In this document: positions 1 to 64,000 of the stretch, piece by piece
How the letters are laid out: each line of letters starts with the position of its first letter
Numbering within the stretch: the first letter of the stretch is position 1
Sequence record: PZ386971.1
Length of the DNA: 64,000 nucleotides
Strand: one strand, 5' to 3'
From: a phage
Program-made: the position numbers and the translations under genes
The notes under the pieces: generated by a model
The model's input: only the letters and a program-made list of their open reading frames with translations
Told to the model about the DNA's origin: nothing
The model's database searches: none

Positions 1-592
1 AAGAACGGCTCGCCATATAATCAATAGATCGCAGCACAGGCCAGAGCGGGGTGGCGAACCGCTCTTGAATTCCATACGACGGGTCGATGTCTTCGAACTT
101 GGTGCGCGACTCCAACTGATTGAAGATTGCCTTCGCCATGTCAGAATACGAACCGTCGAGACCGAGGGAGCATCGGATCATGCTGTCCTTATAGGCATCG
201 GTGGTCACCATGTGCAACCAGAATGCTTTCTTGGACGAGCTGTTGGACTCATCAGCTACGCGCCCAACACGCGCTACGCGCAGGGAGAGAGTGGTGTATT
301 CCGAGGCCGCCGGACTCTTGAATGACACCACAACTTCTTCACCACCCAAGATAGGCATTGTGTCAAGAATGTCCCACCCTTCTTTTATCAAGACATTGGC
401 TGTAAGTGATGGAGATGACTTCCCTTCAAGACCCAGATCCTGGAAGACGTTGAACTCCTCAAACAACGCCGTCAGGTCATATGGCGTTGGTGATCCGCCC
501 TGGGGTGTATGAGGGAGTATCGCCATATACTTCAGGTCAAATGTTGTTGACGGTGTTACAATACCGTCTTGGGTCTCTCTGTTTTCGATCAT
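1..592 (-). CDS. hypothetical protein, partial (N-terminal part; gene continues beyond window start)
   Basis: Minus-strand frame open from ATG at 592-590 to position 1 with no stop; ATG overlaps TGA stop of upstream gene (ATGA coupling). Not in ORF track because no stop lies in the window. Confidence 0.45.
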   Translation of the reverse strand, partial: MIENRETQDGIVTPSTTFDLKYMAILPHTPQGGSPTPYDLTALFEEFNVFQDLGLEGKSSPSLTANVLIKEGWDILDTMPILGGEEVVVSFKSPAASEYTTLSLRVARVGRVADESNSSSKKAFWLHMVTTDAYKDSMIRCSLGLDGSYSDMAKAIFNQLESRTKFEDIDPSYGIQERFATPLWPVLRSIDYMASRS

Positions 593-1143
593 TTCGCCAA
601 CTCCTGCTCCAGCTGATTGACAAACGAAGACACATAATCTGGGTCGAGTACTTGGATGTTCCGTTTGGCTTCATTCTTACTGATTGCATCATCATGGTAT
701 GAAACTGCCGTCAGACCATAGTTAGCAATTATGGACGGCTCATCTAGGTCTAGGTTATATGCAAATTTGATAGCACGGGCGTCGGTCACATTGTTGAACT
801 GGTCGACATAATAGGCTGTATCCCACATACCATCGATGCCGTAATCTGCAGTCAGTTCTTCAACAATACGGCGTTCCGGTTTCGGCCAGTCCTTATTGAT
901 GTCCATGATGCCGTTTATCAGACAAGGTATCCAAAACAACTCGAAGGATCCGTAAACGCGTTCTGCGAAAGACCTTGGGGTTTCCCCATCTTGGATCGTA
1001 TACGGCAGGAGAAGTCCTTCGATGTCCTTAATTTTCTGTAAGATCATCACCCGGCGCGTTAAGTTCTGTAACAGCACCTGATCATTCTCTTGGACATCTT
1101 GCAATTGATGCCAAACAAGTGGAAACTTCTCAAAATATTTCAT
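589..1143 (-). CDS. hypothetical protein
   Basis: 184-aa ORF packed 11 nt downstream of the 1155-2123 gene on the same strand. Confidence 0.55.
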   Translation of the reverse strand: MKYFEKFPLVWHQLQDVQENDQVLLQNLTRRVMILQKIKDIEGLLLPYTIQDGETPRSFAERVYGSFELFWIPCLINGIMDINKDWPKPERRIVEELTADYGIDGMWDTAYYVDQFNNVTDARAIKFAYNLDLDEPSIIANYGLTAVSYHDDAISKNEAKRNIQVLDPDYVSSFVNQLEQELAK

Positions 1144-1154
1144 GGCATCCTCTC

Positions 1155-2123
1155 TTAGAAGCTATCGCCTTCGGTTTCAAAGCGCCCTTTGTGTAGAGGC
1201 TCCAGTTCGATGAAGGTCATGTCAACCTGCGTGGACACGATACCATCATCTTTGTGAACCGCGTATGAACTGTCCGGCGTCTCGTTGACGAACATGTTGG
1301 AAAGTACACAAGTGGAGATGCGGTGCAGCCACTGGTTACGCTCCCCATTGACCATGAACGTAATGTCGAATGTTGAAGGATGCAAGTAAAACGCGCTGGA
1401 ATTCTTGTTGTACTTGTACTCTGGGTACATATGCATCTTGAACATGCGGATGATCTCACGGACCATCTTGGCTTCCTTCTGAGATCGCGGCGTGAATTTG
1501 AATGTAAATGGAATCTCACGGTTGCGAACACCCTGGAAGATCATCTCCACATATGGGTTGGTCATGGTGCCTGTGAACAACTCAAGGGTGTCATGAGCGT
1601 TAATGCTCGGCAGGAATGGAATAGCCTCCGACGCAGATTGGATAGCCTTGGTGGCAGCGAATCGCCCCATCTCCTTCCCGACGTTGAGCGCATCACCCAG
1701 TTTAAACTGAGTCATGTCTTGGGCGGCGCGGGAAAGGAACTGTGCCCCCATACCAGCCAGCCCCAGCTCGCTACCGTTCCAGCCAACACCATAGTTGGTT
1801 GTAATGTACTCCGGCATACACAGAACAATAGATTCGTTCGAACGAACGTGACGCGCCCATGCATATTTGGTGATGGAACCAGACTTGGACCCATAGACCA
1901 CAGGAGTATTCCCCAGAGGGTTCTGTATTGGGTTCTCGATAGTCTGAGTAGCCGTGTTGCCATAAGATGAACCGGAGATGCGGTTGATGTTGAATAGGAC
2001 ATAGTGTCCCAAGGTCTTACCCCCAGTAACGTCTAGGGGATAAGACAATTGCTTCTGAGCCTGGGACAATCCCTTCGTGTTCAGAACCTTGATCTTATCG
2101 ATTGTCTTCTTGAAGTCGGCCAT
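1155..2123 (-). CDS. putative late/structural protein (possibly baseplate tail-tube initiator/cap-like; weak)
   Basis: 322-aa ORF; CTAAATAg late-promoter-like motif about 33 nt upstream on the minus strand; size similar to T4 gp54/gp48 but no motif verified. Confidence 0.5.
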   Translation of the reverse strand: MADFKKTIDKIKVLNTKGLSQAQKQLSYPLDVTGGKTLGHYVLFNINRISGSSYGNTATQTIENPIQNPLGNTPVVYGSKSGSITKYAWARHVRSNESIVLCMPEYITTNYGVGWNGSELGLAGMGAQFLSRAAQDMTQFKLGDALNVGKEMGRFAATKAIQSASEAIPFLPSINAHDTLELFTGTMTNPYVEMIFQGVRNREIPFTFKFTPRSQKEAKMVREIIRMFKMHMYPEYKYNKNSSAFYLHPSTFDITFMVNGERNQWLHRISTCVLSNMFVNETPDSSYAVHKDDGIVSTQVDMTFIELEPLHKGRFETEGDSF

Positions 2124-2156
2124 GGTCTCAGCCCTTAAATAGATAGAGTGTTATGG

Positions 2157-2165
2157 CTATTTAGG
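2157..2165 (-). promoter_or_regulatory. candidate late promoter (CTAAATAg) for 1155-2123
   Basis: Minus strand reads cctaaatag, matching the CTAAATAc motif upstream of plus-strand structural genes. Confidence 0.3.
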
Positions 2166-2173
2166 ACTAGATT

Positions 2174-2788
2174 ATGAGCAACTATCTTCAGGGGAAGTAC
2201 ACCCCGGTTAATCCCAAGAAGTATCAGGGGAATGTGAATAACATCATCTTCCGCTCTTCGCTGGAGTTGGTGGCTTTCAAGTTCTGTGATATGAACTCCG
2301 CGATAGTGAAGTGGTCTAGTGAGGAGACCGTAATCCCTTACATTTCCCCAGTCGACGGGCGCACCCATCGTTACTTCATGGACCTCAAGGTCTGGACGCG
2401 CCGTGAAGGGCAAGAGGAACTACAGGTCACCCTCATTGAGATCAAGCCCAAAGACCAGATCAAGCAGCCGAAGAAGACTCCGAACATGAAGGAGTCGACA
2501 TTCAACAATGCGATGCGAACCTGGTTGGTCAATTCTGCCAAGTGGGAGGCCACCCGCGAACTGTGTGCCAAGAAGAACTGGAAGTTCATTATCTGGACCG
2601 AAGAGCATCTTGTTCCAGGTGAAGATCCGGATGTTCGTAAACAGTTTGAGCTGAAGTCGAAAAAGAAACGGGATATGGAGATGCAAGATCGCCGACATGC
2701 CGAACGTGTCAGGGTGCTGAAGGAACAGATGCGGAAGGAGATTAAACCCGCCCCAACGGAGCGGGATGATGGACTTCTATTACCTTAA
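2174..2788 (+). CDS. putative PD-(D/E)XK-type nuclease (lone plus-strand gene in minus-strand block)
   Basis: 204-aa ORF; D...EIK arrangement (MDLKVW...TLIEIKPK) resembles PD-(D/E)XK core; basic Lys/Arg-rich C-terminus. Confidence 0.4.
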   Translation: MSNYLQGKYTPVNPKKYQGNVNNIIFRSSLELVAFKFCDMNSAIVKWSSEETVIPYISPVDGRTHRYFMDLKVWTRREGQEELQVTLIEIKPKDQIKQPKKTPNMKESTFNNAMRTWLVNSAKWEATRELCAKKNWKFIIWTEEHLVPGEDPDVRKQFELKSKKKRDMEMQDRRHAERVRVLKEQMRKEIKPAPTERDDGLLLP

Positions 2789-2793
2789 CTACC

Positions 2794-3006
2794 TTAACTT
2801 CTTTTGTGGCCAGGGGCGTAGCAGGTATGCCTGTCGCGCCCGATTTGCCAGCCGTCTGCTCGCGCCTGTTTGACACAATCACCCCAAGTCTCACCAGTGT
2901 ATTGTTTGAACCCGCACTTGGGGTGATGCTCTTCCCAAGCCCAACTGCATGCCTTGCAATCTGAGCATTCACAATAAAGATCGATGGTGTAACCTGAAAT
3001 GATCAT
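2794..3006 (-). CDS. small Cys-rich putative zinc-binding protein
   Basis: 70 aa with CxC..CxxC plus further Cys/His (CECSDCKAC...HHPKC...HTC). Confidence 0.45.
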   Translation of the reverse strand: MIISGYTIDLYCECSDCKACSWAWEEHHPKCGFKQYTGETWGDCVKQARADGWQIGRDRHTCYAPGHKRS

Positions 3007-3008
3007 AA

Positions 3009-3416
3009 TCAGTCTTCTAGGTGATCGTAGATCTTCTGACGGAACGCATTACCACCAGCACAACCCTTGGCCAGCAGGTGGGTGCCGCCCGTACCGATCA
3101 CGCTGATTGTTGAGAAGCCCAAGATACGGCCTGTGATGGACTGATCAACCTTCACTGTCTCCACCTTACCGATGCGCAACTCATCAGCATCACGACGGAT
3201 GAAACCACGTTTGACGATGACACGCTTATTAGTCACAGCGAATTCAGTTGTCAATACATTTAAAATTGTTGGTATCAGAAATAACAAGCTGAATCCAAAT
3301 GTTGGGATAAACGTTAAAATAACCAGAACGTAAATCCAAAAACCGCTCCACCAGGTCGGGCGGGTGAAGGCAATAACGTGCTCGTCTTTGCCGAGCATAC
3401 GATCTACATAACGCAT
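3009..3416 (-). CDS. membrane protein (bacterial PH-domain-like)
   Basis: 135 aa; two hydrophobic helices followed by a soluble domain. Confidence 0.5.
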   Translation of the reverse strand: MRYVDRMLGKDEHVIAFTRPTWWSGFWIYVLVILTFIPTFGFSLLFLIPTILNVLTTEFAVTNKRVIVKRGFIRRDADELRIGKVETVKVDQSITGRILGFSTISVIGTGGTHLLAKGCAGGNAFRQKIYDHLED

Positions 3417-3426
3417 GATAAATTCC

Positions 3427-3936
3427 TTATTTGTCAGGGTTCACTAAAACAGGGGTGGATACCAGTTCGCCGTTCTTCACAGAATGCTGGACTACAACAA
3501 ACTGATCGACCATGCGATATACTTCAATTCCAGCAGCCAGCATGTCAATAATGCCGTCTATGATACGATATGGTCGGTCATAGAACACTTTAGCGATCTT
3601 GCCACTGTCGATAATACGACGGGTGCACTCTGGGCATGGACTATGAGTGACAAACATCACTAGGCCACAACAGTCTTCAGTGTGCTGGGGGAGTTTGCTC
3701 AGAGCATTCTCCTCGGCGTGGATAACACCCACCGATACCAGTTGACCGTCTACTTCCTTCTCACAGACATTAGGAGCGCCAGGAGCAGTCCCGTTCCAAC
3801 CGATAGACAGGGGCTGGTCAACACGCGGGTCAACGATAACACAGCCGACCTTCAGGCGCTGGGCATAGCTGGACAGGGCGTATGCATGAGCCGAGCGCAT
3901 ATGCGCAAATAACATACGGGGTTTGATAGCCATCAC
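3427..3936 (-). CDS. cd: dCMP deaminase
   Basis: Zinc-binding deaminase motifs HAEENA and PCPEC present in the 169-aa ORF. Confidence 0.85.
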   Translation of the reverse strand: MMAIKPRMLFAHMRSAHAYALSSYAQRLKVGCVIVDPRVDQPLSIGWNGTAPGAPNVCEKEVDGQLVSVGVIHAEENALSKLPQHTEDCCGLVMFVTHSPCPECTRRIIDSGKIAKVFYDRPYRIIDGIIDMLAAGIEVYRMVDQFVVVQHSVKNGELVSTPVLVNPDK

Positions 3937-4247
3937 ATCACCAGTTTCTTTTCAAGGAGGAAGATCATGTCGTCTTGGTCTGCACGACCAAAGATCTGAC
4001 CCATGGCGACCATCTGGTGGACTTCCCTGACAATGATTTCTTTACCAGGAGTAACTTCATCCAGGTCCATGATAGTGCTGACGCGGTCTACCATGCGCGG
4101 CGGGTGATTAATGTAGCGCTGCAGGTACTTCTCGCGAGTGGCAATCAGGTTGTTCAGCTCGGAGATTTCAGACTCTTCTTCTGAGAAGCGCTTTTCCTTC
4201 GCCTGCAGTTCAGCCAGGCGCTCATACATTTCTTTTAATGGGGTCAT
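3933..4247 (-). CDS. hypothetical protein
   Basis: 104-aa ORF; its stop overlaps the start of cd. Confidence 0.5.
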   Translation of the reverse strand: MTPLKEMYERLAELQAKEKRFSEEESEISELNNLIATREKYLQRYINHPPRMVDRVSTIMDLDEVTPGKEIIVREVHQMVAMGQIFGRADQDDMIFLLEKKLVM

Positions 4248-4316
4248 TTCCGGTTCCTCTTAATAAACGAAGGGAAGTATATACTCCCCCTTCTTCAATA
4301 ACCGCTGAATCTTTAT

Positions 4317-4646
4317 TCAGAGATAAGATTTACCGAGTTCGGTCAGGCGATAGAACGTCACCTCAGTGTTCGGCCAGTTCACGTAAGAACCGTCATGAAC
4401 CATTGAGCCAGCTGGTTCGATCAACCCCTTGGCGAGCAGGGAAGCCCCAGTGCGGGGGTTGCCTTTGACGGAGGTGAAACCACCAGCGTTCGGGCATACC
4501 TGGAACGTCCAGACGGTGTTGCCCTTGTCATTGGTCCAGGATTTGGGATGAAAGTACCATTCACCATAACGGTAATGACCTTTCTCAAAGTTCAACATTC
4601 CTAAAAGGACGCAGAGTTGATGTCCTGTGATGCGCGGCTTTTTCAT
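4317..4646 (-). CDS. hypothetical protein
   Basis: Start refined to the MKKPRI methionine, which forms an ATGA overlap with the stop of the upstream gene. Confidence 0.45.
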   Translation of the reverse strand: MKKPRITGHQLCVLLGMLNFEKGHYRYGEWYFHPKSWTNDKGNTVWTFQVCPNAGGFTSVKGNPRTGASLLAKGLIEPAGSMVHDGSYVNWPNTEVTFYRLTELGKSYL

Positions 4647-4960
4647 GACAATACTCCTTTCAGAGCTAAAACGGAAAGCACACCAATAATCAACCATGTC
4701 GGGATAATTGGCTTGCAGTTCATGTGGGTTTCTCCACCTTCGATGTTCGGGCTTCCTTGTATAAGAACGTGTTCACAGGAAGCTCTGAACGTCATTACAC
4801 AGCCCATCAACACAATTGGCCTGATATAATAACCCGTTTTAGTTTGCTTCACGATACATGGAGAGGAGAAGCGCAGATATGGATCCCCTTTCCGGTAGCC
4901 TGTGATTGTGACCTTCTGCACTTCAGAAGGCACTTTTTGGCCAGGAAAATAAATTTTCAT
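4643..4960 (-). CDS. hypothetical protein with C-terminal transmembrane helix
   Basis: 105-aa ORF; hydrophobic C-terminal segment [15 protein letters not shown]. Confidence 0.45.
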
Positions 4961-5517
4961 ATTTCAATCCCCAGATTGGTGTATAACAACTCAGACAGGG
5001 TTACAGGACGCTTGAATTGTTCCCAGCTGCAGTTCAGGTATTCGCGCTCTTCACGCATTTCACCGTGAAGATGGCCATGGATATTATACGCCCAGCGGTC
5101 TAATTGATAAGGAACGTGAGTGGTCAGCACACGACCAACCGGAGTATCACGCTCATACATCGCACCAAAGGAGCTAATCCATCCCTCTTGATACAGCTGC
5201 ATCAACATCTTGAATTTGTCATGGTTGCCTTGCGCCACCCTGATGATAAAGTTCGGTCGCCAGTCATCAGGGACGGGGCGGCGCTTGAACTCATCAATAT
5301 TCCGCTTGGCAACCTCGCGCATCAGGCGAATGAACCCCTCAGCCCCGATGAAGCAGATGTCCCCAGCCAGTTCAAGGACGTCTCGGGACTTCAGCCCCTG
5401 AAAGATACTGTCGATAACTGCAGCATCATGTGCCTCTTGGGTATCGAACCCACGGGGCTTGAAGATCTTCTTGTGTCCGAGGTGAGTGTCGCCCAGATAC
5501 TTTACAATTCCTGCCAT
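4957..5517 (-). CDS. metallophosphoesterase (calcineurin-like phosphatase)
   Basis: Motifs GDTHLG, GNHD and GHLHG; start placed at internal ATG 5517 preceded by GAGGAG and overlapping upstream TAA. Confidence 0.7.
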
Positions 5518-5945
5518 TATGGTCTCCTCAACCATTCTAAAATCGGTACGTTCACAAACCCTTTATGCCAGCGATGGGGTTTATGGCCTCTGTTGTGTTC
5601 GAGCAAACACGTATCCGGTGGGACACTGAAGTGGATGCCTTCGATGTCGTAGTAATGCCCATCAATCAGAGTATACACATGACCTTCGGTCTGACTGTAA
5701 TGGATCTCTGCTTGGGGATACACGTGCTTCAGAAGTAGAGCAACCTGGTAACACTTCCCGTTCTTCCCCACGTACTCGACATCCACCTGTTGTGGAAACA
5801 CATCTTTGATAAGGTTTATCAATCTCGTGATGTCATTTACGACAACCGAACGTTTCATATCACCTCTCCCGAGGATTCGTTGGTGAACCAATGATACTCT
5901 ATCCCGGATATAGAAAAGCCCCTCACGGGGCTTGATCGTCTTCAT
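5517..5945 (-). CDS. hypothetical protein (His-rich)
   Basis: 142-aa ORF in same-strand array. Confidence 0.5.
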
Positions 5946-6225
5946 CAGGGAATATACGCCATCGACCTATTCCATACCACTCACCGATAGAGTTCCATGT
6001 CCTTTCCCCAGGCCAGCCGCCGACCGAGTAGTAATGCGCCACCAGCCGCCAGTAAGGAAGAGAGGCCGTGTTCACGCCGCCGTCGGCCTTTAGGCAGGCC
6101 AAGTACCAATTCGTGAGACTGAACGCCTGAAATAACGGATGAAGGAACATGAAGTACAGGTAGCCCAATATGGCTGTGAATACCCCAGCTGTTACGATCA
6201 CACCGATGACAGTGAATACAATCAT
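5923..6225 (-). CDS. membrane protein
   Basis: 100 aa with N-terminal hydrophobic helices. Confidence 0.45.
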   Translation of the reverse strand: MIVFTVIGVIVTAGVFTAILGYLYFMFLHPLFQAFSLTNWYLACLKADGGVNTASLPYWRLVAHYYSVGGWPGERTWNSIGEWYGIGRWRIFPDEDDQAP

Positions 6226-6854
6226 CCCACAACCTCCAGACCCATCAGATCTTCCATGGTCTTCTGAATACGCAGCCAGTCAAGCGCAGCGTCATAACGA
6301 GGGTCATGATAGACCATACCTTCCAGTTCCCACGCCTTGATACCAGCATACCGATCCTGCTGTCCAACACCCTTCAGCCAACTCACGATGTCGAAGGTGT
6401 GGTGGTAGTCCCAAGGCTCGTTGGAGTCCTGCTTACATGTCACCTCAATGATGTGCTGAGCCTTGCGCAGATCAAACAGGTTGCGATCACACCAGTCGAC
6501 CGAGCGCGGGTCTACCCCAAGACGATGACAACCCTTGCGGATTTCATCGGCCAATTGGAAGATAGAGATGTCATCTTCCTTGGGGTACAGACTGACTGCG
6601 CGAGCCGCATCACACGGGTTACGTTTACCCGCCCCCAACCACCATTCTACCGTCCCAGCGTCCTTCACGCGACCAAGTTCGAGCTGCTCTTTGACATTCA
6701 GCTTAATGAACGTCGTGCGCTCCTCAACCAGCTGCTGAAGAGTATAACGCTTGGTCAGGTCGGCGATGGTGTGCGCCCAAGACAGCATGACTGCATCATC
6801 CCAGCGCCCCAAGGTTTCACTGTCGGCCACAGCCAAAAAATTTGATTTATACAT
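6222..6854 (-). CDS. DEDDh-type 3'-5' exonuclease (DnaQ-like)
   Basis: Exo I motif LAVADSETLG near N-terminus and Exo III-like HDPRYDAALD near C-terminus. Confidence 0.6.
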   Translation of the reverse strand: MYKSNFLAVADSETLGRWDDAVMLSWAHTIADLTKRYTLQQLVEERTTFIKLNVKEQLELGRVKDAGTVEWWLGAGKRNPCDAARAVSLYPKEDDISIFQLADEIRKGCHRLGVDPRSVDWCDRNLFDLRKAQHIIEVTCKQDSNEPWDYHHTFDIVSWLKGVGQQDRYAGIKAWELEGMVYHDPRYDAALDWLRIQKTMEDLMGLEVVG

Positions 6855-7098
6855 GTTTATTCTCCCAACACTTTATTTTGGCTTTTACTGTATAATAATT
6901 TTCATCAATGAACTTTTTGTTGACGCGCTTAATTTCTATCTCTGGGCAAAGTAACCCTATAGTTTCCCTCAAAATCTGGCTCACCCTGGCCTGTGAAATA
7001 CAATAAATTTCTGATACTTCTTTCGAACTAGTTCCAGACATGACAAGTTTTAGAATATTGACCTTTTTATAAAATTCTTGATCAAACGCACATATCAT
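6847..7098 (-). CDS. small sigma-70 region-4-like HTH protein (putative transcription regulator)
   Basis: 83 aa; SKEVSEIYCISQARVSQILRET resembles sigma region 4 helix-turn-helix. Confidence 0.45.
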   Translation of the reverse strand: MICAFDQEFYKKVNILKLVMSGTSSKEVSEIYCISQARVSQILRETIGLLCPEIEIKRVNKKFIDENYYTVKAKIKCWENKHV

Positions 7099-7101
7099 TA
7101 T

Positions 7102-7716
7102 TCACCCCTCCTCGTCGATGATTTCTTGCTCATCTTCGACAATCATGATACCTTCTGCGTCCAGATGAGAAAGTTCCATCAGATCATTATCGAATCCGTC
7201 TCCTTCCCTGATATAGAAGACTGGGACGACACGACGGCGGGTCTCTTCATACACGCTTTCAGAGATTCGATTGATATGGCGTACTACACTGTAGAGGTTC
7301 AGGCCACCAATACCACAGCCGATAGCAGGCAGGCCGACATAGACAGTTTCGTCTTTAGTTGCTTCCACAATTTCATGCACCTGCTCAAACAGGGTCTGAA
7401 CAGAACTGATGACAGACGGCATGCGAGCGTTCGGGCCTGGATAAAACTGAGTGTAGAGGTTCGCGCCCCAAACGCCCTTGCTGTGGTCAAATGCATAGGA
7501 CATACCACCCAGGCGTTGCTCTGGACCACGAGGGTCGTTCGCATCGACTTCGCGCAGCGCTGGGAAGTTGTTGCCGATGTGCAGAGCAATGCCCGCACCC
7601 ATGGTAGACCAGCAGTTGGCACCGTGGGCAAAGATGTCGATCAGATTGAAGCTACAGGCGGCTTTCAGTAGATCGCCGCCATTGATTACATATGTGGTCA
7701 TGCGTACTGTCTCCAT
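7102..7716 (-). CDS. macro-domain protein (ADP-ribose binding/hydrolase-like) with acidic C-terminal tail
   Basis: HGANCWSTMGAGIALHI and GLPAIGCGIGGLN resemble the two conserved macrodomain loops (NAAN...GGGV and P-x-I-x-T-G-x-x-G). Confidence 0.6.
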   Translation of the reverse strand: METVRMTTYVINGGDLLKAACSFNLIDIFAHGANCWSTMGAGIALHIGNNFPALREVDANDPRGPEQRLGGMSYAFDHSKGVWGANLYTQFYPGPNARMPSVISSVQTLFEQVHEIVEATKDETVYVGLPAIGCGIGGLNLYSVVRHINRISESVYEETRRRVVPVFYIREGDGFDNDLMELSHLDAEGIMIVEDEQEIIDEEG

Positions 7717-7940
7717 TCAATAATGCTGTTGTCAACACATGACACCTGGATGATGCCTGTGCGGTGGTGATAATCAGTCATCTGCATGATAAAGTTGTTC
7801 CCATTGCGGATAATGGTGTTGACAACGATACCCTTGGCAGCAAGGCGTATTACAATGGCAGTGCAAAGACGGTCCATGTAACCGGACACAGAACCTGGTT
7901 CGAAGCATCGCTCGAACAGATTTTCAAATTCTGGGCTCAT
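7698..7940 (-). CDS. hypothetical protein
   Basis: 80-aa ORF in same-strand array. Confidence 0.4.
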   Translation of the reverse strand: MSPEFENLFERCFEPGSVSGYMDRLCTAIVIRLAAKGIVVNTIIRNGNNFIMQMTDYHHRTGIIQVSCVDNSIIEWRQYA

Positions 7941-7990
7941 TTGATGTTACCAAACAAGAGGTCGAGGCGGTAATAATACCGCCTTTTTCT

Positions 7991-8401
7991 TCAATAGAGG
8001 TCTTCGGAAAAGAGTTCGCGGAATGGGGTTGTCTTCAGGCGCACCTGATTGATCTGTCCAGCTTCACGGGCTACGATGCATGCCTCTTCACGAGTAAGGA
8101 AGTTGCCCTGGTTGTCGATGAATCCCTGTTCGCGGGTATGGGTGGATTTAATGACGCCTGCCTCTTTCAGGATCTTGAGCTGGTTGTTCATGAATCGGCT
8201 GTGGTGACGGTCAGCAACGACGATTACATCACCATATTTGTTGGCGGCAGCGACCACACGACGCTCCCAGGCACCTTCGGCAGGAAGTTCACGAGTGTAC
8301 AGGGGAATCATCGTATCACCGATGTCATCCCCCTTCACCTGTGAGAACAACTTGCCTTCAGTTCCCGTTGGGAGTTCACGAAAATATCCCAGTAATTTCA
8401 T
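7991..8401 (-). CDS. hypothetical protein
   Basis: 136-aa ORF. Confidence 0.5.
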   Translation of the reverse strand: MKLLGYFRELPTGTEGKLFSQVKGDDIGDTMIPLYTRELPAEGAWERRVVAAANKYGDVIVVADRHHSRFMNNQLKILKEAGVIKSTHTREQGFIDNQGNFLTREEACIVAREAGQINQVRLKTTPFRELFSEDLY

Positions 8402-8452
8402 AATCTATTCAATCCAAATTTCAGGTTCAGAGATGTCGACCATATCCACTGT

Positions 8453-8683
8453 CTAGTTCTTCAGATCATGGAAACAGTCGCCGAGGAATTGTATTTTGCC
8501 GTCGGTCAGGAATAGATGGCAAAATGATGCTGGATCAGTTGCATTCACCAGCAGGCTCGGTGTGAACGTAGGCTCAATAACATTGTTGTTCCACGACCAC
8601 ATCGGACCTTGGGTTTCGCCCTTAATGTGATATAGATGAAGCATATCACACCCAGGACAATGAAAATACAAGGAATCATCCAT
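8453..8683 (-). CDS. small Cys/His-containing hypothetical protein
   Basis: 76 aa with CPGC and further Cys/His. Confidence 0.4.
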   Translation of the reverse strand: MDDSLYFHCPGCDMLHLYHIKGETQGPMWSWNNNVIEPTFTPSLLVNATDPASFCHLFLTDGKIQFLGDCFHDLKN

Positions 8684-8718
8684 AGACAGAAGTTTAGGGC
8701 TCAGAAGCTATGTTATGA

Positions 8719-9006
8719 TCAACCATCTACAGTGGCTTCAGGATCGTAGGGGCGCAGTTCACCAACCAGTTTCGGAAAGAGTGCAATCCCGAACAGGTTG
8801 AAAGAACGCATAGTGCCGACCATTGCAACATCTTCCCCTTCCTCGATATCTTTCAGGGCGCACATTGGGTAATATTCATCGACCTCTGGGTCTTCCGTCT
8901 CACCATAGAGACCAAACGCTACCTCTTCTTTGATAAAGCGAGGAACCAAGATATCAAATAGGATAATGATGAATACCATAGGTGCTGCAGAACGGAGATA
9001 GAACAT
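8719..9006 (-). CDS. hypothetical protein
   Basis: 95-aa ORF. Confidence 0.4.
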   Translation of the reverse strand: MFYLRSAAPMVFIIILFDILVPRFIKEEVAFGLYGETEDPEVDEYYPMCALKDIEEGEDVAMVGTMRSFNLFGIALFPKLVGELRPYDPEATVDG

Positions 9007-9047
9007 AGCACAACCCTCCAGGTGAGGAGGGGCGAACCCCTCCGATG

Positions 9048-10379
9048 TTATAGGCCAAGAGCCTTTTCAAGGTCATCAAGGTCTTCAGTGTAAAGATCGA
9101 TGTCCTCTTTCTTACTTAATTCCTTGTGCTGTGCTTCAAGGTTCTCAATCTGCTTGAGTAGGCGCTCACGGGCATCCAGAGTAATAGACGACAGAGGCAT
9201 CTTGAACAACTCGTCAAGATCACCACCAAAGTCCGGGTAGTCCTGCATGAACAGAGACTTCAGCACGTCAATCTTTTGGCGGAGATCAACACGCGTCGCC
9301 CATTCAATGAACACCGCCCGGTCACCCAGCTTGCGGATCCTGTCTGCCATGTCCTTCAACAGATACTGGCGACGGTCTTCATACCGTGACAGGCGATAAT
9401 TGAAGAACGGCAGCAACATGTCCCGCCAACCAGAATAACGATGAATGACCCCGTCTTCATCCCAGGCCGTCCAAACAGGCTTGTTGGCTGAATACAACTT
9501 GAACATCTGCTCAACCTGATTATCATCCAGCTTGGACAGTTCGCCGCGCTTAAACACAACCGTGATATCCCAGCCATCTTCCGTCGTGTCGTTGGCGTAC
9601 TCGGTGAGGATACCTGCCTTGTACAGAGGCAGCAACACCTTGGTCTCATAGGTCTTGGCAAACCAACCCACTGGGACTTCGGTGATATGCAGGGTCGTGG
9701 CATTGACGCGACGGAAGATGCCGCGACTGTATGCTCTTCCTTCCTCAGTATAGCCTGTCTCTCCTTTGAAGCCGTTCCAGTACGGTTTTAAGTCTTTCGG
9801 GTCTTCGCCACGGAGAAGCGCTCTCAGGGCATTCAGCACGGACTTAACGCAATGACACGGGGTGTCGGTGGAATATCCGGTGCCGATACCATTGATCCCA
9901 TTCACCAGGAACATGGGTAGGATGGGCAGAAAGAACTTCGGCTCCAGTCTTTCTTCACCAAGGTAGTTGTATTCCAAAATACCCTCATCCTCCTTGCGGA
10001 AGATCTTGCGGATAACGTCAGATACAGCGACGGATATGTATCGGGCAGATGAAGCATCACGCCCCATGATAGAACCAAACTGGCCATCGCGGTCAAAGTA
10101 CGGGATGTTGTTCGTGCCTGGGAACCCCTGAGCCATGTTCACGATAGTGCCGCTCATGTTCTCACCACCAGACTTGTAGTTGGTGCGAGCGGCGGCGAAC
10201 ATACCAAGGCGGTCAACAATCTCCTCCTTGTTGTACTCAAGAGCAGCGAAAAGGATCTTGCGCTGGCTTGGCTTGAGGCTGTCGATCAGCTGAGGGATTT
10301 GACGGATGCTGTTGACCACAGAAAACTGCTTATGGTCAGTGTTGACAAAGTCCGTTACAGTAATGCTCTTAGCAACCAT
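9048..10379 (-). CDS. DNA topoisomerase II medium subunit (GyrA-like; T4 gp52-like)
   Basis: YKSGGENMSGTIVNMAQ resembles GyrA active-site region; start set at ATG 10379, 1 nt after the large-subunit stop, giving 443 aa. Confidence 0.75.
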   Translation of the reverse strand: MVAKSITVTDFVNTDHKQFSVVNSIRQIPQLIDSLKPSQRKILFAALEYNKEEIVDRLGMFAAARTNYKSGGENMSGTIVNMAQGFPGTNNIPYFDRDGQFGSIMGRDASSARYISVAVSDVIRKIFRKEDEGILEYNYLGEERLEPKFFLPILPMFLVNGINGIGTGYSTDTPCHCVKSVLNALRALLRGEDPKDLKPYWNGFKGETGYTEEGRAYSRGIFRRVNATTLHITEVPVGWFAKTYETKVLLPLYKAGILTEYANDTTEDGWDITVVFKRGELSKLDDNQVEQMFKLYSANKPVWTAWDEDGVIHRYSGWRDMLLPFFNYRLSRYEDRRQYLLKDMADRIRKLGDRAVFIEWATRVDLRQKIDVLKSLFMQDYPDFGGDLDELFKMPLSSITLDARERLLKQIENLEAQHKELSKKEDIDLYTEDLDDLEKALGL

Positions 10380-10380
10380 C

Positions 10381-12291
10381 TTATTCATCCTCAGTTTCAA
10401 ACAGGCAAACATCGCTAAACCAGGTTTTACGGTAATCGGCAGCCTCATCACCGAAGCCATTCTTCAGTGACTGTTGGTAGCCATCGTCCAGCGTGACCGT
10501 CGTAGTATACGCATCTAGGTTGTTTAGAATACGTTTGAAGTCTTCAGTGCTGTTACCACCAAGACCTTTCAGATATTTCTTCTTCGTGATCTTCTTGGCA
10601 TCAGGCGTCTTCAGGAACTCCTCATACTCGGCGTTGTTCATGAACTCATGCATCACCTTACCACACCACACACGCATGTAAGGGGTGCGCAGGAGCTTCA
10701 GCCTGCCCTGACGGACATACTCCGGCCAGTAGGTGCAATACAGGGTGATCAACAACCCACGGATGTGGATGCCGTCATCGTCCGCATCGGTAGCCACAAC
10801 AGTCTGTGGGTAACGGGTGATATCAAGGGGCTGGCCTGGCACTGCGCCGCCATGGATCGTACACAGGTTCTTGAACTCTTCATTGTTCATCACCTTTGAG
10901 CGCGGGGCGTTCAGGCAGTTGATGAACTTACCACGAAGCGGGAACAACCCGATCTTCTTGGTGTCGCGGGCGTTCAGGATAGGATTGGAGGCACTATCAC
11001 CCTCTGTCAGCAACAGGGAGCATCCGCTGCGGTCACCACGGGCGGTCGCCGGGTAATACTTCTCAATCTCACGATAATCCCGCTTGCTGATGTCCTTCTT
11101 GGCCTTTTCAAACTCAGCATCATCCTGCTCATTGCGCAGGGAAGCCAGTTCTTTGCTCAGACCAGCTGTAACGAACTCAAGCGCCTTGCGGATCAGTTTA
11201 TCACTGGGCTTGTACGACGTACCGAACTGGCTGACAGGAGTGGTCATGCGCTCCTTGGTCTGGCTGTCAAAGCGCGGGTTGTTGATGTCGGCAGCGATGA
11301 ACAAGGACATGTGGTTCTTGATCATTGCTGGCTTCAGTTCGGTCTTGAACTTCTTCACCAGCTGGGGACGAATCGCTGCCACGATCTGGTCAGCAACATA
11401 ATCAACGTGAGGACCACCGATGTGGGTGGCAATAGAGTTCACGTATGATGCGTGCATGAACGTACCGGATGAAGGGGCTACAGCAACAGACCAATCCCCG
11501 GTTTCGTCAACAGCCGAACCAGCATGGAAGTAATCAACGAAGTGGCCAAAGCGGTCAATCCGGATTTGCTTCCCGTTGAGAACAATCTTCAGGCGCGGGT
11601 TACACGCAGCCACTTCAAACGCGCGGCGATAGATCATCAGCAGGTTGTTCTGGTCAAGTCCTTTGACGCCCAGACGAGCATAGTCAGGGATCCAGGCGAT
11701 GGATGTGCCAGGACTGTTCACGTTGCTGATGACTGGGTTAGATTTCTTGCTCATGTTGTCTTCAAACGTCTGAGTATAAGACTTCTTGCCGTCATTAGTC
11801 GTGACGCGGAACCATTTGGAGAACACGTTGACGAGGGACGCCCCTTCGCCATTCTGACCACCGGACTTCTGGTTGTTGTACTCTTCGTCTTCGTCGTTGA
11901 AGTTCGATCCCGCATATAGAGAGCCGAACAACATTTCAGGAAGCCACTCGTTGGTGACGCCATGCTTGACCACAGGGATACCCCCGTTGTCAGCAACGAT
12001 GATTTGACCGTTCATCGGGGAAACTGTGACGGTGATTTCCGTCAGGGATTTGCCCTCAGGGGTCTTGCTGTGGTCAACACAGTTGGTGATGATTTCATCA
12101 AACTGTTTGATCAGCGCGGGGGAGTACTCAAAGTTGTCACGGAAGATGACTTTGTCCTTAGTTGGGTCATACACCCACACCGTCCCCACAGACGAACGAA
12201 TACTGCCCAGATGACGCTCTGGGCGGAGTAGGATATGCTCAACGTGAGTGAGCTTCTTGTACTTGCGTTCAATATCAATTTTGTTGGACAT
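10381..12291 (-). CDS. DNA topoisomerase II large subunit (GyrB-like ATPase + TOPRIM; T4 gp39/gp60-like, contiguous)
   Basis: 636-aa ORF; N-terminus KLTHVEHILLRPERHLGS resembles GyrB start; single uninterrupted frame. Confidence 0.8.
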   Translation of the reverse strand: MSNKIDIERKYKKLTHVEHILLRPERHLGSIRSSVGTVWVYDPTKDKVIFRDNFEYSPALIKQFDEIITNCVDHSKTPEGKSLTEITVTVSPMNGQIIVADNGGIPVVKHGVTNEWLPEMLFGSLYAGSNFNDEDEEYNNQKSGGQNGEGASLVNVFSKWFRVTTNDGKKSYTQTFEDNMSKKSNPVISNVNSPGTSIAWIPDYARLGVKGLDQNNLLMIYRRAFEVAACNPRLKIVLNGKQIRIDRFGHFVDYFHAGSAVDETGDWSVAVAPSSGTFMHASYVNSIATHIGGPHVDYVADQIVAAIRPQLVKKFKTELKPAMIKNHMSLFIAADINNPRFDSQTKERMTTPVSQFGTSYKPSDKLIRKALEFVTAGLSKELASLRNEQDDAEFEKAKKDISKRDYREIEKYYPATARGDRSGCSLLLTEGDSASNPILNARDTKKIGLFPLRGKFINCLNAPRSKVMNNEEFKNLCTIHGGAVPGQPLDITRYPQTVVATDADDDGIHIRGLLITLYCTYWPEYVRQGRLKLLRTPYMRVWCGKVMHEFMNNAEYEEFLKTPDAKKITKKKYLKGLGGNSTEDFKRILNNLDAYTTTVTLDDGYQQSLKNGFGDEAADYRKTWFSDVCLFETEDE

Positions 12292-12340
12292 CGGCCTATC
12301 CCGTCAATGGTAAACACACAAGATTATGTATGGGGTCGGC

Positions 12341-12922
12341 TTATAGACCAAATTTGCTACGCCACTTTTCAACCTTGTGTTCAATAGCGTGCTCCACTTT
12401 AATGCGAGTGGCCATCAAAGAGGATCCATGGATCGCCCCTTCCCCACACCCCATGCGCGCAACATGCTTGATTAGGTCATTGACGAGTTGATCCAATCTG
12501 TCTTGACTGCGATAAGGCTGGTTGCACAACCGGATAATCCGGCCATGATAATGATGGATAAGATTCAGATGCTTTTGAGGATCACGATCAATCAGACGGA
12601 ACCAGTCTTCTTCCAACAGATTAGAAGAAATATCGTTCACTGTCGCCATGTGGTTGATGACAGAGTCGATCATTTCGGCCTTGTTCATAGAGCCGCGCAT
12701 TTGGACGTCGTCATAATCCATGACGTACAGAAGGTCAATAGCAGAGATAATGACATCAGCAACTTCGCCATTCAACGGCTCAGAAGATACTATGCCATGA
12801 AACACATCAGACAGTTCACAGATCTCTTCACCTAGTTTGTTCAGAACAAACACAGGCGAGCGGTCTGGGGTATGAGCAGTGCAGTCATAAGAAGCGTCGA
12901 CGATAGTGTGTAGAAATTTCAT
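12341..12922 (-). CDS. hypothetical protein
   Basis: 193-aa ORF. Confidence 0.5.
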   Translation of the reverse strand: MKFLHTIVDASYDCTAHTPDRSPVFVLNKLGEEICELSDVFHGIVSSEPLNGEVADVIISAIDLLYVMDYDDVQMRGSMNKAEMIDSVINHMATVNDISSNLLEEDWFRLIDRDPQKHLNLIHHYHGRIIRLCNQPYRSQDRLDQLVNDLIKHVARMGCGEGAIHGSSLMATRIKVEHAIEHKVEKWRSKFGL

Positions 12923-13422
12923 TTCAAAGTTCCTTGTATGCGGAGACGATTAATGTGGGCAATGATATAGTCCATAGAGTTTTGAAAACTGTATTTCCCG
13001 TTCTGAACGTATGCATGGATCAGGGGTAGGCGACTGTACGCCAATCTGATCTTCAGACGTTCAGGCATTGTCTGGAGTTTCATACTAGTTGCAAATAGGA
13101 TATCGCGCTTGAATTCTTCGGTAGACGGGTCCAGGACAATGACGCGGGAAGCCGCCAATCCCTGTCCATATTGCTTGGCCTCATAACCGTCGAGCAGGCG
13201 CAGGTTGTCATCCCTATACTTCAGCCAATACCAGTACCCCTCCATGGAGTTAAACACACCATGTTCATGGGTAGTCATTGGATGATGGGTAAAATGCGAG
13301 AGGAAGCGCCCGAGTTCCGTCTGGCTCCGGCTGTAGATGTTGAAGTGATTCTTACCCTCTGTTGCAGGGGTCATCTTGTTCTGTGGAACGCTCATTAACA
13401 GCATCATGATGTAGTTTCTCAA
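12919..13422 (-). CDS. NADAR-like (YbiA-like N-glycosidase/ADP-ribose-processing) protein, tentative
   Basis: FNIYSRS...GRFLSHF...FNSMEGYWYWLKY resembles the YbiA/NADAR pattern FYS.S..G.FSNF...SEHYFQA.KF (recalled from memory). Confidence 0.4.
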   Translation of the reverse strand: MRNYIMMLLMSVPQNKMTPATEGKNHFNIYSRSQTELGRFLSHFTHHPMTTHEHGVFNSMEGYWYWLKYRDDNLRLLDGYEAKQYGQGLAASRVIVLDPSTEEFKRDILFATSMKLQTMPERLKIRLAYSRLPLIHAYVQNGKYSFQNSMDYIIAHINRLRIQGTLK

Positions 13423-13449
13423 ATCAAAGTATTGCTGTGTGTAGTCAGT

Positions 13450-13647
13450 TTATTTCTTCACACACCCCAAATAGGAGCAGAGTAAACCGACAACAGAAAA
13501 TATAATGGCAAGAAGGTAACGAGTCACCTGCATTTGTGGTGTTGTAAGCAGGCCGATAACGCTTTCGAGCGCCAGGAACAAACACACCCCAGCGATTACA
13601 CCGAATTTGAACGAATTACGTTCTCTGTTAATTCTGAACTTGTACAT
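13450..13647 (-). CDS. small membrane protein
   Basis: 65 aa, two hydrophobic helices. Confidence 0.4.
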   Translation of the reverse strand: MYKFRINRERNSFKFGVIAGVCLFLALESVIGLLTTPQMQVTRYLLAIIFSVVGLLCSYLGCVKK

Positions 13648-13696
13648 TGCGCACCTCCTGTTAGGGAAATAGGGGAGTTTCCTCCCCTATAACTAT

Positions 13697-14242
13697 CTAG
13701 CCCAGAAACACTACTAAAGTCAAATTAGTGAGGGCGCTGCGGCCTTCCCGCAGCATTTCATGCGCAGATGCAAGGCGCTTGGGGTCATGCAACGTATCAG
13801 AGAACACGATGATGTTTGCTTTATCGATGCCCGTGCCCATGTAATGGGAGATGGTTGTCGTGTGCTGTTTCTTGTCTACATCGGGCAATGATACATCCGC
13901 GCCTGCTCGGGAGCGGAAGAAAGAATCGCGTTCACTAACGCTATGGAAGACACCCATGATGTTGAGGTTGTTCTCTGTCTGGAAATCATAGGACAGAATC
14001 TTCTTCAGCGCGGCGGTGTGCCCAGTCTGGCGCAGCATGCGATAGTACAGTATGTTTCCAGAACAGGTGGGGTCCGTCACACCTCCCCTCGATTGGCGAT
14101 CTTTCTGGATTTCATACGCATCCAGGATAAGTTGTTGGACCATTTCAATATGGGCAGTCAGGGAGATTTCGACTTTACGTTTGACCATGGATTTCATTTG
14201 GTGTATCCTCAGATAGGTTCCGCTCATGGGGAACGGTTCCAT
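13697..14242 (-). CDS. hypothetical protein
   Basis: 181-aa ORF. Confidence 0.5.
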   Translation of the reverse strand: MEPFPMSGTYLRIHQMKSMVKRKVEISLTAHIEMVQQLILDAYEIQKDRQSRGGVTDPTCSGNILYYRMLRQTGHTAALKKILSYDFQTENNLNIMGVFHSVSERDSFFRSRAGADVSLPDVDKKQHTTTISHYMGTGIDKANIIVFSDTLHDPKRLASAHEMLREGRSALTNLTLVVFLG

Positions 14243-14264
14243 TATACACCAAATGCTGGAAATG

Positions 14265-14290
14265 AAAAAGAGGCCGGAGCCTCTTTTGTT
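14265..14290. terminator. intrinsic terminator hairpin (bidirectional)
   Basis: gaggc-cgga-gcctc stem-loop flanked by A-run upstream and TTTTGTT downstream. Confidence 0.5.
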
Positions 14291-14315
14291 AACCCATGAT
14301 CATCGCGTTCATGGC

Positions 14316-14573
14316 TCATTCCTCTTCATATTTGCCTGTCCTGAAGTTCCACTTTCGCGCATTCTTCAGGTCGAGGTCTTTGAAGATGTTTCCAAAGATC
14401 TTTTGGAAGGAGGTCTGCTCTTGTTCTTCCTCAAGATCCTTGGGCTTCTTGACAGGCTCTTTCACCATACCGCCTTCGGGTTTCCCCACATCGGCGGTCG
14501 TGGTTCCAGGGGCTGCTGAGTCTTCAAGGAAGTCCTGGAAGCCTTTCATGATTAGACCGCAGCCATTTCGCAA
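14316..14573 (-). CDS. hypothetical acidic protein
   Basis: 85-aa ORF followed by terminator. Confidence 0.4.
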   Translation of the reverse strand: MRNGCGLIMKGFQDFLEDSAAPGTTTADVGKPEGGMVKEPVKKPKDLEEEQEQTSFQKIFGNIFKDLDLKNARKWNFRTGKYEEE

Positions 14574-15373
14574 CGAGTAGAGGTCACAGAGTGGCCGTCA
14601 GCGTCTTCAACAACACACCAGTACTCACCCTCGTTTTCGGCAGCAACTGCAGTGATAACCAGGCTCGCAGTTGCAGCAGTGGGGTTAGTGCCAGCATCGA
14701 TCACCTCACCTTCACCACCAGGGACATCAGAGAAGTACCAAGTATGTGTGTATGGGGTAGTGCCGCCTGTAGCAGCGATGGTGAAGGTTGCGGATTCACC
14801 TGTTGTTACATCCTGAGAAGCAGCCAGATCGGTAGACAGAGACAGAGCGCCAGCCACTGTGATGACGGTAGAGTCAGTGTGGTCACCTTCGATGGTTACA
14901 CCGTAAACAGTCACTGAACCCGGTGCCAGCAGCTTGAATTTACCACCACCGATGTGCACAGCTTTGGTCAGATCGCCAGAGTACCAGTTGACACCCTGGT
15001 AGGTCGCGTTCTCCGGAGCGACGACCGCCTTCAGTTCAACAACCTGACCGACTTCACCATTAGCAGTTTCAGGGGTGATGGTCAGGCCAGTGGTCAGCAC
15101 AGCGCTTGGGTCGTGGATTTCATAAGACAGCTGGAAGCCAACGGGCTTGGTTGGATCCACTTTGGTGACGCCATCGGCCTGCAAATTGCTCTTGGTCAGC
15201 AGTGCATCCAGACCTTTACACTCAGTCAGGATCTCGTCTGGGTCTTGGTTAAGACTGGTCTTTTCCCAACCACGAGCAGTACCTGTTACAGTGTGAAGAC
15301 GCTCAGTTTCCGGTTTGTTGCGAACAACTTCCGGTGCTACTAATACAGTGATCGTTGGCATGGTTTCCTCCAC
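14552..15373 (-). CDS. Ig-like domain protein (Big_2-like plus I-set-like domain)
   Basis: VAPENATYQGVNWYSGD...VTVYGVTIEGD resembles Big_2; C-terminal GEYWCVVEDADGHS resembles an Ig-fold core. Confidence 0.6.
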   Translation of the reverse strand: MEETMPTITVLVAPEVVRNKPETERLHTVTGTARGWEKTSLNQDPDEILTECKGLDALLTKSNLQADGVTKVDPTKPVGFQLSYEIHDPSAVLTTGLTITPETANGEVGQVVELKAVVAPENATYQGVNWYSGDLTKAVHIGGGKFKLLAPGSVTVYGVTIEGDHTDSTVITVAGALSLSTDLAASQDVTTGESATFTIAATGGTTPYTHTWYFSDVPGGEGEVIDAGTNPTAATASLVITAVAAENEGEYWCVVEDADGHSVTSTRCEMAAV

Positions 15374-15732
15374 TCATCCAAATCGTTGTTCAGAGCCATC
15401 ATCAGCTCATTATCTGGTTCGTATGAACCGGAACATAAATCATCGCGCCATACGCCTAATGTCAACAAAGCAGCCTTGAGGCGTGGCAACTGGGGCTTAT
15501 CCACCTTCAAAACGAGCATACGGCAAGCGGCCTCTGTTTCGAACGTATTGAAGACAGTAATCAATTGATTGAGAATCAACCGAGGACTCTTACCAGGGAC
15601 AAATCTCTTCAATGATTGATTAATTAGCGAAATCCGCTGAATGTCTACCAGCAGTTCATCCCACGAGACAGAATCTACAATATAATGCCTCAGTGCATAA
15701 TCCATCAAGTTGCTTTCGTCAACGATAGGCAT
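15340..15732 (-). CDS. hypothetical protein
   Basis: 130-aa ORF. Confidence 0.45.
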   Translation of the reverse strand: MPIVDESNLMDYALRHYIVDSVSWDELLVDIQRISLINQSLKRFVPGKSPRLILNQLITVFNTFETEAACRMLVLKVDKPQLPRLKAALLTLGVWRDDLCSGSYEPDNELMMALNNDLDEWRKPCQRSLY

Positions 15733-15762
15733 ATTGAATAAGTTCAGCTGTTGTACATCGGC

Positions 15763-16191
15763 TTATTTAATCTGCAATTTTTCGATCAGCTTCGCAATCA
15801 GCTGAATGCGTTCTTCTTCTTCTGTGATACCCAGCGGCGCAGCCAACAACTTGAGATCATCTTCACCCAGCAGGTTCAGAGTCTCGACTGTGATGTTGGT
15901 TTCAATCACAGCCCCGGTTTCAAACGGCTTGCCGAACTTGTCGCGACCATAACGCTTGAGGGTCGCAGCCAGCCCTGGAAGCTCCTGGAGGAGTTCCTTC
16001 GTGCCGTCTTGGTATTCGCACACCCAACCGTACCCGCCAGCGTAGACGACGCCTCCGTCTCCCCCTGGAGGGATGTTATCGATGGCGCGTTGTAGGTAGG
16101 TAGGCAACACACCTTCCTCCTTCGCCTGGATGTCATCGACTGGGGCTTCAGTTTTAATTTCAACTTTCTTGACTTCAGGTTTCTTCGCCAT
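15763..16191 (-). CDS. hypothetical protein
   Basis: 142-aa ORF. Confidence 0.45.
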   Translation of the reverse strand: MAKKPEVKKVEIKTEAPVDDIQAKEEGVLPTYLQRAIDNIPPGGDGGVVYAGGYGWVCEYQDGTKELLQELPGLAATLKRYGRDKFGKPFETGAVIETNITVETLNLLGEDDLKLLAAPLGITEEEERIQLIAKLIEKLQIK

Positions 16192-16373
16192 GTTTGGTTC
16201 TCCTATAGACTGTTACGTATTTACCACAGCAATTGCAGCAGTATACGTGCATCGCGTATCCTTCGTCTGTGAAGTCGCAACCACCACAGCGACAGAACAA
16301 TTTCACGAACTGTTGGTCATGAACTTCACGGGGAGGGAATTGTTTGTGGGAGTATTCCCTGGTCTCGCCTTCG

Positions 16374-16400
16374 AACTGAAAAGGAGGCCGGAGCCTCCTT
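16374..16400 (-). terminator. intrinsic terminator downstream of rIIB-like gene
   Basis: aaggaggc-cgga-gcctcctt hairpin; minus strand continues with TTTT. Confidence 0.5.
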
Positions 16401-16416
16401 GGTGGATGGGGTTTGG

Positions 16417-17982
16417 TTACTTGTACAGGCCTGTCACGTCAATGGACTTGTGCTGGCGGTTGTACTCGGCGGTGTAATCATCCAACACCAGGTATTCACA
16501 GCAGCGGATTTTGCTTGAACCAAAATCATCGGTGACCGACACGATGTCACGCGGGTTCAGCTTACAGCGAACGACACGCTGTCCCACAGAACCGAAACAC
16601 TCCTTCAGGTAGGCCAGGGAGCACACATGCAGACCATATGAACACAGTTCGGAGTTGTTGTCGTTCACGAATGAGCGAGCCATGCGCACGATAGTGCCTG
16701 GGGCGTTGCTGATCGTGTTGCTATGCTTGTCCATGTAGTTGCCGCGCACCGATTTGTAGAGGATGATGTCACCATCTTCGTCAATTTCGATGTCAGAGTA
16801 CGCCATGAACTCGTAGATGCGCCCAGACTGAACCAGAGAAGCTGACGGGTTCTGGAACATTTTGTCCATAAACTTCGCCATGCGGTCCAGGTTGTGGAAG
16901 TCACCCTTCAGCATCAGCGCCAGTACACGCTTGGCGATGGATGTGCCTGTGATGTCATGACCGGACCAGCGGACACGGTTGTCAGACACGTCTACCAGAC
17001 CAGCAGCGTACTTCGCGATGGCTTCACGAGGACGCATCAGCGAGTATGCCAGCTTCACGTCTTTGTCTTTGATCGCCTGTACGATGCGGTCATAGGCCGG
17101 GTGTGAAGTGGTGATCGTTTCCGGCTTGCCGTCAATCGCGATAACAACGCTGTCAGGCAGAATCAGGATCTGGTGTTCGTTCAGGAACACGTCCAGGTCT
17201 TTCGCGCCGAAGTCCTGCTTGGTCTTCTTATCATCAGCCACTTCTTCAACGTCTTTGACAGCGACGGCGAATTCTACAGAAGACAGAGCCAGACGCAGGG
17301 TGCGACCGAGGATGCCATCAAAGTAACCAACACGGCGACGGGCATCCAAGGATCCACGGATAGGATAGGTTTCCCCGTCAACCACAACGCTGATTTCAAC
17401 GTTGCTCGGAACTTTGTCCGCACCTTCTGACAGTGCCACAGAAATTTCTGCCATCTCGCCGATAGCTTCAACATCGAAAGCGCAACTATCACCTTCCACA
17501 GGAGTCAATTCAGACTTTTCAAAGAAAGCCCCTTTGAAATTGCCGTCGTTAGTGAGACACAGATACTTGTTGTGGTTCGGCAGATATGCCCCAACATACC
17601 ATTCTGTGCCATCTTTGTCTTTGGCCGTGCCGCCCGGTTGGACCTCGAATACTTCTTGTTCTTCCGGCTTGATAGGAGAGATCACAGTTACCTTGTTTTT
17701 CTCCTCGGTAATCCGGACCAACAGAGCGCGAGCAATGGTCTTGGCGGACACACCGTACACCTTGGCCAAGAATGCATTGCTGACATTACCTGCCGCCGAA
17801 TCCCTTTGGATATTGGCGATCTGATCTGTTGTCAGGGATTTCAGCGAAGTAGGGTCAACACCAATTTCCGTGTCGGAAACACGTTGTACAGTCGAGCGGG
17901 GTATGCCCAACAGAGTAGCAATTGCGCTCTGGCTTTTGCCTTCCTTCAAATACTTCAGGATCTTTTCGTCAATCTTGTTCAT
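16417..17982 (-). CDS. rIIB-like protein (N-terminal HTH)
   Basis: Directly downstream of the rIIA-like gene; N-terminal HTH-like segments; start set at MNKIDEK methionine, 32 nt after the rIIA stop. Confidence 0.5.
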   Translation of the reverse strand: MNKIDEKILKYLKEGKSQSAIATLLGIPRSTVQRVSDTEIGVDPTSLKSLTTDQIANIQRDSAAGNVSNAFLAKVYGVSAKTIARALLVRITEEKNKVTVISPIKPEEQEVFEVQPGGTAKDKDGTEWYVGAYLPNHNKYLCLTNDGNFKGAFFEKSELTPVEGDSCAFDVEAIGEMAEISVALSEGADKVPSNVEISVVVDGETYPIRGSLDARRRVGYFDGILGRTLRLALSSVEFAVAVKDVEEVADDKKTKQDFGAKDLDVFLNEHQILILPDSVVIAIDGKPETITTSHPAYDRIVQAIKDKDVKLAYSLMRPREAIAKYAAGLVDVSDNRVRWSGHDITGTSIAKRVLALMLKGDFHNLDRMAKFMDKMFQNPSASLVQSGRIYEFMAYSDIEIDEDGDIILYKSVRGNYMDKHSNTISNAPGTIVRMARSFVNDNNSELCSYGLHVCSLAYLKECFGSVGQRVVRCKLNPRDIVSVTDDFGSSKIRCCEYLVLDDYTAEYNRQHKSIDVTGLYK

Positions 17983-18013
17983 CTTGTAGTTCCCACGTTG
18001 GTTAACAGGACTA

Positions 18014-20770
18014 TTATGCCCTGATAATGGAATTTGAAATAACGTCCAAGTAATCCGAAGATTTTTCAATCGGGTTCAGGGCGCTTGGTTTGTAATTCTC
18101 TTTCAAGAACCGGACAACACGATGACGCTCGATGGTCAATCGGTTTTCCCGCCTTGCTTTCAATGACGGAGTCCTCGATATATCAAACGGTGTAAATCCA
18201 TGAAACCGCAACACATCCGAAGCGCATTCAAAGATCTGTAGCATCTGATGTTCTGAACGGAAGATCTTTTCGTCACGCTCGTTGGCGTACAAATTCACGT
18301 TAAGAGAATGTATTGTGTCCTGGAAATGGCTAAATCGACGCTTGTCATTGATTGAAACCGGGGCTTTCGCCAGGCTTTGGTAATGACGTACAGTCTGCTC
18401 ATCCAAGATATCGTCCACAACTTTCATTAACTTGTTGTAACGGCTGACCAATTTGCCATAACGATCGTCTTCAACATCACCAAACGCCTGATGAACCAGA
18501 TGGCTCCCGTATTTTAATCGATCCGCCCCAAGGCGCATGCGGCGGTATGATTCCAGTATGCGCTTGGCGCTATCGCGCTCCATCATAGGCTTCACGTTTT
18601 CCAACATGATCTTCAGGATTTCATCGATCGGTATGAAGACCTCTGGGAACTTCTTCATCATTGGCACGGATTTACGACGAGCCAAGAAGATTCGGTTGTG
18701 AACGTTCAACATATCGCTGATGTACACTGGCTTGCCTTCATCGTCGACACTGACTGCGTGCTCATACAGAGATTTACGAATACCCCGCGCCGCCGCAGTC
18801 GTCAACGTTCTGTCCATCACCTGATGGATACACGCATGGCCAGACACCTCAATATAGACGATGCGCTCGCCCTTGTTGATGATATCTGAGATCTGGTCGC
18901 CCGTTAGTTCTTCATACTGGTATATGTCGAAGTTGCTGCGCGTGAACGGAAACAGGCCGGGGTCTTTGGTGACCGGGGGCGTGACATACGACAGTTCGTT
19001 CATGAACTTGACTTCAGCAGGCTCCAACACCGCACTCAGCCAATCGACGAACTTGTCGGCGAAGCACAGATAATCAACCGTCGTTTCTTCTTTACCAATC
19101 CAAGTTTCAAAGAAATCATAGAGAGCCTGAGAATTCTTGAACGCAGGGTTGTCCTTAGATTGGTTGCGCTTGGTGACATAGGATGTGTTCGGTTTGGCCA
19201 CGATGACTATCGTCCCTGTATCTTTCAGCTGCTTGATCTTCAGGTTACGAGCACGAACACTATCTTCGATCACCACAGTAACATGCTGGCCGCGATCAAT
19301 CCACTTCTGGATTTCTGAAATGGTCAAATTACTGGACTCACCCCAGTCATAGAAGATCTCCATAGAGAACGGTGATGACAGCTCATTGAACGGCGCGGTA
19401 TGGTCATAATCGCGATCAATCTCAACAGGCAGCGGGTAACGGTAATATGAATCATGAAAGCGCTTGTCGGCCGGGTATTCCTTTTCAACCATCTTGCGGA
19501 ACCCACTGCCGAACATTTCACTCAGTTTTACCTTCTCCATATACAGGGCAAGAGGACCACGCTTACACGCCAGCTCCAGGTCACGCATCTTTTCTGTCAA
19601 GATTGCATTGGCGGTGCCCTTAAACTCCTCAGAGAGCGTCTCACGCGTGAATTCGTCATATGAAAGGTCTTCACGCGACGGTGGTACGTTCAGCGATCCA
19701 AGTTCGAAGAACGTATAGGACGATGGAAACTTGCTCATGATGGAAGCAGTGTCCGGGTCCAGCTGGTCCAGGTCAATCGGGTACGACACGCCACCCATTA
19801 CAGCATAATGGGTGTTCCCCTGGCCTTTCGGCTGGATGTACGTGTTGTTGACCTTGAAATCATAACTGATATCTTCCCAGCTGAAGCGGTATGAAGCGTT
19901 CTCAACAATTGGACGTTGTTCAGGGCGCATAACACGACCAAGACGGACCAGTTCATCGGAGAATGCAGAGAAACGAGCGTTCTTCACCGGGATCTTCACC
20001 GTCATACCGTTGAACTCATCGGTGTCTTCCGGTTTAGGATCACGGGTTTCAAGATCTTTGGTGATCAGATCAACAGTCGGGATGCGCTTGGCATTCAGGT
20101 ACATCAGGAAGCGATGGAGTTTACCGTCCATGCGGCTTTCCACAGTGAACGAATCCGATACCGCAAATGGTGATTTGGAGCCAAGACCGAATGCCCCAAT
20201 CTGATCATCATCTTCTTCCTTCGTACTGTGGAAGAGAGTGGTATACAACCCAGGCGTACGAATGATTTCACCATCTTCGCGACGGAACACTAGACCACCA
20301 TTATAGAACGCAGGCACGCCGATGACCTCAGCTGAGTCAGGGATCTCGTCTTCCTTGACCACCATGTTGCCTTCCAGCAGCACTTCATCTTCCTGCGCTG
20401 GGATAGGCTCGCCAATGATCTTCTCGAGTGGTAGACCGATGCCGTAATCACGGATTTCCAGCCATGGCTCAAAGTCATCAGGCAGATGCACAACAACCTG
20501 CTTACCCTTCGGTGCAAGGTATTTGCTATGGCGGGCAGGAGGCGGAGTGAGAGGCGCGTAGTGGGATGCTACCATACGGTGCATACGATCACGCATGCCA
20601 TGGGAGTCGATGGCGTTACAGACGGTTTCGCGCAGGGCTGCAGCCTCTTTGTAACGATACAATGATGAGAACAGAGTCTCAAACATCTTATCGTTCATCT
20701 TCACGTTGAACGCCTGCCCCTGAATGGAAGACGACGAGCGGATAAAGTGCTCGGACTTGCGCATTTTCAT
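18014..20770 (-). CDS. rIIA-like protein (GHKL/Bergerat ATPase domain)
   Basis: GHKL-type motifs ETVCNAIDSHG and GAFGLGSKSPF in N-terminal third of a 918-aa ORF. Confidence 0.6.
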   Translation of the reverse strand: MKMRKSEHFIRSSSSIQGQAFNVKMNDKMFETLFSSLYRYKEAAALRETVCNAIDSHGMRDRMHRMVASHYAPLTPPPARHSKYLAPKGKQVVVHLPDDFEPWLEIRDYGIGLPLEKIIGEPIPAQEDEVLLEGNMVVKEDEIPDSAEVIGVPAFYNGGLVFRREDGEIIRTPGLYTTLFHSTKEEDDDQIGAFGLGSKSPFAVSDSFTVESRMDGKLHRFLMYLNAKRIPTVDLITKDLETRDPKPEDTDEFNGMTVKIPVKNARFSAFSDELVRLGRVMRPEQRPIVENASYRFSWEDISYDFKVNNTYIQPKGQGNTHYAVMGGVSYPIDLDQLDPDTASIMSKFPSSYTFFELGSLNVPPSREDLSYDEFTRETLSEEFKGTANAILTEKMRDLELACKRGPLALYMEKVKLSEMFGSGFRKMVEKEYPADKRFHDSYYRYPLPVEIDRDYDHTAPFNELSSPFSMEIFYDWGESSNLTISEIQKWIDRGQHVTVVIEDSVRARNLKIKQLKDTGTIVIVAKPNTSYVTKRNQSKDNPAFKNSQALYDFFETWIGKEETTVDYLCFADKFVDWLSAVLEPAEVKFMNELSYVTPPVTKDPGLFPFTRSNFDIYQYEELTGDQISDIINKGERIVYIEVSGHACIHQVMDRTLTTAAARGIRKSLYEHAVSVDDEGKPVYISDMLNVHNRIFLARRKSVPMMKKFPEVFIPIDEILKIMLENVKPMMERDSAKRILESYRRMRLGADRLKYGSHLVHQAFGDVEDDRYGKLVSRYNKLMKVVDDILDEQTVRHYQSLAKAPVSINDKRRFSHFQDTIHSLNVNLYANERDEKIFRSEHQMLQIFECASDVLRFHGFTPFDISRTPSLKARRENRLTIERHRVVRFLKENYKPSALNPIEKSSDYLDVISNSIIRA

Positions 20771-20844
20771 AGTATAGAAATCCTATCAAGTCAAAGGGAA
20801 ACATATTGGTTGAGTGGGTATAATACGGTGGGCGTCTTCAATTG

Positions 20845-20872
20845 AAAAAGCCCTCGGCTGAGGGCTTTGTTC
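20845..20872. terminator. intrinsic terminator hairpin (bidirectional)
   Basis: agccctc-ggct-gagggct hairpin with A-run upstream and TTTGTT downstream. Confidence 0.5.
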
Positions 20873-20875
20873 AGA

Positions 20876-21223
20876 TCAATCTTCGGTGGCAAATCGCGCC
20901 TGGAAGTCGAATGTTGGGCGCTGGGCACCAGGTTCCAACTTCTCTTCCAGATAGCCGATGATGGTGCGGGTGACCGACACAGGCTCTTTGCGTGGGTTGA
21001 CTGGAGTAGCCAGCGCGATGATAGAGGACTGCTGCTCTTCTACACGCGTGTATTCCACATTGAAGTGATAGCGAGAACCAAAGGCCGCCACTTCGACTTC
21101 AACGATTTGTAGATCTTTCAGGTCAGTGCTGCTCAGGGTTCCCACGTTCAACTGTGAGCGCAGGTGCTCAACAATGTTGGAGTACACATACTGTGGGGTG
21201 ATCAGCTGTTCAATAGAACTCAT
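20876..21223 (-). CDS. hypothetical protein
   Basis: 115-aa ORF. Confidence 0.45.
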   Translation of the reverse strand: MSSIEQLITPQYVYSNIVEHLRSQLNVGTLSSTDLKDLQIVEVEVAAFGSRYHFNVEYTRVEEQQSSIIALATPVNPRKEPVSVTRTIIGYLEEKLEPGAQRPTFDFQARFATED

Positions 21224-21364
21224 AACATATCCTCTACTTTTTGGGTTCGGTTTTACTTAATCGAGCGACCTCTGCTCGAAGGAAGATTATCTCGTCGGTC
21301 ATCAAACATCACCCATGATCTGGCCAACTTTGGATTGCCTACAGAAAGATCCTTCAGGCGCTCC

Positions 21365-21565
21365 TCACTTACGTTTGCGCTTGTTCTTTCCATAGGTCTT
21401 CGCCTTCTTCTTGCGGGTTACAGATGGACGACCATGTCCCGGTTCGCCGGGTGTGCCACCCTGAGTGTAACGACGCCCCCACATATCATCACCACGATGC
21501 GCGGCGACGATTTCCATTTCTGACAGCGCTAGCATAGCAGCAACAGCCGCAGATGATTTCTTCAT
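21365..21565 (-). CDS. small protein with hydrophobic N-terminal leader and Lys/Arg-rich tail
   Basis: 66 aa; N-terminal MKKSSAAVAAMLALSE; C-terminal RKKKAKTYGKNKRKRK. Confidence 0.4.
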   Translation of the reverse strand: MKKSSAAVAAMLALSEMEIVAAHRGDDMWGRRYTQGGTPGEPGHGRPSVTRKKKAKTYGKNKRKRK

Positions 21566-22017
21566 TTCGTTTCCCCCTTGGCAGCATAGGACAGTGCCTG
21601 AACAATCATTACAGCCAGATCGATCGGCGAGTAGGTGCTGTTCAGATCTTCTCGAACACTCTGCTCGATTTCTTCATCAGACTGGACCACAGGACAGTTC
21701 TTCCCCTGGCGACGGCGTTCTGTGTTGATCATATCACGCAGGAGCAGATCGGTGAAGGAGTACTCGTCAAAGTTCTCCAGGTATTTCTGAATCCCAGTGG
21801 ATACAGGGGTTGGCTCCGGTTCCTGTTCCCCAGGATCTTTCAGGGCAGCAACAGTGGCATCAATATCCCACAGAGGGTTCAGCAGTAACAGAAGATTAAC
21901 TGTTTCTCCTGACTCTGAAGTCGGGTTCTTTCCCAGCACCTTGTACAGATTCTTCAGGGTGCTGTCGAAGGTCAGAACGGTCTGCGCCAGTTCTTCATAA
22001 GTTGGTTTGGTAGTCAT
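21562..22017 (-). CDS. hypothetical protein
   Basis: 151-aa ORF. Confidence 0.45.
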   Translation of the reverse strand: MTTKPTYEELAQTVLTFDSTLKNLYKVLGKNPTSESGETVNLLLLLNPLWDIDATVAALKDPGEQEPEPTPVSTGIQKYLENFDEYSFTDLLLRDMINTERRRQGKNCPVVQSDEEIEQSVREDLNSTYSPIDLAVMIVQALSYAAKGETK

Positions 22018-22080
22018 CAGCGTTTGCTCCGGCGTTTGTTCTTCATCTTTCTTGGCTTGTCTGTCATGTTCCTGTCCACG

Positions 22081-22116
22081 AAAAAGGGATAGAGCAATAA
22101 TACCCTATCCCCTTTT
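22081..22116. terminator. intrinsic terminator hairpin
   Basis: gggatag...ctatccc stem flanked by AAAA and CTTTTATT. Confidence 0.4.
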
Positions 22117-22128
22117 ATTGAAGAACGA

Positions 22129-22542
22129 TTAGTCTTCAGATTCTACTTTGCCGCCTCGTAGATCCCGAACTGGTTTACCGTCCGGTGCCATCACATAAAT
22201 GGTGTTGATTGTCTCAAACCAAGACAGCTGGTCAACACCCTCGGTGTATGGAGTCACCGGAACAGAAGTCTTGACCTCTTTGCCTTTCGTGTTCGGATGT
22301 TCAACCACATCCAAGAACGCACATTTCCCGCTCGGAAGGATAACACCATCAGTAAACAGCACGATCTTCTTGCGAGGGTTGCTGGCCTCACCCAGGCACA
22401 CCACCAGATGATGGATCATCTCGGGGCGGTCAATCAACAAGTCGTCTTTGATAATCCCTTGCTTGATAGCAGAGATCACCACTTCATCCAACAGAGCCTG
22501 CTGTTGGTCCAGTGTCAGGGATTCAGTGAGTTTCACGCTCAT
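22129..22542 (-). CDS. hypothetical protein
   Basis: 137-aa ORF. Confidence 0.45.
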   Translation of the reverse strand: MSVKLTESLTLDQQQALLDEVVISAIKQGIIKDDLLIDRPEMIHHLVVCLGEASNPRKKIVLFTDGVILPSGKCAFLDVVEHPNTKGKEVKTSVPVTPYTEGVDQLSWFETINTIYVMAPDGKPVRDLRGGKVESED

Positions 22543-22546
22543 GACA

Positions 22547-23116
22547 TCAGCCTTTGAAGTTAATCGGTTTCTGAATACCAGCGTCGAACGCGGCCTGGGT
22601 ACGGGTATCGCTCACCACCTGGCAAGTCTTGTCAAGGTCGATGCGCGGGTAGCCGAACATGCCAGCAATCAACGAACCAGGGAACTGAGCCAGCTTGGTT
22701 TCGTATATTGTGCAGATATCCAGCTTCTTGGTCTGGCTGATGCGGAATTCATCACGCCCAGAACTGATCACCACCTGGATCTCTTTGTACAGGCTGGAAT
22801 CGAACTGAATATTCTGCTCCTGGATCCACTGCATGACGGCCTTGGAACCATCAGCGCCATAACGCCCTTCGAACGTGCCTTTGATCACTTCCTTCAGACC
22901 GTCTTTATACATGTCAGGAATCTGCGCCGTCTCCTGAACTTTGAGCGTGTAGTTGCTCAGGTAGTTCTCGGAGTCTTTGTTGAACTTCCTAACCTGCTGC
23001 TCAGTGCGGTTGAAGTCGTTGAAGTAGCTGATGACTGTACCGATGCCGAGAATCACTACACCCAGCAAAGCCAAACCAATTATCCAACCTGTTGCAATAC
23101 CCTTAGATTGAGACAT
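22547..23116 (-). CDS. LemA-family membrane protein
   Basis: N-terminal TM helix then soluble domain ending in FPGSLIAGMFGY, resembling the conserved LemA C-terminal motif. Confidence 0.5.
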   Translation of the reverse strand: MSQSKGIATGWIIGLALLGVVILGIGTVISYFNDFNRTEQQVRKFNKDSENYLSNYTLKVQETAQIPDMYKDGLKEVIKGTFEGRYGADGSKAVMQWIQEQNIQFDSSLYKEIQVVISSGRDEFRISQTKKLDICTIYETKLAQFPGSLIAGMFGYPRIDLDKTCQVVSDTRTQAAFDAGIQKPINFKG

Positions 23117-23134
23117 TCTTACTTCCTCTTTTGA

Positions 23135-24247
23135 TTAAAAATTAAACGGATAACGACGACCACCATTGTACTCCATTCGCTGCAATATGAAAATTGCGGT
23201 GAATGGTAAGCAACCCAGCAGAACAATAACCACAACTTCCCAGGTCTTGAGTTCCCGCCACTTCAGGTACTCCATTTCCTTCATCTCAACGCGGTTGTAG
23301 CCTTTGGTGATGTTAGCGACAACATCAGCCATGACACCGACGCCCATGTCGTGGCCTGTGAGAGTCATGCCATTGCGAGAGTGTAGTTCACGGTTATACA
23401 TACCATCAGCGAACGAAGTGCTCTTACCCCAGTTGATCTTCAGATCTTTGCTGATGTCGGTCACGACGATAACGTCGTTCTTTTTACCACCATCCCAAGC
23501 ATAGACCAAGCCCTGGAAGTATTCAACTGGCTGACCGGATGTCACAACCCAGACGATATTGACCTGACGTGAAGCACCTAATGTTTTCAGAGTATTGTTC
23601 AGATAGTCGTTCCAGTATGTGGTCGGTAACGCCAGGCCGGACACATTCAACACACGAGTGACACGATAGTAGTCATAGACCTCAGGGTACTTGGGAATCT
23701 TGTCTTTGAAGCGCTCAGCAAACTGCTGGTCCGAGCGAGAGAACAGAGAGTCCTTGTTACCCAGCACATAGTTCATGTAGGAATGCTCACGGGCTGCGGG
23801 TTCGCCGATCTGAACCTGCGCCCAGCGCGGCGGTTGACCAAGACCACGGCGATCAATACGGTCAATCGTCAGATTACCGACAGTAGTCAACACATCCCAG
23901 TCCACGTCATATGAATGCTCATAACATGTACTGCAATGGCGAGTGCGGGTACAGGACTTGCTACTGCCGGAGCCAGAGCACGATGTGGTGTAGTAGCAGT
24001 TGCATTCATATGAATGCTCACAGCTCACCTTATTCCGCTCCTTTGCAGTGACGTACCCGTTCAGGATCTCAACATCCCCTGAACTGCCAAGGGAGAACGC
24101 AGCATAAGCCCCCGCCTGAATCAGACAGGATAGCACCACTACAATCGCGGTCGCTATCAGAGTCTCTTTCGGCTCATGGGTCTTGCGGTGGTAGGCCACA
24201 AACAGGATAGCCAGTACCAATGGCACACCAAACAGGAGGTAGATCAT
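23135..24247 (-). CDS. membrane protein with N- and C-terminal TM helices and Cys-rich extracytoplasmic domain
   Basis: 370 aa; hydrophobic helices at both ends; Cys-rich segment CEHSYECNCYYTTSCSGSGSSKSCTRTRHCSTC; adjacent to LemA-like gene. Confidence 0.5.
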   Translation of the reverse strand: MIYLLFGVPLVLAILFVAYHRKTHEPKETLIATAIVVVLSCLIQAGAYAAFSLGSSGDVEILNGYVTAKERNKVSCEHSYECNCYYTTSCSGSGSSKSCTRTRHCSTCYEHSYDVDWDVLTTVGNLTIDRIDRRGLGQPPRWAQVQIGEPAAREHSYMNYVLGNKDSLFSRSDQQFAERFKDKIPKYPEVYDYYRVTRVLNVSGLALPTTYWNDYLNNTLKTLGASRQVNIVWVVTSGQPVEYFQGLVYAWDGGKKNDVIVVTDISKDLKINWGKSTSFADGMYNRELHSRNGMTLTGHDMGVGVMADVVANITKGYNRVEMKEMEYLKWRELKTWEVVVIVLLGCLPFTAIFILQRMEYNGGRRYPFNF

Positions 24248-24630
24248 TTGGATTCACCGACGAGCTGCGCCTTGGTCATCCCAAGGAGTTGATCTTTATG
24301 CTCAGGATTGGCACCGTTCTTTAACAACAAATCCCAACGCTCTTCATGGTACTGTGGGTCCAGTGCTTCATCAAATGTGATGTGGTGGCGGAACATAACA
24401 GTTGCCACTGAATGGACACAATGAGCGGTTGCACGCTTCAGAGTATGCTCTGATGTGATGTGCTTTTGGTATTCAATCCCCATCAAATCCAGTTCTCTGA
24501 AAAGACAAGATAATGACAGGACACCCTGCGAATGCAACGCGACGATAGTGTCTTTCTTAGGGTGCAGCATACCATCTGTTTCTTTCATGAACAGATCATA
24601 CAGATACTGCTTGTATTCAGACTGTGTCAT
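24244..24630 (-). CDS. hypothetical protein
   Basis: 128-aa ORF. Confidence 0.45.
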   Translation of the reverse strand: MTQSEYKQYLYDLFMKETDGMLHPKKDTIVALHSQGVLSLSCLFRELDLMGIEYQKHITSEHTLKRATAHCVHSVATVMFRHHITFDEALDPQYHEERWDLLLKNGANPEHKDQLLGMTKAQLVGESK

Positions 24631-24700
24631 TTAGATTCTCCCATGACGAGTAGAGACATATCTTCAATTCGTTGTATTGCCATGATGTAGATCCTTGCAA

Positions 24701-24743
24701 AAAGAAAGGGGAACGGGCTAATATTAACCCATTCCCCTTTATT
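24701..24743. terminator. intrinsic terminator hairpin
   Basis: ggggaacggg...cccattcccc stem flanked by A-rich and T-rich runs. Confidence 0.4.
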
Positions 24744-24970
24744 GAAGAACGCAATCCGCAGTCAGATTACTTTTTCTTCAGCTCTTCCAGCTTGGCTTCA
24801 ATTTGGTCCAGAATCTCTTTACCTTTCTGGACGATGGCTTCACCATCTTGCGCGTGTTTACGGAAGACCAAAGCACCAGCGATGAAGCCGACAACCGCGC
24901 CAGGAAGCGCATAAACCAGCAGATCTTGTAACATGATAATATCCTCGCTTTATAGGCGAGGATATTTATA

Positions 24971-26206
24971 TCAGCGTTTCAAGAGTGCCATGAGGTTGAC
25001 GCTGCTGGACTTCGGCTTGTCCTCAACCTTGCGCACAGGCATCTTCAGGTTCGTACATACCTCGGATGGCTCCCAGCGCGTACCCTTTTGCAGGTGCCAG
25101 ATATGCAGAGGAACACCAGTCTCAAAGAACACAGGCATCTTCCACTTCTGGACGCCTGGAACGTGCCCTGCAGGAGCCTTTTCGCACAACAGGGTATCTG
25201 GCAGCCAGAGCGAACGGGCTTCCCAGAGCGCTGCGCAGGAGTATTCAGGCCAGACGCGTTCCATGTAGTCTATTTCATCCCAGGTACGCTCTGCGTCCCA
25301 CCCGATGTAACGGGTATTCTTCAGTCGGAAGAATTTCTTCAGCCAACAAGCACCGGAGGTTTCAAAGTTCAGACGGTTGATGAACGTCAGGTGTCCGAAC
25401 TCAGCCACACAATCCTGGAACGCCTGCTCAAGGTCGGCCTCAAGGATGTCACACTCTTCATCCGTGATAGGGCAACCGTTGATCTTTTTCTTCCCGTGTT
25501 TAGTCACCCAATCGTCACGGTTGGACAAGAACGCCGCGCCATTACGGTTGGACTCGCTTCCATCACGATCACGCAGCATGAAGCCAGGGACGTCAATGGT
25601 GTATTCGTTCCCGAAGACCATGTTCAGGGCTTCCAGGAAGTTCCAGGCGCTCAGGCGACCGAAGTATTTCCAGGACATCGCCGTGTCCCACAGCTGGGTG
25701 AATTGTTCTGTCTTATCGATGCACACCAACATCCCACGGAAAGCGTCATATTGAGTACGGCCAGCCAGCCAGTCAATATAGGACTGAACACACGGAATCA
25801 TCTTGGACTTGCGGTAGCGGCAATCGGTATCGAATCGCATGCGATCAAAGTTCAGATTATACCAATCAGAGAAGCGCTGCATCTCTTCCTTAGACTGAGG
25901 CGGCACAGGGAACTCACTGTAGATCGTCCACGGCCCGACGGCGTTATAGCAACAACCCCACAGGAATGCCATCCAGATCTTGCGCTCGACTTTCTGTTCG
26001 AGGCTGATGCCTTCAGTGACTTCGATCGCATAGTCCATCAGACGCATCTGCTGGTTGTGCTCTTCTGTGTAGGACAGCGCCTCCACCCAAGCCTTGAGCA
26101 GGTACATGCGATTCTCAGGCTTGCGATAATCAACAGCCAGGTCAATCGGGTACTTCCATTCAGCCGGAGGTGTATAGCCCGTCGGCATTTTAGATAAATG
26201 ATGCAT
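24971..26206 (-). CDS. putative alpha-glutamyl/putrescinyl-thymine pyrophosphorylase-like protein (function tentative)
   Basis: 411-aa Trp/Tyr-rich ORF with protein-like composition; the antisense ORF is Arg/Leu-rich; function inferred from neighbourhood. Confidence 0.4.
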   Translation of the reverse strand: MHHLSKMPTGYTPPAEWKYPIDLAVDYRKPENRMYLLKAWVEALSYTEEHNQQMRLMDYAIEVTEGISLEQKVERKIWMAFLWGCCYNAVGPWTIYSEFPVPPQSKEEMQRFSDWYNLNFDRMRFDTDCRYRKSKMIPCVQSYIDWLAGRTQYDAFRGMLVCIDKTEQFTQLWDTAMSWKYFGRLSAWNFLEALNMVFGNEYTIDVPGFMLRDRDGSESNRNGAAFLSNRDDWVTKHGKKKINGCPITDEECDILEADLEQAFQDCVAEFGHLTFINRLNFETSGACWLKKFFRLKNTRYIGWDAERTWDEIDYMERVWPEYSCAALWEARSLWLPDTLLCEKAPAGHVPGVQKWKMPVFFETGVPLHIWHLQKGTRWEPSEVCTNLKMPVRKVEDKPKSSSVNLMALLKR

Positions 26207-26567
26207 CTTTCGCTTCCTCTTCAGGAGCCACAGCTTCAGGCTCGGGAGCCAACTGAATGTCTTCTGGTTTCACAAACCCCATCGGACGTTCCCACATATC
26301 GATGAAGCGGCGGTCGGCGGTCACAAACCAAAGACGGGCTGCAGTGTGGGTCTTACCCGAGATGAACATCTGGGCATTCGTCTGGGTACGGAACGGAGCC
26401 GCCTGCAACCACTTACCGAAGTCTTTGGACGACGGATTGGCATTCAGCTGGAACTGAGGGATGACGCAGTTCTTTTCAGGAATAAGGCGCACGGCAGTAA
26501 TGTGCTTGGCGTTTCCGGTGTAGTCAATCGCAACAGCCACAGCATCGCGAGGGATTTGAATTTTCAT
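26190..26567 (-). CDS. hypothetical protein
   Basis: 125-aa ORF. Confidence 0.45.
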   Translation of the reverse strand: MKIQIPRDAVAVAIDYTGNAKHITAVRLIPEKNCVIPQFQLNANPSSKDFGKWLQAAPFRTQTNAQMFISGKTHTAARLWFVTADRRFIDMWERPMGFVKPEDIQLAPEPEAVAPEEEAKDASFI

Positions 26568-26767
26568 TTTGGTTCCTTGAATATTTTATAGCCAGCAGCG
26601 CCGATAGCCATAATCGCGCCGATACAATACAACATGGTCAGGTTCATCTTCTCTGAGGTTGTTAAGTCCAGAGGGGTGAAATGATAGGCTAGGGCAGTAC
26701 ACATTGAAACGGCTGCCATAACCAGACCAATGAACAACAGATAATTAGACAACCGTTTCATGATCAC
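26564..26767 (-). CDS. small membrane protein
   Basis: 67 aa, two hydrophobic helices. Confidence 0.4.
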   Translation of the reverse strand: MIMKRLSNYLLFIGLVMAAVSMCTALAYHFTPLDLTTSEKMNLTMLYCIGAIMAIGAAGYKIFKEPK

Positions 26768-27681
26768 CCCTTCTTCATCAGGTCAAGGAGAGAGCGCGAC
26801 GCTGCCTTCGTTGCTTCTGGCTGGGCGCTCGCCTTGGTTTTAGTTTTGGATGCCTTCTGCGGCTTCTCAGGGACTCTGTGCGCCAAAGGATCCTGGCCGC
26901 CGATTTCACGAGTCATCGGATTGGTTTCACAGTAGGCGTAGAAGTCTTTGGTGTCCATGTTAACTTCACGCAGTTCGGACCGTATCTGATGACAAATCGC
27001 ATTACCCACAACCCACAGCGGGGCGTCGTATGGGAGCACCGCCAACTCGGACTGCTGTTTGGTCGTGAACTCCTGGGTGTTGGTCTCTGGCGCTTTATAC
27101 AGGATATCCTGTCCGCTGTAATCATCAACAGCCACAGTGAAGCCCAGCGCCAGCATTTCGGCCTTCGACTTCTCAAACTCCTTGGAGTAAGATTCGTTGC
27201 GTGACCAGCCGGAGTTCCCTGCTTCTTTACCAGATCGACCACGGATACGAGCATCGTACTGATAGCGGTCGGGGTACGCAAAGTACAGCAGCGCCAATGA
27301 TTCAATCGGATAGTTCTTGAACATCCATTCAGGACGCCATTTGTCCGACAGCATGAGGGGTTCACCCTCACACACCAGAGTGTATCCCTGAACCAACCAG
27401 CACTTGATTAGATCACGAGCAATATCGCCTGAGCCTGTAGCAGCATGGATTGCATCCATTGAAGTCCAGGAAGCCAGGCCGGATTTGTTAGACACGGTGT
27501 ACTGTCCAACGAAGATTAACTTCAGCTCTCCGAACTTCAGGCCAAACGGGCGAGTCTTGTCACCAACGGTGTAGGTCAGTTCGGTAGGCTCCAGCTTCGT
27601 ACGGAGCCATTCGATGAACTGGACCACTCTCGTACCCTTGCCCGTGGCCGAGGTGCCTTTCACTACGATAATTTTTGCCAT
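26764..27681 (-). CDS. P-loop kinase (candidate 5-hydroxymethyl-dU DNA kinase)
   Basis: Walker A GTSATGKGT at N-terminus; 305 aa. Confidence 0.55.
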   Translation of the reverse strand: MAKIIVVKGTSATGKGTRVVQFIEWLRTKLEPTELTYTVGDKTRPFGLKFGELKLIFVGQYTVSNKSGLASWTSMDAIHAATGSGDIARDLIKCWLVQGYTLVCEGEPLMLSDKWRPEWMFKNYPIESLALLYFAYPDRYQYDARIRGRSGKEAGNSGWSRNESYSKEFEKSKAEMLALGFTVAVDDYSGQDILYKAPETNTQEFTTKQQSELAVLPYDAPLWVVGNAICHQIRSELREVNMDTKDFYAYCETNPMTREIGGQDPLAHRVPEKPQKASKTKTKASAQPEATKAASRSLLDLMKKG

Positions 27682-27986
27682 TACACAGCATCCTCAATAC
27701 GCCAGCTCACGCCGCCCAGCCAAGGTGCCCAGAACACAGCAACCTGCGGACGACCGTTTTCTTCAAACTTAACTTTATACTGGTCGTCGAAGTTATAGAA
27801 GATTTCATCCGATTCAGAGCGCTGGCCGATCTTCACCAGTACATCATGAAGAGCCTTGGCTGCGCCGATAGGAGTTGGAGTCTCCTGCTGACGAATGAAG
27901 TTGTTCACATGGTTAATCACGCCATCCATGTCGCTGTCACCGGAACGCTTGTCTGGGGTTTCCCCGAACTTATTCTGATCTTGCAC
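27681..27986 (-). CDS. hypothetical protein
   Basis: 101-aa ORF. Confidence 0.45.
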   Translation of the reverse strand: MQDQNKFGETPDKRSGDSDMDGVINHVNNFIRQQETPTPIGAAKALHDVLVKIGQRSESDEIFYNFDDQYKVKFEENGRPQVAVFWAPWLGGVSWRIEDAV

Positions 27987-27995
27987 GATGTCCTC

Positions 27996-28775
27996 CTATC
28001 GGACGTATTGATAATGACTAATCAGGCGGTTCACCACTTCGAAGATATTGTGGTTCAGGAAGTCGAAGTGATTCTGGCCTTCTACTGGTTTAATATAAAG
28101 CATGTCTTCCGAATTCGAAAGATCCAGTTTTTCATAATTGCCCTGAGGAACAAAGATGACAAAGATGTTGTTCAGGCCGCACGGCTCGACATACTTCGGA
28201 TTGTCATCAATCAGGACATCGCCAGCCAGCAGATGCTTTTCGTCGGTACTGACAAACCCGTTGAAGATACCAGGGAACTTATCATAGACAAACTGACGCT
28301 TGCTGCGCTCGTGTTCCGGCTCACACTTGGACACTGCGATGAATTCAACATTGTCGAAATCTTCAAGCAAGATCTCCTTCAGATTTACCAGGAACTCGTA
28401 AGCGCCGGGGAGCGGGTTCATCTTGGCGTACAAGTCAGGGCGACGCCACCAGTCCATAGGATCGTTACCGCTTGGCACACGTTGTTTGTGCATCCCCAAT
28501 TGGACTTCATGGTATAGCCACGCCGGATGCGCACGTTCACGCATCAGAATAGCCAGGTCGCCAGCATGGGACATATAACACTCTTTGGTGATCGGCTGGA
28601 ACTGGTATGACTTATGTTCCCCCGTAGCGATAGCAGCGGCGGCGATGTTCTCTTCGTTAAACCACTGCACCCAAGGGGAGAGGCTGTCGACCAACGTCAG
28701 GTCAACATCCACGAGGACGCGATACAGGCCACCGACCTTTGATTTCATATCATAGATACAAACCAGGTTGTTCAT
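27996..28775 (-). CDS. HAD-superfamily hydrolase (nucleotidase-like)
   Basis: HAD motif I DVDLT and C-terminal GDVLIDDN. Confidence 0.5.
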   Translation of the reverse strand: MNNLVCIYDMKSKVGGLYRVLVDVDLTLVDSLSPWVQWFNEENIAAAAIATGEHKSYQFQPITKECYMSHAGDLAILMRERAHPAWLYHEVQLGMHKQRVPSGNDPMDWWRRPDLYAKMNPLPGAYEFLVNLKEILLEDFDNVEFIAVSKCEPEHERSKRQFVYDKFPGIFNGFVSTDEKHLLAGDVLIDDNPKYVEPCGLNNIFVIFVPQGNYEKLDLSNSEDMLYIKPVEGQNHFDFLNHNIFEVVNRLISHYQYVR

Positions 28776-29122
28776 TTGTCTTCCTCAACTTTATCGTAGC
28801 CTGTAGCAACACACTGTTCTTCGGTACAATCTGCATACAGAACGACGGAGGCCTGCTTCACGTAGGTGATGCAGTGGTAAGTTTCGTCTTCCTGGATGGA
28901 ATCGTCATAGTTGCAGACAGTTTGGAGCGGACCCGGAGTAGTGTTGTCCAGTGCTGCATGCGCCTTGATGGTGTCTTCCATCTTGGACACGGCCTGCTCA
29001 TTGGTGAACGTCGGCGTGTCAAGGTCTACAGTAGAAGCAACGTCCAGAAGGGTGGAACACGCAGTGGTAGAGAAAGCCAGAGCACACACCAGAAGAATCT
29101 TATTGAGTTTCATTTCAATCAC
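28772..29122 (-). CDS. putative lipoprotein (signal peptide with Cys lipobox-like site)
   Basis: N-terminal KILLVCALAFSTTAC followed by polar acidic domain with four further Cys. Confidence 0.45.
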   Translation of the reverse strand: MIEMKLNKILLVCALAFSTTACSTLLDVASTVDLDTPTFTNEQAVSKMEDTIKAHAALDNTTPGPLQTVCNYDDSIQEDETYHCITYVKQASVVLYADCTEEQCVATGYDKVEEDK

Positions 29123-29175
29123 CTGTTTGTCAAAGGGTTAACAGGGGGAATTATATCCCCCTTTGGTTTATTGAA

Positions 29176-32175
29176 TCAACCTTTCTTCTTTTGCATCATG
29201 GCAAGAAGGTTCACACGGCGCTTGTGCGACCAGCCGACCACGTCAAGGATGGACTGAATCGGGTCAATGAAGGACTTCTCAAAGGCCGCCTGATAATCCA
29301 CCCATTTGCCCAGACCAAGCTCCTCAGGGAAGAACTCAGGATATGCGAAGTAATTCTGGCCGAATGGGTTGCCTGGCTTCAACAACACCATCTGTACCTT
29401 ATCACCCGACTCGATCATCGGTAGACCCAGATCTTCGTTCTTCTCAACCAGACGGTTGTAGCCCACACACGCCTTGGCAGCAAAATGAGCACCAGAGATG
29501 AACGATCCGTCAGCAGCCACACACTTCTCTATGTCGGACACGCCGGAAGCCTTGGCGATATCGTCTACAGAGAGTTTCATGTACTCCTCTTTGTACTGGG
29601 AGATGAGCGCCTGTACTTCCTCTTCAGTGCCGAGTAGGATCTTCTCATAGCACTTGACAAGACGCTCACGACACCATTCCGGCGTGGTGGACTTGCGGGC
29701 TTCCAGACCTTTGAACTTGATCTTCGGCTTCTCGTACTTGATACCCTCACTGTCGTACACGGCCATGGCATACATCTTCTTGGCTCGCCAGACAGCGGCT
29801 GACGCAATGACCTCACGCTCCCATACCATGCGCTGTTCAAATCCGTTCATGGTGTTACACAGAAGCTGTGCCCACTCATTGGTCTTCGGCTGGTAGTTGT
29901 CTTTGATCCATTGGTCGATATTATCAACCATAGCATGATGGTCAGTAACATCAGGCCACAACTGCTTGACAAGACGCTCAATGCAGATGTAGTTGGAGTC
30001 GGTATCACCTGCGATGACGAAGTCCTGGCCTGTTGTACCACACAGCTTGTTCAGATAGTCATCAGTGTAACGCTTGTTCCACTTGTTGATCAGCTGACCG
30101 GATGTGGTGATGGCTTCGGCAATGTTGAGGTTGAAGTACTCTTTGAACCAGACGTTCGAGATAGCGCCATAACCTGCGTTCATCAAGATCTTCAGACCTT
30201 GCTGTAGGGTGTCTTGAGCAACGCCCAGATCTTCCCACTTCTTCATCACTTCGGTCAGTGCATCAAGATCAATGTTCTTGTGCTCTTCATACCACTCTGG
30301 GTCATAGTAGCGAGACTTCATGGCAGACTCAAGATGGAAGTCGCCCTTCGACATCTCTTTACACCAGCCAGCCCACTGCTCATACTTCAGACCCTTGGCC
30401 TTCTCTACTTTACGGTCGCTGTAGATACCACGCATGATTTCAGACAGGAACGACATCTTCTCGTTGCTGAAGAATTGAACGTTCGGCGTGAACGACACGT
30501 TGTAGCGGCGCAGGGTTTCAAAGTGGAACTCACCCAGGGCAACCAACTCATCAACAACCTGCAGGCGTTCGTCAACCGCACGCAACAGCTTGTCGTGAAG
30601 GGCTTTCATCAACCGACGTTTGTGCATCGGCGTTGCCATGTTATTCATCTGAGCAGCCAGCTCTTCACACATAGCCTCAATAATCTCGCGGCGCTGGTGT
30701 TTGTCGCCAACGATAGTCTCTGGACCGAGGTTGTACTGCTGAATGATGTGAGGATACAGGGAATTCAAATCTTCCGAGAAGACCCAGAAGTAGATTCCTG
30801 GTGTCACATCCATGACGTATGCACCCTCAAAGTCGGTCGGACCATCGTATACACGCTGGATCTTAGGCACTATCCCCTTCTCGTACAGGCGATAGTAGCA
30901 CATGGCCAGCCACGGAGCCACAGTGCCCAGACCGTCTTCATAGTTGGACTTGGTGCGGTAGGCCAGGACGAACATCAGCTGGAGCAGGCGCAGCTTCTGT
31001 TCAAGTCGCCATACCAGCTTAACGTCTTTGATACCATATCGGGTGTGTTTGCAGTAGTCGTTGAAGTACAGATCAAAGAGCGACTTGCTCTCACTGTAGT
31101 CCATCTTCTTCTCACCCAGCTCACAATACGCAATCCAGTCAAGAGAGTAGCGTTCACGGGTGGTGTACGTGTGTTTCTTGTAGATCTGCATATAATCGAG
31201 CATAGGACAGCCCACGAACTGATACGTCGTGATATCGCCCTTCTTATCGCGAATGATACGCTTCTTAATGATACCCCAAGGACTGAGGCGCGACGTTTCA
31301 GCCTCACCCAGAACCTGATTCATGCGCTCAACAAGATACGGGCTATCGAACGTTTCAATGTTCCAGCCTGTCCAGCCGTCGAACTGACGCTCCGACCAGA
31401 AGTCAAGGAAAGATCGCAGCAGATCTTGTTCGGTGGTGAACTCCTGATAAACAACCTCAAGGCCGCCGATCTCTTTGTCTTCGGTGTCGTATGCGAATTT
31501 GTTACGATCTTTGGCACAGGGCACACCCCAGACCATGAACTTATTGGTCGCCATATCCTGAAGCTGGATCAGGGTAATGGGGAACGCCGCATTCATGTCT
31601 TGGGTGATCTTGCCGTTGCTGTCAATGATAGGGAACTGATCAGTGACGTTGTTGCTGATGAAAGAACCAGGGAAGTGCTCACGGACAAAGTCATGGTTGG
31701 CCAGCACTTGTTTATGGAAGCGGCGAATGCGCGCCTCATTCCCTTTGAACGTCTGCTGCTCAATAGTTGGGTGAGGGAATGGACCTTTGGTCATCTTTCC
31801 GTCTTTCCACCCGGCGGAGAATACTTCGATATCGAGGTTAGCAATATGGATGTTGGAGTAATCCGGCTCAATCTTTCCAGGAAAGCTATGGGCGATGAAC
31901 TGGTATGCATAATCGGTCTGCCCATAAATGGCAGCACCCTGGACTTCCTTGTACTCTTCAAGATAGTTGTCAGCGTCACGCATGGAAGGGAACTGCTTGG
32001 CTACCAGGGGTTCATTGAGAAGGCCGACCTTTTCAACATTTGAATAGTCAGCCGTGGGTAAATAGAGAGTGGGTTCGAATTTCTTTTTCAACAGACGGCG
32101 ATTACCCATGTCATCTGCAATTCGAATCAACAGGTCATTGCCCCTGCGGGCAACGTTCGTATAGAAAACGGTCAT
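29176..32175 (-). CDS. DNA polymerase, family B (T4 gp43-like)
   Basis: 999-aa ORF with exonuclease NLDIEV motif and polymerase motif C (IAGDTDS). Confidence 0.9.
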   Translation of the reverse strand: MTVFYTNVARRGNDLLIRIADDMGNRRLLKKKFEPTLYLPTADYSNVEKVGLLNEPLVAKQFPSMRDADNYLEEYKEVQGAAIYGQTDYAYQFIAHSFPGKIEPDYSNIHIANLDIEVFSAGWKDGKMTKGPFPHPTIEQQTFKGNEARIRRFHKQVLANHDFVREHFPGSFISNNVTDQFPIIDSNGKITQDMNAAFPITLIQLQDMATNKFMVWGVPCAKDRNKFAYDTEDKEIGGLEVVYQEFTTEQDLLRSFLDFWSERQFDGWTGWNIETFDSPYLVERMNQVLGEAETSRLSPWGIIKKRIIRDKKGDITTYQFVGCPMLDYMQIYKKHTYTTRERYSLDWIAYCELGEKKMDYSESKSLFDLYFNDYCKHTRYGIKDVKLVWRLEQKLRLLQLMFVLAYRTKSNYEDGLGTVAPWLAMCYYRLYEKGIVPKIQRVYDGPTDFEGAYVMDVTPGIYFWVFSEDLNSLYPHIIQQYNLGPETIVGDKHQRREIIEAMCEELAAQMNNMATPMHKRRLMKALHDKLLRAVDERLQVVDELVALGEFHFETLRRYNVSFTPNVQFFSNEKMSFLSEIMRGIYSDRKVEKAKGLKYEQWAGWCKEMSKGDFHLESAMKSRYYDPEWYEEHKNIDLDALTEVMKKWEDLGVAQDTLQQGLKILMNAGYGAISNVWFKEYFNLNIAEAITTSGQLINKWNKRYTDDYLNKLCGTTGQDFVIAGDTDSNYICIERLVKQLWPDVTDHHAMVDNIDQWIKDNYQPKTNEWAQLLCNTMNGFEQRMVWEREVIASAAVWRAKKMYAMAVYDSEGIKYEKPKIKFKGLEARKSTTPEWCRERLVKCYEKILLGTEEEVQALISQYKEEYMKLSVDDIAKASGVSDIEKCVAADGSFISGAHFAAKACVGYNRLVEKNEDLGLPMIESGDKVQMVLLKPGNPFGQNYFAYPEFFPEELGLGKWVDYQAAFEKSFIDPIQSILDVVGWSHKRRVNLLAMMQKKKG

Positions 32176-32254
32176 GTAATTCTCCAGGTTATCCGTGCCG
32201 TTAGCACGTGGGCATATTTAACCATAGAGCCATTCATTGACCAAGGAGTTTATT

Positions 32255-32827
32255 ATGGCAATCCCCCTCGTTGGTATGATCCCAGGGGCGCTCAAGCAAC
32301 TCTGGAACCTCGGGACTGATTTGATCCAATATAAGCGGGAAGTTGTACAGGCCAAACACGACGTCAAGCTGGAGGCCATCAAGTCCTCCTCAGATTGGGA
32401 GCTGTCTAAGATTACCGAAGTCGGCGGGTCTTGGAAAGACGAATTCTGGACTATCGTGTTGGCCATACCCGCCATCCTCGTCATGACTGCTCCGGTTGTG
32501 GAACTGATTCTGTTCCCTGGTGAGTATCATAAAGGGGATTTCATCAAAGCAGTAATCGGTGGCCTTCAGGCACTAGATACCGCACCTGAATGGTATACCT
32601 ATTCGTTATTGACAGCAATTAGTGCATCATTCGGTATCAAAGGCTACAATCACTACAAAAGCAACAGGCGAAAAGCCCAAGCTATGGATGCTCTCAAGCA
32701 ATTTGGGGTTCGGGTCGTACAGAAAGATCCCACTGTTGTTACTCAGTCGGGTGCTCCCGATCTTGAGTCTGCTCCCCCAGCTGGGTCTACTGCGACCTCT
32801 GGTGCGTGGCCTGATCTGAAGAAATAA
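32255..32827 (+). CDS. membrane protein
   Basis: Start set at ATG 32255 behind AAGGAG; two or three hydrophobic helices. Confidence 0.5.
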   Translation: MAIPLVGMIPGALKQLWNLGTDLIQYKREVVQAKHDVKLEAIKSSSDWELSKITEVGGSWKDEFWTIVLAIPAILVMTAPVVELILFPGEYHKGDFIKAVIGGLQALDTAPEWYTYSLLTAISASFGIKGYNHYKSNRRKAQAMDALKQFGVRVVQKDPTVVTQSGAPDLESAPPAGSTATSGAWPDLKK

Positions 32828-32869
32828 GTTCAAGGGGAGGAAACTCCCCTTTCTTTTGGTGTTTAGGGA

Positions 32870-33082
32870 ATGAATGTGGTAAACAAGAGATTGCTCGTCA
32901 CCCAAGGCGGGGCGACGATAGTGCGCGGAAGGATCTATGAACAAATACAGCTGGGTGATCACAAGACGCGCCTGACTGTTAAGGCTCCAGATGGTGGTTG
33001 GCCGACAAAGGTAATTGTCCCTGACGGTCTCATAGAACGAGGGTCGGCGGTGTATAAAGGAGCAGAGTTCAAAATTTATTAA
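32870..33082 (+). CDS. small hypothetical protein
   Basis: 70-aa ORF. Confidence 0.35.
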   Translation: MNVVNKRLLVTQGGATIVRGRIYEQIQLGDHKTRLTVKAPDGGWPTKVIVPDGLIERGSAVYKGAEFKIY

Positions 33083-33177
33083 AATATTTATTGAATAAAG
33101 TTTACTTCTTCAATAACTGGCGTATACTTCTAATTGTAGTACGAACAAACAACAATCTGAAGAGAAGGAAATACATC

Positions 33178-33735
33178 ATGGCAATCGAAATTATCGCTCA
33201 ATCCAAATCTGGTAAAACTGTAATGTACGGCACTGAAGAAGGCCGCGCAATCACCACTCTGGGCACAATTGACGGTTCCAACCCAGTGAAAGGCGGTCGC
33301 TACCTGGTTGAATACGGTTCACACCTACTGATGGTAAGCAAAGTCGATGGTCGTGAAATCATGATTCCCCGCAAAGAGTACTTCGACTCGCGCATTGAAG
33401 CCATGAACTTCTTCCTTTTCCAGGAACGTCACGAACTGTTCGTTGAAGCGAAAGACGCAGGCCTGGACGATGCGACTGCCGAACTGATCGCTGAAGGTAA
33501 AATGACTCTTGAGGCTGCTCTGGGTGACATGGATTGCGATGCTGAAGCCCATTACATCGAATATTCCGCTTATCAGAATGAATGCGAAGACGATCCTGAA
33601 GATGACGGCTTCGACCCTGACCTTCACGGTGGCGAGGATGACAACACTCCTTCCCTGGAAGTGATCATGGCAGGCGGTCAGGCCGCTTGGGAGTGGCAGA
33701 ACGAAAAGAACGCCTGGCTGGATTCCCACCTTTAA
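33178..33735 (+). CDS. hypothetical acidic protein
   Basis: Start at ATG 33178 behind GAAGGA; followed by terminator. Confidence 0.5.
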   Translation: MAIEIIAQSKSGKTVMYGTEEGRAITTLGTIDGSNPVKGGRYLVEYGSHLLMVSKVDGREIMIPRKEYFDSRIEAMNFFLFQERHELFVEAKDAGLDDATAELIAEGKMTLEAALGDMDCDAEAHYIEYSAYQNECEDDPEDDGFDPDLHGGEDDNTPSLEVIMAGGQAAWEWQNEKNAWLDSHL

Positions 33736-33748
33736 TGTGAAGAAATAA

Positions 33749-33778
33749 AGAAAGGGGCTTAACGCCCCTTTTCTTATT
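33749..33778. terminator. bidirectional intrinsic terminator between convergent genes
   Basis: ggggc-ttaac-gcccc hairpin with AAA upstream and TTTTCTTATT downstream. Confidence 0.55.
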
Positions 33779-34232
33779 CTTCCCAGAAGTCTTCGTCGTC
33801 CCCGACAGCAGCCAGTTCCGTGTCCAGTTCTTCATCGGTAAACGGTGGCAGCACCCCGTTCTGAATCAGATAATCCATCTCATCATCTTCCAGCTGCAGG
33901 TCGGTGGCAATATACAGCGCTCCGCTGCCCTCTTCGTCCGTCTCGATACTGTACGAAGTGTATGGCACCCCATTCACTGTAATGATGATAGACGTTGGAT
34001 CCTTGGGATCTACGTGCGCCTCGAACGGCACACCATCAATCGGTGCATCTTCTAGGAAGGTAGCAAGTGCTACGGCGGCGCGGACAACATCAGTGCCTTC
34101 AACGCCCGCATAGATCTCTTCCGCGCCTGTCTCTTCACGATCAAACAGCTCAATCGTGATACCGTCTTGAACACCAGTCCATACAGGGATGTCATTGGTG
34201 TATTCTGATTCAAACAATTTGGAGGTTGGCAT
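33774..34232 (-). CDS. hypothetical highly acidic protein
   Basis: 152-aa ORF rich in D/E. Confidence 0.45.
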   Translation of the reverse strand: MPTSKLFESEYTNDIPVWTGVQDGITIELFDREETGAEEIYAGVEGTDVVRAAVALATFLEDAPIDGVPFEAHVDPKDPTSIIITVNGVPYTSYSIETDEEGSGALYIATDLQLEDDEMDYLIQNGVLPPFTDEELDTELAAVGDDEDFWEE

Positions 34233-34376
34233 GTTGGGTTCCTCAGTGGGTTAGCCATATGGGGTATTTAGGCTTCCCGCTTGGCGAGGTCTGGTTTGTA
34301 CAGGACGCCTCTCGGAAATATTGGAGGAAGGTTTTCATAGATACCCCACACGGATTGTATGGGGTATTCAGGAGGG

Positions 34377-35591
34377 TCAGGAAGGGGTGAATTCGTTTAC
34401 AGGAACTGTTTCAGGGATAGCCAGCTCAGGGCATGCTGCCTTCATCGGCTCGATGTATGGCTTGCTACCCACAATCCAGAACAGAGTGTTCTCATTGAGC
34501 AACTCGGGCTTGTGTTGCTGAACCCAGGTCATGACCTTGCCTTCATAGCGAGGATGCAACTCAATATCACCCCACTGATATTCCATCAGGTCATTATAAC
34601 GAACCCAATTAGTGGTATGAAGATCCCAATGGTGTACCTCAAAGCGAGGAAGCACGACCTCTGGCTCTTCCTTCTGCCTGATACCACTTAGGAGGCCAGC
34701 CAGCGAAACGCTCTTAGAGGCATGCTGAAGCTCCTTCTTGCCGTGTACATAGTCTGGGTTGTCGTGATAGCGACGGGTAAAGTCGACAATGTGCGGTAGA
34801 TTGGCATGTTTGCCGATGATGCGCAGACGACTCTCGATAAAGTCCAGGCGGTTCGGACCGATGCCAATCAGATACACACGCTTCAGATTAGGCTTCGGAT
34901 GCATTGCCAGCCCGGTCAGGATGCTTGTGCAAGAGTTGCACGATCCGGCTGGGATGATCAGGTCAGTAATGTGATCAGGAATGTTGGCAACCTGCTCGCC
35001 ACCCAACATATGGAACCCAGCAATGCGCTCAGGGGAGTGGGCTGTATGGTCGAGGGTGATACCATACTCCAGATAATACGCCTTTGGATTCTGTTGTTCG
35101 ATCAACTTCTTACAGCGCGGCTGGATGGTGCTGTTGTAACCCGAGCCGACGAAGTTGAACTCACTACCAAACCAGGCTGACATTGCCACCATTTCATGGT
35201 TCATACAGGTGGTGGGTTTGGTCGCGCCGAGCACAGTAGTTGTCTTGCCGCCGAAGTGCCGAGAGACTGCCGTCGCCATAGGGGACTGCGGACTACCAAC
35301 GACAGTACCATGGATGATGTCAGGGGAGCCTCCGGTCATGAGGTGCTCAACCATCAACCAGATGGCCTGGCGGAGTTTGCTGCCGTTGATGCCCTGCTGG
35401 CCATTTGCATAATTGGACAGCGGCGCAAAATAATCTTCACGCTTGAACCAGACCTGCTGGTTGGTTTCGGGGTTGACGACAAGTTCGCACGGGGTGTGCT
35501 TGTAGAGATAATCTTCCCAATGGACCAGGTTGCGGTCGAGGGAAAGGATATCGAAGATGGTCTTGTTCATTCTATTTTCTCCTGTAGACAT
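34377..35591 (-). CDS. putative PLP-dependent enzyme (fold-type II-like)
   Basis: QGINGSKLRQA resembles the Lys-containing PLP-binding motif of Trp-synthase-beta-like enzymes; Gly-rich loop HGTVVGSPQSP. Confidence 0.45.
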   Translation of the reverse strand: MSTGENRMNKTIFDILSLDRNLVHWEDYLYKHTPCELVVNPETNQQVWFKREDYFAPLSNYANGQQGINGSKLRQAIWLMVEHLMTGGSPDIIHGTVVGSPQSPMATAVSRHFGGKTTTVLGATKPTTCMNHEMVAMSAWFGSEFNFVGSGYNSTIQPRCKKLIEQQNPKAYYLEYGITLDHTAHSPERIAGFHMLGGEQVANIPDHITDLIIPAGSCNSCTSILTGLAMHPKPNLKRVYLIGIGPNRLDFIESRLRIIGKHANLPHIVDFTRRYHDNPDYVHGKKELQHASKSVSLAGLLSGIRQKEEPEVVLPRFEVHHWDLHTTNWVRYNDLMEYQWGDIELHPRYEGKVMTWVQQHKPELLNENTLFWIVGSKPYIEPMKAACPELAIPETVPVNEFTPS

Positions 35592-35640
35592 TGGCTTATC
35601 ATAGTGTATCTACAGGAGTATAGAAAAGGAGAATCTCGGA

Positions 35641-36285
35641 TTACTTCTTGAACAGACGAAGGAACTTCATCATGTTATCCATGAAAGTTGGCTTCTTGGC
35701 CTTTTGTTTTACTGGAGCACCCTGATCATTCAGAACACGACTGGCCGGAGGAGTTGGATTCAAAGATTTAATTGCCTGATTCAAATCGGAATTATCCACG
35801 ACACCCACTTCTTCACCGACCGTAACGCATGGTTTGATTAGAACGGATTTCTTAGACTGCTCATACTGATGAGCGATATCCAGATATTTCTTGCGCTCTG
35901 CGTAGAAATCAACAGACTTGACCTTGCGACGACGCCAATTGGCGCTTTCTTCGCCATAGAAATCATATCCGTTTCTGATCAGCCAGTGTACGGCTTGTTC
36001 AAAAGAACCGAAGACCATAAGTGGAGCACCCTGGCCTTTCTCAGATTGTTCCAGGCTACCATAACCCATCAATACAACCTGGCCTTTGATACTCAAATCA
36101 AACGTCATACCAAGGTTCGGGATGTTTTTATCGCGGCGGAAGAACCCGCCATCACGGTAGACGTAAACAGGCGACAGGAACTCATTCAGAGTACGCTTGA
36201 CACCCTTGTATCGGAAGAGTCTGACAATTGGAGGGGTGTCACGGGAAATCACTTCGTTCAATTCCCAGATAGAAACATTACGCAT
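35641..36285 (-). CDS. hypothetical basic protein
   Basis: 214-aa ORF. Confidence 0.45.
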   Translation of the reverse strand: MRNVSIWELNEVISRDTPPIVRLFRYKGVKRTLNEFLSPVYVYRDGGFFRRDKNIPNLGMTFDLSIKGQVVLMGYGSLEQSEKGQGAPLMVFGSFEQAVHWLIRNGYDFYGEESANWRRRKVKSVDFYAERKKYLDIAHQYEQSKKSVLIKPCVTVGEEVGVVDNSDLNQAIKSLNPTPPASRVLNDQGAPVKQKAKKPTFMDNMMKFLRLFKK

Positions 36286-36407
36286 CGGTGTATCCTCAAA
36301 TCTATGACAGGGGGTTAACGGTTAAATTTTAAACCCCCTTTGTATCATTGAACAAACTATGATAAAGGAGGACATGCTTGGGTCGATAAGAAGATAATAA
36401 GACAGGG

Positions 36408-36437
36408 ATAAAAAGAAAGCCGGATAGGATATCCGGC
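36408..36437 (-). terminator. intrinsic terminator ending the tRNA cluster transcript
   Basis: Perfect 8-bp stem gccggata/tatccggc, 3-nt loop, then TTTCTTTTT on the minus strand. Confidence 0.6.
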
Positions 36438-36655
36438 TATACCACATCGATGGGTTGGGTTGAAAGACTACACGCTTACACTGGTACTACCCTATGGGAG
36501 AGCGCGTCAGGAGTCGAACCTGAAGTCGTCGACGTAGAGAAAGCTATTTGCATTTCACTATCCTCGCCGCGATTTTCTTAACTTCCTAAACACCCCGATT
36601 ACGAGAGAGTCGACATGCACATCTTCTAACTCTTCAGGAAGTCACGCCCGTAATT

Positions 36656-36744
36656 TGGCGGAAGGTGAAGGATTCGAACCTTCGGGGGCTAAAAGCCCCA
36701 CTCGATTAGCAGTCGAGTCCCTTAAACCTCTCGGGCAACCTTCC
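36656..36744 (-). tRNA. tRNA-Ser (anticodon GCU), class II with long variable arm
   Basis: Hand-folded cloverleaf: acceptor GGAAGGT/ACCTTCC, anticodon loop CTGCTAA, T-arm GAAGG-TTCGAAT-CCTTC, encoded CCA. Confidence 0.75.
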
Positions 36745-36964
36745 AATTTGGACGGGCTTCACACCCGATTGAGCATTTGATCTGCTGTAGCCCAACTCCC
36801 CGCGCTTCTCAGCGCCGATTGGTTAACTGGCGACCAGTGCCTTCTGGTTCGATCTCCTGGAACTTTACAGGCTTTGCGCCCGACCATTTCTGGAAGTTGG
36901 GGCATCGTTTCCGATGTGGAGTCACCCCATTTTATACACAGCTGGCTGCAACGCTTACTGTGTT

Positions 36965-37048
36965 TGGTGTGAGTGGATGGATTCGAACCACCGCGCTGTT
37001 ACGGGGAGATTTACAGTCTCCTGCATTCGACCGCTCTGCCACACTCAC
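36965..37048 (-). tRNA. tRNA-Tyr (anticodon GUA), class II
   Basis: Acceptor GTGAGTG/CACTCAC, anticodon loop CTGTAAA, T-loop GGTTCGAATCC, long variable arm, CCA encoded. Confidence 0.7.
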
Positions 37049-37305
37049 ATTTGGTCTGCCGCTGCGTGCTGGGCCACGCTCGAGGACATCGGCCATCCTT
37101 CCTCAGCTAATCCACGCAGCGGTAGATTTGTATCAGAGTGTCCGGTGTAGCAACCCGTGAGGTGCGCACTACTGTAGCCTCTACACTCTGAATTTGGTGG
37201 GCGTTACTATCGTCGTCTTCGGATTCCGTTCGGCTATTGGACAGAGGCTTGGAGCTTGTCGGTCGCGTACTTTATGCCTATTCACTTTCGTTCACACCCA
37301 TTGTC

Positions 37306-37381
37306 TGGCGACGATGGCAGGACTTGAACCTGCGACATACGGTTTAACAGACCGCCGTTCTACCGACTGAACTACATCGTC
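37306..37381 (-). tRNA. tRNA-Asn (anticodon GUU)
   Basis: 76 nt; acceptor GACGATG/CATCGTC, anticodon loop CTGTTAA, T-arm GCAGG-TTCAAGT-CCTGC, CCA encoded. Confidence 0.75.
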
Positions 37382-37552
37382 TTGCAAATCACTATACCAT
37401 ATAAAGTTTATTGAACAAACATTTATTTTACAACAAACTGTATTGGCGGGGTCTGAGGCTTTTCACCTCACCTGCTGGGTTTGGCCGCCCAGCCGTTCTC
37501 TATGAGGATTCACTGTCCGGACAGCTATCCATTAAACTATCGCCCCTCAATA

Positions 37553-37629
37553 TGGTGATCCTGATTGGGTTTGAACCAATGACCAATGAATTATGAGTTC
37601 ACTGCTCTAACCGACTGAGCTACAGGACC
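37553..37629 (-). tRNA. tRNA with CAU anticodon (elongator Met or Ile-lysidine type)
   Basis: 77 nt; acceptor GGTCCTG/CAGGATC with G1-C72 pair, anticodon loop CTCATAA, T-arm ATTGG-TTCAAAC-CCAAT, CCA encoded. Confidence 0.7.
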
Positions 37630-39450
37630 AAATTATTGTGTGACCAACCAAGGACTGTCAACCCTTTATCCCGTTTGTGCATGATCAGTTCATACAGGCC
37701 TCTTTGTGCTGCCTCACGGCATGCGCTTCTGTTGGTCATTGGCTTACACTGTGGCCTCACAACAGGCGTTTATTTTTCCAGGGCTTTCCACTTACAAGTC
37801 TTAACCAGACCGGGATACGGGCTTGTAAGATCGGGTTGGACACAACTTTGAGGACACTGACGACGTATACGAGTCACCCATAACAGATATTCGGATGCCA
37901 GTGTCCTCAAAGTTGCAACCAATGTCGCAACTCGCAGCTTCCATACAGAAGCAACTTGTCCTCTAACGCTCGGACCAAACGAGGCTGGCTGGTTGATTCA
38001 GAGCCGCTGGTTGCTCCAGCAAGCATGGGTTGATAGCCCGGCAACATAGAATCACCCAAAGATGAAGAACATTCATGACTCACATCACACCACGAATGGC
38101 CTGAAAGAGAATCGAACTCTTTAAATACTCTTCATTTTGTGAACTTGAGAATACTACGCCTGTCTCGGGTTTCCCCTTAGTTCGGCCTCCCAGTCCTCGC
38201 CGCGCCGGGTAGCTAACCCTGATGGCTCGTCTGCTACTGAGTTCTTCTTGGTGCCCACCAGTGTCCGGAATGTGTAGACATCGCAATCTGCAAGGCATGG
38301 TCTATTTCACCCAATGCTCTCTCAAGTTCACAAATCGAAGTGCCCTGACTCAACAGTATGGCCCAATATGCTGTTATCGTCCACCGGATTGGCCGCCCAA
38401 TTTGTAGATCAACCTTTGGGTTTAAGATAAATTGTCAAGGCACTTCGATTTGTGTGCCCTTCACCTGCCAGGGATCAGGGCTGATGGCAAGACTTCGCTC
38501 ACATCTTTCAAGATACTCGTGAGAATATCCTCAAAGATGTGGAGCCGTTTTAGGGAGTCGAACCCAAATGCTCGGCCAGCGCTGACCTTACATCCCATCT
38601 GACTTAGGCAACCCACCTCTGCTTACTCAGGAGCTTATCCCCTTTGGACAGTCAGATATAACGGCATTGTCGACGGGAGCTTATTAATCACACCCTCCCG
38701 TCTATTGTTAGTGCGCCGAATTTGTTGATGAGGAATCGGAAGACCTCACTGACTTATAGGCTATTACGCCGCCATCAGAACTTCGGAATCATTAGCAGTT
38801 ATTTGCTTGGTCAGTTTCTAAAACCCGCAAAGTCACGCACAACGAAAACGAAAACCTGTTTGAGTCCTAAACGTACCTGTCTTGGTCTCACAACACTATG
38901 AGTGGCCAGGACTCAAACAGCTTGCCGTTCAGTGGGTTAACTATACTTTGTAACCCGTTATTGATAAAACCTTTTATTTTTGTTGGCGAGGGCGTCACCA
39001 TCGATTTACCGGAACTTACGCATCCGGCCTCGCCTGTTGGTGCTCCTTCGAATCCGGGAAGATTAGTAGGAACTATGAATCAAGTTAATTCGACCAACAG
39101 GAACCTTGTTGCCCTTTGACGCAACATTATGAACCCTCTGTGAAGACTCATAATGTTGTCGGCGTGATGGAGATTAGCGCCCCCGACCTCCCCTTATACG
39201 TTGGTGTCGACTTGCCAACAGGGTGCTCTCTGATTCTGAGCTAATCACGCTACAACAGGGAGTTTCGTTCTCCGACGGTCAGTGCGTCCACCGACACCAG
39301 CGAGGTTGATATTACGCCTCTATTCGTCACGGTGCCCTGAGACTGGGCTTTCCTGGTTTCGGGTTCCAACCCTACTCCCACCGCGCTATTCGCCTCGTGT
39401 TTAATACTTTACTACAGCCCAACTAATTTGAAAAGTCCTCTCCTCTTTGA
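37630..39450. other. ORF-poor, hairpin-rich region with tRNA-like fragments (possible ncRNAs or degenerate tRNAs)
   Basis: About 1.8 kb with only short overlapping ORFs; 12-16 bp perfect inverted repeats at 37848/37899, 38329/38440, 38868/38905; T-loop-like GGGTTCGACTCCC at 38552-38566. Confidence 0.3.
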
Positions 39451-39451
39451 G

Positions 39452-39598
39452 CTACACTGCCCACAGCAGTGCGGACGAACCTGAACTCAAAACCGGATGC
39501 GCCGAAGTGGGCGTCTGTTTACCGGACTGATCGGGTCGACCCAGGAGAGAGCAGGTAATCCCGATCAGAAGGATGAGGAGTAACATCATGTAAAACAT
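39452..39598 (-). CDS. small hydrophobic peptide (48 aa; signal-peptide or TM-like)
   Basis: ATG at 39598 preceded by GGGAGGG; N-terminus MFYMMLLLILLIGITC; below the ORF-track length cutoff. Confidence 0.35.
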   Translation of the reverse strand: MFYMMLLLILLIGITCSLLGRPDQSGKQTPTSAHPVLSSGSSALLWAV

Positions 39599-39655
39599 AG
39601 TGTTCCCTCCCTTCCATGCAAATAACTTTACTGCAATTATTTATTGAATAAAGCG

Positions 39656-40225
39656 TTATTTTAACACTTCTAACTTCACAACACGACGCAGAAGGTAAAC
39701 ATATTCGCCAGCAGCTTCATGCGTCATATAATGGGTAGAAGGTGTGGAATGAGTGTTCTGGGTTTCTTTTAATCCAACGCGTTCAGCCCAACCATTAATA
39801 GAGTTTCCATAGAAACCGATAATCGCGCCAAAATAAATGCGCCCGCTTTCTGGCTCTAAAACGTAGTTGACAGTGAAGCAAATGTCCGAACGAATAGACT
39901 CCAGTTTCATACCAACACGACCTTCAGAGAATTCGTTACGAACATATAAATGACGGAAACGATTACGCCGCGCTTGTGATGATTCTTCCATTTCTTGTCG
40001 AAGCGAAGAAGTTATGTCAATATTAAATGAAAATGTTGGATTTCGTAAATCAGAACGGGCCAACTCTAAGGCAGATTCAATAACGCGACGGAAATTGATA
40101 CTTTTACCTGTCAGGCGTTTCACTTCTTCGGTGATTGTTCCAAAAGGGATTTTCGTGGCGCGTTCCCCTTCGTATTTTGCTAACAAAGGAATAATGTGTT
40201 TCATAATTGCTGTGTTAATGTGCAT
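39656..40225 (-). CDS. hypothetical protein
   Basis: 189-aa ORF, last minus-strand gene before the divergent region. Confidence 0.5.
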   Translation of the reverse strand: MHINTAIMKHIIPLLAKYEGERATKIPFGTITEEVKRLTGKSINFRRVIESALELARSDLRNPTFSFNIDITSSLRQEMEESSQARRNRFRHLYVRNEFSEGRVGMKLESIRSDICFTVNYVLEPESGRIYFGAIIGFYGNSINGWAERVGLKETQNTHSTPSTHYMTHEAAGEYVYLLRRVVKLEVLK

Positions 40226-40543
40226 TCCGGAGCCTCACTCGATTGATTAAATGTCTCCGTTATTATATTGGGAGTATGTTTATTGAATATAAACACAGGA
40301 ATGACCAACAAAATAGGAGCGCGGTTTATTAATAGGTAAAAACTACTTTTCTACAACATCAAGAAACTGTATCCTAACGCAGTGCCCTTCGAGTTGTGAG
40401 TGTCAACGAACAACGAGAAGCAGCCTCCATGGCTGTGGAATGGTGCTGCCCGCATAGGGCGGTGTTACGAGCGAGGGCGTCAGCCCCCTCGCGAGTTATA
40501 TTCGAATAAATTAAACGCGCGCGAGAGTTTTGATTCCCGTTGG

Positions 40544-40552
40544 CTAAATATC
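40544..40552 (+). promoter_or_regulatory. candidate late promoter (CTAAATAtc)
   Basis: Motif about 40 nt upstream of the gp6-like start. Confidence 0.35.
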
Positions 40553-40590
40553 TTCAACACCATATTCAAACTCAGGTGATGGAGATTATC

Positions 40591-42369
40591 ATGGCCACGC
40601 AAACAGTCCCTTCACTCGATGTCAGGGCTTTCGAGTATCTTATCAAGAAGCGCATGAAAGCTGATCCAACTTTCAAGGATTATGACTTTGAAGGTTCTGG
40701 TCTCAGTGCAATCGTGCGTATCTTGGCCTCGGATGCCAACTCTATCGGGTTCATGCAGAACATGCTGAATGGCGAAAGCCATCTTCACTCTGCTCAACAG
40801 CGTTCTAATGTCGGTCTTGCGGCCGGGTTCTTGTCGTACACCCCTCACAACTACCAGGCGGCGTACCTGTACGCAAACGTCACAGTCACTCCATATGACG
40901 CCAGCACGGCTCCGGACACGATTATAATGGATCGCCGCGCGATGTTCATTGGGGCGAAGGATGGCAAATCCTACAACTTCACGGTTGACCAACCTGTGAG
41001 TGCCTCTCTTGTAGACGGCTCTTACAAGTTCGAGAACATCAAACTCGTACAGGGCAACTGGCTATACAAGTCCTATGACGTGGAAGGCAGCGCGATCTCT
41101 ACCTATGTGATCCCATCTTCTTCCGTGGACATCGACCATATGGTGGTGCAGGTGCAGGAATCTGAGACATCTGACGTGCGGTCTACCTTCTCACGATATG
41201 TCAGCCCGTTCGATTTGAGCCAGTATGCGCAACTCTACTTCGTTGAGCTGGGGTTGGACGGGATGTATACGTTCGAATTCGGTGATGGGTATATCTGTAA
41301 GCGAGTAGAAGACGGGAACGTCGTGTACCTCCAGTATCTGGAGACAGCTGGTGCGGACGGCAATGACATCACTGCCTTGTCCTCCGCGTCTTCCATCGGG
41401 GGATTCAACCTTGTAGATGTTGAGCTGGTGTCAGAACGTTCTTCCGGTGGTGCGGACCCGGAGAGCATTGAGGACATCAAGCGCCTTGCTCCGCTGGCTT
41501 ATCAGGCTGAGGGTGCGGCGGTAGCTGAAGTCGATTATGCTGTGTTGACCGAGCGTCTGTTCTCCAACGTCTCCCGCGCCAAAGCATATGGCGGAGACAC
41601 GCTCTCTCCGCCCGACTCCGGATACGTTTACATTGCTGTGGTGCCTTCTGTTGGTGAGACGCTCTCGGACGCCGAGAAGGCAGATATCGTGGCGAAGTTG
41701 GACAAGTACAATGTGGGCACGATCACACCCAAGATTGTCGACGCTGAACTGACTTATGTTGATGTCACCACCCGCGTGTTCTGGGATCCGACTTCCACGA
41801 CTTACACCGAAGAGCAGTTGAAGACAGTCGTGAAGAACGGTGTTGTCAACTGGGGCTTGGGGAACCTAGAAGGATTCGACGAACTGTTCGATAAAGAGCA
41901 GTTGCAGTCGGCCATCACCGACATGGACAGATCGATAGTGTCAAACATCACTTCTGTGAAGTATAAGCGCCATTTCAAGCCAGACTATGGGGTACTGGAC
42001 AGCTTCACATTCGATTATGGGCGCTCGATTGCGTCTGGTTCTGTGCGTATCAGTGGGTTTAAGCCGCTTCCGGCCGAGGTCGAATTCACTTACTACATAC
42101 GCGACGTCAGTGGTGTCCTGAATATGTACAAGGTGAGTACAACAGACACGACCAAGGAATATCTGGTACAAGCTGTTGGAATGGTTGATTATGTGACTGG
42201 CGTTGTTGAACTCCAGCGTATCATAGTATCCAACTACAACACTGAGGGTGTGACAATAATTGTGTCTCCAGACGGTCTTGACCAGAACATACAGGCCACA
42301 CAGAATCAGGTGCTCCGCATCGGTGCTGTAACTGTGGAGCCGGAGGTGCGTTATGTCCAAAGATCTTAA
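40591..42369 (+). CDS. baseplate wedge protein (T4 gp6-like)
   Basis: Start at ATG 40591 behind GGAGA; N-terminal DYDFEGSGLSAIVRIL matches a conserved gp6 N-terminal motif as recalled. Confidence 0.55.
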   Translation: MATQTVPSLDVRAFEYLIKKRMKADPTFKDYDFEGSGLSAIVRILASDANSIGFMQNMLNGESHLHSAQQRSNVGLAAGFLSYTPHNYQAAYLYANVTVTPYDASTAPDTIIMDRRAMFIGAKDGKSYNFTVDQPVSASLVDGSYKFENIKLVQGNWLYKSYDVEGSAISTYVIPSSSVDIDHMVVQVQESETSDVRSTFSRYVSPFDLSQYAQLYFVELGLDGMYTFEFGDGYICKRVEDGNVVYLQYLETAGADGNDITALSSASSIGGFNLVDVELVSERSSGGADPESIEDIKRLAPLAYQAEGAAVAEVDYAVLTERLFSNVSRAKAYGGDTLSPPDSGYVYIAVVPSVGETLSDAEKADIVAKLDKYNVGTITPKIVDAELTYVDVTTRVFWDPTSTTYTEEQLKTVVKNGVVNWGLGNLEGFDELFDKEQLQSAITDMDRSIVSNITSVKYKRHFKPDYGVLDSFTFDYGRSIASGSVRISGFKPLPAEVEFTYYIRDVSGVLNMYKVSTTDTTKEYLVQAVGMVDYVTGVVELQRIIVSNYNTEGVTIIVSPDGLDQNIQATQNQVLRIGAVTVEPEVRYVQRS

Positions 42370-43207
42370 TAACGGACACAATGGGGTGAAATATGAAACC
42401 CCATTGTTTTACCAGAATGAATTCCCAGTATTCATCGAGTTTATGGATACGTTCTTCAACTGGTTGTATCGCCAGCAGGGATTCACCGAAGAGGAGATCT
42501 TGGCGTATCTGGCAGACACTGGTGGCTGGGTGAACCCAAATACGGATCAGTCTCCTATTGAGCAGTTGATTGACATCAAGAAGCGCAAGACGCCAGGTAC
42601 TGAGGCCAAAGACTTCTTGGAAGACAAGTTCCTGACGCGCACGTTTGAGAACATGATGGCGCTAGACTTCGAAGATTTGCTGGACGTGGACGGTCGGCCA
42701 TTAATCTCAATGGAAGACAAGAACGAACGCATCGACGATTGGTATGCTGATTTTGGATTCCAGAGAACGGTTGATAAGTCCTTCCTGGAGTTCGGGAAGT
42801 TTGTGCCAGTTGGTTCGGACAGTTTGGTGACTTCAGACGGAGACACTCTCTCTGTGTATGTCGAGGGAACTGAACGCCGGACACTGGACCATGTACGCTG
42901 GTTGAAGTTACTTAAACACATTTATCGCATTCGCGGGACGAAGAAAGCGATTGAATTGTTCTTCTGGATTTACTTTGGTTGCCCAGTGAGTGTGTATTAT
43001 CCCAAGGAAGAAATTGGTGGCCTGGATGACAACTTTGAATGTGACGGCGCGACAGGAATGCGTGACGATTACTACTATGATGAATTCACGTATGTGATAA
43101 GAGTTCCTGGCAACGTATCTGATTTTGAAGGTGTGTTTGATCGCGTCTTCCGTCAGCATTTCCATCCTGCTGGGTTTACTGTATTCCTAGAAAGTTCAAG
43201 GAGTTAA
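42353..43207 (+). CDS. putative baseplate-associated structural protein
   Basis: 284-aa ORF overlapping the gp6-like gene end and abutting the tail-fiber gene. Confidence 0.45.
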   Translation: MSKDLNNGHNGVKYETPLFYQNEFPVFIEFMDTFFNWLYRQQGFTEEEILAYLADTGGWVNPNTDQSPIEQLIDIKKRKTPGTEAKDFLEDKFLTRTFENMMALDFEDLLDVDGRPLISMEDKNERIDDWYADFGFQRTVDKSFLEFGKFVPVGSDSLVTSDGDTLSVYVEGTERRTLDHVRWLKLLKHIYRIRGTKKAIELFFWIYFGCPVSVYYPKEEIGGLDDNFECDGATGMRDDYYYDEFTYVIRVPGNVSDFEGVFDRVFRQHFHPAGFTVFLESSRS

Positions 43208-43209
43208 AA

Positions 43210-44400
43210 ATGGCCGATTTTCTGAGTCGATACACAGGTCAGCAGATTGATGCAATCCTTTCTTCTGTTGACGATAAAATAAGCAAGACTGATGTTGTCA
43301 ACGATTTCGCTGTTGATGATCCGTTGTTCCCTCCTTCAGCTCATTTGACATACGAGCTGAAGCGTTCTGTGGATAAAATCTACGACACACTGGAAAACAA
43401 AGTGATCCGCACCGACGGTGGTGAACAAACGATCAACGGGAACAAGACCTTTGCTGCGTTATTGACAGCCAACGGCGGCCTGACTGTTCCGGCTGGGAAG
43501 AAACTGTCTATCGCGGATGAGCCTATAGTAGCGACAGATGGTGTTAACCTGAGCATGTTGAGAAAGCATGGTGTCAGTGAAGACACTACCCCGCCTGGTT
43601 CTGGTTTGGCTGGGGAGTTGTTGACATCCGGATATTACAAATTCAATTTGGATTTCACCAGATTGTCTGCGTATACCGGATCAACGTTGCCGACTTCAAT
43701 TCCAGTACAAACAGATTCTGGAGCGCGTTATTGGACAATGACTGCATTTTTTGATGCGTTGTTCGCAGACAACCGATTTAATGGATATGTGACAACGACA
43801 GCGTATGACGCAGATATGCTGAGTCTAGAGTCCCAGATTAATAACATCAACACATCGTTGAACGGGAAAGTCAACACATCGACTTACAACACTAAGATGG
43901 CGTCGTTGGATTTGAGTATCTCCAATATCAATACGTCTCTGGGTAATAAAGTCGAGGTCAGCACGTACAACACGAAGATGACATCTCTGGATAACAGCAT
44001 CAGTTCTCTTTCCAGTGATAAAGTTAATGTATCAACGTATAATGCCAAGATGACCTCTGTCGACAATAGTTTAGGGAACGCCGTTTATCGTACCAAAACG
44101 AATTTGTCTTCTTACACGGTTTCGGCTTCTGGGACGACGGCTCTTCCAGATTTTGATTTGGTGAACCTTTGTCAAATACTGGTGACCGCGCAATGGGGAA
44201 CAGGTAACGTTGTTGATACATATCGAGTAACCATAACTCGCGACGGAACTATCAAATCGGAGTTGTTGGTTCAGAAAAGTACGAGCGGTACAGTGACGTT
44301 CACAGGGGCTGTGGTGGGTGGTAAATTGAGAATTTCCGTTGTTAATGCGAATACAACAACTGCTTGTTCGGTCGATTATTCTATTGTAGCTTCTTTCTAA
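43210..44400 (+). CDS. tail fiber protein with internal tandem repeats
   Basis: N-terminal fiber-like segment (VIRTDGGEQTINGNKTF); three tandem ~21-aa repeats (NINTSLxxKVxxSTYNTKMxSLD). Confidence 0.6.
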   Translation: MADFLSRYTGQQIDAILSSVDDKISKTDVVNDFAVDDPLFPPSAHLTYELKRSVDKIYDTLENKVIRTDGGEQTINGNKTFAALLTANGGLTVPAGKKLSIADEPIVATDGVNLSMLRKHGVSEDTTPPGSGLAGELLTSGYYKFNLDFTRLSAYTGSTLPTSIPVQTDSGARYWTMTAFFDALFADNRFNGYVTTTAYDADMLSLESQINNINTSLNGKVNTSTYNTKMASLDLSISNINTSLGNKVEVSTYNTKMTSLDNSISSLSSDKVNVSTYNAKMTSVDNSLGNAVYRTKTNLSSYTVSASGTTALPDFDLVNLCQILVTAQWGTGNVVDTYRVTITRDGTIKSELLVQKSTSGTVTFTGAVVGGKLRISVVNANTTTACSVDYSIVASF

Positions 44401-44408
44401 AGTGAAAA

Positions 44409-44417
44409 CTAAATACC
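44409..44417 (+). promoter_or_regulatory. candidate late promoter (CTAAATAcc) with downstream leader hairpin
   Basis: Motif followed by perfect inverted repeat tacccta...taggggta just upstream of ATG 44453. Confidence 0.4.
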
Positions 44418-44452
44418 CCTAGATGAAACGAACACATTTAGGGGTATTTGAA

Positions 44453-47400
44453 ATGGCTAATAAACCAACACAGCCTGTTTTCCCTCTCGGTCTGGTGGCT
44501 GAAGAGCAGTCTACTTTGGCTGGTGTCGTCAACAAGGGTACGATTGAGCATGGACCAGATGCTGTCCTGACTTTACCCGAGGGTAATGCCAGCGCAGGAC
44601 TCCCGTCTTCCGTTCGCTACAATGCCGACTCCGACGAATTTGAGGGCTTCTATGAAAATGGTGGATGGTTGCCGCTGGGTGGCGGTGGTATCCGCTGGGA
44701 AGTCCTTCCGCATGCCTCTACGGTAATGCTCACTGAAGGGCGAGGCTATCTCATTAATAATACCACAGGGGCATCTACAGTGGTTCTCCCTTCCCCTACG
44801 CGTATTGGGGATTCCGTTACTATTTGTGATGCTTATGGGAAATTTGCCACTTACCCATTGACCGTGTCTCCTTCTGGAAATAATTTGTATGGCTCCACTG
44901 AAGACATGGCTATAACAACTGATAACGTATCAGCAACGTTCACTTGGTCTGGGCCTGAACAAGGTTGGATTATTACATCCGGCGTCGGTCTTGGCCAAGG
45001 CCGTGTCTACAGTCGTGAAATCTTTACAAAAATTTTGGCGTCTGAAACAAGTACTGTCACTCTCAATACTCCACCAACAATCGTGGACGTGTATGCTGAC
45101 GGAAAACGCCTTGCGGAATCCAAATATTCACTAGATGGGAATGTAATCACTTTCAGTCCTTCTTTGCCAGCCAGCACAGAACTTCAGGTGATTGAATATA
45201 CTCCTATTCAATTGGGTAATGGCGGTGGTTCTAGTTCTTCTACGATTACTTGGGTCTATAATGGGGGTTCAGCGATTGGCGGTGAAACCGAAATCACGTT
45301 GGACGTCGTTGTTGATGATGTTCCGGCCATTGATATAAACGGAAGTCGTCAGTATAAAAATCTGGGATTCACATTCGATCCATTAACCAGTAAAATCACT
45401 CTGGCGCAAGAACTGGAACCAGAAGATGAAGTTGTTGTAATTATCAATGGAACACCAAACATCTATAATCAAATTGATCATACTTTGCGGGAAGTGGCTC
45501 GTGTAACCAATGTTAAAGATACAGAGGTCGTTTATTTTAGTGTTGGTGCTGTGCTAAGCGGGTATAAAGTTATCTATGATAAAGTAACACAGAGATCATA
45601 TTTTATTCCAGAGCTACCGACTGGAACCACGGCAGTCAGCCTTAGTTCTTCGGCTGTACTTGTGCATTCTGCTGGTAGTGTTGATCTGGGCGCATTAGCC
45701 GTATCTCGTGAGGAGTATGTGACCTTACCTGGTTCATTCGATACAGGTGTAACTGTTAATACCAAGAATGAGTTGGTTGTGAGTAACGATATTAAATATC
45801 GTTGGGATGGTTCTGTACCCAAAGTAGTCCCTCCAGAATCTACCCCATTGGGTACAGGAGGTGTTGGTCCAGGGGCATGGCTTGTAGTTGGTGTTGTTGG
45901 ATTAGAGCAACGTTTAGCCTCCTGGAAAGGTTCTTCTCTTATTGATTCCGGTAGTCTGTCTCTTTACAAAAAGAGCGGTGTATTCGGTGATGGTGGGAAT
46001 GTATCCGATAAATATCAGGTTGTTCTACATTCAGATGGGTTCTGGTACAAGTACAATGGGACACTACCTGTTAGTTATGGTGCTGCCCCAGACTCTTCTT
46101 GGACTAACGTTGGTAAGCTAACAGGGTTTAATGAACACTCACCTGAGAATTTTGGTGCAATCCCCAATGACCCTAGTTTTGACTGTTTACCTGCTATAAA
46201 ACTAGCTATAGCCACAGGTACATTAAATCTGAATGGGAATTCTACCTACCACGTAACGGATGAGGTTGTTATACCTTCTTACTTACGTGGGAATCTAAAC
46301 GGGGCAACAATTAAAGCAATTGGCTCCGTATGGCCTACGTTAAAAGCTGTTGTACGCGTTAGTAAATTTCCTGTCGGTACAGCAACAGTGGATGTGGCTA
46401 ATACAGAGAATCAAGTGCGAGGATTACGCTTAATCGGTAGCTTAAACGTAGACTGTGCAGATATTGCATCATATGGTTTTTATGCACGTCTTCTGTGTGC
46501 AGAATCTGAGATGGGTAGCATCTATGCATATAATGCTAATAGATATGGCATTGTAATGTTTGCTTGCTGGTATTTTCAAATGGGCACTCTCCATGCAAAC
46601 AACTGTGCAAGGGGTATGGCATTAGGTTATTCAACAGAAGGTGAGCAAGGGGATACCTATGTGAATGCTACACACTTCCCTCACATTAGTGCATGGGGTA
46701 CTGATAAGTCTACGGGACTAGGTTATGACCCAATCACGGATGATGCGAGTAAATATACAATAGGTGCTGGTATTATCTTAGGTCGTGGTTTGTCTACCAG
46801 TGTTGGTGTGATTTGCTCTGAGAATACGGCAGGTGCTGGGGTAGTAACAATGGACCCTGCTGCGTGGGACATTGGGGTCATGTACTGTGAGGGTAATAGT
46901 AAAGACTTTACTCAAGAGGGTGAACCCAAGGTGTCATTGCTGTCATCCAAGGCCAACAGTGAAAGTCATACGCTTACCATCTCCACACTCCACCTTTCCG
47001 CAGGTTGTGGCATTTTAACCAGAAGCAATCAAGAGCGTGTGCTAATCAGAAGTCTATATCGCTTTGATAACGCAAAAACCTTCCACTCTTACTGCACAGC
47101 AGACACAGTAGAGGTTGGTAGCAGCAACTACTATGTACTTAACGGGCATAATTACAATGCACCTGCTGCACTTATTAAGGAACCGCTCAATGTAGACTTT
47201 GTGCGTTCAGGGTTGACTTTAAGTGAGTGGACATCTACAGTTATCGGTCATTTTGCTGGTAGTACAGCAGAACAACAGCTTTATGTTAAGCTCCCAGCAA
47301 GTCCCAGCGGCCTAGATTTACAGATAGATAGTGAGGATGGGACGGAATATATCACTGTAACTGGTACAGATTTTAAAGTCTCTCTAACTAAGAAAAGATT

Positions 47401-47506
47401 GCCTAGTAAACTGTATGAGATAAGGATTGGTGGGGTGTCTACAGTAGCTGTTACCGATTGTTCTATTCTAGTCAGAAGTAAAAAAGGTGATTGGTATTAC
47501 TGGTAG
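44453..47506 (+). CDS. tailspike protein A (N-terminal anchor region, shared ~130-aa module, beta-helix-like C-terminal part)
   Basis: Start set at MANKPTQ downstream of promoter and leader hairpin; shared module at about aa 375-510. Confidence 0.65.
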   Translation: MANKPTQPVFPLGLVAEEQSTLAGVVNKGTIEHGPDAVLTLPEGNASAGLPSSVRYNADSDEFEGFYENGGWLPLGGGGIRWEVLPHASTVMLTEGRGYLINNTTGASTVVLPSPTRIGDSVTICDAYGKFATYPLTVSPSGNNLYGSTEDMAITTDNVSATFTWSGPEQGWIITSGVGLGQGRVYSREIFTKILASETSTVTLNTPPTIVDVYADGKRLAESKYSLDGNVITFSPSLPASTELQVIEYTPIQLGNGGGSSSSTITWVYNGGSAIGGETEITLDVVVDDVPAIDINGSRQYKNLGFTFDPLTSKITLAQELEPEDEVVVIINGTPNIYNQIDHTLREVARVTNVKDTEVVYFSVGAVLSGYKVIYDKVTQRSYFIPELPTGTTAVSLSSSAVLVHSAGSVDLGALAVSREEYVTLPGSFDTGVTVNTKNELVVSNDIKYRWDGSVPKVVPPESTPLGTGGVGPGAWLVVGVVGLEQRLASWKGSSLIDSGSLSLYKKSGVFGDGGNVSDKYQVVLHSDGFWYKYNGTLPVSYGAAPDSSWTNVGKLTGFNEHSPENFGAIPNDPSFDCLPAIKLAIATGTLNLNGNSTYHVTDEVVIPSYLRGNLNGATIKAIGSVWPTLKAVVRVSKFPVGTATVDVANTENQVRGLRLIGSLNVDCADIASYGFYARLLCAESEMGSIYAYNANRYGIVMFACWYFQMGTLHANNCARGMALGYSTEGEQGDTYVNATHFPHISAWGTDKSTGLGYDPITDDASKYTIGAGIILGRGLSTSVGVICSENTAGAGVVTMDPAAWDIGVMYCEGNSKDFTQEGEPKVSLLSSKANSESHTLTISTLHLSAGCGILTRSNQERVLIRSLYRFDNAKTFHSYCTADTVEVGSSNYYVLNGHNYNAPAALIKEPLNVDFVRSGLTLSEWTSTVIGHFAGSTAEQQLYVKLPASPSGLDLQIDSEDGTEYITVTGTDFKVSLTKKRLPSKLYEIRIGGVSTVAVTDCSILVRSKKGDWYYW

Positions 47507-47513
47507 TATAATA

Positions 47514-47542
47514 AAAAGCCCCCAATTTTGGGGGCTTTTATT
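47514..47542 (+). terminator. intrinsic terminator after tailspike A
   Basis: gccccc-aatttt-gggggc hairpin then TTTTATT. Confidence 0.6.
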
Positions 47543-47570
47543 ATATAGAGTTTACTGTTTTCATTACCCT
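47536..47570. repeat. conserved ~35-bp element downstream of tailspike terminators (copy 1)
   Basis: ttttatatagagtttactgttttcattaccct; near-identical copy at 55206-55240. Confidence 0.5.
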
Positions 47571-47762
47571 GATTGATAATGCTGTTGGCTCTCTCGGGTT
47601 GTCATCAAACGGGTATAAGAACTTTATAGGTGATATCAATGATGGGTCAGCGTATTTTTATTTCGCCAACATAGATGGATCAAGAATATCGGGGTCGTCT
47701 GTTTATGATGGGTGGGGTGATGTTGGTATACATTTTGAAATGTGTCTGGAATAGGAGTGTCA

Positions 47763-47857
47763 AACCCCGCTTTGGCGGGGTTCTTATTATACCTTTGTTC
47801 ATAAATTTGATTAGTTCAGACTAAATACTCCATATTGGTCATCCTTTATGGGGTATT
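47763..47857. repeat. repeated cassette-boundary module (hairpin + late promoter + leader hairpin), copy 1
   Basis: About 95 bp, roughly 85% identical by eye to 50741-50832, immediately upstream of tailspike B. Confidence 0.6.
47821..47829 (+). promoter_or_regulatory. candidate late promoter (CTAAATAct)
   Basis: Within repeated module, 32 nt upstream of ATG 47861. Confidence 0.4.
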
Positions 47858-47860
47858 ATC

Positions 47861-50290
47861 ATGATTTCTCAATTCAATCAACCACGCGGCTCCACTTCCA
47901 TAGAAGTTAACAAACAATCTATCGCTCGAAATTTCGGTGTCAAAGAAGACGAAGTCGTTTATTTCACTGCTGGTATTGATCTCAGTGGATTTAAAGTAAT
48001 TTATAATGAGTCTACCCAACGGGCTTATTCTCTTCCTTCAGGTATTGTTTCAGGAACGACTGCGATAAGTCTGGATAAAAGAGCTATCCTCACTCATTCA
48101 GCGGGTTCTGTTGATCTTGGGGAATTAGCAGTAAGCCGCGAAGAATACGTAACCTTACCTGGTTCATTTGATACTGGTGTAACTGTTAATACTAAGAATG
48201 AATTAGTTGTCTTTACCGATGGTAAGTATCGCTGGGATGGGGCACTGCCTAAAGAAGTGCCTGCTGGTTCAACCCCTACATCAACCGGTGGTGTTGGAAC
48301 AGGTGCATGGGTTAGTGTTGGTGATGCGAGTTTGAGGTCAATAGCTCAATACAGAGCCAATACCATTGAAGATTTAAAATCATTGCCATTTGCGGTTGGA
48401 GATATTGTTAATGTCGCTGGGTATTATGATGTTTTTGATGGGGCACAGCATTACCGAGTGATTAGTGGTACAGATGATGGAACAGGGGTTCAGCTCAATA
48501 ATGGTTTGTGGGCAAATATTATCATTAATGGCGATGCTTGTGTAGATTGGTTTGGCGCTAAAGGTGATGGTGTTGCAGATGACTGGTGGGCAATCAATAA
48601 AGCTATTAACGCCTCGCTCTCTACCGATTATCAGGGTGGTTGGTGGGAGACGTCAAGTAGAAACCCTAAATTTAAAGTTAGACTTAGTAGACGCTCTTAC
48701 AGAATCACTAAACAGATTTTACTACCCCCTTACATAGAGTTTTATGGTATGGGTTCGCGCTGGTATTTTTCGGGTGATAATAATTCTCGCTTAATCCCTG
48801 ATTTTGATAATCCGTTGCAATTCGCTGTGAAATCTGCTAGCTATATTGTTGAAACCGGTGAACTAGCACCTGAGGGGTGGTATTCTGGGGTGGTTTGGGT
48901 TGACCCAAAAAAACTAACGACTTGTCATGGTATTAAAACTTATGGATATAGCATCGAACCAACAAAACAAATTTTAGGCGGTATAAGACTGATAGCGAGT
49001 CCAATTTCTCATGTATACGATATATTCATAACAAATGTTGATTTTGGAGTTTTACTGAATTGTTCATGGGTGAGTAAGGTTGACGTTAAAACTCATCATA
49101 ATAAATGCGGGGTTATGTCTAGTCATGATGGTAATAACACTCACGTGGATGGTTATTTTACAGGGACAGAAATCAAACCGCTTGATGGTAATCCTTACCT
49201 CAACCCAATAGAGTCTTTAGACTCTACAACAGGGCTCCAAGACCAATCTATATCTGACCCAGACAGTAAAATAGGTGTGATTTTTTATTGGTCACAGGGG
49301 TCAACAAGTACGAATATGACGTGTGAGGGTAACACTATTTCGTTGGCTGTGGCTAAGGGTGGTGCTGATGTAAGGTGTTTATACTCAGAACGTAATTCAG
49401 ATTGTACATTTACTGGGTACAGTTCACTAGTTACAATTGGTGAAATAACTGGCATTGGTGACGGTGGAACTTTTGAGCTTGGTGTAAATAATACTATTTC
49501 GTTAGACAAAGACACTCAGTATGGTGTCGCTAAACGATTTAAGTACGTGAGCGAGTGGGGTAATAAGCTGTTTATGCCCTCTAGCTGGAAAGAATACACC
49601 AAAGGTTGTTTAGTTGAAGGGTTTGATTATAGCGAAATTTTTGTAGATGCGATAAATGGAGATGACACCAATGTTGGCTCCAGTCTTCACCCTGTGAAAA
49701 CTTTGGAGAGAGCTCTAACGCTTGTGAATTCAGTGTATACTACATCTGACTTGCTAAGCTCAGTGCCGAGGGATAGAGTAATAAAGTTAGTAGGCTCAGC
49801 AACATACTACCCAGACGGACAGCATAGGTTCGTGGGCGGCTCGTTAAAAATTACAAAAGCTGATAACTCACGACCGACTGTTAATTTATCAAAACCAATC
49901 CGATTTAACGACACATCCCTAGTATTTGAGGAAGTAAATTTAGTGCGACCAACAGATGACCACGGGAATAATGAGAATGGCGCAATTTTCCTTGAGGATG
50001 GGTGTAATGAAGTCAGATTGAAAAACTGCGATCTAAGTCTACAAAAATTCAGCTTCTTATATCCTACTTGGGGCTTTGCTGGAATATGTACCTTGGTGTT
50101 AAACGGGGTTAGTGTTACTGGTGATTCAACAACAAGAATGATACAAACAGCTGATGGATATCATGATTTGCACTTGTTTAATGTAATTAGCTACGAGACA
50201 ACTTACACTGGAGGAATAGAGTCAAGACCAGATAAAGGCTATGATATACCAGCAGATAGACGTGGTCATATATTGGGTGTATCAATATAA
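47861..50290 (+). CDS. tailspike protein B (shared N-terminal module + pectate-lyase-like beta-helix)
   Basis: Shared module at aa 20-150; WFGAKGDGVADDWWAINKAI resembles the beta-helix depolymerase entry motif. Confidence 0.65.
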   Translation: MISQFNQPRGSTSIEVNKQSIARNFGVKEDEVVYFTAGIDLSGFKVIYNESTQRAYSLPSGIVSGTTAISLDKRAILTHSAGSVDLGELAVSREEYVTLPGSFDTGVTVNTKNELVVFTDGKYRWDGALPKEVPAGSTPTSTGGVGTGAWVSVGDASLRSIAQYRANTIEDLKSLPFAVGDIVNVAGYYDVFDGAQHYRVISGTDDGTGVQLNNGLWANIIINGDACVDWFGAKGDGVADDWWAINKAINASLSTDYQGGWWETSSRNPKFKVRLSRRSYRITKQILLPPYIEFYGMGSRWYFSGDNNSRLIPDFDNPLQFAVKSASYIVETGELAPEGWYSGVVWVDPKKLTTCHGIKTYGYSIEPTKQILGGIRLIASPISHVYDIFITNVDFGVLLNCSWVSKVDVKTHHNKCGVMSSHDGNNTHVDGYFTGTEIKPLDGNPYLNPIESLDSTTGLQDQSISDPDSKIGVIFYWSQGSTSTNMTCEGNTISLAVAKGGADVRCLYSERNSDCTFTGYSSLVTIGEITGIGDGGTFELGVNNTISLDKDTQYGVAKRFKYVSEWGNKLFMPSSWKEYTKGCLVEGFDYSEIFVDAINGDDTNVGSSLHPVKTLERALTLVNSVYTTSDLLSSVPRDRVIKLVGSATYYPDGQHRFVGGSLKITKADNSRPTVNLSKPIRFNDTSLVFEEVNLVRPTDDHGNNENGAIFLEDGCNEVRLKNCDLSLQKFSFLYPTWGFAGICTLVLNGVSVTGDSTTRMIQTADGYHDLHLFNVISYETTYTGGIESRPDKGYDIPADRRGHILGVSI

Positions 50291-50740
50291 ATAATTGATA
50301 TTATGCTTCATGGTGATTGTGGGTGATTCACCCACGATTACTTTTAGGTACTACAGTTGATAATTCAGATTGATACATTGGATTGGCAGGTGCGTGTAAT
50401 ACTGCACTTGAATTTTGATACATAAATCCGGCACCCTCCCTCACCCTCAACGCGCCCAATTGCCCCCATAGGAGGCTCATTACCTCCTTGTGGGCTTTGT
50501 TGTTTTTGTGGCTGCTGTTGCTGACTACATTCTATGTATGGATGTATCTCATCATACTAAGCATTATCTAAGAGCCATCCTATGATACGACCCCATTGGG
50601 ATTCCTAACTTCACAACTACGGTAATATTATGAATTAATCAGGTGAACTGCTCCTAGTCAGACTGGAGGAACGATTGAAGACTCTGTTTGATAATCAGGC
50701 AAGGGATAGATAGGATCGTGGTTTTGGAGAGTAAAATCAA

Positions 50741-50832
50741 AACCCCTCTTCGGCGGGTTCTTGTTATACCTTTGTTCATAAATTTATTAGTTCAGACTAA
50801 ATACCCCATATTGGCAAATCCTCTATGGGGTA
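50741..50832. repeat. repeated cassette-boundary module, copy 2
   Basis: Near-duplicate of 47763-47857 immediately upstream of tailspike C. Confidence 0.6.
50797..50805 (+). promoter_or_regulatory. candidate late promoter (CTAAATAcc)
   Basis: Followed by leader hairpin taccccata...tatggggta and ATG 50841. Confidence 0.4.
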
Positions 50833-50840
50833 TCTTCAAA

Positions 50841-53177
50841 ATGACCAGAAACGTCGAGAGCATCTTTGGAGCGGTCGTAACAGCTCCGCACCAGATTCCA
50901 TACACTTACACAGCAACGGGTGGAGAGAAGTTTATCTCCCTCCCTTTCTACCCTGTCACTGGTATAGTCACAATCAACGGTGGCATGCAAGTTCCGTTAG
51001 ACAACTTTGAAATCGATGGAAATACGTTGAATCTCGGACGCGCATTATCCAAAGGTGACGTTGTGTTCTGTCTGTTTGATAAGATTCTGTCTCCAGAAGA
51101 TTATAAAACCGGGGTTCGAATCTATAAGTTTCAGGCTATAGGAGGTGAAACCGAGTTCACTCCTGATTACACATATTATGGAGTCCAATCTCTTTATATC
51201 GGTGGTGAGTACAAAACACCCGAAATTGAATATTCCTATGACAGCACGACAGGGAAAGTGTCTTTACAAACTGCGCTGACTGCAGGCGTTTGGGTAGTCG
51301 CTGAAATGTCTGTTAAACAACCGAATATCAGTCCGTTGTTTGACCGAAGTATTCAAGAAATCGCCCGTTCAACTAATGTAAAAGATTCTGAAGTAATCCT
51401 TAGTACGGATACTTCTCAGGTACTTAATGGTAAGAAAATTATTTACTCTGTTAATGAGCAGAAGTCTTATGGTTTACCGGTATTACCTACTAACGTTTAT
51501 ATTCAGTCTGTTGTTAACGGGAAGCTCACATACAATCCTGGTTCTGTGGTTGTAGATTTACTCTCTGTACCAAGTGAAGCACTTGAAGCAGTTAATTTAA
51601 TTAAAACCAATTTACTTAGTGAATCGGGTGCATCTTTGGTTGGGTATACAAAACCCTATACTGGTGCAGTTAAACGTCTTGCTTCTGATTACTTTAATCA
51701 GGAGATTAACGTTGATGACTTTGGTGCATACGGTGATGCATATCTTCTTAACGGCACTGTAAACCCAAATCGCCATGATGACTCTGCTGCATTCCAGAAG
51801 GCATTGATTGCTGCTTATCGAATTGGTGGTGCTAAGGTTGTAGCTACTCCTTGGAAGAGTTATTACATTGCCAACAAGGTATATGTACTAGCTTCCGAGT
51901 CCGGTTCCGATATTGAAGCACCAGTTTTCCCTAAACGTCGTATCCAGTTAATTGATTTACAGGGTGCTACCATTGTTGGACAGGATGATACATCTAACAC
52001 CAGTAATGTGTTTATGGAGACAGGCTATATTACTAGTACTGGTTCTGTAGCTTCCGTATTTGGTAAAGGTGAGGAAGAGTATTTAACCATTGGTACATGT
52101 GTGCGAAATGCTACGCTGGTAAATTTCTACCAAGGCTTCCGTTTCCGTGACCATGTTTTTGGTTGTGAACTTACCGATATTGTAGGACAAGATGTGCAGC
52201 AGCTTCTTTATACTCGTCGCTGTTTCTACTCGCTGTACCGTAACTTACAATGCAATGGTAGTTTTACTACTGGCTTGCATCGTTATGACATTGGGGATGA
52301 AGTGAATATTCAGCCTCTGATTTCGGTCCATACTGGCGAGTGTGACGTAGGTATTAAGTTCACTGGGGCAGTTGAAGCACTGACTCTCTTTAACTGTGGT
52401 ATTGAAAGTTTCCGCACACATGGAGTATGGATTGCTGGTGCTTACAATATTAAGTTCGATTCTTGTTACTTTGAATCGAATCACCCTAATGTGTACGGTT
52501 GTATCGCTACCAGTGCTAATAACATTACATTGGATAATAACTGGATTTATGGTTCATCTTTTAAGATGTTCGGTGGGTTTGATGACAACACTAATGTCAG
52601 AATGCACCCTAATAACCGTATAGGGGGTGGAGCAGTTTGGTGGGATCTTAATGAAGGCTCCCCTTATAACTTATCTGACTTACACTTCCCTACTGACATA
52701 AAAGCTGGTGGTAATACCTTACCCGTAGTTAGTGCCAAGGAAGCTAGTACTGTAAACCAGACTATTACTTTCTATGACCCTAATTTAGGTTTGTCCTCAA
52801 TAGTTGGTAAAGCAGAGCAAACTAACCGTTTCCACCCACAACGAGTAAATGGTCAGATGAGCATCGGTAGTACTGCATCTTATACAGTTGGTGCATCTAC
52901 AACCACTGAAGTAGTTGGAAATGATACCCGAGTTAAGTGGACTACCCAAATAAGATATTCTGATACACAGTTACTGTATGTAGCACTTAAGGTAGATAAC
53001 AACTTAGGAACCTGGTTCTGGTTAGGCCATGTTGTAGGTGATACAGCTAAAGCCTTACTTACCAGTGATGAAAACAAACCCCCTGTAGTTACTAATGAAA
53101 ATGGTTATGTAACTATAACCAGTCCACTACTTGCTACCCCTATTGCAATTCATGGTGGTGAGATTCGTATACTGTAA
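50841..53177 (+). CDS. tailspike protein C (divergent copy of shared module + beta-helix-like domain)
   Basis: Start set at ATG 50841 downstream of promoter (track ORF began at 50688); DDFGAYGDAY...SAAFQKALIAA motif. Confidence 0.6.
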   Translation: MTRNVESIFGAVVTAPHQIPYTYTATGGEKFISLPFYPVTGIVTINGGMQVPLDNFEIDGNTLNLGRALSKGDVVFCLFDKILSPEDYKTGVRIYKFQAIGGETEFTPDYTYYGVQSLYIGGEYKTPEIEYSYDSTTGKVSLQTALTAGVWVVAEMSVKQPNISPLFDRSIQEIARSTNVKDSEVILSTDTSQVLNGKKIIYSVNEQKSYGLPVLPTNVYIQSVVNGKLTYNPGSVVVDLLSVPSEALEAVNLIKTNLLSESGASLVGYTKPYTGAVKRLASDYFNQEINVDDFGAYGDAYLLNGTVNPNRHDDSAAFQKALIAAYRIGGAKVVATPWKSYYIANKVYVLASESGSDIEAPVFPKRRIQLIDLQGATIVGQDDTSNTSNVFMETGYITSTGSVASVFGKGEEEYLTIGTCVRNATLVNFYQGFRFRDHVFGCELTDIVGQDVQQLLYTRRCFYSLYRNLQCNGSFTTGLHRYDIGDEVNIQPLISVHTGECDVGIKFTGAVEALTLFNCGIESFRTHGVWIAGAYNIKFDSCYFESNHPNVYGCIATSANNITLDNNWIYGSSFKMFGGFDDNTNVRMHPNNRIGGGAVWWDLNEGSPYNLSDLHFPTDIKAGGNTLPVVSAKEASTVNQTITFYDPNLGLSSIVGKAEQTNRFHPQRVNGQMSIGSTASYTVGASTTTEVVGNDTRVKWTTQIRYSDTQLLYVALKVDNNLGTWFWLGHVVGDTAKALLTSDENKPPVVTNENGYVTITSPLLATPIAIHGGEIRIL

Positions 53178-53228
53178 TTACACAGCCCCCTTAACTGGGG
53201 GCTACCATAGAAAAACAATGAGGTTTAT

Positions 53229-55145
53229 ATGAACGAAATGTTCTCACAAGGTGGTAAAGGCTCCACTGGTATTCTTACCAATAAACAAGCCATTGCTCGT
53301 AAGTTTGGTGTTAAGCAGAACGAAGTAGTTTACTTTTCTGTAGGAGTAGACTTGGGTGGATACAAAGTCATTTATGATAAGGCTACTCAACGTGCTTACT
53401 CACTACCTGCAAATATTGCCCCAGGTACTATTGCTACTAGTCTTAGTGCTAATGCTGTACTTGTTCATTCAGCTGGTTCTGTAGATCTTGGGGAATTAGC
53501 CGTATCTCGTGAAGAATACGTTACATTGTCTAGGTCGTTTGACACTGGTGCTACACTTAATGTTAAAAATGAATTGCTTACCCATACAACAGGTAAGTAT
53601 CGCTGGGATGGCGAGTTACCTAAAACCGTTTCTTCTGGCTCAACTCCTGAAAGTGCTGGTGGTACTGGGTTAGGCAAATGGGTTAGTGTTGGTGATGCAG
53701 CCTTGAGAATCAATCTTGCATCTGATGATGGCGCTGGTCTGGTCGGATTTAAGTCACCTCTGGCCAACTCCATTAAGCGAACACTACATGATAAAAATAA
53801 AGACCTGGTGTCAGTCAAGGACTTCGGGGCTGTTGGCGACGGTGTGACCGATGATACCGCCGCGTTTCAGGCAGCAATAGATTCGAAAAAGAGTTTATAC
53901 ATACCGGATGGTATTTATCTTATAAGCTCTACTTTAATCATAACTGCCACTGATAGTCTATGTATTGTTGGTAATAGTTTTGGACATGTTAATGACCAAA
54001 CAACAGGTTCAGTAATTAAGTTTACCGGGTTAGCGTCACCCGCCATTCGGGTTCAAGGTGGTGCGATAGGAGCTAAGATTTCTGGACTTTTTCTGGATAT
54101 CCAGGATTCATCATCTGATGGCTTTGATTTCGGTGGGGCTTGGTATTTAAAACTTCAAGATTGCGTTGTCAGAAACGCTCGATATGGGGTCTATTTACAT
54201 TACGATAGCCCAGACTATTTTTCCGGAGTAGCTGAACTAACTTCATGCTATTTCGCTAAATGTGCAAATGGTGTAAAAACGTCAAAGGTAGATATCAACG
54301 TAGTTAAAGTTGATAATTGTACTTTCTTTGATGGTGTTAACGGTGTTCTTATCGGAGACTCAGGTACTGCAAGTAGTGTACGAAATTTCATAGTCAGAGA
54401 CTCTCTATTTGAAGCAAACACGGGCTATGACGTAGGTGTTGTCGCCGGGGGTGCACAGCAGTTACTGGTAGATGGTAACTACTTTGAAGAGAATACTGCT
54501 TCTTCTTTAGCCAGGGTATATGTTACAGATGATAGTCACTCACCGCGTTCTTCTTCTGTTTCAATAACCAACAACACGTTTAGCAAAGATACGACAGGCG
54601 ATCTTATTTTCCTGTCTGGTATTTCCGGTGTTCTTGTTAAACAAAACTGGTCAGCATTTGGGGGTATAGGTTTTGTAAGGGCTATTAATATCGACAATTA
54701 TGAGATAGATAGATGCTCTACCGTATCTGGAGCAACAGCCTGTAATGTTGTTATAGATAACGTCTTACAAGTACCTGACACTTCTGTTAATAAGATTTAT
54801 ATTAACAAGGCCCAAGAATACGCGTTTATCGGGACTTCCGTCGTAAAAAGGTCGAGTGCATGTACACGGGCAATGATCAATTTTAATGGAATTTCGGGGT
54901 CGTCAGTGTATGCGGATGGAGCAACTGTAACTAAAACCGGGACCGGTAAATATACCGTCAACCTATCTAATACTATGCCCTCCTCTGCTTATGCTGTTTT
55001 ATGCAGTGTTGGCAATACCACTAGCGGAGGGAAATTAGTAATTAATGTCGTAAGTACATCCCCTGACTCTTTTAACTTAGAAGTTTTTGACCTTTCTGGA
55101 TCGTATCAAGATTCAGGATACATATCTGCCGCAGTTGTTATGTAA
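53229..55145 (+). CDS. tailspike protein D (shared N-terminal module + pectate-lyase-like beta-helix)
   Basis: Shared module at aa 20-150; VKDFGAVGDGVTDDTAAFQAAIDS beta-helix entry motif. Confidence 0.65.
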   Translation: MNEMFSQGGKGSTGILTNKQAIARKFGVKQNEVVYFSVGVDLGGYKVIYDKATQRAYSLPANIAPGTIATSLSANAVLVHSAGSVDLGELAVSREEYVTLSRSFDTGATLNVKNELLTHTTGKYRWDGELPKTVSSGSTPESAGGTGLGKWVSVGDAALRINLASDDGAGLVGFKSPLANSIKRTLHDKNKDLVSVKDFGAVGDGVTDDTAAFQAAIDSKKSLYIPDGIYLISSTLIITATDSLCIVGNSFGHVNDQTTGSVIKFTGLASPAIRVQGGAIGAKISGLFLDIQDSSSDGFDFGGAWYLKLQDCVVRNARYGVYLHYDSPDYFSGVAELTSCYFAKCANGVKTSKVDINVVKVDNCTFFDGVNGVLIGDSGTASSVRNFIVRDSLFEANTGYDVGVVAGGAQQLLVDGNYFEENTASSLARVYVTDDSHSPRSSSVSITNNTFSKDTTGDLIFLSGISGVLVKQNWSAFGGIGFVRAINIDNYEIDRCSTVSGATACNVVIDNVLQVPDTSVNKIYINKAQEYAFIGTSVVKRSSACTRAMINFNGISGSSVYADGATVTKTGTGKYTVNLSNTMPSSAYAVLCSVGNTTSGGKLVINVVSTSPDSFNLEVFDLSGSYQDSGYISAAVVM

Positions 55146-55160
55146 GTAATAATCACTTAA

Positions 55161-55195
55161 AAACAACCCCACTTCTATGGGGTTGTTTTTACTTA
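55161..55195 (+). terminator. intrinsic terminator after tailspike D
   Basis: aaacaacccc...ggggttgttt 10-bp stem then TTTTTAC. Confidence 0.6.
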
Positions 55196-55205
55196 TTAAT
55201 AATAC

Positions 55206-55240
55206 TTTTTATATAGAGTTTACTGTTTGCATTACCCTAA
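55206..55240. repeat. conserved ~35-bp element downstream of tailspike terminators (copy 2)
   Basis: tttatatagagtttactgtttgcattaccct, matching 47536-47570. Confidence 0.5.
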
Positions 55241-55404
55241 TCGATACAGCAGTTAAGGTAATAGTCTGACCTGATATATTAAACATACCTAATTGAATAC
55301 CATCTACCATGAATGGCAGAGGTCTCGAATCCATGACCATAACCACAGAAAGATAATCAAAGCCCCTTCGGGCTTATTTCTTTCTATTCCTCGGTTGGTT
55401 GTAT

Positions 55405-55413
55405 ACTAAATAT
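55405..55413 (+). promoter_or_regulatory. candidate late promoter (CTAAATAtc)
   Basis: About 34 nt upstream of ATG 55447. Confidence 0.35.
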
Positions 55414-55446
55414 CTCTATAATGGCACCTATCGATGGAGCATCAAA

Positions 55447-58400
55447 ATGCAAGAAATGAACCTCAACCGCCGCCCATATTGGGATGACTGGAATCCAGAG
55501 AAGCGTTTTTCGCGCATCCTATTCCGTCCGGCACCTATCAAAGTTCAGACGCGTGAACTGAACCAGATGCAGACCATCTTCCAGGATCAACTGGAGAAAC
55601 TTGGCAACCATCTGTTCAAAGACGGTTCAATGGTTATCCCCGGCGGCCTAACGATCACCAACACTGCTGTGTCCATGAAGTTCACTCTGGCTGGTGGTAG
55701 TGAGTTCACTGATCTGGAAGGTATCTCCGAACTCTATGTTCTGGGCAAGGACAACAATGCGAAAGCACGCGTCCTGTCCTTGGAACGTTATCCAGCTGAG
55801 CCGGATACAATGTATGCCATCTTAGAGATGACTGAGAGTGGTAGTTCAGACGGTTTCGAAGCTGGCGACAATCTATATTTCAACACCTATGACGTGAACG
55901 ATAACTTCATCCGTGTCGGCTATGGTGTGGCCGATACTGTTGGTGGTTCGATTGTCGCTCGCATGACAAAGGGTGTTTATTTCGTTCGTGGTATGTTCCT
56001 GGATGTTGAACCAACCACTTTGATCGTAGACAACGCATCGAACTCTACATCTCACCGCATTGGATTCAAAGTTACAGAAACAATCGTGACCGAAGCAGAA
56101 GATGAAAGTCTGTTCTCCAATGCTCAGGGTACTCCGAACTCTAAAGCCCCTGGTGCGCATCGCCTGCGCGTCGACCTCGTGTTGTCTCGCTACGGTTATG
56201 ATGAAGAAGTGGCCGACTTCGTCGAACTAGCGAAGGTGAAAGACGGTCGCATTCAGTCCATGGTCACCCAGTCAACGTACAACATCCTCGAAGACGCCAT
56301 GGCTCAGCGTACCTATGAGACCAACGGGGATTACAACGTCTCTACTCACCAGATCGACCTGCGCGAACATCTGAAAGAGAACAACAACGGCGGCGTTTAC
56401 ACTCCGGCTGAAGGTGGAGATGAAAGCAAATTCGTGGCGGTTATGAAGCCAGGCATTTCCTACGTTCGTGGTCGTCGTATCGAAAACCTCGGCGAAGAGC
56501 TGGTCACAATTGACAAAGCCCGTGACACTGATACCCTGAACAACAACCCTGTGGCTGTTTCGACTGGTAACTATCTGGTGTCCAAGAACTCCAAAGGGGT
56601 TCCGGTTGTCTCCCGCACAATCCGCTACAAGTTCCTGAACGCATCCAGCGATGTACAGGCCACTGCCCTGCTGATTTCGGCAGAGCGCTCCGGTACTGAA
56701 TTCCGTCTGTATATGCGTGACCTGGTTGTGACTGGGGACATGGGCACGGTGACCAAAGTCGCTTATGAAGAAAGTGGTACAACGATGTTCTCTTGCGAAC
56801 TGGAGTCCAATCAGTTCAGCCAGAGTTCAGCAATTGACCTGATCTTCCCTCTGCCTGTATTTGGTGTGAAGACTCTAGCACCTACAGGCACCATCGACAT
56901 CAACTACACTGTCCTACGGTCAAACAAGATCACGTTGAACGCCGCTGGTGCAGGCTCAATCTCCGCTCCTCTGGGTTACAGCTTCAGCCCTGAGTTTTCA
57001 CTGTACTCCGCAGCGAAGGCAGATGGCACTGCAGCTCAGTTTGATATCTCTTCGGGACTGTCCCTGGCTGGTACTCCGGTTGGTTCAGCACTGCAGATTT
57101 CCCTGGGCGCGGGGTACGCCAACCAGTCTATCAACCTGTTGGCATTGATGGTCCGCACCACAGCGACGATCAAGACCAAGACTGTTACCGAAGTCACCGA
57201 GACTGTGACGTTTACTACGGCAGCCAGCGTACAACTTGGGAACCACGACGGATACAAGCTGGTCAGTGTGAAGAACGCAAATGGTGCTGACGTCACCTCG
57301 AACTTCACTCTGGACGGCGGTCAACGCGATGCGGCGTACTACCGTTCTAACCTCGTATCGTCTACTGGAGCCATCTCAGGCGTGTTCACAGTGGTGTACC
57401 AGTACTTCGCTCACAGCTCTGGTGATTTCTTCACAGCGGACTCCTATTCGTCCATCAACTACCCAGACATCCCGAACTATGTTTCATCCAGTTCTGGTAC
57501 TGTGTATGGGTTGGCCGACAGCCTGGACTTCCGTCCCAAGATAACCAACGGAGCGTCTGACACGGACATGGTTCGCCCGAACACCGCGATCATCCTAGAT
57601 GCAGAGTACTATCTGCCTCGTATTGATGCCGTGTATCTGGCAGACAACGGCGTGTTCAACGTTGCTCGCGGTGTGAGTTCCAACAACCTGGCTTCCCCTG
57701 CGATCCCAGACAACGGCATGCGCCTGTATGAATTGATGATCCCACCATACACGGCCAACATCGACGACATCCAGATTCGTACTATCGACAACCGCCGCTA
57801 CACGATGCGCGATATCGGTAAACTGGAGACCCGTATCTCCAATGTCGAATATTACACCTCACTGTCTCAGCTGGAATCCTCGGCGATGTCACAACAGGTG
57901 TTCGATCCAATTACTGGTAACCCGCGCTTCAAGAACGGTATCGCAGCAGACCCGTTCAAAGACTTCCGTCTGATCGACGATTTGTCTGCAGACTGGGTGG
58001 GTTCAATCGACACTGACAATGGTCGCCTACGCCCGTTTGTTCAGCAGAACGCGATTGACCTGACGCCAGTCGGTTGGAACAACGTTCAGGATGGCATGGT
58101 TGTATGCAACTACACCCGTGAGATCTCTGTCCGCCAGGACTATGCAACCACGACCATCAACGTGAACCCGTATGCGGTGTTCAACTGGGAAGGCTTCTTG
58201 AAGCTGAACCCGACTACTGATTACTGGTTTGAGAACTACTATGTCACCCCACGTGTGATCAACGAAACGATCAACACCCGTGGTGCGATCAAAGAAGGTT
58301 CTGTGTATGGCACATGGCGTACTGTGTCTGTGTCTGAGCGTGTGTGGGAACCGCATGGTGCAGGTGGTGTATGGTGGGGCTATCGCTACCGCACGACTGT

Positions 58401-60285
58401 GTCTACCCGTGACGTCACCACGTACACGTACACCGACAAGACGACCACTACCCTGACTGGCGAGCAGATCGTTGAAACGCAGGTAATCCCATACATGCGC
58501 AAAACGAATATCAACTTCGAAGCCACAGGTCTACGTCCGTTCACTCGTGTGTATCCGTTCTTCTCTGGACGTGATGTGAGCGCGTACTGTACCCCAAACG
58601 GTGGTGTACTGGGTGGTGCGTTGAACACTGATGCCAACGGCAACATCAAAGGTGTGTTTGCGGTTCCTCAGAACGAGACTATCAAGTTTAACACGGGCGA
58701 CAACGTCTTCCGTCTGACTGACAGTCCTGTGGATAGCAAGTCTGCTGATGATACCCTGACCAATGCCGAGGCTGTTCATAAGTCCTTCGGCAAGAAACAG
58801 GGCATCCAGAAGACTTATGTCAACACTCGCGTCCTGGGATACACTGCGACCAAGTCTACGGAAAACAAAACAGAGACGGTTGAAGTCGCGAAGTGGAAAG
58901 ATCCTATCGCCCAGTCCTTCATGGTTGCCACCAATATCGGCGGCGAATACATCGAAGGTATTGAAGTGTTCTTCTCTACCAAGTCCCGTGATATCCCGAT
59001 CACTCTGGAAATCCGTGAGATGAGCAATGGTCTGCCAGCGACGACTGTCGTCACTCGTAAGACTCTGAATCCATCAGAAGTTTCCATCTCCACAGACTCT
59101 TCTGTGCCGACGATGTTCAAGTTTGATTATCCTGTGTATCTGCAGGCGCAGACTGAGTTCGCGATTGTTCTCTTGGCCAACACTCAGGACTACAACGCAT
59201 ACATCGCAGAGATGGGTAAGAAGAACTTGCTGACCAACGAGTTCATTGCCAAACAGCCGTACACTGGCGTGTTCTTCACATCTTCAAATGGTACGACCTG
59301 GACTCCAAACCAGACTGCCGATATGAAGTTCCGTGTGTATCGCTGTAACTTCTCCGCTGGTTCAAACATCGTGACCTTCGATGCTAAAGTCGGTCCGAAG
59401 ATCCGCCCTCTGGGTCTGAACACCGTGAAATGTGTCAACGGTTCTTCAACTGTTACTGTGTACGCTCCGGGGCATGGCCTGACTGCGGGTGAAAGTGTTA
59501 CTCTGTCTGGGTTGACGGGTGGTTGCGGTTTCACTCCTGAGCAACTGAACGCTCAACACACTGTGACTGATGCGACGTTCACGACGTTCAAATTCGTTCT
59601 GAGTTCCAACGCCGACTCCGACGGTCAGATTGGTGGTGAAGCGGCTTCTTTCCTAGGCAACTACTTGGTAGACATGTTCTACGCAAGCGTCACCAATTCA
59701 GCCCTAGAAGGATCTGTATTGAAACTGGAATACCGCTATCGCGATGCGACCTCCAACTCATTCTCTGATTGGGTTGAGTTCGAATCCGACACGGACGTGT
59801 CTCTGGAGACAGAAGGTATCTATCGTCAGGTGGGCGACTTCCAGGTTCGTGCAACCATGACTCGCAACGAGAGTAATGTCTACACGGCTCCAATGATCGA
59901 CGGTGATGATTTCACTATCATCTTCAACACCTACGGTGTGGATCCGTTTGAAGATGTGTTCAGCTATGTGACCAAGGATATCGGATTCGATAACCCTTGC
60001 ACCACTCTGAAGCAATACTTCGGCGCGATGCTACCTTCTCAGTCTTCAATGACTGTGCAGGTTAAACTGCTGCGCGCAGGCCAGGAGATGGATAATGTGG
60101 CATGGGAAACTGTGGCACCGACATCCCCTCTGGTCAATGACGGTTCTACATTCTTCGAATATGAGTATGACAAGACTGTAGACAGCACCAATCCTTTCGT
60201 TGGCCTGAAGATCCGCCTGCTGGTCAGAGGCAACCGCATAGCACCGCCGTCATTCAAAGATTTCCGTTTGATTGCTCTGGCATAA
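55447..60285 (+). CDS. large virion structural protein (about 1612 aa)
   Basis: Long uninterrupted frame; start set at MQEMNLNRR downstream of candidate late promoter; Thr/Ser/Gly-rich fibrous composition. Confidence 0.55.
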   Translation: MQEMNLNRRPYWDDWNPEKRFSRILFRPAPIKVQTRELNQMQTIFQDQLEKLGNHLFKDGSMVIPGGLTITNTAVSMKFTLAGGSEFTDLEGISELYVLGKDNNAKARVLSLERYPAEPDTMYAILEMTESGSSDGFEAGDNLYFNTYDVNDNFIRVGYGVADTVGGSIVARMTKGVYFVRGMFLDVEPTTLIVDNASNSTSHRIGFKVTETIVTEAEDESLFSNAQGTPNSKAPGAHRLRVDLVLSRYGYDEEVADFVELAKVKDGRIQSMVTQSTYNILEDAMAQRTYETNGDYNVSTHQIDLREHLKENNNGGVYTPAEGGDESKFVAVMKPGISYVRGRRIENLGEELVTIDKARDTDTLNNNPVAVSTGNYLVSKNSKGVPVVSRTIRYKFLNASSDVQATALLISAERSGTEFRLYMRDLVVTGDMGTVTKVAYEESGTTMFSCELESNQFSQSSAIDLIFPLPVFGVKTLAPTGTIDINYTVLRSNKITLNAAGAGSISAPLGYSFSPEFSLYSAAKADGTAAQFDISSGLSLAGTPVGSALQISLGAGYANQSINLLALMVRTTATIKTKTVTEVTETVTFTTAASVQLGNHDGYKLVSVKNANGADVTSNFTLDGGQRDAAYYRSNLVSSTGAISGVFTVVYQYFAHSSGDFFTADSYSSINYPDIPNYVSSSSGTVYGLADSLDFRPKITNGASDTDMVRPNTAIILDAEYYLPRIDAVYLADNGVFNVARGVSSNNLASPAIPDNGMRLYELMIPPYTANIDDIQIRTIDNRRYTMRDIGKLETRISNVEYYTSLSQLESSAMSQQVFDPITGNPRFKNGIAADPFKDFRLIDDLSADWVGSIDTDNGRLRPFVQQNAIDLTPVGWNNVQDGMVVCNYTREISVRQDYATTTINVNPYAVFNWEGFLKLNPTTDYWFENYYVTPRVINETINTRGAIKEGSVYGTWRTVSVSERVWEPHGAGGVWWGYRYRTTVSTRDVTTYTYTDKTTTTLTGEQIVETQVIPYMRKTNINFEATGLRPFTRVYPFFSGRDVSAYCTPNGGVLGGALNTDANGNIKGVFAVPQNETIKFNTGDNVFRLTDSPVDSKSADDTLTNAEAVHKSFGKKQGIQKTYVNTRVLGYTATKSTENKTETVEVAKWKDPIAQSFMVATNIGGEYIEGIEVFFSTKSRDIPITLEIREMSNGLPATTVVTRKTLNPSEVSISTDSSVPTMFKFDYPVYLQAQTEFAIVLLANTQDYNAYIAEMGKKNLLTNEFIAKQPYTGVFFTSSNGTTWTPNQTADMKFRVYRCNFSAGSNIVTFDAKVGPKIRPLGLNTVKCVNGSSTVTVYAPGHGLTAGESVTLSGLTGGCGFTPEQLNAQHTVTDATFTTFKFVLSSNADSDGQIGGEAASFLGNYLVDMFYASVTNSALEGSVLKLEYRYRDATSNSFSDWVEFESDTDVSLETEGIYRQVGDFQVRATMTRNESNVYTAPMIDGDDFTIIFNTYGVDPFEDVFSYVTKDIGFDNPCTTLKQYFGAMLPSQSSMTVQVKLLRAGQEMDNVAWETVAPTSPLVNDGSTFFEYEYDKTVDSTNPFVGLKIRLLVRGNRIAPPSFKDFRLIALA

Positions 60286-60298
60286 GTAGTATTAACAA

Positions 60299-60315
60299 GG
60301 CGGGGTTGCCCCGCC
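60299..60315 (+). terminator. GC-rich hairpin after large structural gene (weak terminator or stability element)
   Basis: ggcgggg-ttg-ccccgcc perfect stem without a strong T-run. Confidence 0.3.
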
Positions 60316-60334
60316 ATTAACAGAGGATATTATC

Positions 60335-60583
60335 ATGCGTGGTGTAAAAGTACAAGGGCATGCATCGATGATGAGAAGTAGCTCTTGCCCTGGGGCTATC
60401 ATCTGCACAGACAATGCTGCCGGTTTGGCAGCATTGAACGCTCGTCGAAATCAGGAAGAAAAGGACAGAACTATTGCAGCGCAGGCAGCGCAAATAGATC
60501 AACTGACAGCGATGGTACAACTCATGGCAGAACACCTCGGGATTGAACTCCCGTCAGGAGGCCAAGATGGCAACCCAAACTGA
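60335..60583 (+). CDS. hypothetical protein
   Basis: 82-aa ORF behind GAGGAT; an antisense ORF also exists here; plus strand chosen from context. Confidence 0.35.
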   Translation: MRGVKVQGHASMMRSSSCPGAIICTDNAAGLAALNARRNQEEKDRTIAAQAAQIDQLTAMVQLMAEHLGIELPSGGQDGNPN

Positions 60584-60905
60584 CACTGTGATCGATGTGA
60601 AAGCGATCCTCACCGGGGTGCTGACGGCGACGATAGTCTCTGTTGGCTCGGTTGTTTGGATGATGGGTAAATTTGAGAATCGCCTTGATGTGGTTGAGCG
60701 TGACTCCAACAAGGTCGACCTAATCCTCACCAAGGTGAACGATATGAATGAGAAGATTGCTGTGTTAAACACAGACGTCAACTACGTTAAGCAGAACGTT
60801 GCTGAGTTGAAACTCAATAGCAACAGTCTATCTGACGACGTTCGCACTTTACGTATCACCGTCGCTGATATCCAGAGCAACAAGGGGAATGGCAATGGCC
60901 GTTAA
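60567..60905 (+). CDS. membrane-anchored coiled-coil protein
   Basis: Start at ATG 60567 behind AGGAGG; single N-terminal TM helix then heptad-like coiled-coil. Confidence 0.5.
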   Translation: MATQTDTVIDVKAILTGVLTATIVSVGSVVWMMGKFENRLDVVERDSNKVDLILTKVNDMNEKIAVLNTDVNYVKQNVAELKLNSNSLSDDVRTLRITVADIQSNKGNGNGR

Positions 60906-61647
60906 TTCTATTGTTGATCGTAAAGGATTTATGAATTACATTCTCAAGAAATTGGGGGCACCTGTAATTCAGATCAACCTTGACCCAACGCAAGTTTCGG
61001 ATGCTGTAGACGATGCTCTACAGAAGTTTTGGGAGTATCATCGTGATGGCAGTCAGGACGCATTCTTTGTTCACCAGGTGACTGAAGAAACTATCACCAA
61101 CGGTTACATCGAATTCCCCAAAGACATCGACGACGTGGTTGAAGTCATCGTTGGCCCTCCGATTGAATCGATCGGTAACTGGGCAACCCCTCAATGGCAG
61201 ATGGCCCAAGCCATGTTGGTACCAAAGGCCGCCCTCGTTTCCATCCGCTTGGTCGACTATGTTTCAATGCAACAGCGTTTGTCTGACATAACCAGTGTGC
61301 TGAACGTGAAGCGCACCTTCGTTTACAAGAAATTCCAGCGCAAACTCTACCCACAATTCGCCCTGATAAAGGACGAGGTGTTGGCGTTCAAATGCTTCCA
61401 GAACATCGACCCAGAGGTTGAGGGTAATGAAGAAGCATGGAATGATATGTGGCTGAAGGCATATGCAACTGCGTTGGTCAAGCGCCGCTGGGCAGAAGTG
61501 CTCAAGAAGGCAAGAGGCATCCGTCTCCCTGGCGGTATCGAGCTGGATGGCGATAGTATGTTCAGTGAGGCTGAAGCGGAGATCGAGCGTTTAGAGGAAG
61601 AATTGCGTACTGGTCAGCAGTACCCTATCGACTTCTACATGGGATAA
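60889..61647 (+). CDS. putative virion neck/structural protein
   Basis: 252-aa ORF in late module; role inferred from T4-like synteny only. Confidence 0.45.
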   Translation: MAMAVNSIVDRKGFMNYILKKLGAPVIQINLDPTQVSDAVDDALQKFWEYHRDGSQDAFFVHQVTEETITNGYIEFPKDIDDVVEVIVGPPIESIGNWATPQWQMAQAMLVPKAALVSIRLVDYVSMQQRLSDITSVLNVKRTFVYKKFQRKLYPQFALIKDEVLAFKCFQNIDPEVEGNEEAWNDMWLKAYATALVKRRWAEVLKKARGIRLPGGIELDGDSMFSEAEAEIERLEEELRTGQQYPIDFYMG

Positions 61648-61650
61648 GGA

Positions 61651-61678
61651 AAGGCGGGATTACCCGCCCTTCTTTTAG
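61651..61678. terminator. bidirectional intrinsic terminator
   Basis: ggcggg-atta-cccgcc hairpin then CTTCTTTTAG. Confidence 0.5.
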
Positions 61679-61887
61679 ATTTTCAAATCCAGGTTTCCGT
61701 TGCCACTACCACGCAGCAGACCGTCTTCTGTCTTGTCTTTGGAGTTCCACCACTCAATGAAGTCTGTGCCATCTACTTCTTTCACCAGACCGACGATGTC
61801 GTAATCACCACCTCCAATCTTGGCGTCTACACAGATGATTCGGACGCGACGACCGCTGCGAACTTCTTTGATGTCTTCCACTTGCAT
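61675..61887 (-). CDS. small hypothetical protein (opposite strand inside late module)
   Basis: 70-aa ORF between plus-strand structural genes. Confidence 0.35.
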   Translation of the reverse strand: MQVEDIKEVRSGRRVRIICVDAKIGGGDYDIVGLVKEVDGTDFIEWWNSKDKTEDGLLRGSGNGNLDLKI

Positions 61888-61916
61888 GAGCTATTCCTCA
61901 AAAGAATAAACTTCGA

Positions 61917-61925
61917 CTAAATACC
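61917..61925 (+). promoter_or_regulatory. candidate late promoter (CTAAATAcc)
   Basis: 22 nt upstream of ATG 61947, followed by imperfect leader inverted repeat. Confidence 0.4.
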
Positions 61926-61946
61926 TTCAAAATTGAGGGTATCGAT

Positions 61947-62597
61947 ATGGCCACTTCTAAATATTTCAACGCCACCAATCACCAAGGCACACAGAAGCTG
62001 ATTGAAGATTTGGTACAGGAAATGATTGAGTTGCGCGGGATAGACATCAAGTATATACCCCGTTCCATCGTTGAAAAATTTCCTATCACCAACGATGCTA
62101 ACCACAGATTCGACCAGGCGTTCGACATCGAAGCATACATGCAGGATTACCAGGGCTTCAACACCCAGATGTGGGAGAAGTTTGGGGGTATCCAATTGCA
62201 AGACGAAGTGACGTTCTCTATCTCGCGCCGCCGATTTGCTGAGGTGATAGGCAACGGTGTTGGGTTTGAACAACAACCTCAGGAAGGTGACCTGATCTAT
62301 CTACCACTGGCGAACAAGATCTTCAAGGTCAACAACCCGAACAACGATGAAGACTTCATGCAATTTGGCAAATGGTATACGTTCTCTCTACCGTGCACGT
62401 TGTTCCAGTACGGCAACGAAAACTTCGATACGGGCGTTCCGGAGATCGACGATATCGACAAACGTCTGTCCATCTTGGACGAAGAGAACGAACCGGACGT
62501 GTACAAGGATTCTTCTCTACAGACCGACAATGCTTTAGCAGATGTTCTTGAGAAGGGACTTGCAACAGACAAGATGAAGATCGACTTTGGAGAATAA
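61947..62597 (+). CDS. putative virion neck/structural protein
   Basis: 216-aa ORF with late promoter motif upstream; role inferred from synteny. Confidence 0.45.
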   Translation: MATSKYFNATNHQGTQKLIEDLVQEMIELRGIDIKYIPRSIVEKFPITNDANHRFDQAFDIEAYMQDYQGFNTQMWEKFGGIQLQDEVTFSISRRRFAEVIGNGVGFEQQPQEGDLIYLPLANKIFKVNNPNNDEDFMQFGKWYTFSLPCTLFQYGNENFDTGVPEIDDIDKRLSILDEENEPDVYKDSSLQTDNALADVLEKGLATDKMKIDFGE

Positions 62598-62599
62598 TC

Positions 62600-63295
62600 A
62601 TGGCCAGACCATTTGAAAATTACTTCTACCATGATTCATTGATGAAATACATCAATCTGTTTGCCACCATTATGTCTGACCTGAAGGTGAACACAGAGCG
62701 TGGACTTATGGAAGTCCCATTACACATGGCCATCGGGAGACGCAATGACCTCAACAGGAACGTGCCGTCCAACATGCTTCCATTTGCGACTTTCTCTTTT
62801 GGTCAGTTTGAAATCAACAAACAGGTGACGAAGACGTACCACAATCGACAATCGACACCAACAGCAGGGGCGAAGCAGCGAATCCCCCTGATTATCGATT
62901 TTGAGTACAATATCCGAACCAAGAAATTGGTTGAGATGTTACAGGTGCTAGAGCAGGTTTATTCGGTATTCACTCCCTCTCTAGACTGTGGTATCAAGGA
63001 CAACGATACACTACAGCAAGACCAGAAGATCAAGATCCAACTGGTTAGCCACCAGATGTCCGATAACTGGGAAGGGGATGCTTCTGATTCACCACACGTC
63101 GACTGCTCCTTCATGTTCCAGCTGAGTGGCTTCATCTACGGGTATGACTATTGGGTGGACAACGGTGGAGGTGGGGATCCTAACGGGATCAAAGAGATAA
63201 TTATCGAAATGTCTAATGATTTGAAAACACCGTGGACGGAACTGCCAGAGTGGTTCCGTGTTGACAAAGACGGTGTACATCATCCTGGAGATTGA
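62600..63295 (+). CDS. putative tail-completion/neck-associated structural protein
   Basis: 231-aa ORF 2 nt after preceding gene; role inferred from synteny. Confidence 0.45.
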   Translation: MARPFENYFYHDSLMKYINLFATIMSDLKVNTERGLMEVPLHMAIGRRNDLNRNVPSNMLPFATFSFGQFEINKQVTKTYHNRQSTPTAGAKQRIPLIIDFEYNIRTKKLVEMLQVLEQVYSVFTPSLDCGIKDNDTLQQDQKIKIQLVSHQMSDNWEGDASDSPHVDCSFMFQLSGFIYGYDYWVDNGGGGDPNGIKEIIIEMSNDLKTPWTELPEWFRVDKDGVHHPGD

Positions 63296-63297
63296 TT

Positions 63298-64000
63298 ATG
63301 AGTGCTATGTCAGAACGCCTATTATCCACCCTCAGTGCTATCCAAGCGCGAGATGAGGTCGCTCAAGAAGTCATGGAGAAGACCTCGCCTGTGGCTGGAA
63401 AAGATTACGATCCGGATACAGGTGAATGGTTGGGTGAAAAGCCTGCGGGGTATGAGTCTGCGGGGTATGAGCCTGTGGTGTTTCCTCCTTCATTGGACCC
63501 AGAAGAGCTGAAGCCCAAGGAGTCTAAGGTTCCAGACTTCGAAGACACTGATGCCACCACCGACTACAAACGCATCCGTGACACGACTTATGCCATGCAG
63601 GAAGCCACGATGTTCATGATGGGACAGGCAGCCAAACTTGCGACGACGACTGAAGCACCCCGTGCCTTCACAGTCTTTAAAGAGTTGGGTGAACTCATGC
63701 GCGGTCTGAACAAAGACCTGATGGAGAACCAGAAAACTATCAAGGCAGTCACGGGCGACAGAGAGCCACCTCCTGGAGATGAAACAACCGTCGAGGTCAC
63801 CACGTCCCCTGATGGCACAACCACGGTCAACGTCGGTAAACAGGCCAGGTCTTCCCGTGATCTACTGAAGACCATCGAAGACGCCCGTAAACGTGCTGAA
63901 GAACGTGCTGCAGCGAAAGCTGCGTCCAAAGGACCTGATCCCGAAGAAGATGTAATCGACGTTCAGGCCGAGCCGCAGCCGAAGGAAGAAGGTGAAGACA
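63298..64000 (+). CDS. hypothetical protein, partial (possibly small-terminase-position gene)
   Basis: ATG 63298 two nt after preceding stop; frame open to window end (234+ codons); absent from ORF track because no stop lies in window. Confidence 0.45.
   Translation, partial: MSAMSERLLSTLSAIQARDEVAQEVMEKTSPVAGKDYDPDTGEWLGEKPAGYESAGYEPVVFPPSLDPEELKPKESKVPDFEDTDATTDYKRIRDTTYAMQEATMFMMGQAAKLATTTEAPRAFTVFKELGELMRGLNKDLMENQKTIKAVTGDREPPPGDETTVEVTTSPDGTTTVNVGKQARSSRDLLKTIEDARKRAEERAAAKAASKGPDPEEDVIDVQAEPQPKEEGED

Follow-up and report, generated by a model that had tools for sequence, protein, structure and literature searches.

A T4 gp4-like gene of an Ackermannviridae phage, probably encoding a head completion nuclease of the PD-(D/E)XK superfamily

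Gene 4 of bacteriophage T4 is included in the core gene set of T4-like phages (PMC2993671). Its product was predicted by Feder and Bujnicki in 2005 to adopt a PD-(D/E)XK nuclease fold, and the same authors proposed that T4 gp4 checks or cleaves DNA upon tail attachment (PMC1189080). A later paper by Iyer et al. (PMC7824862) cites Benler et al. 2020 (Virology 543:7) for the requirement of a DNase activity, non-specific in kind, in T4 gp4. Two further nucleases can be compared with this protein. One is TnsA of the transposon Tn7 (PDB 1f1z and 1t0f), a transposase subunit. The other is T7 endonuclease I, which has the PD-(D/E)XK fold too and was an equally good template for gp4 in the study of 2005 (PMC1189080).

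The gene described here occupies positions 2174-2788 (+) of the 64,000 nt of phage DNA that were analysed (sequence record PZ386971.1; hereafter the window). With a probability that we put at about 0.88, it is the Ackermannviridae ortholog of T4 gp4, a PD-(D/E)XK head completion nuclease that would act in head-tail joining. As such the gene is already known, being the well-known and universally conserved core gene for gp4, and its only lineage-specific feature is a basic tail of 58 aa. The protein is homologous to T4 gp4 across the whole catalytic domain of 146 aa, where it has the same E/D/E-x-K residues and the same fold. As in T4-type phages, it is encoded by a core gene that lies divergently next to baseplate genes. 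However, T4 gp4 stops at 150 aa, whereas the window protein adds the 58-aa basic helical extension, which ends in DDGLLLP. In addition, T4 gene 4 heads a 4-2-3 gene string, while gp4 of the window stands alone on its strand, and no homologs of gp2 or gp3 were found by tblastn within the 64-kb window.

The likeness to Tn7 TnsA is confined to the N-terminal catalytic domain, which is common to both proteins as judged from Pfam (PF08722) and from structural matches, and the identity is only ~15%. E63, D114 and K132 of TnsA correspond to E31, D70 and K91 of gp4, whereas Q130 of TnsA is replaced by E89. gp4 has no Pfam match to the C-terminal domain of TnsA, and its own C-terminus is a single basic helix. 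Its neighbours are baseplate and nucleotide-metabolism genes instead of tnsB, tnsC and tnsD, and gp4 would be a phage morphogenesis enzyme, unlike the transposase subunit TnsA. As to T7 endonuclease I, it was not among the top matches in fold searches with the gp4 model.

Position and identity of gp4

Over its first 6 kb, the window is 97-98% identical to the Escherichia phages PC3, PH4, vB_EcoM-ZQ1 and A221, ~94% to Shigella phage Ag3 and ~91% to Salmonella phage SKML-39. It comes from a phage of the Ackermannviridae (Aglimvirinae), where the near-identical A221 is classified. Phages of this kind are not strictly T4-like, yet they have the T4 morphogenesis gene set in common with T4. The features of the locus are collected in Table 1.

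All real genes neighbouring gp4 in the window are on the minus strand. The original prediction had described gp4 as alone on the plus strand within the first 32 kb. This holds in substance, since the equivalent region of the annotated phage A221 (97.5% identical) adds before ~32 kb just two small plus-strand calls, one a hypothetical CDS of 38 aa and the other a CDS of 66 aa in overlap with the DNA polymerase gene. The same prediction had placed gp4 inside a minus-strand operon, and this part has to be corrected: the gene sits where a late baseplate unit meets an early/middle block for nucleotide metabolism and replication. The DNA polymerase of the window is encoded by one ORF of 999 aa (29176-32175, minus strand). 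That of A221 (L009:30528-33992) is annotated as two CDSs ~400 bp apart, and a small CDS on the plus strand overlaps the first of them. The cause could be an insertion or a frameshift, or else a difference in annotation.

On its other side, gp4 meets the 70-aa ORF. The pattern C..C..C..C...HH..C in the product of this ORF looks like that of a small zinc-binding protein; the ORF is left without annotation in A221 and called hypothetical in Se-B, Ds25CZ and IME250. Where the two genes converge, the window has a 9-bp tandem duplication, TACCTTAAC x2. The close relatives A221 and Ds25CZ have a single copy of TACCTTAAC, in which the two genes meet at TTAA, and in Ds25CZ the annotated counterparts of gp4 and the 70-aa ORF overlap by 4 nt. 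In the window, each copy of TACCTTAAC provides one of the two stop codons, and both proteins are unaltered.

The identity of the gene is clear from profile and sequence searches. Residues 3-148 match PHROG 218, 'head closure', at E = 8.3e-58 (profile positions 2-143 of 148), and BLASTP against gp4 of Tequatrovirus teqskov gives 38% identity over residues 6-146 (E = 8e-30). A search of NCBIfam with gp4 returned no family. By tblastn, gp4 homologs were found in 2545 phage records, annotated as 'head completion protein', 'gp4' or 'head closure', and the hosts of these phages include Escherichia, Synechococcus, Klebsiella, Salmonella, Vibrio, Aeromonas, Acinetobacter, Campylobacter, Rhizobium and Caulobacter. 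In phages near-identical to the window, the gene is annotated as 'head completion protein', and the UniRef name of close homologs is 'Head completion nuclease'. gp4 of the window is thus an ortholog of T4 gp4.

Table 1. Positions of gp4, its parts, its neighbours and the signals discussed in the text (positions refer to the window unless a record is given)
Feature	Position	Strand	Remarks
gp4-type head completion nuclease CDS (probable)	2174..2788	+	ORF with ATG start, 204 aa + stop; PHROG 218
gp4 Shine-Dalgarno sequence	2163-2166	+	AGGA, 7 nt 5' of ATG
Conserved catalytic domain, residues 1-146	2174..2611	+	TnsA-like PD-(D/E)XK fold
E31 codon	2264..2266	+	acidic residue of helix 1 (RSSLELVAF); counterpart TnsA E63
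D70 codon	2381..2383	+	'D' of PD-(D/E)XK; counterpart TnsA D114
E89-I-K91 codons	2438..2446	+	(D/E)XK motif; counterpart TnsA Q130-V-K132
Lineage-specific basic extension, residues 147-204	2612..2785	+	helix 152-189; conserved DDGLLLP in the disordered end
Divergent control region gp48(-)/gp4(+), 50 bp	2124..2173	.	CTAAATA, TTAAATA, AGGA
CTAAATA before gp48	2164..2158	-	34 nt from gp48 start; overlaps gp4 ribosome-binding site
TTAAATA	2135-2141	+	one mismatch to CTAAATA; 32 nt 5' of gp4 ATG
CTAAATA copies	2158-2164, 34265-34271	-	
CTAAATA copies	40544, 44409, 47821, 50797, 55406, 61917, 61957	+	
Terminator-like hairpin	2765..2747	-	CCCGCTCCGTTGGGGCGGG then TTTAATCT; antisense within tail-coding end of gp4
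Hairpin plus U-run, Maynard	L010:1816-1848	-	annotated terminator
Hairpin plus U-run, further genus	L006 ~2085-2130	-	
gp53-like baseplate wedge subunit	589-1143	-	neighbour gene
gp48-like baseplate tail-tube cap	1155-2123	-	neighbour gene
70-aa ORF	2794-3006	-	Cys/His-rich; PHROG 926; converges on gp4
bPH_2 membrane protein	3009-3416	-	neighbour gene
dCMP deaminase	3427-3936	-	neighbour gene
9-bp tandem duplication	2781..2798	.	TACCTTAAC x2; convergent stops of gp4 (+) and 70-aa ORF (-)
GIY-YIG gene, Salmonella phage Se-B	L003:2761-3501		
GIY-YIG gene, Dickeya phage Ds25CZ	L007:1520-2257		

Fold, active site and proposed role

The original prediction had noticed a D...EIK arrangement in the protein and compared it with PD-(D/E)XK nucleases, and it had suggested a profile search for nuclease families. 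This search was run and did find one: the single Pfam match of gp4 is PF08722, Tn7_TnsA-like_N, the N domain of TnsA-like endonucleases, covering the full profile (positions 1-85) at E = 1.1e-17, with a score of 64.7 bits against a gathering cut-off of 26.5. An AlphaFold2 model built from an alignment of 109 sequences has a mean pLDDT of 87, rising above 90 in the core. With this model, Foldseek ranks Tn7 TnsA (1f1z, 1t0f) at the top of the PDB (E = 3e-4, probability 1.0), and the best matches among predicted viral structures are models of 'Head completion nuclease' (TM 0.80-0.88). Searches of the PDB by sequence found nothing meaningful, either with the single protein or with a profile of 25 sequences, so that no gp4 structure was detectable there.

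Conservation is concentrated on the residues expected for this fold. In the alignment of 109 homologs, Y56, Y67, D70 and E89 are invariant, and E31, E50 and K91 are conserved in at least 90%. In a smaller alignment of 25 sequences E31 is invariant, and the columns of D70 and E89-I-K91 are invariant or nearly so. The window protein has all of E31, E50, D70, E89 and K91. For TnsA, Hickman et al. are said to have identified E63, D114 and K132 as the catalytic residues in 2000. When the 109-sequence profile was aligned by hhalign to the single TnsA sequence (identical to 1f1z_A in 272 of 273 residues), MDLKV was paired with TDFLV and IEIKP with IQVKP at a weak score (probability 5%, E = 0.007), and this register places D70 on D114, E89 on Q130 and K91 on K132. 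E31 is paired with E63 of TnsA in a local (Smith-Waterman) alignment, in which SSLELVAF falls on SDLELAVF. This alignment is not significant overall, scoring 41 against 32.5 +/- 5.8 for shuffled sequences, and it is mis-registered in the middle; it was used for the SSLELVAF/SDLELAVF helix only. Since D70, E89 and K91 align with D114, Q130 and K132 of TnsA, the D...EIK arrangement is a real catalytic motif, D70...E89-I-K91, which together with E31 is near-invariant in the 109 homologs.

By its fold, gp4 would belong to the PD-(D/E)XK superfamily as a small metal-dependent DNase with a catalytic domain of the TnsA type, and E31, D70, E89 and K91 would form the active site. By homology with T4 gp4, it would act late in infection, after headful packaging. 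The putative nuclease would then act on the packaged or protruding DNA end, and this would make the filled heads competent for tail joining. Nuclease activity and a part in head-tail joining are known from the T4 literature and would carry over to the window protein at 38% identity. Because of the orthology and the conservation of the active site, the same role as that of T4 gp4 is assigned here with high confidence.

The annotation 'head closure' may also be understood in a structural sense. gp4 would then be a neck protein that has kept the nuclease fold and lost cleavage, and that plugs or decorates the portal with its basic tail in contact with the DNA end. Indeed, the long basic helix could touch DNA in the portal channel, and historic T4 genetics put gene 4 under head completion without a known enzyme activity (PMC1189080). 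However, a degenerate enzyme is not expected, because the catalytic residues are invariant or nearly so in 109 diverse homologs, and the DNase activity of T4 gp4 is reported as required (PMC7824862). The proteome of CsCl-purified virions of Sajous1, a Kuttervirus, speaks against a structural part as well. It has no entry for a 'head completion protein' and none for gp57/gp58, a number guessed from the genome position, whereas gp54-56 (hub, wedge and tube cap), which come from the same locus, were detected (PMC10892097). This proteome is weakly consistent with a transient enzymatic rather than a structural role. With no matching entry in the Sajous1 virion, the structural sense of 'head closure' is unsupported, and we regard it as improbable.

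A different target for the putative nuclease is also conceivable. Like T7 endonuclease I, gp4 might resolve branches or junctions and clear branched intermediates of replication or recombination during packaging, rather than process DNA ends for tail joining. T4 gene 4 is not known to be needed for packaging itself, and this counts against such a task. What T4 gene 4 is needed for are the final steps of head completion and head-tail attachment (PMC1189080), and debranching in T4 is done by gp49, or Endo VII (PMC2993671). Some observations do agree with junction cleavage: T7 endonuclease I was a best template for gp4 alongside TnsA in the work of Feder and Bujnicki (PMC1189080), resolvases of the Hjc type have the same fold, and the activity of T4 gp4 is reported as non-specific by Iyer et al. 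(PMC7824862). On balance, a junction-resolving gp4 is very improbable, and processing of the DNA end remains the preferred role.

Synteny and the homing gene beside gp4

A small, lone and oppositely oriented gene with a nuclease fold may be either a free-standing homing endonuclease or a moron that was acquired recently, as the original prediction had supposed. Such a gene would spread by cleaving alleles that do not have it, and it would be sporadic among relatives. A blastn search was made with the 2262-bp region of gp48, gp4, the 70-aa ORF and bPH_2 as query. It found 349 records, 270 of which match the query colinearly across 80% of its length or more, and the order in these 270 is gp48(-), gp4(+), 70-aa ORF(-), bPH_2(-) and dCMP deaminase(-). 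When 60 records were sampled evenly down the ranking of the 349, gp4 was present in all of them. Records with gp4 at 60% identity or more number 279, and those with gp48 at 80% or more number 282. The region search and a protein search with gp48 agree for the phages of Salmonella (164 and 164 records, respectively), Escherichia (29 and 29), Dickeya (19 and 19) and Serratia (10 and 10), and they give 45 and 44 records for those of Klebsiella.

The arrangement of gp48(-) and gp4(+) followed by minus-strand genes also occurs in Kuttervirus, Taipeivirus, Limestonevirus and Vibrio phages of 157 kb, and Vibrio phage K368 has an identical gp48/gp4 arrangement. Of the DNA of this segment, little more than the N-terminal half of gp4 can still be aligned with the Vibrio phages. 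Furthermore, in the one T4-type phage examined, gp53(-) is divergent from gp4(+), which is followed by gp2(+) and gp3(+). Because gp4 diverges from the baseplate gene gp53 there too, the opposite orientation is not peculiar to the genome of the window. The composition of gp4 is native: its GC content is 50.4% and its GC3 65.9%, compared with 50.3% and 63.8% for gp48, and the DNA polymerase gene is like both. In searches of Pfam and PHROG, gp4 had no match to the homing families GIY-YIG, HNH, LAGLIDADG, His-Cys box, EDxHD and Vsr-like PD-(D/E)XK.

There is a genuine homing gene at this locus in related phages, and it is a different one. In the Kuttervirus phages Se-B, Det7, PhiSH19, KFSST3, SenALZ1 and selz, a gene of ~740 bp lies between gp48 and gp4 on the strand of gp4, and the Limestonevirus phages Ds9CZ, Ds16CZ and Ds25CZ of Dickeya, probably also XF4, have a ~740-bp insert at the same place. 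The inserted gene encodes a Seg-like homing endonuclease (GIY-YIG + NUMOD3), with 73% identity between Kuttervirus and Limestonevirus. Its GC content is 36-41%, against 45-51% in its neighbours, that is, 8-10 points lower. The inserted gene uses the ribosome-binding site and the ATG that originally belonged to gp4, and in Se-B it has taken the first four gp4 codons as well. At its 3' end the inserted gene provides a new ribosome-binding site, and gp4 restarts there from a GGAGGAAAGC(A/G)TAATG junction. In the window the GIY-YIG gene is absent, and the 50-bp spacer between gp48 and gp4 is uninterrupted. In position, strand, sporadic occurrence and low GC content, this Seg-like gene is what had been imagined for gp4, but it is a different gene with a different fold.

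The check for presence/absence polymorphism proposed with the original prediction thus has two answers. Polymorphism does exist at the locus, but it concerns the GIY-YIG neighbour, while gp4 itself is present in every relative sampled. Likewise, gp4 is universally conserved at its position, as had been named as evidence against mobility, but the absence of a nuclease fold, named together with it, was not what was found. That the gp48-gp4 locus is truly a homing site in relatives, with a GIY-YIG gene inserted, lends the idea of a mobile gp4 some initial appeal. Several observations stand against it. gp4 occurs at the same place in every family member sampled, and in 2545 phage records overall; its composition is native, whereas the real homing gene is lower in GC than its neighbours by 8-10 points; its ortholog in T4 is a core morphogenesis gene; and its divergent orientation is common to a T4-type phage. 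Universal synteny of gp4 refutes the idea, and the chance that gp4 is a homing endonuclease or a recent moron is practically negligible.

The basic tail and the transcription signals

The basic tail that had been noticed in the sequence is confirmed: residues 147-204 form a stretch of 58 aa with 28% K+R and a net charge of +3, predicted to consist of one long helix (152-189) and a disordered end. gp4 proteins of T4-type phages and cyanophages have 144-150 aa and no such tail, whereas those of Ackermannviridae have 57-61 extra residues, with the pattern VPG(E/Q)DP(D/E)V+K+F..KSKKKRE....DRRRA.RV..LKE.M+KE....(R)DDGLLLP. Identity in the tail is below that in the core, e.g., 62-69% versus 80-85%, and both ends of the tail are conserved. 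Homologs from Vibrio phages and metagenomes have shorter basic tails that are unrelated in sequence. Since unrelated basic tails recur in this way, a generic role in binding DNA or another polyanion is suggested. Most likely, the tail would either help the enzyme to bind DNA non-specifically, as a polyanion, or serve to dock it at the portal or neck. DDGLLLP was also considered as a shared partner-binding motif, e.g., for a sliding clamp, and this was rejected, as no other real ORF of the window ends similarly; the DNA polymerase of the window ends in ...NLLAMMQKKKG.

The 50-bp region between the start codons of gp48 and gp4 has signals for both directions. The heptamer CTAAATA, in its wider form CTAAATA(c/t)c.., occurs nine times in the window, against 4.6 +/- 2.0 copies expected by chance. 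Eight of the nine copies stand before a co-oriented ORF, ~25-50 nt upstream of its ATG, and the ninth (61957-61963) falls just inside an ORF. The genes that follow CTAAATA are mostly late structural genes, namely those for four tailspikes, a baseplate wedge protein and gp48. An extended form, CTAAATAcCcc, is a reported regulatory motif of an Ackermannviridae phage (PMC7283392). With its copy of CTAAATA upstream on the minus strand, gp48 has its own late promoter. Within the control region, the block CTATTTAGGA is invariant in the eight phages compared, including a Vibrio phage. The four consecutive tailspike/tail-fibre genes of the window lie on the plus strand at 44423-47506, 47861-50290, 50688-53177 and 53229-55145. 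GC3 is 31-35% in the two of them that were measured, versus ~60-66% in core genes, consistent with horizontally exchanged receptor-binding modules.

For gp4 itself, the plus-strand TTAAATA is kept in the clade of the window and not in the other genera among the same eight phages, and no clear conserved promoter of gp4 was found in the control region across them. A scan of 1900-3500 for sigma-70-like promoters found none for gp4. We propose that gp4 forms a transcription unit of its own that starts in the 50-bp region, divergently to gp48, and infer that it is expressed late.

The coding region of the tail also has signals on the opposite strand. The terminator-like hairpin near the end of gp4 is conserved in sequence in Aglimvirinae only, and a scan for terminators gave two sites against 1.1 expected, which is near chance. 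Nevertheless, different minus-strand elements of a hairpin plus a U-run are found inside the tail-coding region of gp4 in three genera, and the fold z-scores of the hairpins in this region are -1.5 to -2.5. These hairpins may stop early/middle minus-strand transcripts that converge on gp4 and would otherwise continue, antisense to it, into the late gp48 unit.

The two features of the tail could be combined in one idea, that the Ackermannviridae-specific basic helix with its DDGLLLP or SLLP end is an adaptor tethering the nuclease, and that its coding segment is a landing pad for antisense terminators. As a whole we consider this rather unlikely. If it is true, the adaptor tail, by holding the nuclease at the portal, neck or DNA end, would give it a regulated, site-restricted action that is missing in T4 gp4, and the antisense terminators would insulate the late baseplate unit from converging early/middle transcripts.

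For the annotation of these genomes, the proper label of the gene is 'head completion nuclease (T4 gp4-like)', and it belongs with the core morphogenesis genes of an Ackermannviridae phage rather than among mobile elements. The finding has little importance beyond annotation, and the points for specialists are the family-specific basic C-terminal extension and the homing site between gp48 and gp4. Homing of a Seg-like GIY-YIG endonuclease gene into the gp48-gp4 spacer recurs in the sister genera, and the window represents the natural 'empty site' allele (2124-2173).

Follow-up and report, generated by a model that had tools for sequence, protein, structure and literature searches.

In the group 3 and group 4 factors of the sigma-70 family (FliA/WhiG, SigB/F/G and the ECF factors; PF04545, TIGR02937), region 4 is built from a 4.1 helix followed by a helix-turn-helix (HTH), and region 4 of sigma70 touches the beta-flap through its helices H1, H2 and H5 (T4 review, PMC2988021). 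Phage T4 carries out sigma appropriation by means of AsiA and MotA (PMC2988021; PMC6755090). AsiA, a core gene product of its phages, binds and remodels sigma70 region 4 and is itself no homologue of that region. Small phage proteins consisting of a single HTH domain, variously labelled 'sigma-70 region 4' or LuxR-type, are also on record, e.g. a 78-aa protein in BFVD (A0A6J5R7F6), a 74-aa protein of Enterococcus phage EfV12-phi1 (A0A3B8DJY0) and a 102-aa protein of Klebsiella phage Eowyn (A0A7R8MJR4). Here we describe an 83-aa phage protein that belongs with these already known small stand-alone HTH proteins of the sigma-region-4/LuxR class. What the analysis adds is that its gene is a mini-cassette that few phages have, that has been exchanged horizontally among them and whose history can be traced.

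The gene was found in a stretch of 64,000 nucleotides (record PZ386971.1), referred to as the window throughout, which derives from an Ackermannviridae phage and matches Escherichia phage AV101 at ~97% identity across the 3 kb tested. The features of the locus, in window coordinates, are:

7102..7716, minus strand: tk.4 (204 aa), the upstream neighbour, in the same frame as the 83-aa ORF, with only TGA-ATA between the two
7105..7113, minus strand: Shine-Dalgarno-like GAGGAGGGG, in the 3' end of tk.4 and 6 nt upstream of the ATG of the 83-aa ORF
6847..7098, minus strand: ORF of the mini sigma-region-4-like HTH protein (83 aa), ATG-initiated, TAA stop included
6862..6866, minus strand: GGGAG, a replacement ribosome-binding site for dexA, within codons W78-E79 of the 83-aa ORF and 7 nt upstream of the dexA ATG
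6222..6854, minus strand: dexA exonuclease (210 aa), the downstream neighbour, whose start overlaps the end of the 83-aa ORF by 8 nt
6855..7101: inserted cassette (~246 bp, GC ~0.34), missing in most relatives, where the tk.4 stop abuts the dexA start

The 83-aa ORF is a real gene. The first-pass annotation had placed an ORF at 6847-7098 and quoted part of its product; both were confirmed, residues 25-46 reading SKEVSEIYCISQARVSQILRET exactly as quoted, and the ORF begins with ATG behind a strong ribosome-binding site. It is tightly coupled to tk.4 and dexA, as indicated by the placement of the Shine-Dalgarno-like motif, the GGGAG within the ORF and the overlap of its stop with the dexA start (ATGTATAA). 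The motif GAGGAGGGG, which serves the 83-aa ORF in the window, serves dexA in phages with an empty site, and the cassette itself provides dexA with the replacement. All seven copies of the ORF are intact: their 10 variant sites comprise six synonymous changes and four conservative replacements (I2M, T23S, K72N and K74R), with no replacement in the HTH core (residues 25-50) and no frameshift anywhere in the ORF. Under neutrality, synonymous and replacement changes are expected at a ratio of roughly 1:3, and the variant pattern gives a weak indication that the ORF is under purifying selection.

The reading frame shared by tk.4 and the 83-aa ORF (window 7099-7104, TGA-ATA) means that readthrough of the tk.4 stop would fuse both proteins, an arrangement that is probably coincidental. 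In KE31, two added G residues shift the tk.4 frame such that tk.4 ends 17 nt inside the 83-aa ORF.

Among the 209 phage records matching the 3-kb region, which formed our comparison set, only four encode the 83-aa protein (AV101, vB_EcoA_4HA11, SilasIsHot and KE31), leaving ~98% of otherwise syntenic relatives without it. The gene is also present in one IMG/VR contig and in a few contigs from metagenomes, always at the tk.4|dexA junction; searches of IMG/VR and the assembly index returned no other genomic context. Protein identity is 97.6-100% among the four GenBank phages, the IMG/VR contig and the metagenome contigs. The AV101 record gives the subfamily as Aglimvirinae, SilasIsHot and KE31 belong to the genus Kuttervirus, and between them the carriers represent two subfamilies, with the cassette in at least four different flank backgrounds.

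The insert can be delimited precisely at ~246 bp because in close relatives without the gene (ZQ1, fGh-Ecl02 and ChubbyThor) the dexA start directly abuts the tk.4 stop, the empty junction of the ZQ1 type reading GAGGAGGCGTAAATG. The 83-aa ORF takes up the entire insert, with no spare DNA. At a GC content of ~0.34 versus 0.48 for the whole window (mean 0.483), the insert is the sole AT-rich island within the first 33 kb of the window. AT-rich islands (GC 0.30-0.38, against the same mean) are packed densely at window 45326-55460. A structured RNA was considered as an explanation for the AT-rich insert and ruled out, the region of the ORF having no Rfam match and folding no better than shuffled sequence (z = 0.27). 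No paralogue of the protein was found elsewhere in the window. Repeats in and around the cassette were limited to short matches compatible with chance, yielding no candidate operator.

Both junctions of the cassette (6855-6861 and 7099-7104) carry GAATAA followed by ATG, within GTGAATAATG on one side and GAGAATAAACATG on the other; from the sequence, this looks like either a duplicated Shine-Dalgarno/spacer/start module or microhomology used at insertion. The early region is an indel hotspot more generally (window ~5860-5990; L003:1856-2775; L004:1859-2775): fGh-Ecl02 and ChubbyThor have two additional genes, for a ~229-aa 'alpha hydrolase' and a 77-aa ORF, both of which are missing from the window, and ChubbyThor has an additional 74-aa ORF near 7940-7965.

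Comparison of carriers with empty-site phages allows the exchanges to be followed. Against SilasIsHot, a ~600-bp patch (window ~7320-6720) is 97-100% identical within a surrounding backbone of 67-78% identity. The 3' end of tk.4 beside the cassette is only 66-71% identical to the window in KE31 and in the IMG/VR contig (L009), against 98-99% for the cassette itself. The KE31 flanks match the empty-site contigs L017 and L019 on both sides (…GTGGAGGGTGAAA|ATGTATAAATCA…), making the L017/L019 lineage the likely home of the cassette, which thus appears, by its flanks, to be native to a Kuttervirus lineage whose empty site resembles these contigs. The window lineage is of the L017/L019 type in the cassette, in <10 nt at the tk.4 stop and in the first ~45 nt of dexA, and ZQ1-like in the rest. 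The dexA tract is as follows:

6810..6854, minus strand: first 45 nt of dexA, a Kuttervirus (L017/L019-type) synonymous allele co-transferred with the cassette

Identity to the ZQ1 backbone allele is 78% in these 45 nt and 99% in the 90 nt that follow. The 11 synonymous differences in this tract resembled a protected cleavage site, i.e. an immunity polymorphism against a homing endonuclease. This candidate was rejected: the empty-site phages L017, L019 and L024 have the same allele, and the differences are accordingly those of a co-transferred lineage allele. We propose that recombination, taking along very short stretches of flank, carried the cassette into other Kuttervirus and into Agtrevirus-like backbones, that of the window included.

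With respect to protein sequence, the first-pass annotation had called the product sigma-region-4-like and named the Sigma70_r4 profile as the one to search. That search fell short of its cutoff: Sigma70_r4 (PF04545) scores 16.6 bits (E = 0.0055) over residues 24-47 only, against a gathering threshold of 24.1. GerE (PF00196; 16.4 bits, E = 0.0069, threshold 23.5 bits), HTH_28 (16.7 bits, E = 0.0077) and HTH_23 (14 bits, E = 0.045) follow nearly tied, so that these direct Pfam matches, all of them sub-threshold, do not discriminate between HTH classes. Matches to PHROGs are weak, with sigma-factor families ranking first. In NCBIfam, the HTH matches are to sigma models only, the best being TIGR02937 (sigma70-ECF, E = 7e-5) and FliA/WhiG coming second. 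In the TIGR02937 alignment, residues 14-48 fall on the region-4 end of the profile (positions 124-159 out of 165); no direct score reaches the curated cutoff.

An exhaustive phmmer search of 1.8 billion representatives returned four distant matches. Three of them are multi-HTH repeat proteins, each hitting many families of HTH, and the fourth is a 64-aa protein (P0004). P0004 is the sole distant relative similar along the whole HTH (59% identity over residues 11-47, E = 3.9e-4 against 1.8e9 proteins), and the motif SEIYCxSQARxSQI is common to both proteins. It scores 41.5 bits for Sigma70_r4, above the Pfam threshold, and sits directly downstream of a 93-aa Sigma70_r2 ORF in two independent bacterial contigs; the nearest relative of the 83-aa protein is thus an ECF-like sigma factor's region 4. 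Through both TIGR02937 and P0004, homology to genuine region-4 sequences of sigma factors, aligned on the region-4 part, is therefore detectable. In the P0004 contigs the region 2 and region 4 ORFs lie 154 nt apart in different frames (L007:5565-6195; L008:3506-4136), a layout identical in two independent assemblies; from its sequence, this split ECF-like factor would be a pseudogene or else a genuine sigma factor made in two pieces.

Beyond these matches the 83-aa protein family is, in the databases searched, almost an orphan. A word-indexed search of 5.8 billion proteins returned its own cluster only, and a profile search with alignment A2 added no homologues beyond that cluster, P0004 and the three repeat proteins. 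Sequence searches of the PDB, with the protein and with a profile, gave nothing significant, and the best non-significant matches, reached through P0004, were WhiG and other group-3 sigma region 4s (the WhiG segment GLTLREIGKALGLTEGRISQILRQSLGKL corresponds to GTSSKEVSEIYCISQARVSQILRETIGLL of the 83-aa protein). In alignment A3 the protein is 23% identical to region 4 of host FliA and 11% to that of sigma70, having only the RVSQ(I/L) core in common with FliA. Mimicry of either host region was rejected on account of this low similarity. The sub-threshold scores and the transitive link thus weakly support the resemblance to sigma region 4 that had been proposed: the sigma-like character stands through TIGR02937 and P0004, while every direct score stays below threshold.

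The predicted structure divides the protein into three parts:

7039..7089, minus strand: long N-terminal helix (residues 4-20), corresponding to region 4.1, in which KKVNILKLVMSG aligns with RKLNIIKLRFIDG of P0004
6949..7026, minus strand: helix-turn-helix (residues 25-50), corresponding to region 4.2, SKEVSEIY / SQARVSQILRETIGLL
6850..6948, minus strand: basic C-terminal extension (residues 51-83, pI 9.1), with predicted helices at 61-66 and 68-82

AlphaFold2, run on the single sequence, predicts helices at residues 4-20, 25-32, 36-50, 61-66 and 68-82; the best model has a pLDDT of 87, and the other four of the five models are of low confidence. The fold is supported independently by a separately computed BFVD model of the SilasIsHot orthologue, which superposes at a TM of 0.97, and structure tools thus do predict the HTH that the first-pass annotation had read from the sequence. 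Its description of the protein as essentially a region 4 applies to the first 50 residues; residues 51-83 form an extra helical extension that makes up 40% of the protein (33 residues) and has no detectable homologue. The net charge of +3.6 and the basic tail are compatible with nucleic-acid binding. On its own, the HTH half is nearly neutral (pI 7.8), and many region-4 domains that bind DNA are more basic, which counts against this.

In a search of the PDB, Foldseek assigns similar probabilities (0.9-0.96) to SigF region 4, sigmaA region 4 and LuxR/NarL DNA-binding domains. SigF region 4 reaches a probability of 0.95 but an E of ~0.9, and LuxR-type domains match equally well, with local rmsd values of 1.1-1.5 Å over 38-45 residues. 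All E-values against the PDB and BFVD exceed 0.1 apart from the self-match, and the phage proteins that neighbour it in BFVD are small and uncharacterised, a number of them bearing the annotation 'sigma-70 region 4'. At the level of predicted models, Foldseek is unable to separate sigma region 4 from LuxR-type HTHs for this protein.

We put the probability at about one in two that the 83-aa protein is an optional, early-expressed, sequence-specific DNA-binding regulator. The ORF would then be an early, functional accessory gene that some Ackermannviridae phages possess on a minimal cassette of ~246 bp, and its product a stand-alone descendant of region 4 of the sigma-70 family (4.1 helix plus 4.2 HTH) to which a novel basic helical tail of 33 residues has been joined. 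The recognition helix, resembling that of region 4.2, would bind DNA sequence-specifically, and the C-terminal helices may provide dimerisation or additional DNA contacts. Such a regulator, whether repressor or activator, would act on a few host or phage promoters in early infection. The gene sits in the early-gene cluster, and no promoter-like or terminator-like site was found within 6847-7113, which argues that it is co-transcribed with tk.4 and dexA, to which it would also be coupled in translation. Region 2 and other sigma domains were found in none of the 83-aa protein, tk.4, dexA and six other nearby ORFs; lacking region 2, the protein cannot be a sigma factor.

The first-pass annotation had suggested that the gene could be part of host transcription takeover, for instance as an appropriator or decoy. 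As a core function, takeover is argued against by the ~98% of syntenic relatives that do without the gene, and also by the protein being no close copy of host sigma70 or FliA region 4 and by its substitutions at the -35-reading positions. In sigma70, these positions are, we presume, R584, E585 and R588, and by that numbering the corresponding residues here are Q36, A37 and S40. A narrower form of the proposal is that a free region-4-like domain docks on the beta-flap tip or on a region-4 partner, e.g. an anti-sigma factor, and competes with host sigma region 4, thereby weakening or retargeting -35-dependent initiation. We regard this as doubtful. The protein does have both the 4.1-like helix and the 4.2 HTH, parts of sigma70 that touch the beta-flap; Foldseek matches it to sigmaA-region-4/beta-flap-tip chimeras and to a SigF-region-4/anti-sigma complex with probabilities of 0.82-0.95; and an early-gene cluster is a fitting place for such a factor. 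However, the relatives without the gene run the same transcription programme, the identity to FliA and sigma70 region 4 is merely that given above, and an unrelated extension stands in for sigma H5. With the equivalents of H1-H4 kept and H5 replaced, beta-flap binding is not to be assumed. Isolated region-4 domains are, moreover, generally weak binders of core polymerase without region 2. Bolder, and to our mind very improbable, is the idea that the free domain acts in trans as a sigma region 4, replacing sigma70's own on the beta-flap tip or capturing a region-4 partner (an anti-sigma factor) and, with its basic tail, conferring a new upstream-element specificity on the holoenzyme of the host.

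The mobility of the cassette raises a different origin, namely from a homing endonuclease whose DNA-targeting module would have been orphaned or domesticated, an ancestral free-standing gene at tk.4|dexA having lost its nuclease domain. In a variant of this explanation, a nuclease encoded elsewhere still depends on the HTH to reach empty junctions, and this would account for the spread of the cassette. Sporadic occurrence at one fixed intergenic site, AT-richness and co-transferred flank tracts in several backgrounds all fit, although the observed combination of sporadic presence at a fixed site and flank co-conversion is not specific to homing. What keeps a domesticated module under consideration is that homing endonucleases also use such an HTH for targeting: in gp128 of Streptomyces phage Sollertia, a LAGLIDADG domain occupies residues 6-87, and the C-terminal HTH at residues 111-149 shows 41% identity, over 39 residues, to residues 7-45 of the 83-aa protein. 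KE31, in addition, has an annotated HNH endonuclease gene (L006:5826-6249) ~2.6 kb downstream of the cassette, absent at the corresponding place in the window. Against these points, the protein matches no nuclease family (Pfam, PHROGs and NCBIfam, E up to 10) and neither a nuclease domain nor the remnant of one is present in the insert, which the ORF fills; the gene, still intact, is apparently under purifying selection; the 'recoded' dexA start represents an allele normal for its lineage; a sigma factor, and no endonuclease, is the closest relative; and a frequency of ~2% argues against efficient drive. Overall, we consider an origin from a homing endonuclease rather unlikely.

It is quite unlikely, too, that the protein is a generic HTH of the LuxR/GerE or transposase type without sigma ancestry, the resemblance reflecting the convergent look of short tetrahelical HTHs. 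The almost equal Pfam E-values of Sigma70_r4, GerE, HTH_28 and HTH_23 would be expected of such a protein, as would the predominance of LuxR/NarL-family domains among the high-probability Foldseek matches and the promiscuity of the three multi-HTH repeat proteins that make up the remaining distant matches. Yet the best relative over the full HTH, P0004, has a region 2 next to it and is unambiguously the region 4 of a sigma factor, NCBIfam offers only sigma models among its HTH matches, and the PDB sequence matches are WhiG and sigma factors.

Finally, a non-functional hitch-hiking ORF, its frame preserved merely through recent insertion, is extremely improbable: copies with at least 97.6% nucleotide identity have had little time for decay and the family is nearly an orphan, but the observed synonymous to conservative ratio of 6:4 departs from the neutral one, the ORF has a strong ribosome-binding site, its exact translational coupling at the same time gives dexA a ribosome-binding site again, the best-model fold is confident and agrees with BFVD, and four recombinant backgrounds retain the cassette.

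Should the 83-aa protein prove to be a simple accessory DNA-binding regulator, it would add one more small HTH to the accessory genes of phages, with little consequence beyond that. The cassette offers a clean example from nature of a minimal insert with a single gene: it comes with signals of its own for translational coupling, and in two subfamilies of Ackermannviridae its history of recombination is legible down to the nucleotide. 'Empty' alleles that are isogenic by nature (e.g. ZQ1 versus AV101) make this stand-alone sigma-region-4 domain unusually easy to test functionally. If the protein does bind RNA polymerase, it would represent a new phage route to disturb -35 recognition, and a region-4 swap in trans, if true, would be delivered by a 246-bp cassette exchanged among phages. 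Our literature search found no paper on the 83-aa gene or on stand-alone region-4 proteins of Ackermannviridae. Membership of a defence system was rejected, PADLOC models matching no family at E up to 10.

Set beside sigma factors of groups 3 and 4, the 83-aa protein has the same order of helices, and the core of its recognition helix, (A/S)RVSQI, matches SRVSQL of FliA and GRISQILRQSLGKL of WhiG. It differs from them in being without regions 2 and 3 and in having the C-terminal H5 swapped for its novel tail, and from sigma70 in the -35 contacts. The activators Orf7 and Orf8 of Tn916 resemble sigma factors and are a possible analogy for the 83-aa protein. The small phage 'sigma-70 region 4' and LuxR-type proteins are of similar size and superpose locally at rmsd ~1-1.5 Å over 42-46 residues; unlike the 83-aa protein, they have different tails, their E-values exceed 0.1, and none is known from a mobile mini-cassette. 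Small size (about 90 aa), a place in the early region and a T4-like gene neighbourhood link the 83-aa protein to the T4 system of AsiA and MotA, to which no sequence similarity was found (Pfam and PHROGs, E up to 10); by analogy with AsiA, the 83-aa protein could plausibly act where sigma region 4 meets the beta-flap, although AsiA is core to its phages and the 83-aa gene is optional. Homing endonucleases of the Sollertia gp128 type share the HTH and are also sporadic, intergenic and AT-rich with co-converted flanks, whereas the cassette is without any nuclease domain and its ORF is complete and conserved. Phage morons show the same presence/absence polymorphism between adjacent conserved genes and the same deviant base composition; in contrast to classical morons, the cassette has no promoter or terminator of its own and is embedded in the operon via translational coupling.

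Follow-up and report, generated by a model that had tools for sequence, protein, structure and literature searches.

The locus examined here raises the question of whether a short phage gene encodes an enzyme that takes ADP-ribose off DNA. The window, a 64,000-nucleotide stretch of sequence record PZ386971.1, comes from a Vi01-like myovirus of the Ackermannviridae (subfamily Aglimvirinae, Agtrevirus-like), and the 2.5 kb around the gene are 98.6–98.9% identical to Enterobacter phage fGh-Ecl02 and Escherichia phages YX22 and AV101. A first, sequence-only reading had noticed a YbiA/NADAR-like pattern in an ORF at 12919..13422 and had suggested that this protein and a macrodomain protein about 5 kb away act as two complementary erasers of DNA ADP-ribosylation. 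The motif strings FNIYSRS, GRFLSHF and FNSMEGYWYWLKY are all present in that minus-strand ORF, which runs to 167 aa when read from TTG; its 5′ boundary, however, has to be moved. Since homologues measure 160–162 aa and relatives annotate a gene of 489 nt, the start is most likely the ATG at 13407 (MMLLMSVPQ...), which is preceded by a weak GAGA Shine–Dalgarno sequence, and the TTG at 13422 is an unlikely initiation codon. The CDS would then occupy 12919..13407 (minus strand; 162 aa plus stop), and the five additional codons (13408..13422, minus strand) probably belong, judging from the sequence and the homologue lengths, to an untranslated leader that holds the ribosome-binding site.

The gene is part of an extended minus-strand run of genes of the early/replication type, which encode rIIA, rIIB, a histone-like protein, a small membrane protein, the NADAR-like and MazG-like proteins, both subunits of topoisomerase II, a Tk.4-like macrodomain, a DexA-like exonuclease, a phosphoesterase and a dCMP deaminase. 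A scan for promoters and terminators around the NADAR-like gene returned a sole 10/12 promoter-like site, at 14268–14241, upstream of the histone-like gene. No DarT gene adjoins the NADAR-like gene, whose neighbours encode the membrane protein and, downstream, the MazG-like pyrophosphatase (12341..12922, minus strand; PHROG_1247 MazG-like, 5e-35). Because the ATG of the MazG-like gene overlaps the stop codon of the NADAR-like gene (12921–12919) in an ATGA arrangement, the two are probably translationally coupled. Both this stop/start overlap and a neighbourhood that includes dCMP deaminase, exonuclease and topoisomerase genes would suit a YbiA-like N-glycosidase of nucleotide metabolism, tied to the pyrophosphatase, which would clean up or reshape the nucleotides from which phage DNA is synthesised or modified and would have no part in counter-defence. 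YbiA acts as an N-glycosidase on riboflavin intermediates (PMC11125620), and some homologues are named 'N-glycosidase' in GenBank. We nevertheless regard such a role as very improbable: guanine-ADPr is also hydrolysed by YbiA itself (PMC11125620), the domains fused to family members process ADP-ribose and do not serve nucleotide biosynthesis, and the MazG pairing is not kept in the distant Erwinia phage Ea35-70, the one distant context examined, where a MazG-like partner is absent beside the homologue.

The ORF is a genuine gene and not a chance reading frame. By tblastn, 543 phage records match its product, 370 of them over ≥ 80% of the query at 30–99% identity; the 543 records comprise all Ackermannviridae genera and, at 30–40% identity, many jumbo, Vibrio, Erwinia, Pseudomonas and Ralstonia phages. 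The protein falls into PHROG_652 ('unknown function', 2e-53), and its homologues, with hundreds of entries in databases, almost all carry the label 'hypothetical protein'. The homologue of Serratia phage Moabite is annotated as an N-glycosidase on account of an HHpred match to 2B3W, and one Kuttervirus homologue is called 'putative N-glycosidase'; these names, given independently by other annotators, agree with a NADAR assignment. A family profile (A1), derived from an alignment of 26 members, retrieved, from clusters made at 50% identity, 1839 representatives with E ≤ 1e-3; for 1283 of them E was ≤ 1e-10. Across 191 diverse family members, about 30 positions are ≥ 90% conserved, including G18, H21, N23, Y25, S26, L36, F39, G50, F52, S54, E56, G57, Y58, W59, Y60, W61, L62, G74, A77, K78, G81, F99, A106, K110, P128, H131 and Y133. 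Such conservation, clustered in the known NADAR active-site motifs, is typical of an enzyme.

Is the resemblance to NADARs one of true homology? Standard domain models give no answer: a Pfam scan of the protein (E ≤ 10) returned no match, neither to PF08719 (NADAR) nor to PF08010 (gp30.3), and an NCBIfam scan returned none either. PF08719 likewise matched none of the 25 other family members scanned, and PF08010 reached 2 of 26 members at a sub-threshold E of 0.013. Sequence searches of the PDB, with the single sequence or the family profile, yielded chance-level matches only, and a pairwise BLASTP comparison with T4 gp30.3 was not significant. One could take the missing Pfam match as a refutation of NADAR membership. 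We reject this argument, since the validated gp30.3 family itself reaches YbiA at no better than E 0.0036 in an HMM search (E 6e-8 with hhalign); a weak sequence signal is thus normal in the NADAR superfamily.

Profile–profile comparison and structure prediction, which are needed for an assignment that the Pfam NADAR profile misses, gave a consistent result. With hhalign, A1 aligned to an alignment built for the T4 gp30.3/AdfN family (A2) over 139 columns, nearly the whole protein, with 96.1% probability and E 3.3e-9. Against the single YbiA sequence, E was 3.4e-5 over the N-terminal 93 columns, and INFYSTS, FSNF and SEHYFQAQK of YbiA were paired with NIYS, FLSHF and SMEGYWYWLK of the phage protein. 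The pattern seen in the letters alone thus reflects true homology. An AlphaFold2 model predicted from A1 (pLDDT 93.2, pTM 0.86) had only three high-probability Foldseek matches in the PDB, namely E. coli YbiA (2b3w, E 6e-4), G. lovleyi NADAR (8bat) and P. nicotianae NADAR (8bau); every other match had E > 2. Among predicted viral structures, Foldseek matches beyond the close relatives were mostly annotated as NADAR. The search against the NADAR/YbiA family that the sequence-only reading had called for was therefore silent at the level of Pfam, but the profile–profile and fold searches pointed solely to NADARs and uncovered no unrelated family. Collectively, the predicted fold, the profile–profile comparisons and the residue alignment place the protein in the NADAR superfamily as a highly diverged member. 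Within it, the protein is best described as part of a distinct subfamily close to gp30.3, sister to or divergent from it, and not as a bona fide member of PF08010, as the protein has no match to that model and only two of its 26 relatives reach it, below threshold.

We then asked whether the catalytic residues are retained. The key NADAR Glu, in an S-x-E motif (P. nicotianae [Pn] E43, EcC7 E88, T4 E36), contacts the distal ribose, and the key Lys at +7 from it (Pn K50, EcC7 K95, T4 K43) binds phosphate and is essential for hydrolysis; the substitutions E36A and K43A abolish T4 AdfN function (PMC11257639). In the phage protein, hhalign sets Glu56 of the S-x-E-G motif (codon 13240..13242, minus strand) against T4 AdfN E36 and YbiA E48, and Lys63, seven residues further on (13219..13221, minus strand), against T4 AdfN K43; the two residues are thereby equivalent to P. 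nicotianae NADAR E43 and to PnNADAR K50 and E. coli C7 NADAR K95, respectively. His131 (13015..13017, minus strand), in the strand L-P-L-I-H-A-Y, corresponds to T4 gp30.3 H123; a last-strand His, where the YbiA type has a catalytic Glu and the BC4488/DarG1 type a catalytic Asp, is the hallmark of the phage gp30.3 type (PMC11543638, PMC11125620). The NADAR call therefore also withstands the objection that conserved catalytic residues might be absent, the equivalents of E56, K63 and H131 all being present. Ala77-Lys78 (13174..13179, minus strand) open an A-K-x-x-G motif that hhalign aligns with the A-R-M-G-R loop of YbiA. The A77-K78-x-x-G81 loop is invariant in the family, and motif spacing together with published work (PMC11543638) suggests that it is equivalent to PnNADAR K75..G78-R79, which flanks the pyrophosphate.

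These residues differ in their conservation. Glu56 is found in all 191 family sequences with a residue in that column and His131 in 190 of 191; the position of Lys63 is a Lys in 33 of the 191 members, mostly those of an Ackermannviridae-like clade. Members without this Lys mostly have Arg or Lys at position 82, which corresponds to Pn R79 and where the protein studied here has Gln82. This anticorrelation may reflect a swap of the phosphate-binding basic residue and, the sequences being phylogenetically non-independent, is only a lead. The variability of an essential Lys across the wider family would also be expected of a catalytically inert NADAR-fold binder or of a structural (virion) component; one relative has its homologue labelled 'virion structural protein', and packaging of NADARs in some myovirus virions has been proposed (PMC9503650). 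We hold an inert or structural protein to be the least probable of the explanations considered, with hardly any weight, since about 30 near-invariant positions concentrate in active-site motifs that include E56, K78 and H131, the 'structural' label comes with no cited evidence, and the gene belongs to the early/replication block and not to a morphogenesis block.

The C-terminal third sets the protein apart. Past His131, the D-x-x-W-G of canonical NADARs and the T-x-L-T..E-F of gp30.3 are both missing, and the substrate pocket may for this reason differ from both; in the model this region forms a β-hairpin in which Y133 is invariant and position 138 is usually basic. Ackermannviridae are known for hypermodified DNA, and the enzyme might reverse a different ADP-ribosylation of nucleic acids, for example cytosine-ADPr, RNA-ADPr or the adducts of non-DarT toxins (pierisin/ScARP-like or YarT-like), with a specificity that may be tuned to this DNA. 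The unusual C-terminal pocket region and the aromatic G-Y-W-Y-W helix, unlike those of canonical NADARs and gp30.3, would agree with such a substrate, as would three published observations: NADARs also remove ADP-ribose from cytidine (PMC12945103), a YarT–YbiA pair is on record (PMC11125620) and AdfN is specific for its own modified DNA (PMC11257639). On the other side, the hosts have no known cognate toxin, and the conserved core residues are, by hhalign, the same as in guanine-ADPr hydrolases. We consider this alternative distinctly unlikely.

What, then, would the protein do? The best-supported view is that of an active ADP-ribosyl N-glycohydrolase; homology, fold, the equivalents of the catalytic residues and the ADP-ribose-related domain associations are what the analysis shows, and activity, substrate and a role against DarTG1 are what we infer. 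As a small stand-alone NADAR-fold enzyme of a large, very divergent and phage-dominated clade, with T4 gp30.3/AdfN as its closest characterised relative, it would bind the ADP-ribose moiety in a cleft lined by the S-x-E56-G-Y-W-Y-W-L-K63 helix, the A77-K78-x-x-G81 loop and the His131 strand, a geometry taken from the alignments, and would cleave, by hydrolysis, the N-glycosidic bond that joins the distal ribose to a nucleobase. Our main reading is that the base is guanine: ADP-ribose would be taken off guanines in phage DNA after their modification by DarT1-type host toxins, and the protein would serve as an orphan antitoxin-like counter-defence factor expressed from the early/middle replication block (rIIA ... 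topoisomerase). By analogy with AdfN, NADAR-Bas32 and NADAR-Bas60, we rank this reading first and give it an even chance. All NADARs tested, of every subtype, hydrolyse guanine-ADPr in vitro (PMC11125620), and three phage NADARs neutralise DarTG1 (PMC11125620, PMC11257639). Among these relatives, T4 gp30.3/AdfN strips ADP-ribose from DNA and defeats DarTG1, as validated biochemically and genetically (PMC11257639, PMC11125620). In one study, T4 gp30.3 failed to rescue DarT1 toxicity (PMC11125620), and in vitro activity is thus no guarantee of antitoxin function. NADAR protection in vivo depends on substrate and context, with T4 gp30.3 working best on T-even DNA. Counting against the main reading are the absence of Pfam and NCBIfam matches and of significant BLASTP similarity to gp30.3, as are the lack of Lys63 in most of the wider family and the fusions to SLOG, Macro and DUF4326 domains, which have been read as a sign of soluble-ADPr processing (PMC9503650). 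Our literature search found no paper that links Ackermannviridae with NADAR or DarTG.

These fusions deserve a closer look. Longer family members are fused to Macro domains (P0175, P0198, P0260 and P0280), to SLOG domains of the YpsA, YAcAr or DprA-like type (P0189, P0166, P0174, P0180 and the Ea35-70 protein) and to DUF4326 (P0168, P0189, P0244, P0250, P0260 and P0280); further partners are DUF488-N3a, a metallophosphoesterase and a canonical PF08719 NADAR. In Erwinia phage Ea35-70, a Macro gene is followed immediately downstream by a NADAR-like–SLOG gene, and Thg1, PTH2 and nucleotidyltransferase-like genes lie near metagenomic homologues. No DarT or ART neighbour was seen around two distant metagenomic homologues, whose contexts were phage-like with mostly unannotated genes. 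By their domain content, the fusions and neighbours of the relatives make up an ADP-ribose-processing set, exactly the SLOG–Macro–NADAR–DUF4326 network reported from DNA viruses by Iyer et al., who read it mainly as processing soluble, low-molecular-weight ADP-ribose derivatives (PMC9503650). The repeated fusions, this interpretation of them, the adjoining Macro gene in Ea35-70 and the Thg1, PTH2 and nucleotidyltransferase-like neighbours would all be in keeping with an active hydrolase that works with the phage Macro protein on soluble ADP-ribose derivatives and not on DNA adducts; candidate substrates are immune signals (cyclic-ADPR isomers), other ADPr conjugates and by-products of NAD+-consuming defence or of RNA repair. 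However, every NADAR tested biochemically works on ADPr that is linked to a base of a nucleic acid, and none is known to degrade an immune signal (PMC11543638, PMC11125620, PMC12945103). AdfN, the nearest relative to have been characterised, works on DNA (PMC11257639), and the protein studied here is a stand-alone domain with no fused partner. We therefore view soluble substrates as a minority possibility, to be kept in mind alongside the guanine-DNA reading.

Does the phage possess a second eraser? The macrodomain protein is indeed encoded where the sequence-only reading had placed it, 5.2 kb from the NADAR-like gene, at 7102..7716 (minus strand); the start is probably the ATG at 7701, as relatives are 199 aa long. 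In these relatives the gene is labelled 'Tk.4', after which we call the protein T4 Tk.4-like. It scores below the Pfam threshold itself (E 0.009), its homologues carrying PF01661. A profile of its family finds DarG/TARG1-class macrodomains as its closest PDB structures, with 5m3i (M. tuberculosis DarG) at 8e-16, followed by 5m31 (T. aquaticus DarG) at 2.8e-15 and TARG1 at 1e-12; 5m3i and 5m31 are the DarG macrodomains (PMC5179494). The AlphaFold2 model of the protein had a pLDDT of 94.7, and the protein keeps the equivalent of the Asn residue (N34). The catalytic Lys of DarG2/TARG1-type macrodomains is K80 in Taq DarG, K84 in TARG1 and K78 in PhiKZ AdfM. In the alignment, the invariant Gln90 of the phage macrodomain family (N-L-Y-T-Q-F-Y-P-G) faces DarG Lys80 (N-F-P-T-K-K-H-W), the residue whose K80A substitution inactivates DarG (PMC5179494). 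Because the macrodomain thus appears to be without the catalytic Lys, removal of thymine-ADPr by this protein is doubtful. The proposal of two complementary erasers is borne out in that both genes are present in the genome, but the replacement of the DarG catalytic Lys by Gln90 counts against the macrodomain's share in it, and we retain the two-pronged eraser set as a hypothesis.

The two unusual proteins may also be considered together. The Pfam-undetected clade, at least about 1800 clusters at 50% identity and often without the canonical Lys, has a remodelled C-terminal half of the active site and could serve substrates other than DarT1 adducts, either soluble ADPr-derived immune signals or an undescribed ADP-ribosylation of nucleic acids. 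Together with the DarG-like macrodomain that lacks the Lys, it could form a pathway of two enzymes, found specifically in phages whose DNA is hypermodified. We judge this unlikely, if worth stating. Whether and how such phages handle thymine ADP-ribosylation is a separate question raised by the Lys-less macrodomain.

Phage NADARs were already described as orphan antitoxin-like counter-defence in 2023–2024, and the co-occurrence of NADAR, Macro and SLOG domains in large phages in 2022; for the present family, the 'N-glycosidase' name on a few GenBank homologue records was a prior hint. If the protein is active as proposed, the AdfN-type orphan-antitoxin strategy would spread from T4-like, T5-like and rV5-like phages to the whole of the Ackermannviridae, and would also reach many jumbo phages. 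Ackermannviridae include the Vi01-, CBA120-, LIMEstone- and Agtrevirus-type phages, which are used in therapy and biocontrol. PHROG_652, labelled 'hypothetical' in hundreds of genomes, would gain a testable function, and a NADAR clade that is invisible to standard domain models matters for surveys of anti-defence genes.

How does the protein compare with known NADAR systems? T4 gp30.3, or AdfN (anti-DarT factor NADAR; PF08010, Phage_30_3), is the nearest. Both proteins are stand-alone, about 150–160 aa long and encoded in an early gene block; both have S-x-E-G with a Lys at +7, an A-(K/x)-x-x-G loop and the last-strand His, and both end in a C-terminal helix, the loss of which inactivates the RB69 AdfN allele (PMC11257639). 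They differ in the helix past the Glu, which reads G-Y-W-Y-W-L here and G-F-L-Q-x-x in AdfN, and past the His, where gp30.3 has the invariant T-x-L-T..E-F and the present protein has Y133 and K138 on its β-hairpin. Their similarity lies below detection by BLASTP and PF08010, and the phage families (Ackermannviridae here) and their DNA chemistry are different. The canonical NADAR/YbiA proteins (PF08719; YbiA 2B3W, the G. lovleyi DarG1-type 8BAT and P. nicotianae 8BAU) stand further off: the phage protein has no match to their Pfam model, has His where they have a catalytic Glu (YbiA type) or Asp (DarT1-linked type) and is devoid of the D-x-x-W-G motif that binds pyrophosphate. DarG1, the NADAR associated with DarT1, is encoded in the DarT1 operon, uses a catalytic Asp (EcC7 D171) and carries an N-terminal YbiA-fold extension, whereas the phage protein, at 162 aa, has no DarT neighbour and no such extension, and has His at the Asp/Glu position.

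Viral SLOG–Macro–NADAR–DUF4326 proteins (Iyer, Burroughs, Anantharaman and Aravind, 2022; PMC9503650) overlap with the family, members of which occur in such fusions and adjoin Macro genes; here, in contrast, the domain stands alone, and the Macro gene is 5 kb off with the topoisomerase and other genes in between. A precedent for the independent recruitment of NADARs by phages is provided by Bas32 (Markadamsvirinae) and Bas60 (Vequintavirinae), non-T4 phages whose orphan NADARs neutralise DarTG1 (PMC11257639). According to that paper, their NADARs group with those of archaea or bacteria, and DELTA-BLAST, which relies on conserved domains, was enough to detect them (PMC11257639); the present family, which Pfam and NCBIfam models miss, may be set apart from them. 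Measured against these systems, the phage protein would be a credible additional example of a known counter-defence and not a new kind of system.

Basic residues at two positions of the NADAR-like family were compared across an alignment of 194 sequences: position 63, occupied in the window protein by K63 (codon at 13219-13221), which aligns with the essential NADAR lysine, and position 82, the equivalent of R79 of the P. nicotianae NADAR, which is a glutamine in the window protein (Q82, codon at 13162-13164). In counts that ignore phylogeny, a basic residue at one position was anticorrelated with a basic residue at the other: 133 sequences carried K/R at position 82 only and 27 at position 63 only, while nine had both and 25 neither. 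This pattern, read from the alignment, may reflect a swap of the phosphate-binding residue within the family.

Several Limestonevirus and other records (Dickeya phages Ds3CZ, phiDP23.1, PP35 and XF4, Escherichia phage A221 and Salmonella phage GG32) annotate the NADAR-like orthologue at only 108-119 aa, too short to include the strand motifs of the N-terminus. The short forms may stem from wrongly called start codons or be truncated alleles; by comparison, phage RB69 is sensitive to DarTG1 owing to a truncated adfN allele (PMC11257639). The orthologue of Salmonella phage vB_CECAV_050 (10681-11169 of its locus) is labelled 'virion structural protein' with no stated evidence, a label that is of some interest because packaging of NADAR and Macro proteins in myovirus heads has been proposed (PMC9503650).

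Translation of the MazG-like gene (12341-12922, minus strand) is probably coupled to that of the NADAR-like gene. The MazG-like protein had no match in Pfam, and a sequence search of the PDB returned a single match at chance level, the phage MazZ pyrophosphohydrolase 7ody (E = 0.26). Vi01-like phages are known for thymidine hypermodification, and a link of the MazG-like protein to this modification is possible. Several close relatives (vB_EcoM-RPN242, vB_CECAV_050, PC3/PH4 and LIMEstone1) have an HNH/homing endonuclease gene, ∼830 bp long, inserted between the topoisomerase and MazG-like genes (12292-12340 in the window). This gene is absent from the window and from fGh-Ecl02 and YX22; the endonuclease gene near the NADAR-like gene is therefore a presence/absence polymorphism. 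Elsewhere in the early/replication block, between rIIB and a histone-like gene, lies a gene for a 273-aa Ig-like/Big_2 domain protein (14552-15373, minus strand), which relatives label 'tail fiber' or 'tail protein'; this is an unusual place for a structural gene.

In a profile comparison, the Tk.4-like macrodomain (7102-7716, minus strand) most resembled those of DarG and TARG1, with a best E-value of 8e-16 among them. DarG, TARG1 and AdfM have a catalytic lysine at the position where the window protein has an invariant glutamine, Q90; the active-site asparagine, N34, is retained. Because glutamine replaces the catalytic lysine while the asparagine is kept, these residues suggest a mechanism or substrate different from those of DarG2-type thymine de-ADP-ribosylation. 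Macro and NADAR-like domains also occur together in the jumbo phage Ea35-70 of Erwinia (3495-4852 of its locus), where a Macro gene is directly followed by a gene for a 293-aa protein that joins a NADAR-like domain of the window protein's family to a C-terminal SLOG (YAcAr-like) domain; there they form a tight gene pair, whereas in the window they lie 5 kb apart.

Follow-up and report, generated by a model that had tools for sequence, protein, structure and literature searches.

The closest described systems are T5 pb10, T4 Hoc, and N4 gp17. In T5 pb10, a capsid-binding domain forms the N-terminal part and an Ig-like domain the C-terminal part, and binding of pb10 to the capsid has reportedly been proven. 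T4 Hoc is an acidic virion accessory protein of the non-essential type, consisting of three Ig domains and one conserved non-Ig anchor domain at the C-terminus. The hoc gene shares its strand with rnlB and further non-structural genes and is located apart from the main head cluster. The design of Hoc has been described as a constant anchor combined with a variable string of displayed Ig domains (PMC10385173). N4 gp17, the ‘32 kDa protein’, was identified as a capsid decoration protein by cryo-EM (PMC11768535). The family analyzed here is itself already known: it is present in RefSeq, under the name ‘structural protein with Ig domain’, and in PHROGs, and one ortholog was reported as the structural protein ‘Hoc’ in 2012.

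We analyzed a window of 64,000 nucleotides (record PZ386971.1) that belongs to an Ackermannviridae (Aglimvirinae) phage and carries a gene for an Ig-like protein on the minus strand. A 2.2 kb segment around this gene showed, over its full length, 98.4–99.1% identity to the Escherichia phages vB_EcoM-RPN242, ZQ1, YX22, and AV101, and 88–90% identity to the Agtrevirus phages AG3, SKML-39, and EspM4VN. The protein was 100% identical to the catalogued cluster P0001, and 99.3–99.6% identical to its orthologs in phages A221 and vB_CECAV_050. LIMEstone1 ORF6, CBA120 orf006, AG3 orf00006, Sajous1 gp83, and EspM4VN gene 56 are orthologs with 82–91% identity to the window protein. These five proteins share with it the length of 269 aa, the three-domain layout, and the position between rIIB and the HU-like/topoisomerase genes, and we found no difference of substance. 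PP35, a phage of the same species as LIMEstone1, carries orf006 at the LIMEstone1 coordinates; it is annotated as a ‘putative hoc protein’ and shares 88.6% identity with the window protein. The gene order rIIA–rIIB–...–Ig–...–HU-like–topoisomerase II was kept in six genera (Agtrevirus, Limestonevirus, Kuttervirus, Taipeivirus, Miltonvirus, and Nezavisimistyvirus). This synteny, together with a full-length profile match (E = 4.1e-74, residues 2–273 in the numbering from GTG), assigned the protein to PHROG 215, ‘structural protein with Ig domain’. The overall dN/dS ratio was ~0.06 (Nei–Gojobori, seven gap-free orthologs), which indicates strong purifying selection on the gene.

The earlier note, which was made from the sequence of the window, had assigned the gene to positions 14552–15373. 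The ORF over this minus-strand interval proved to be real, counting 273 aa from GTG, but its start had to be moved. The GTG at 15373 is merely the first in-frame start of the ORF. The Shine–Dalgarno sequence, the annotation of the relatives, and an N-terminal peptide from EspM4VN all place the start at the ATG at 15361. The resulting minus-strand CDS (14552–15361) encodes 269 aa plus the stop codon, corresponding to a protein of 28.0 kDa with a pI of 4.4. The Shine–Dalgarno motif GGAGG, read from the sequence, is located at 15367–15371 on the minus strand, 5 nt 5' of this ATG, where it falls within the upstream ORF at its 3' end. The peptide PTITVLVAPEVVR, which covers residues 2–14, was detected in EspM4VN virions by mass spectrometry. 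It matches the N-terminus expected once the initiator Met leaves M-P-T-I-T, and thus points to the 269 aa protein. The 12-nt extension up to the GTG (15362–15373, minus strand) is probably not translated, because the mature N-terminus in EspM4VN is PTITV... and GGAGG falls inside the extension. In most relatives the CDS is annotated as 810 nt; Sajous1 gp83 is annotated at 822 nt.

The protein is a virion protein, as its orthologs were found by published mass spectrometry in purified particles from three genera. The earlier note had proposed virion proteomics as a check, and the orthologs could be located in three independent virion proteomes, those of LIMEstone1 (ORF6, named "Hoc"), Sajous1 (gp83), and EspM4VN (gene 56). 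This supports one of its two suggestions, that of a structural gene placed outside the main late module. For Sajous1, a Kuttervirus, 43 spectra of gp83 were obtained from CsCl-purified virions (PMC10892097, Table 6). For the Agtrevirus EspM4VN, four peptides of gene 56 with a Mascot score of 339 came from an excised Coomassie-stained band (PMC7283392, supplement file 4). We verified that Sajous1 gp83 is the product of the syntenic gene, with 84% identity to the window protein. EspM4VN gene 56 was likewise confirmed as an ortholog, and all of its MS peptides fell in the N-terminal domain. In the GenBank record of LIMEstone1, ORF006 (5504–6313) is marked as ‘confirmed structural protein’. We dropped an estimate of the copy number from spectral counts: the portal is present in 12 copies per particle, and in Sajous1 its counts equaled those of the sheath. 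The flanking genes 55, 57, and 58 were absent from the EspM4VN proteome file. The product of the 130-aa ORF next to the Ig gene was not detected in EspM4VN virions, and that of the 142-aa ORF upstream of it was not detected in the LIMEstone1, Sajous1, and EspM4VN virion proteomes.

The domain search that the earlier note had also proposed returned both of the Ig-like families it had named, above the Pfam gathering thresholds. Ig_3 matched with 38.6 bits (E = 1.5e-9, curated cut-off 30), I-set with 30.1 bits (E = 5.2e-7, cut-off 23.7), and Big_2 (PF02368) with 24.4 bits (E = 2.9e-5, gathering cut-off 22.8). The V-set and ig models also scored above their curated thresholds, and several ‘Hoc-like head decoration’ PHROGs matched the protein in addition to PHROG 215. 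The sequence was divided into three domains, all encoded on the minus strand. Residues 1–85 (15107–15361) form the N-terminal non-Ig domain (N-domain), the most conserved part of the protein and the proposed virion anchor. The Big_2 Ig-like domain extends over residues ~86–172 (14846–15106), as supported by Pfam, AlphaFold2, and a profile match to PDB 7quz, whose Big_2 domain matched the family profile with an E value of 1.9e-17. The C-terminal Ig_3/I-set-like domain covers residues ~173–269 (14555–14845), as supported by Pfam and by solved relatives; it varies between lineages.

An AlphaFold2 model was built from 22 homologues. Residues ~80–269 were predicted to fold into two beta-sandwich domains with block-mean pLDDT values of 84–96, that is, 84–94 for the all-beta Big_2 domain and 86–96 for the Ig_3/I-set domain. 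Both family assignments were thus backed by the Pfam score and by a predicted beta-sandwich. For the N-domain, AlphaFold2 yielded no confident model (pLDDT < 50), and a profile search of the PDB returned no structure matching residues 1–85. No Ackermannviridae ortholog was found among the PDB sequences searched. Foldseek returned 7quz (Big_2) as the top match, along with tandem-Ig structures, and titin, NCAM, and N4 gp17 were among its hits; against BFVD, it returned phage decoration and tail Ig proteins. The assignment as a protein with Big_2 and I-set-like domains therefore stands, resting on Pfam, PHROG 215, the predicted beta-sandwiches, and Foldseek.

Compared with the systems described above, the window protein resembles T4 Hoc in being an acidic virion accessory of the non-essential type that joins a string of Ig domains to one conserved non-Ig domain. 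The placement of its gene is also comparable to that of hoc. The polarity is reversed: Hoc has three Ig domains and a C-terminal non-Ig domain, whereas the window protein has two Ig domains and a non-Ig domain at the N-terminus. BLASTP against T4 Hoc gave an E value of 0.13 confined to the Ig repeats, with no match to Hoc's capsid-binding domain at the C-terminus. Because this domain is missing and an Ig domain stands at the C-terminal end of the window protein, we rejected membership in the Hoc family; the resemblance to Hoc is one of role. T5 pb10 has the same polarity as the window protein, and its C-terminal Ig domain (5lxk) matched the C-terminal Ig domain of the window protein with an E value of 1.4e-6. 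The ‘decorating protein’ of the T5-like phage Gostya9 was the best viral fold match outside the family (TM = 0.47/0.51). However, we detected no similarity between the N-terminal domain of pb10 and that of the window protein, and the window protein has an extra Big_2 domain. A homologous N-terminal domain would define a pb10-type protein, and only the C-terminal Ig domain matched 5lxk, so this assignment was also set aside. Among solved structures, the best sequence match to the C-terminal Ig domain was N4 gp17 residues 88–180 (DII), with an E value of 1.4e-10, or 4.7e-14 with the family profile. The two proteins are also close in size (about 28–32 kDa). Here, too, the first domains differ, that of the window protein being non-Ig and giving no match to gp17 DI.

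With these comparisons in hand, we propose that the protein is probably a virion-surface decoration protein, with an N-domain anchor, two Ig domains facing outward, a likely position on the capsid, and a gene that is third in a late-type cluster. The conserved domain of ~85 residues would anchor the protein to the particle, and the string of Big_2 followed by Ig_3/I-set would project outward. The anchor would hold the protein on the shell in the manner of T5 pb10, or of T4 Hoc if its polarity were reversed. The Ig domains, which are acidic (pI 4.4), may adhere weakly to glycans or cell surfaces, keep the particles dispersed, or both. At the gene level, the Ig gene would be third in a cluster behind a terminator and a T4-type late-promoter element, with its translation coupled to that of the preceding ORF.

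The capsid is favored as the location on three grounds. Capsid decoration proteins (N4 gp17, T5 pb10, and 8zvi) account for all of the closest solved relatives of the distal Ig domain, Hoc-like PHROGs match the protein, and the LIMEstone1 authors assigned ORF6 as Hoc-like. Judged from these similarities, the protein most likely binds the capsid. A virion protein on the tail, neck, or baseplate, such as an Ig-like tail accessory or a whisker-like protein, is an unlikely reading that nevertheless deserves consideration. The database names ‘tail fiber protein’, ‘tail protein’, and ‘tail fiber (whisker) protein’ are widespread. The Big_2 domain matches PHROGs of Big_2-bearing major tail proteins, as well as BFVD tail proteins, and it resembles C-terminal domains of siphophage tail tube proteins. 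In Sajous1, the 43 spectra of gp83 are near those of the tail tube (52) and the sheath (89), as opposed to 924 for the major capsid protein. The names, however, go back to a note in AG3, ‘similar to 32 kDa protein of N4’. The ‘tail fiber’ label has no experimental basis, because it derives from the similarity to N4 gp17, which is now recognized as a capsid decoration protein. The relatives of the distal Ig domain and the LIMEstone1 assignment also speak against the tail, and the Ig gene is remote from the clusters of tail and baseplate genes. The literature searched yielded no useful capsid cryo-EM, no pf16 proteome, and no MS of S117 tailocins, and the 2024 Ackermannviridae review did not mention the Ig protein.

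Two further readings would deny the protein a genuine place in the particle. It might be an abundant non-structural protein that co-purifies with the particles, its proteomic matches being contamination. rIIB, ligase, and PhoH are indeed also listed at a low level in those proteomes. These proteins gave only 1 peptide or 1–2 spectra with less than 5% coverage, which makes contamination an improbable source of the Ig orthologs, for which the data sets list 4 peptides (21.9% coverage), 43 spectra, and, from a stained band, a Mascot score of 339. The orthologs were detected by three laboratories in three genera with differing purification schemes, whereas the operon neighbors of the Ig gene were undetected, and we regard contamination as very improbable. 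The second reading, raised in the earlier note, was an early-expressed cell-surface or periplasm-directed protein of the infected cell that is no true component of the particle. It could draw on the location of the gene within a ~30 kb co-directional block with replication and rII-type genes, on the missing exact CTAAATA upstream, and on the fact that secreted bacterial proteins also carry Ig-like domains. However, the N-terminus of the protein, MPTITVLVAPEVVRNKPETER, is not hydrophobic, with a maximum Kyte–Doolittle value of 0.85 over the first 15-residue windows. A search for signal-peptide features by hydropathy found neither a basic n-region nor a long hydrophobic core in the N-terminus. 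The peptide of residues 2–14 in the EspM4VN virion protein shows that residue 2 onward is retained, and thus that no signal peptide is cleaved. The presence in three virion proteomes weighs against this reading as well, as do the terminator and late-type promoter element that part the cluster from rIIA–rIIB. The early periplasmic reading is already largely refuted, and we give it hardly any weight.

The decoration protein preferred here is encoded in a cluster of small minus-strand ORFs. The first is the DUF7440 / phrog_3795 ORF (142 aa, 15763–16191), followed by the DUF7207 ORF (130 aa, 15340–15732). The latter is next upstream of the Ig gene and overlaps its start by 22 nt, which suggests translational coupling. 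The phrog_4805 ORF (77 aa, 14316–14549) starts 2 nt past the stop of the Ig gene and is probably the last gene of the cluster. The surroundings agreed with the earlier note, which had placed the gene among minus-strand early genes. All neighbors are co-directional; rIIA and rIIB lie upstream, and downstream come the HU-like gene, topoisomerase II, dexA, and cd. According to the AV101 annotation, the co-directional block of ~30 kb includes the DNA polymerase, many small ORFs, and the genes from rIIA to cd. The Ig gene is its sole annotated virion gene. The label ‘early’ would apply to this block by analogy with T4.

As a virion gene that lacked a late motif and was surrounded by early genes, the Ig gene appeared anomalous, and this anomaly largely dissolves with the terminator and the degenerate late-type promoter found upstream of the cluster. 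A Rho-independent terminator-like hairpin (GGAGGC-TCCG-GCCTCC-TTTT) is located directly 3' of rIIB, at 16379–16398 on the minus strand. It was recognized by eye and by its conservation: the hairpin is kept in every genus compared and is an annotated terminator in LIMEstone1. Our sigma-70/terminator scan missed it because the T-run has just four T's here, after a deletion of ~100 bp. The absence of CTAAATA upstream, as the note had observed, is literally true, the exact motif being absent from 2165 to 34264, but it is misleading. Upstream of the cluster, a -10 element resembling TATAAATA, as in T4-type late genes, was found in the form GTAAATA (16218–16224, minus strand), 26 nt 5' of the ATG of the 142-aa ORF at 16191. 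The LIMEstone1 record labels the corresponding TAAATA ‘-10 signal, putative late promoter’. The terminator, the putative late promoter, and the structural nature of the protein have been in public annotation since 2012.

The hexamer TAAATA occurs at the same offset in AV101, AG3, PP35, LIMEstone1, CBA120, IME250, and KN2-1, inside the 3' end of a small ORF, orf003. In most genera, its conservation could reflect coding constraint because it lies inside the orf003 CDS. In Miltonvirus 3M and in Bue1, orf003 is missing, the stretch is non-coding, and the element is TATAAATA, the perfect T4 late consensus. There it stands straight after the terminator, ~28 nt 5' of the ATG. We estimated the chance of finding this exact 8-mer on the correct strand in a spacer of ~80 nt at ~0.001 per genome.

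In the window as a whole, 11 of the 29 TAAATA hexamers were found 23–40 nt 5' of a gene start, defined as an ORF of at least 60 codons with a Shine–Dalgarno sequence and ATG. Random positions gave 0.85 ± 0.93, with a maximum of 5. The well-placed sites include those before the genes for the tail spike, the baseplate wedge, the baseplate tube cap, and head closure; one of the 11 precedes the DNA polymerase gene, so the placement is not specific to virion genes. The base before the hexamer is C in eight of the 11 sites, T at the head-closure (gp4-like) gene, and G at the Ig cluster. The conclusion that a gene lacking CTAAATA is not late fails, because the late-type sites of the window vary, as TTAAATA at the head-closure gene and GTAAATA here illustrate. 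Strict CTAAATA searches will miss late-type promoters in these phages, where the core is TAAATA and the preceding base is variable. Relatives encode homologues of gp55, gp33, and gp45, which are needed for T4-type late transcription (PMC3184105).

A small late unit nested in an early-type block, comprising the DUF7440 ORF, the DUF7207 ORF, the Ig gene, and the small ORF behind it, is the most economical reading of the cluster. The promoter-like element suggests that the Ig gene would be expressed late. No Ackermannviridae transcriptome or transcription-timing data were found in the literature searched. A sigma-70-like promoter, assigned by consensus match only (TTTTCA-16-TATAAT, 10/12), is located 5' of the HU-like gene at 14241–14268 on the minus strand. 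It likely marks the start of the next, non-late unit. Another candidate that we considered, TTAAATA at 15771–15765, overlaps the stop of the 142-aa ORF; as a general promoter it was discarded, since PP35 has TTAAGTA at this site and no Shine–Dalgarno sequence follows it. The 30-nt spacer around this site is unusually conserved.

Within the Ig protein, conservation was highest in the N-domain, which accounts for 37 of the 50 columns found invariant across the six genera. The dN values were 0.061 for the N-domain, 0.078 for Big_2, and 0.111 for the distal Ig domain. Most lineages carry an Ig_3/I-set domain as the C-terminal module; in 3M a second Big_2 takes its place, in Bue1 the module is absent, and some metagenomic relatives contain three Big_2 domains. 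An N-domain profile searched against 1.84 billion proteins yielded just eight representative clusters at E ≤ 1e-10. In all eight, the match starts within the first 17 residues and the C-terminal region varies, and the lengths range from 93 to 349 aa. Five full-length clusters were scanned, and they carried one to three Big_2 domains. This combination of a conserved N-domain and a variable Ig string leads us to infer that the N-domain is the part bound to the particle, with the Ig domains facing outward. If the N-domain is indeed a capsid anchor, it would open a route to phage display on Ackermannviridae, which are under development for biocontrol and diagnostics.

A bolder and rather doubtful proposal is that the N-domain is a new particle-anchoring module, restricted to Ackermannviridae-like myoviruses, placed N-terminally before a variable string of one to three Ig-like domains, and perhaps distantly related to the DUF7440 protein. 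If this were true, the late-type cluster would form a display cassette complete in itself, made up of anchor paralogue, partner, and display protein, and the N-domain anchor could become a capsid-display handle analogous to Hoc and pb10. Pairwise BLASTP between the N-domain and the neighboring DUF7440 protein was not significant, and the N-domain profile search against 1.84 billion proteins recovered no DUF7440 protein. The DUF7440 model (PF24224) scored 20.7 bits on the N-domain, below its gathering threshold of 25, and 18.5–24.4 bits on the orthologs. An hhalign comparison between the N-domain and the DUF7440 protein from two genes upstream gave a probability of 53% (E = 1.4e-4), weakly suggesting that the two may be paralogous.

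For the Ig protein (the 269-aa virion protein encoded at 14552–15361 on the minus strand), the non-Ig residues 1–85 (N-domain; 15107–15361, minus strand) were compared with the 142-aa ORF located two genes upstream of the Ig gene (15763–16191, minus strand). The 142-aa ORF gave a full-length match to DUF7440/phrog_3795 (E = 1.3e-44). The N-domain of the window protein and those of several diverged orthologs recurrently matched the first half of DUF7440 at sub-threshold scores (18.5–24.4 bits). Alignment of the N-domain with DUF7440 by hhalign yielded a probability of 53%, and the motifs GW..., E[IL]L.EC.GL..L and KP were common to both. These sequence similarities suggest a possible ancient duplication inside the cluster, but this was not confirmed when 1.84 billion proteins were searched with an N-domain profile.

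By eye, the last ~35 residues of the 142-aa ORF (15763–15830, minus strand; …DLKLLAAPLGITEEEERIQLIAKLIEKLQIK) look like a candidate helix-extension-helix (SAP/Rho-N-like) DNA-binding motif. The ortholog in the related phage PP35 is labelled as 'putative transcription regulation protein' in the annotation of that phage. The 142-aa ORF is separated from the 130-aa DUF7207 ORF by a 30-nt spacer (within 15733–15775, minus strand; …CAGATTAAATAAnnCAGTGTACAACAGCTGAAC…ATG), whose conservation across genera exceeds that of the adjoining coding sequence. The spacer region carries a TTAAATA overlapping the stop codon, in place of which PP35 has TTAAGTA. The conserved spacer might act as a translational operator, form an RNA structure or serve as a secondary promoter.

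Upstream of the cluster, ~100 bp that are present in AG3, PP35 and CBA120 are missing from the window and from phage AV101 (~16306–16380 in the window, minus strand). The deletion took away the start and the 5' part of the small orf003, which lies just past the rIIB terminator, leaving a 43-aa CxxC...CxxC remnant ORF with a GTG start (16175–16306, minus strand). The T-run of the rIIB terminator is also shortened in both phages.

Elsewhere in the window, late-type elements were found as a divergent pair at 2123–2174, one on each strand. CTAAATA (2164–2158, minus strand) is 34 nt before the baseplate tail-tube-cap (gp48-like) gene, and TTAAATA (2135–2141, plus strand) is 32 nt before the head-closure (gp4-like) gene. 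This pair shows that the base preceding TAAATA varies among late-type sites. A further TAAATA hexamer, again as TTAAATA, is located at 32220–32215 (minus strand), with the ATG of the DNA polymerase gene (999 aa) following 39 nt downstream. In T4, the DNA polymerase gene is early/middle. The hexamer may have arisen by chance, or it may point to late transcription at this gene, too.

The G+C content is 0.41–0.45 at 44000–56000 (plus strand), compared with ~0.50 elsewhere. Three large genes for tail spikes lie in this region (1017, 809 and 778 aa), all with CTAAATAcCcc/CTAAATActcc upstream, and they are followed by a 1612-aa ORF (phrog_358), which also has CTAAATA. PHROG matches mainly cover the N-terminal parts of the proteins. 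These features are consistent with receptor-binding modules that are exchanged horizontally.
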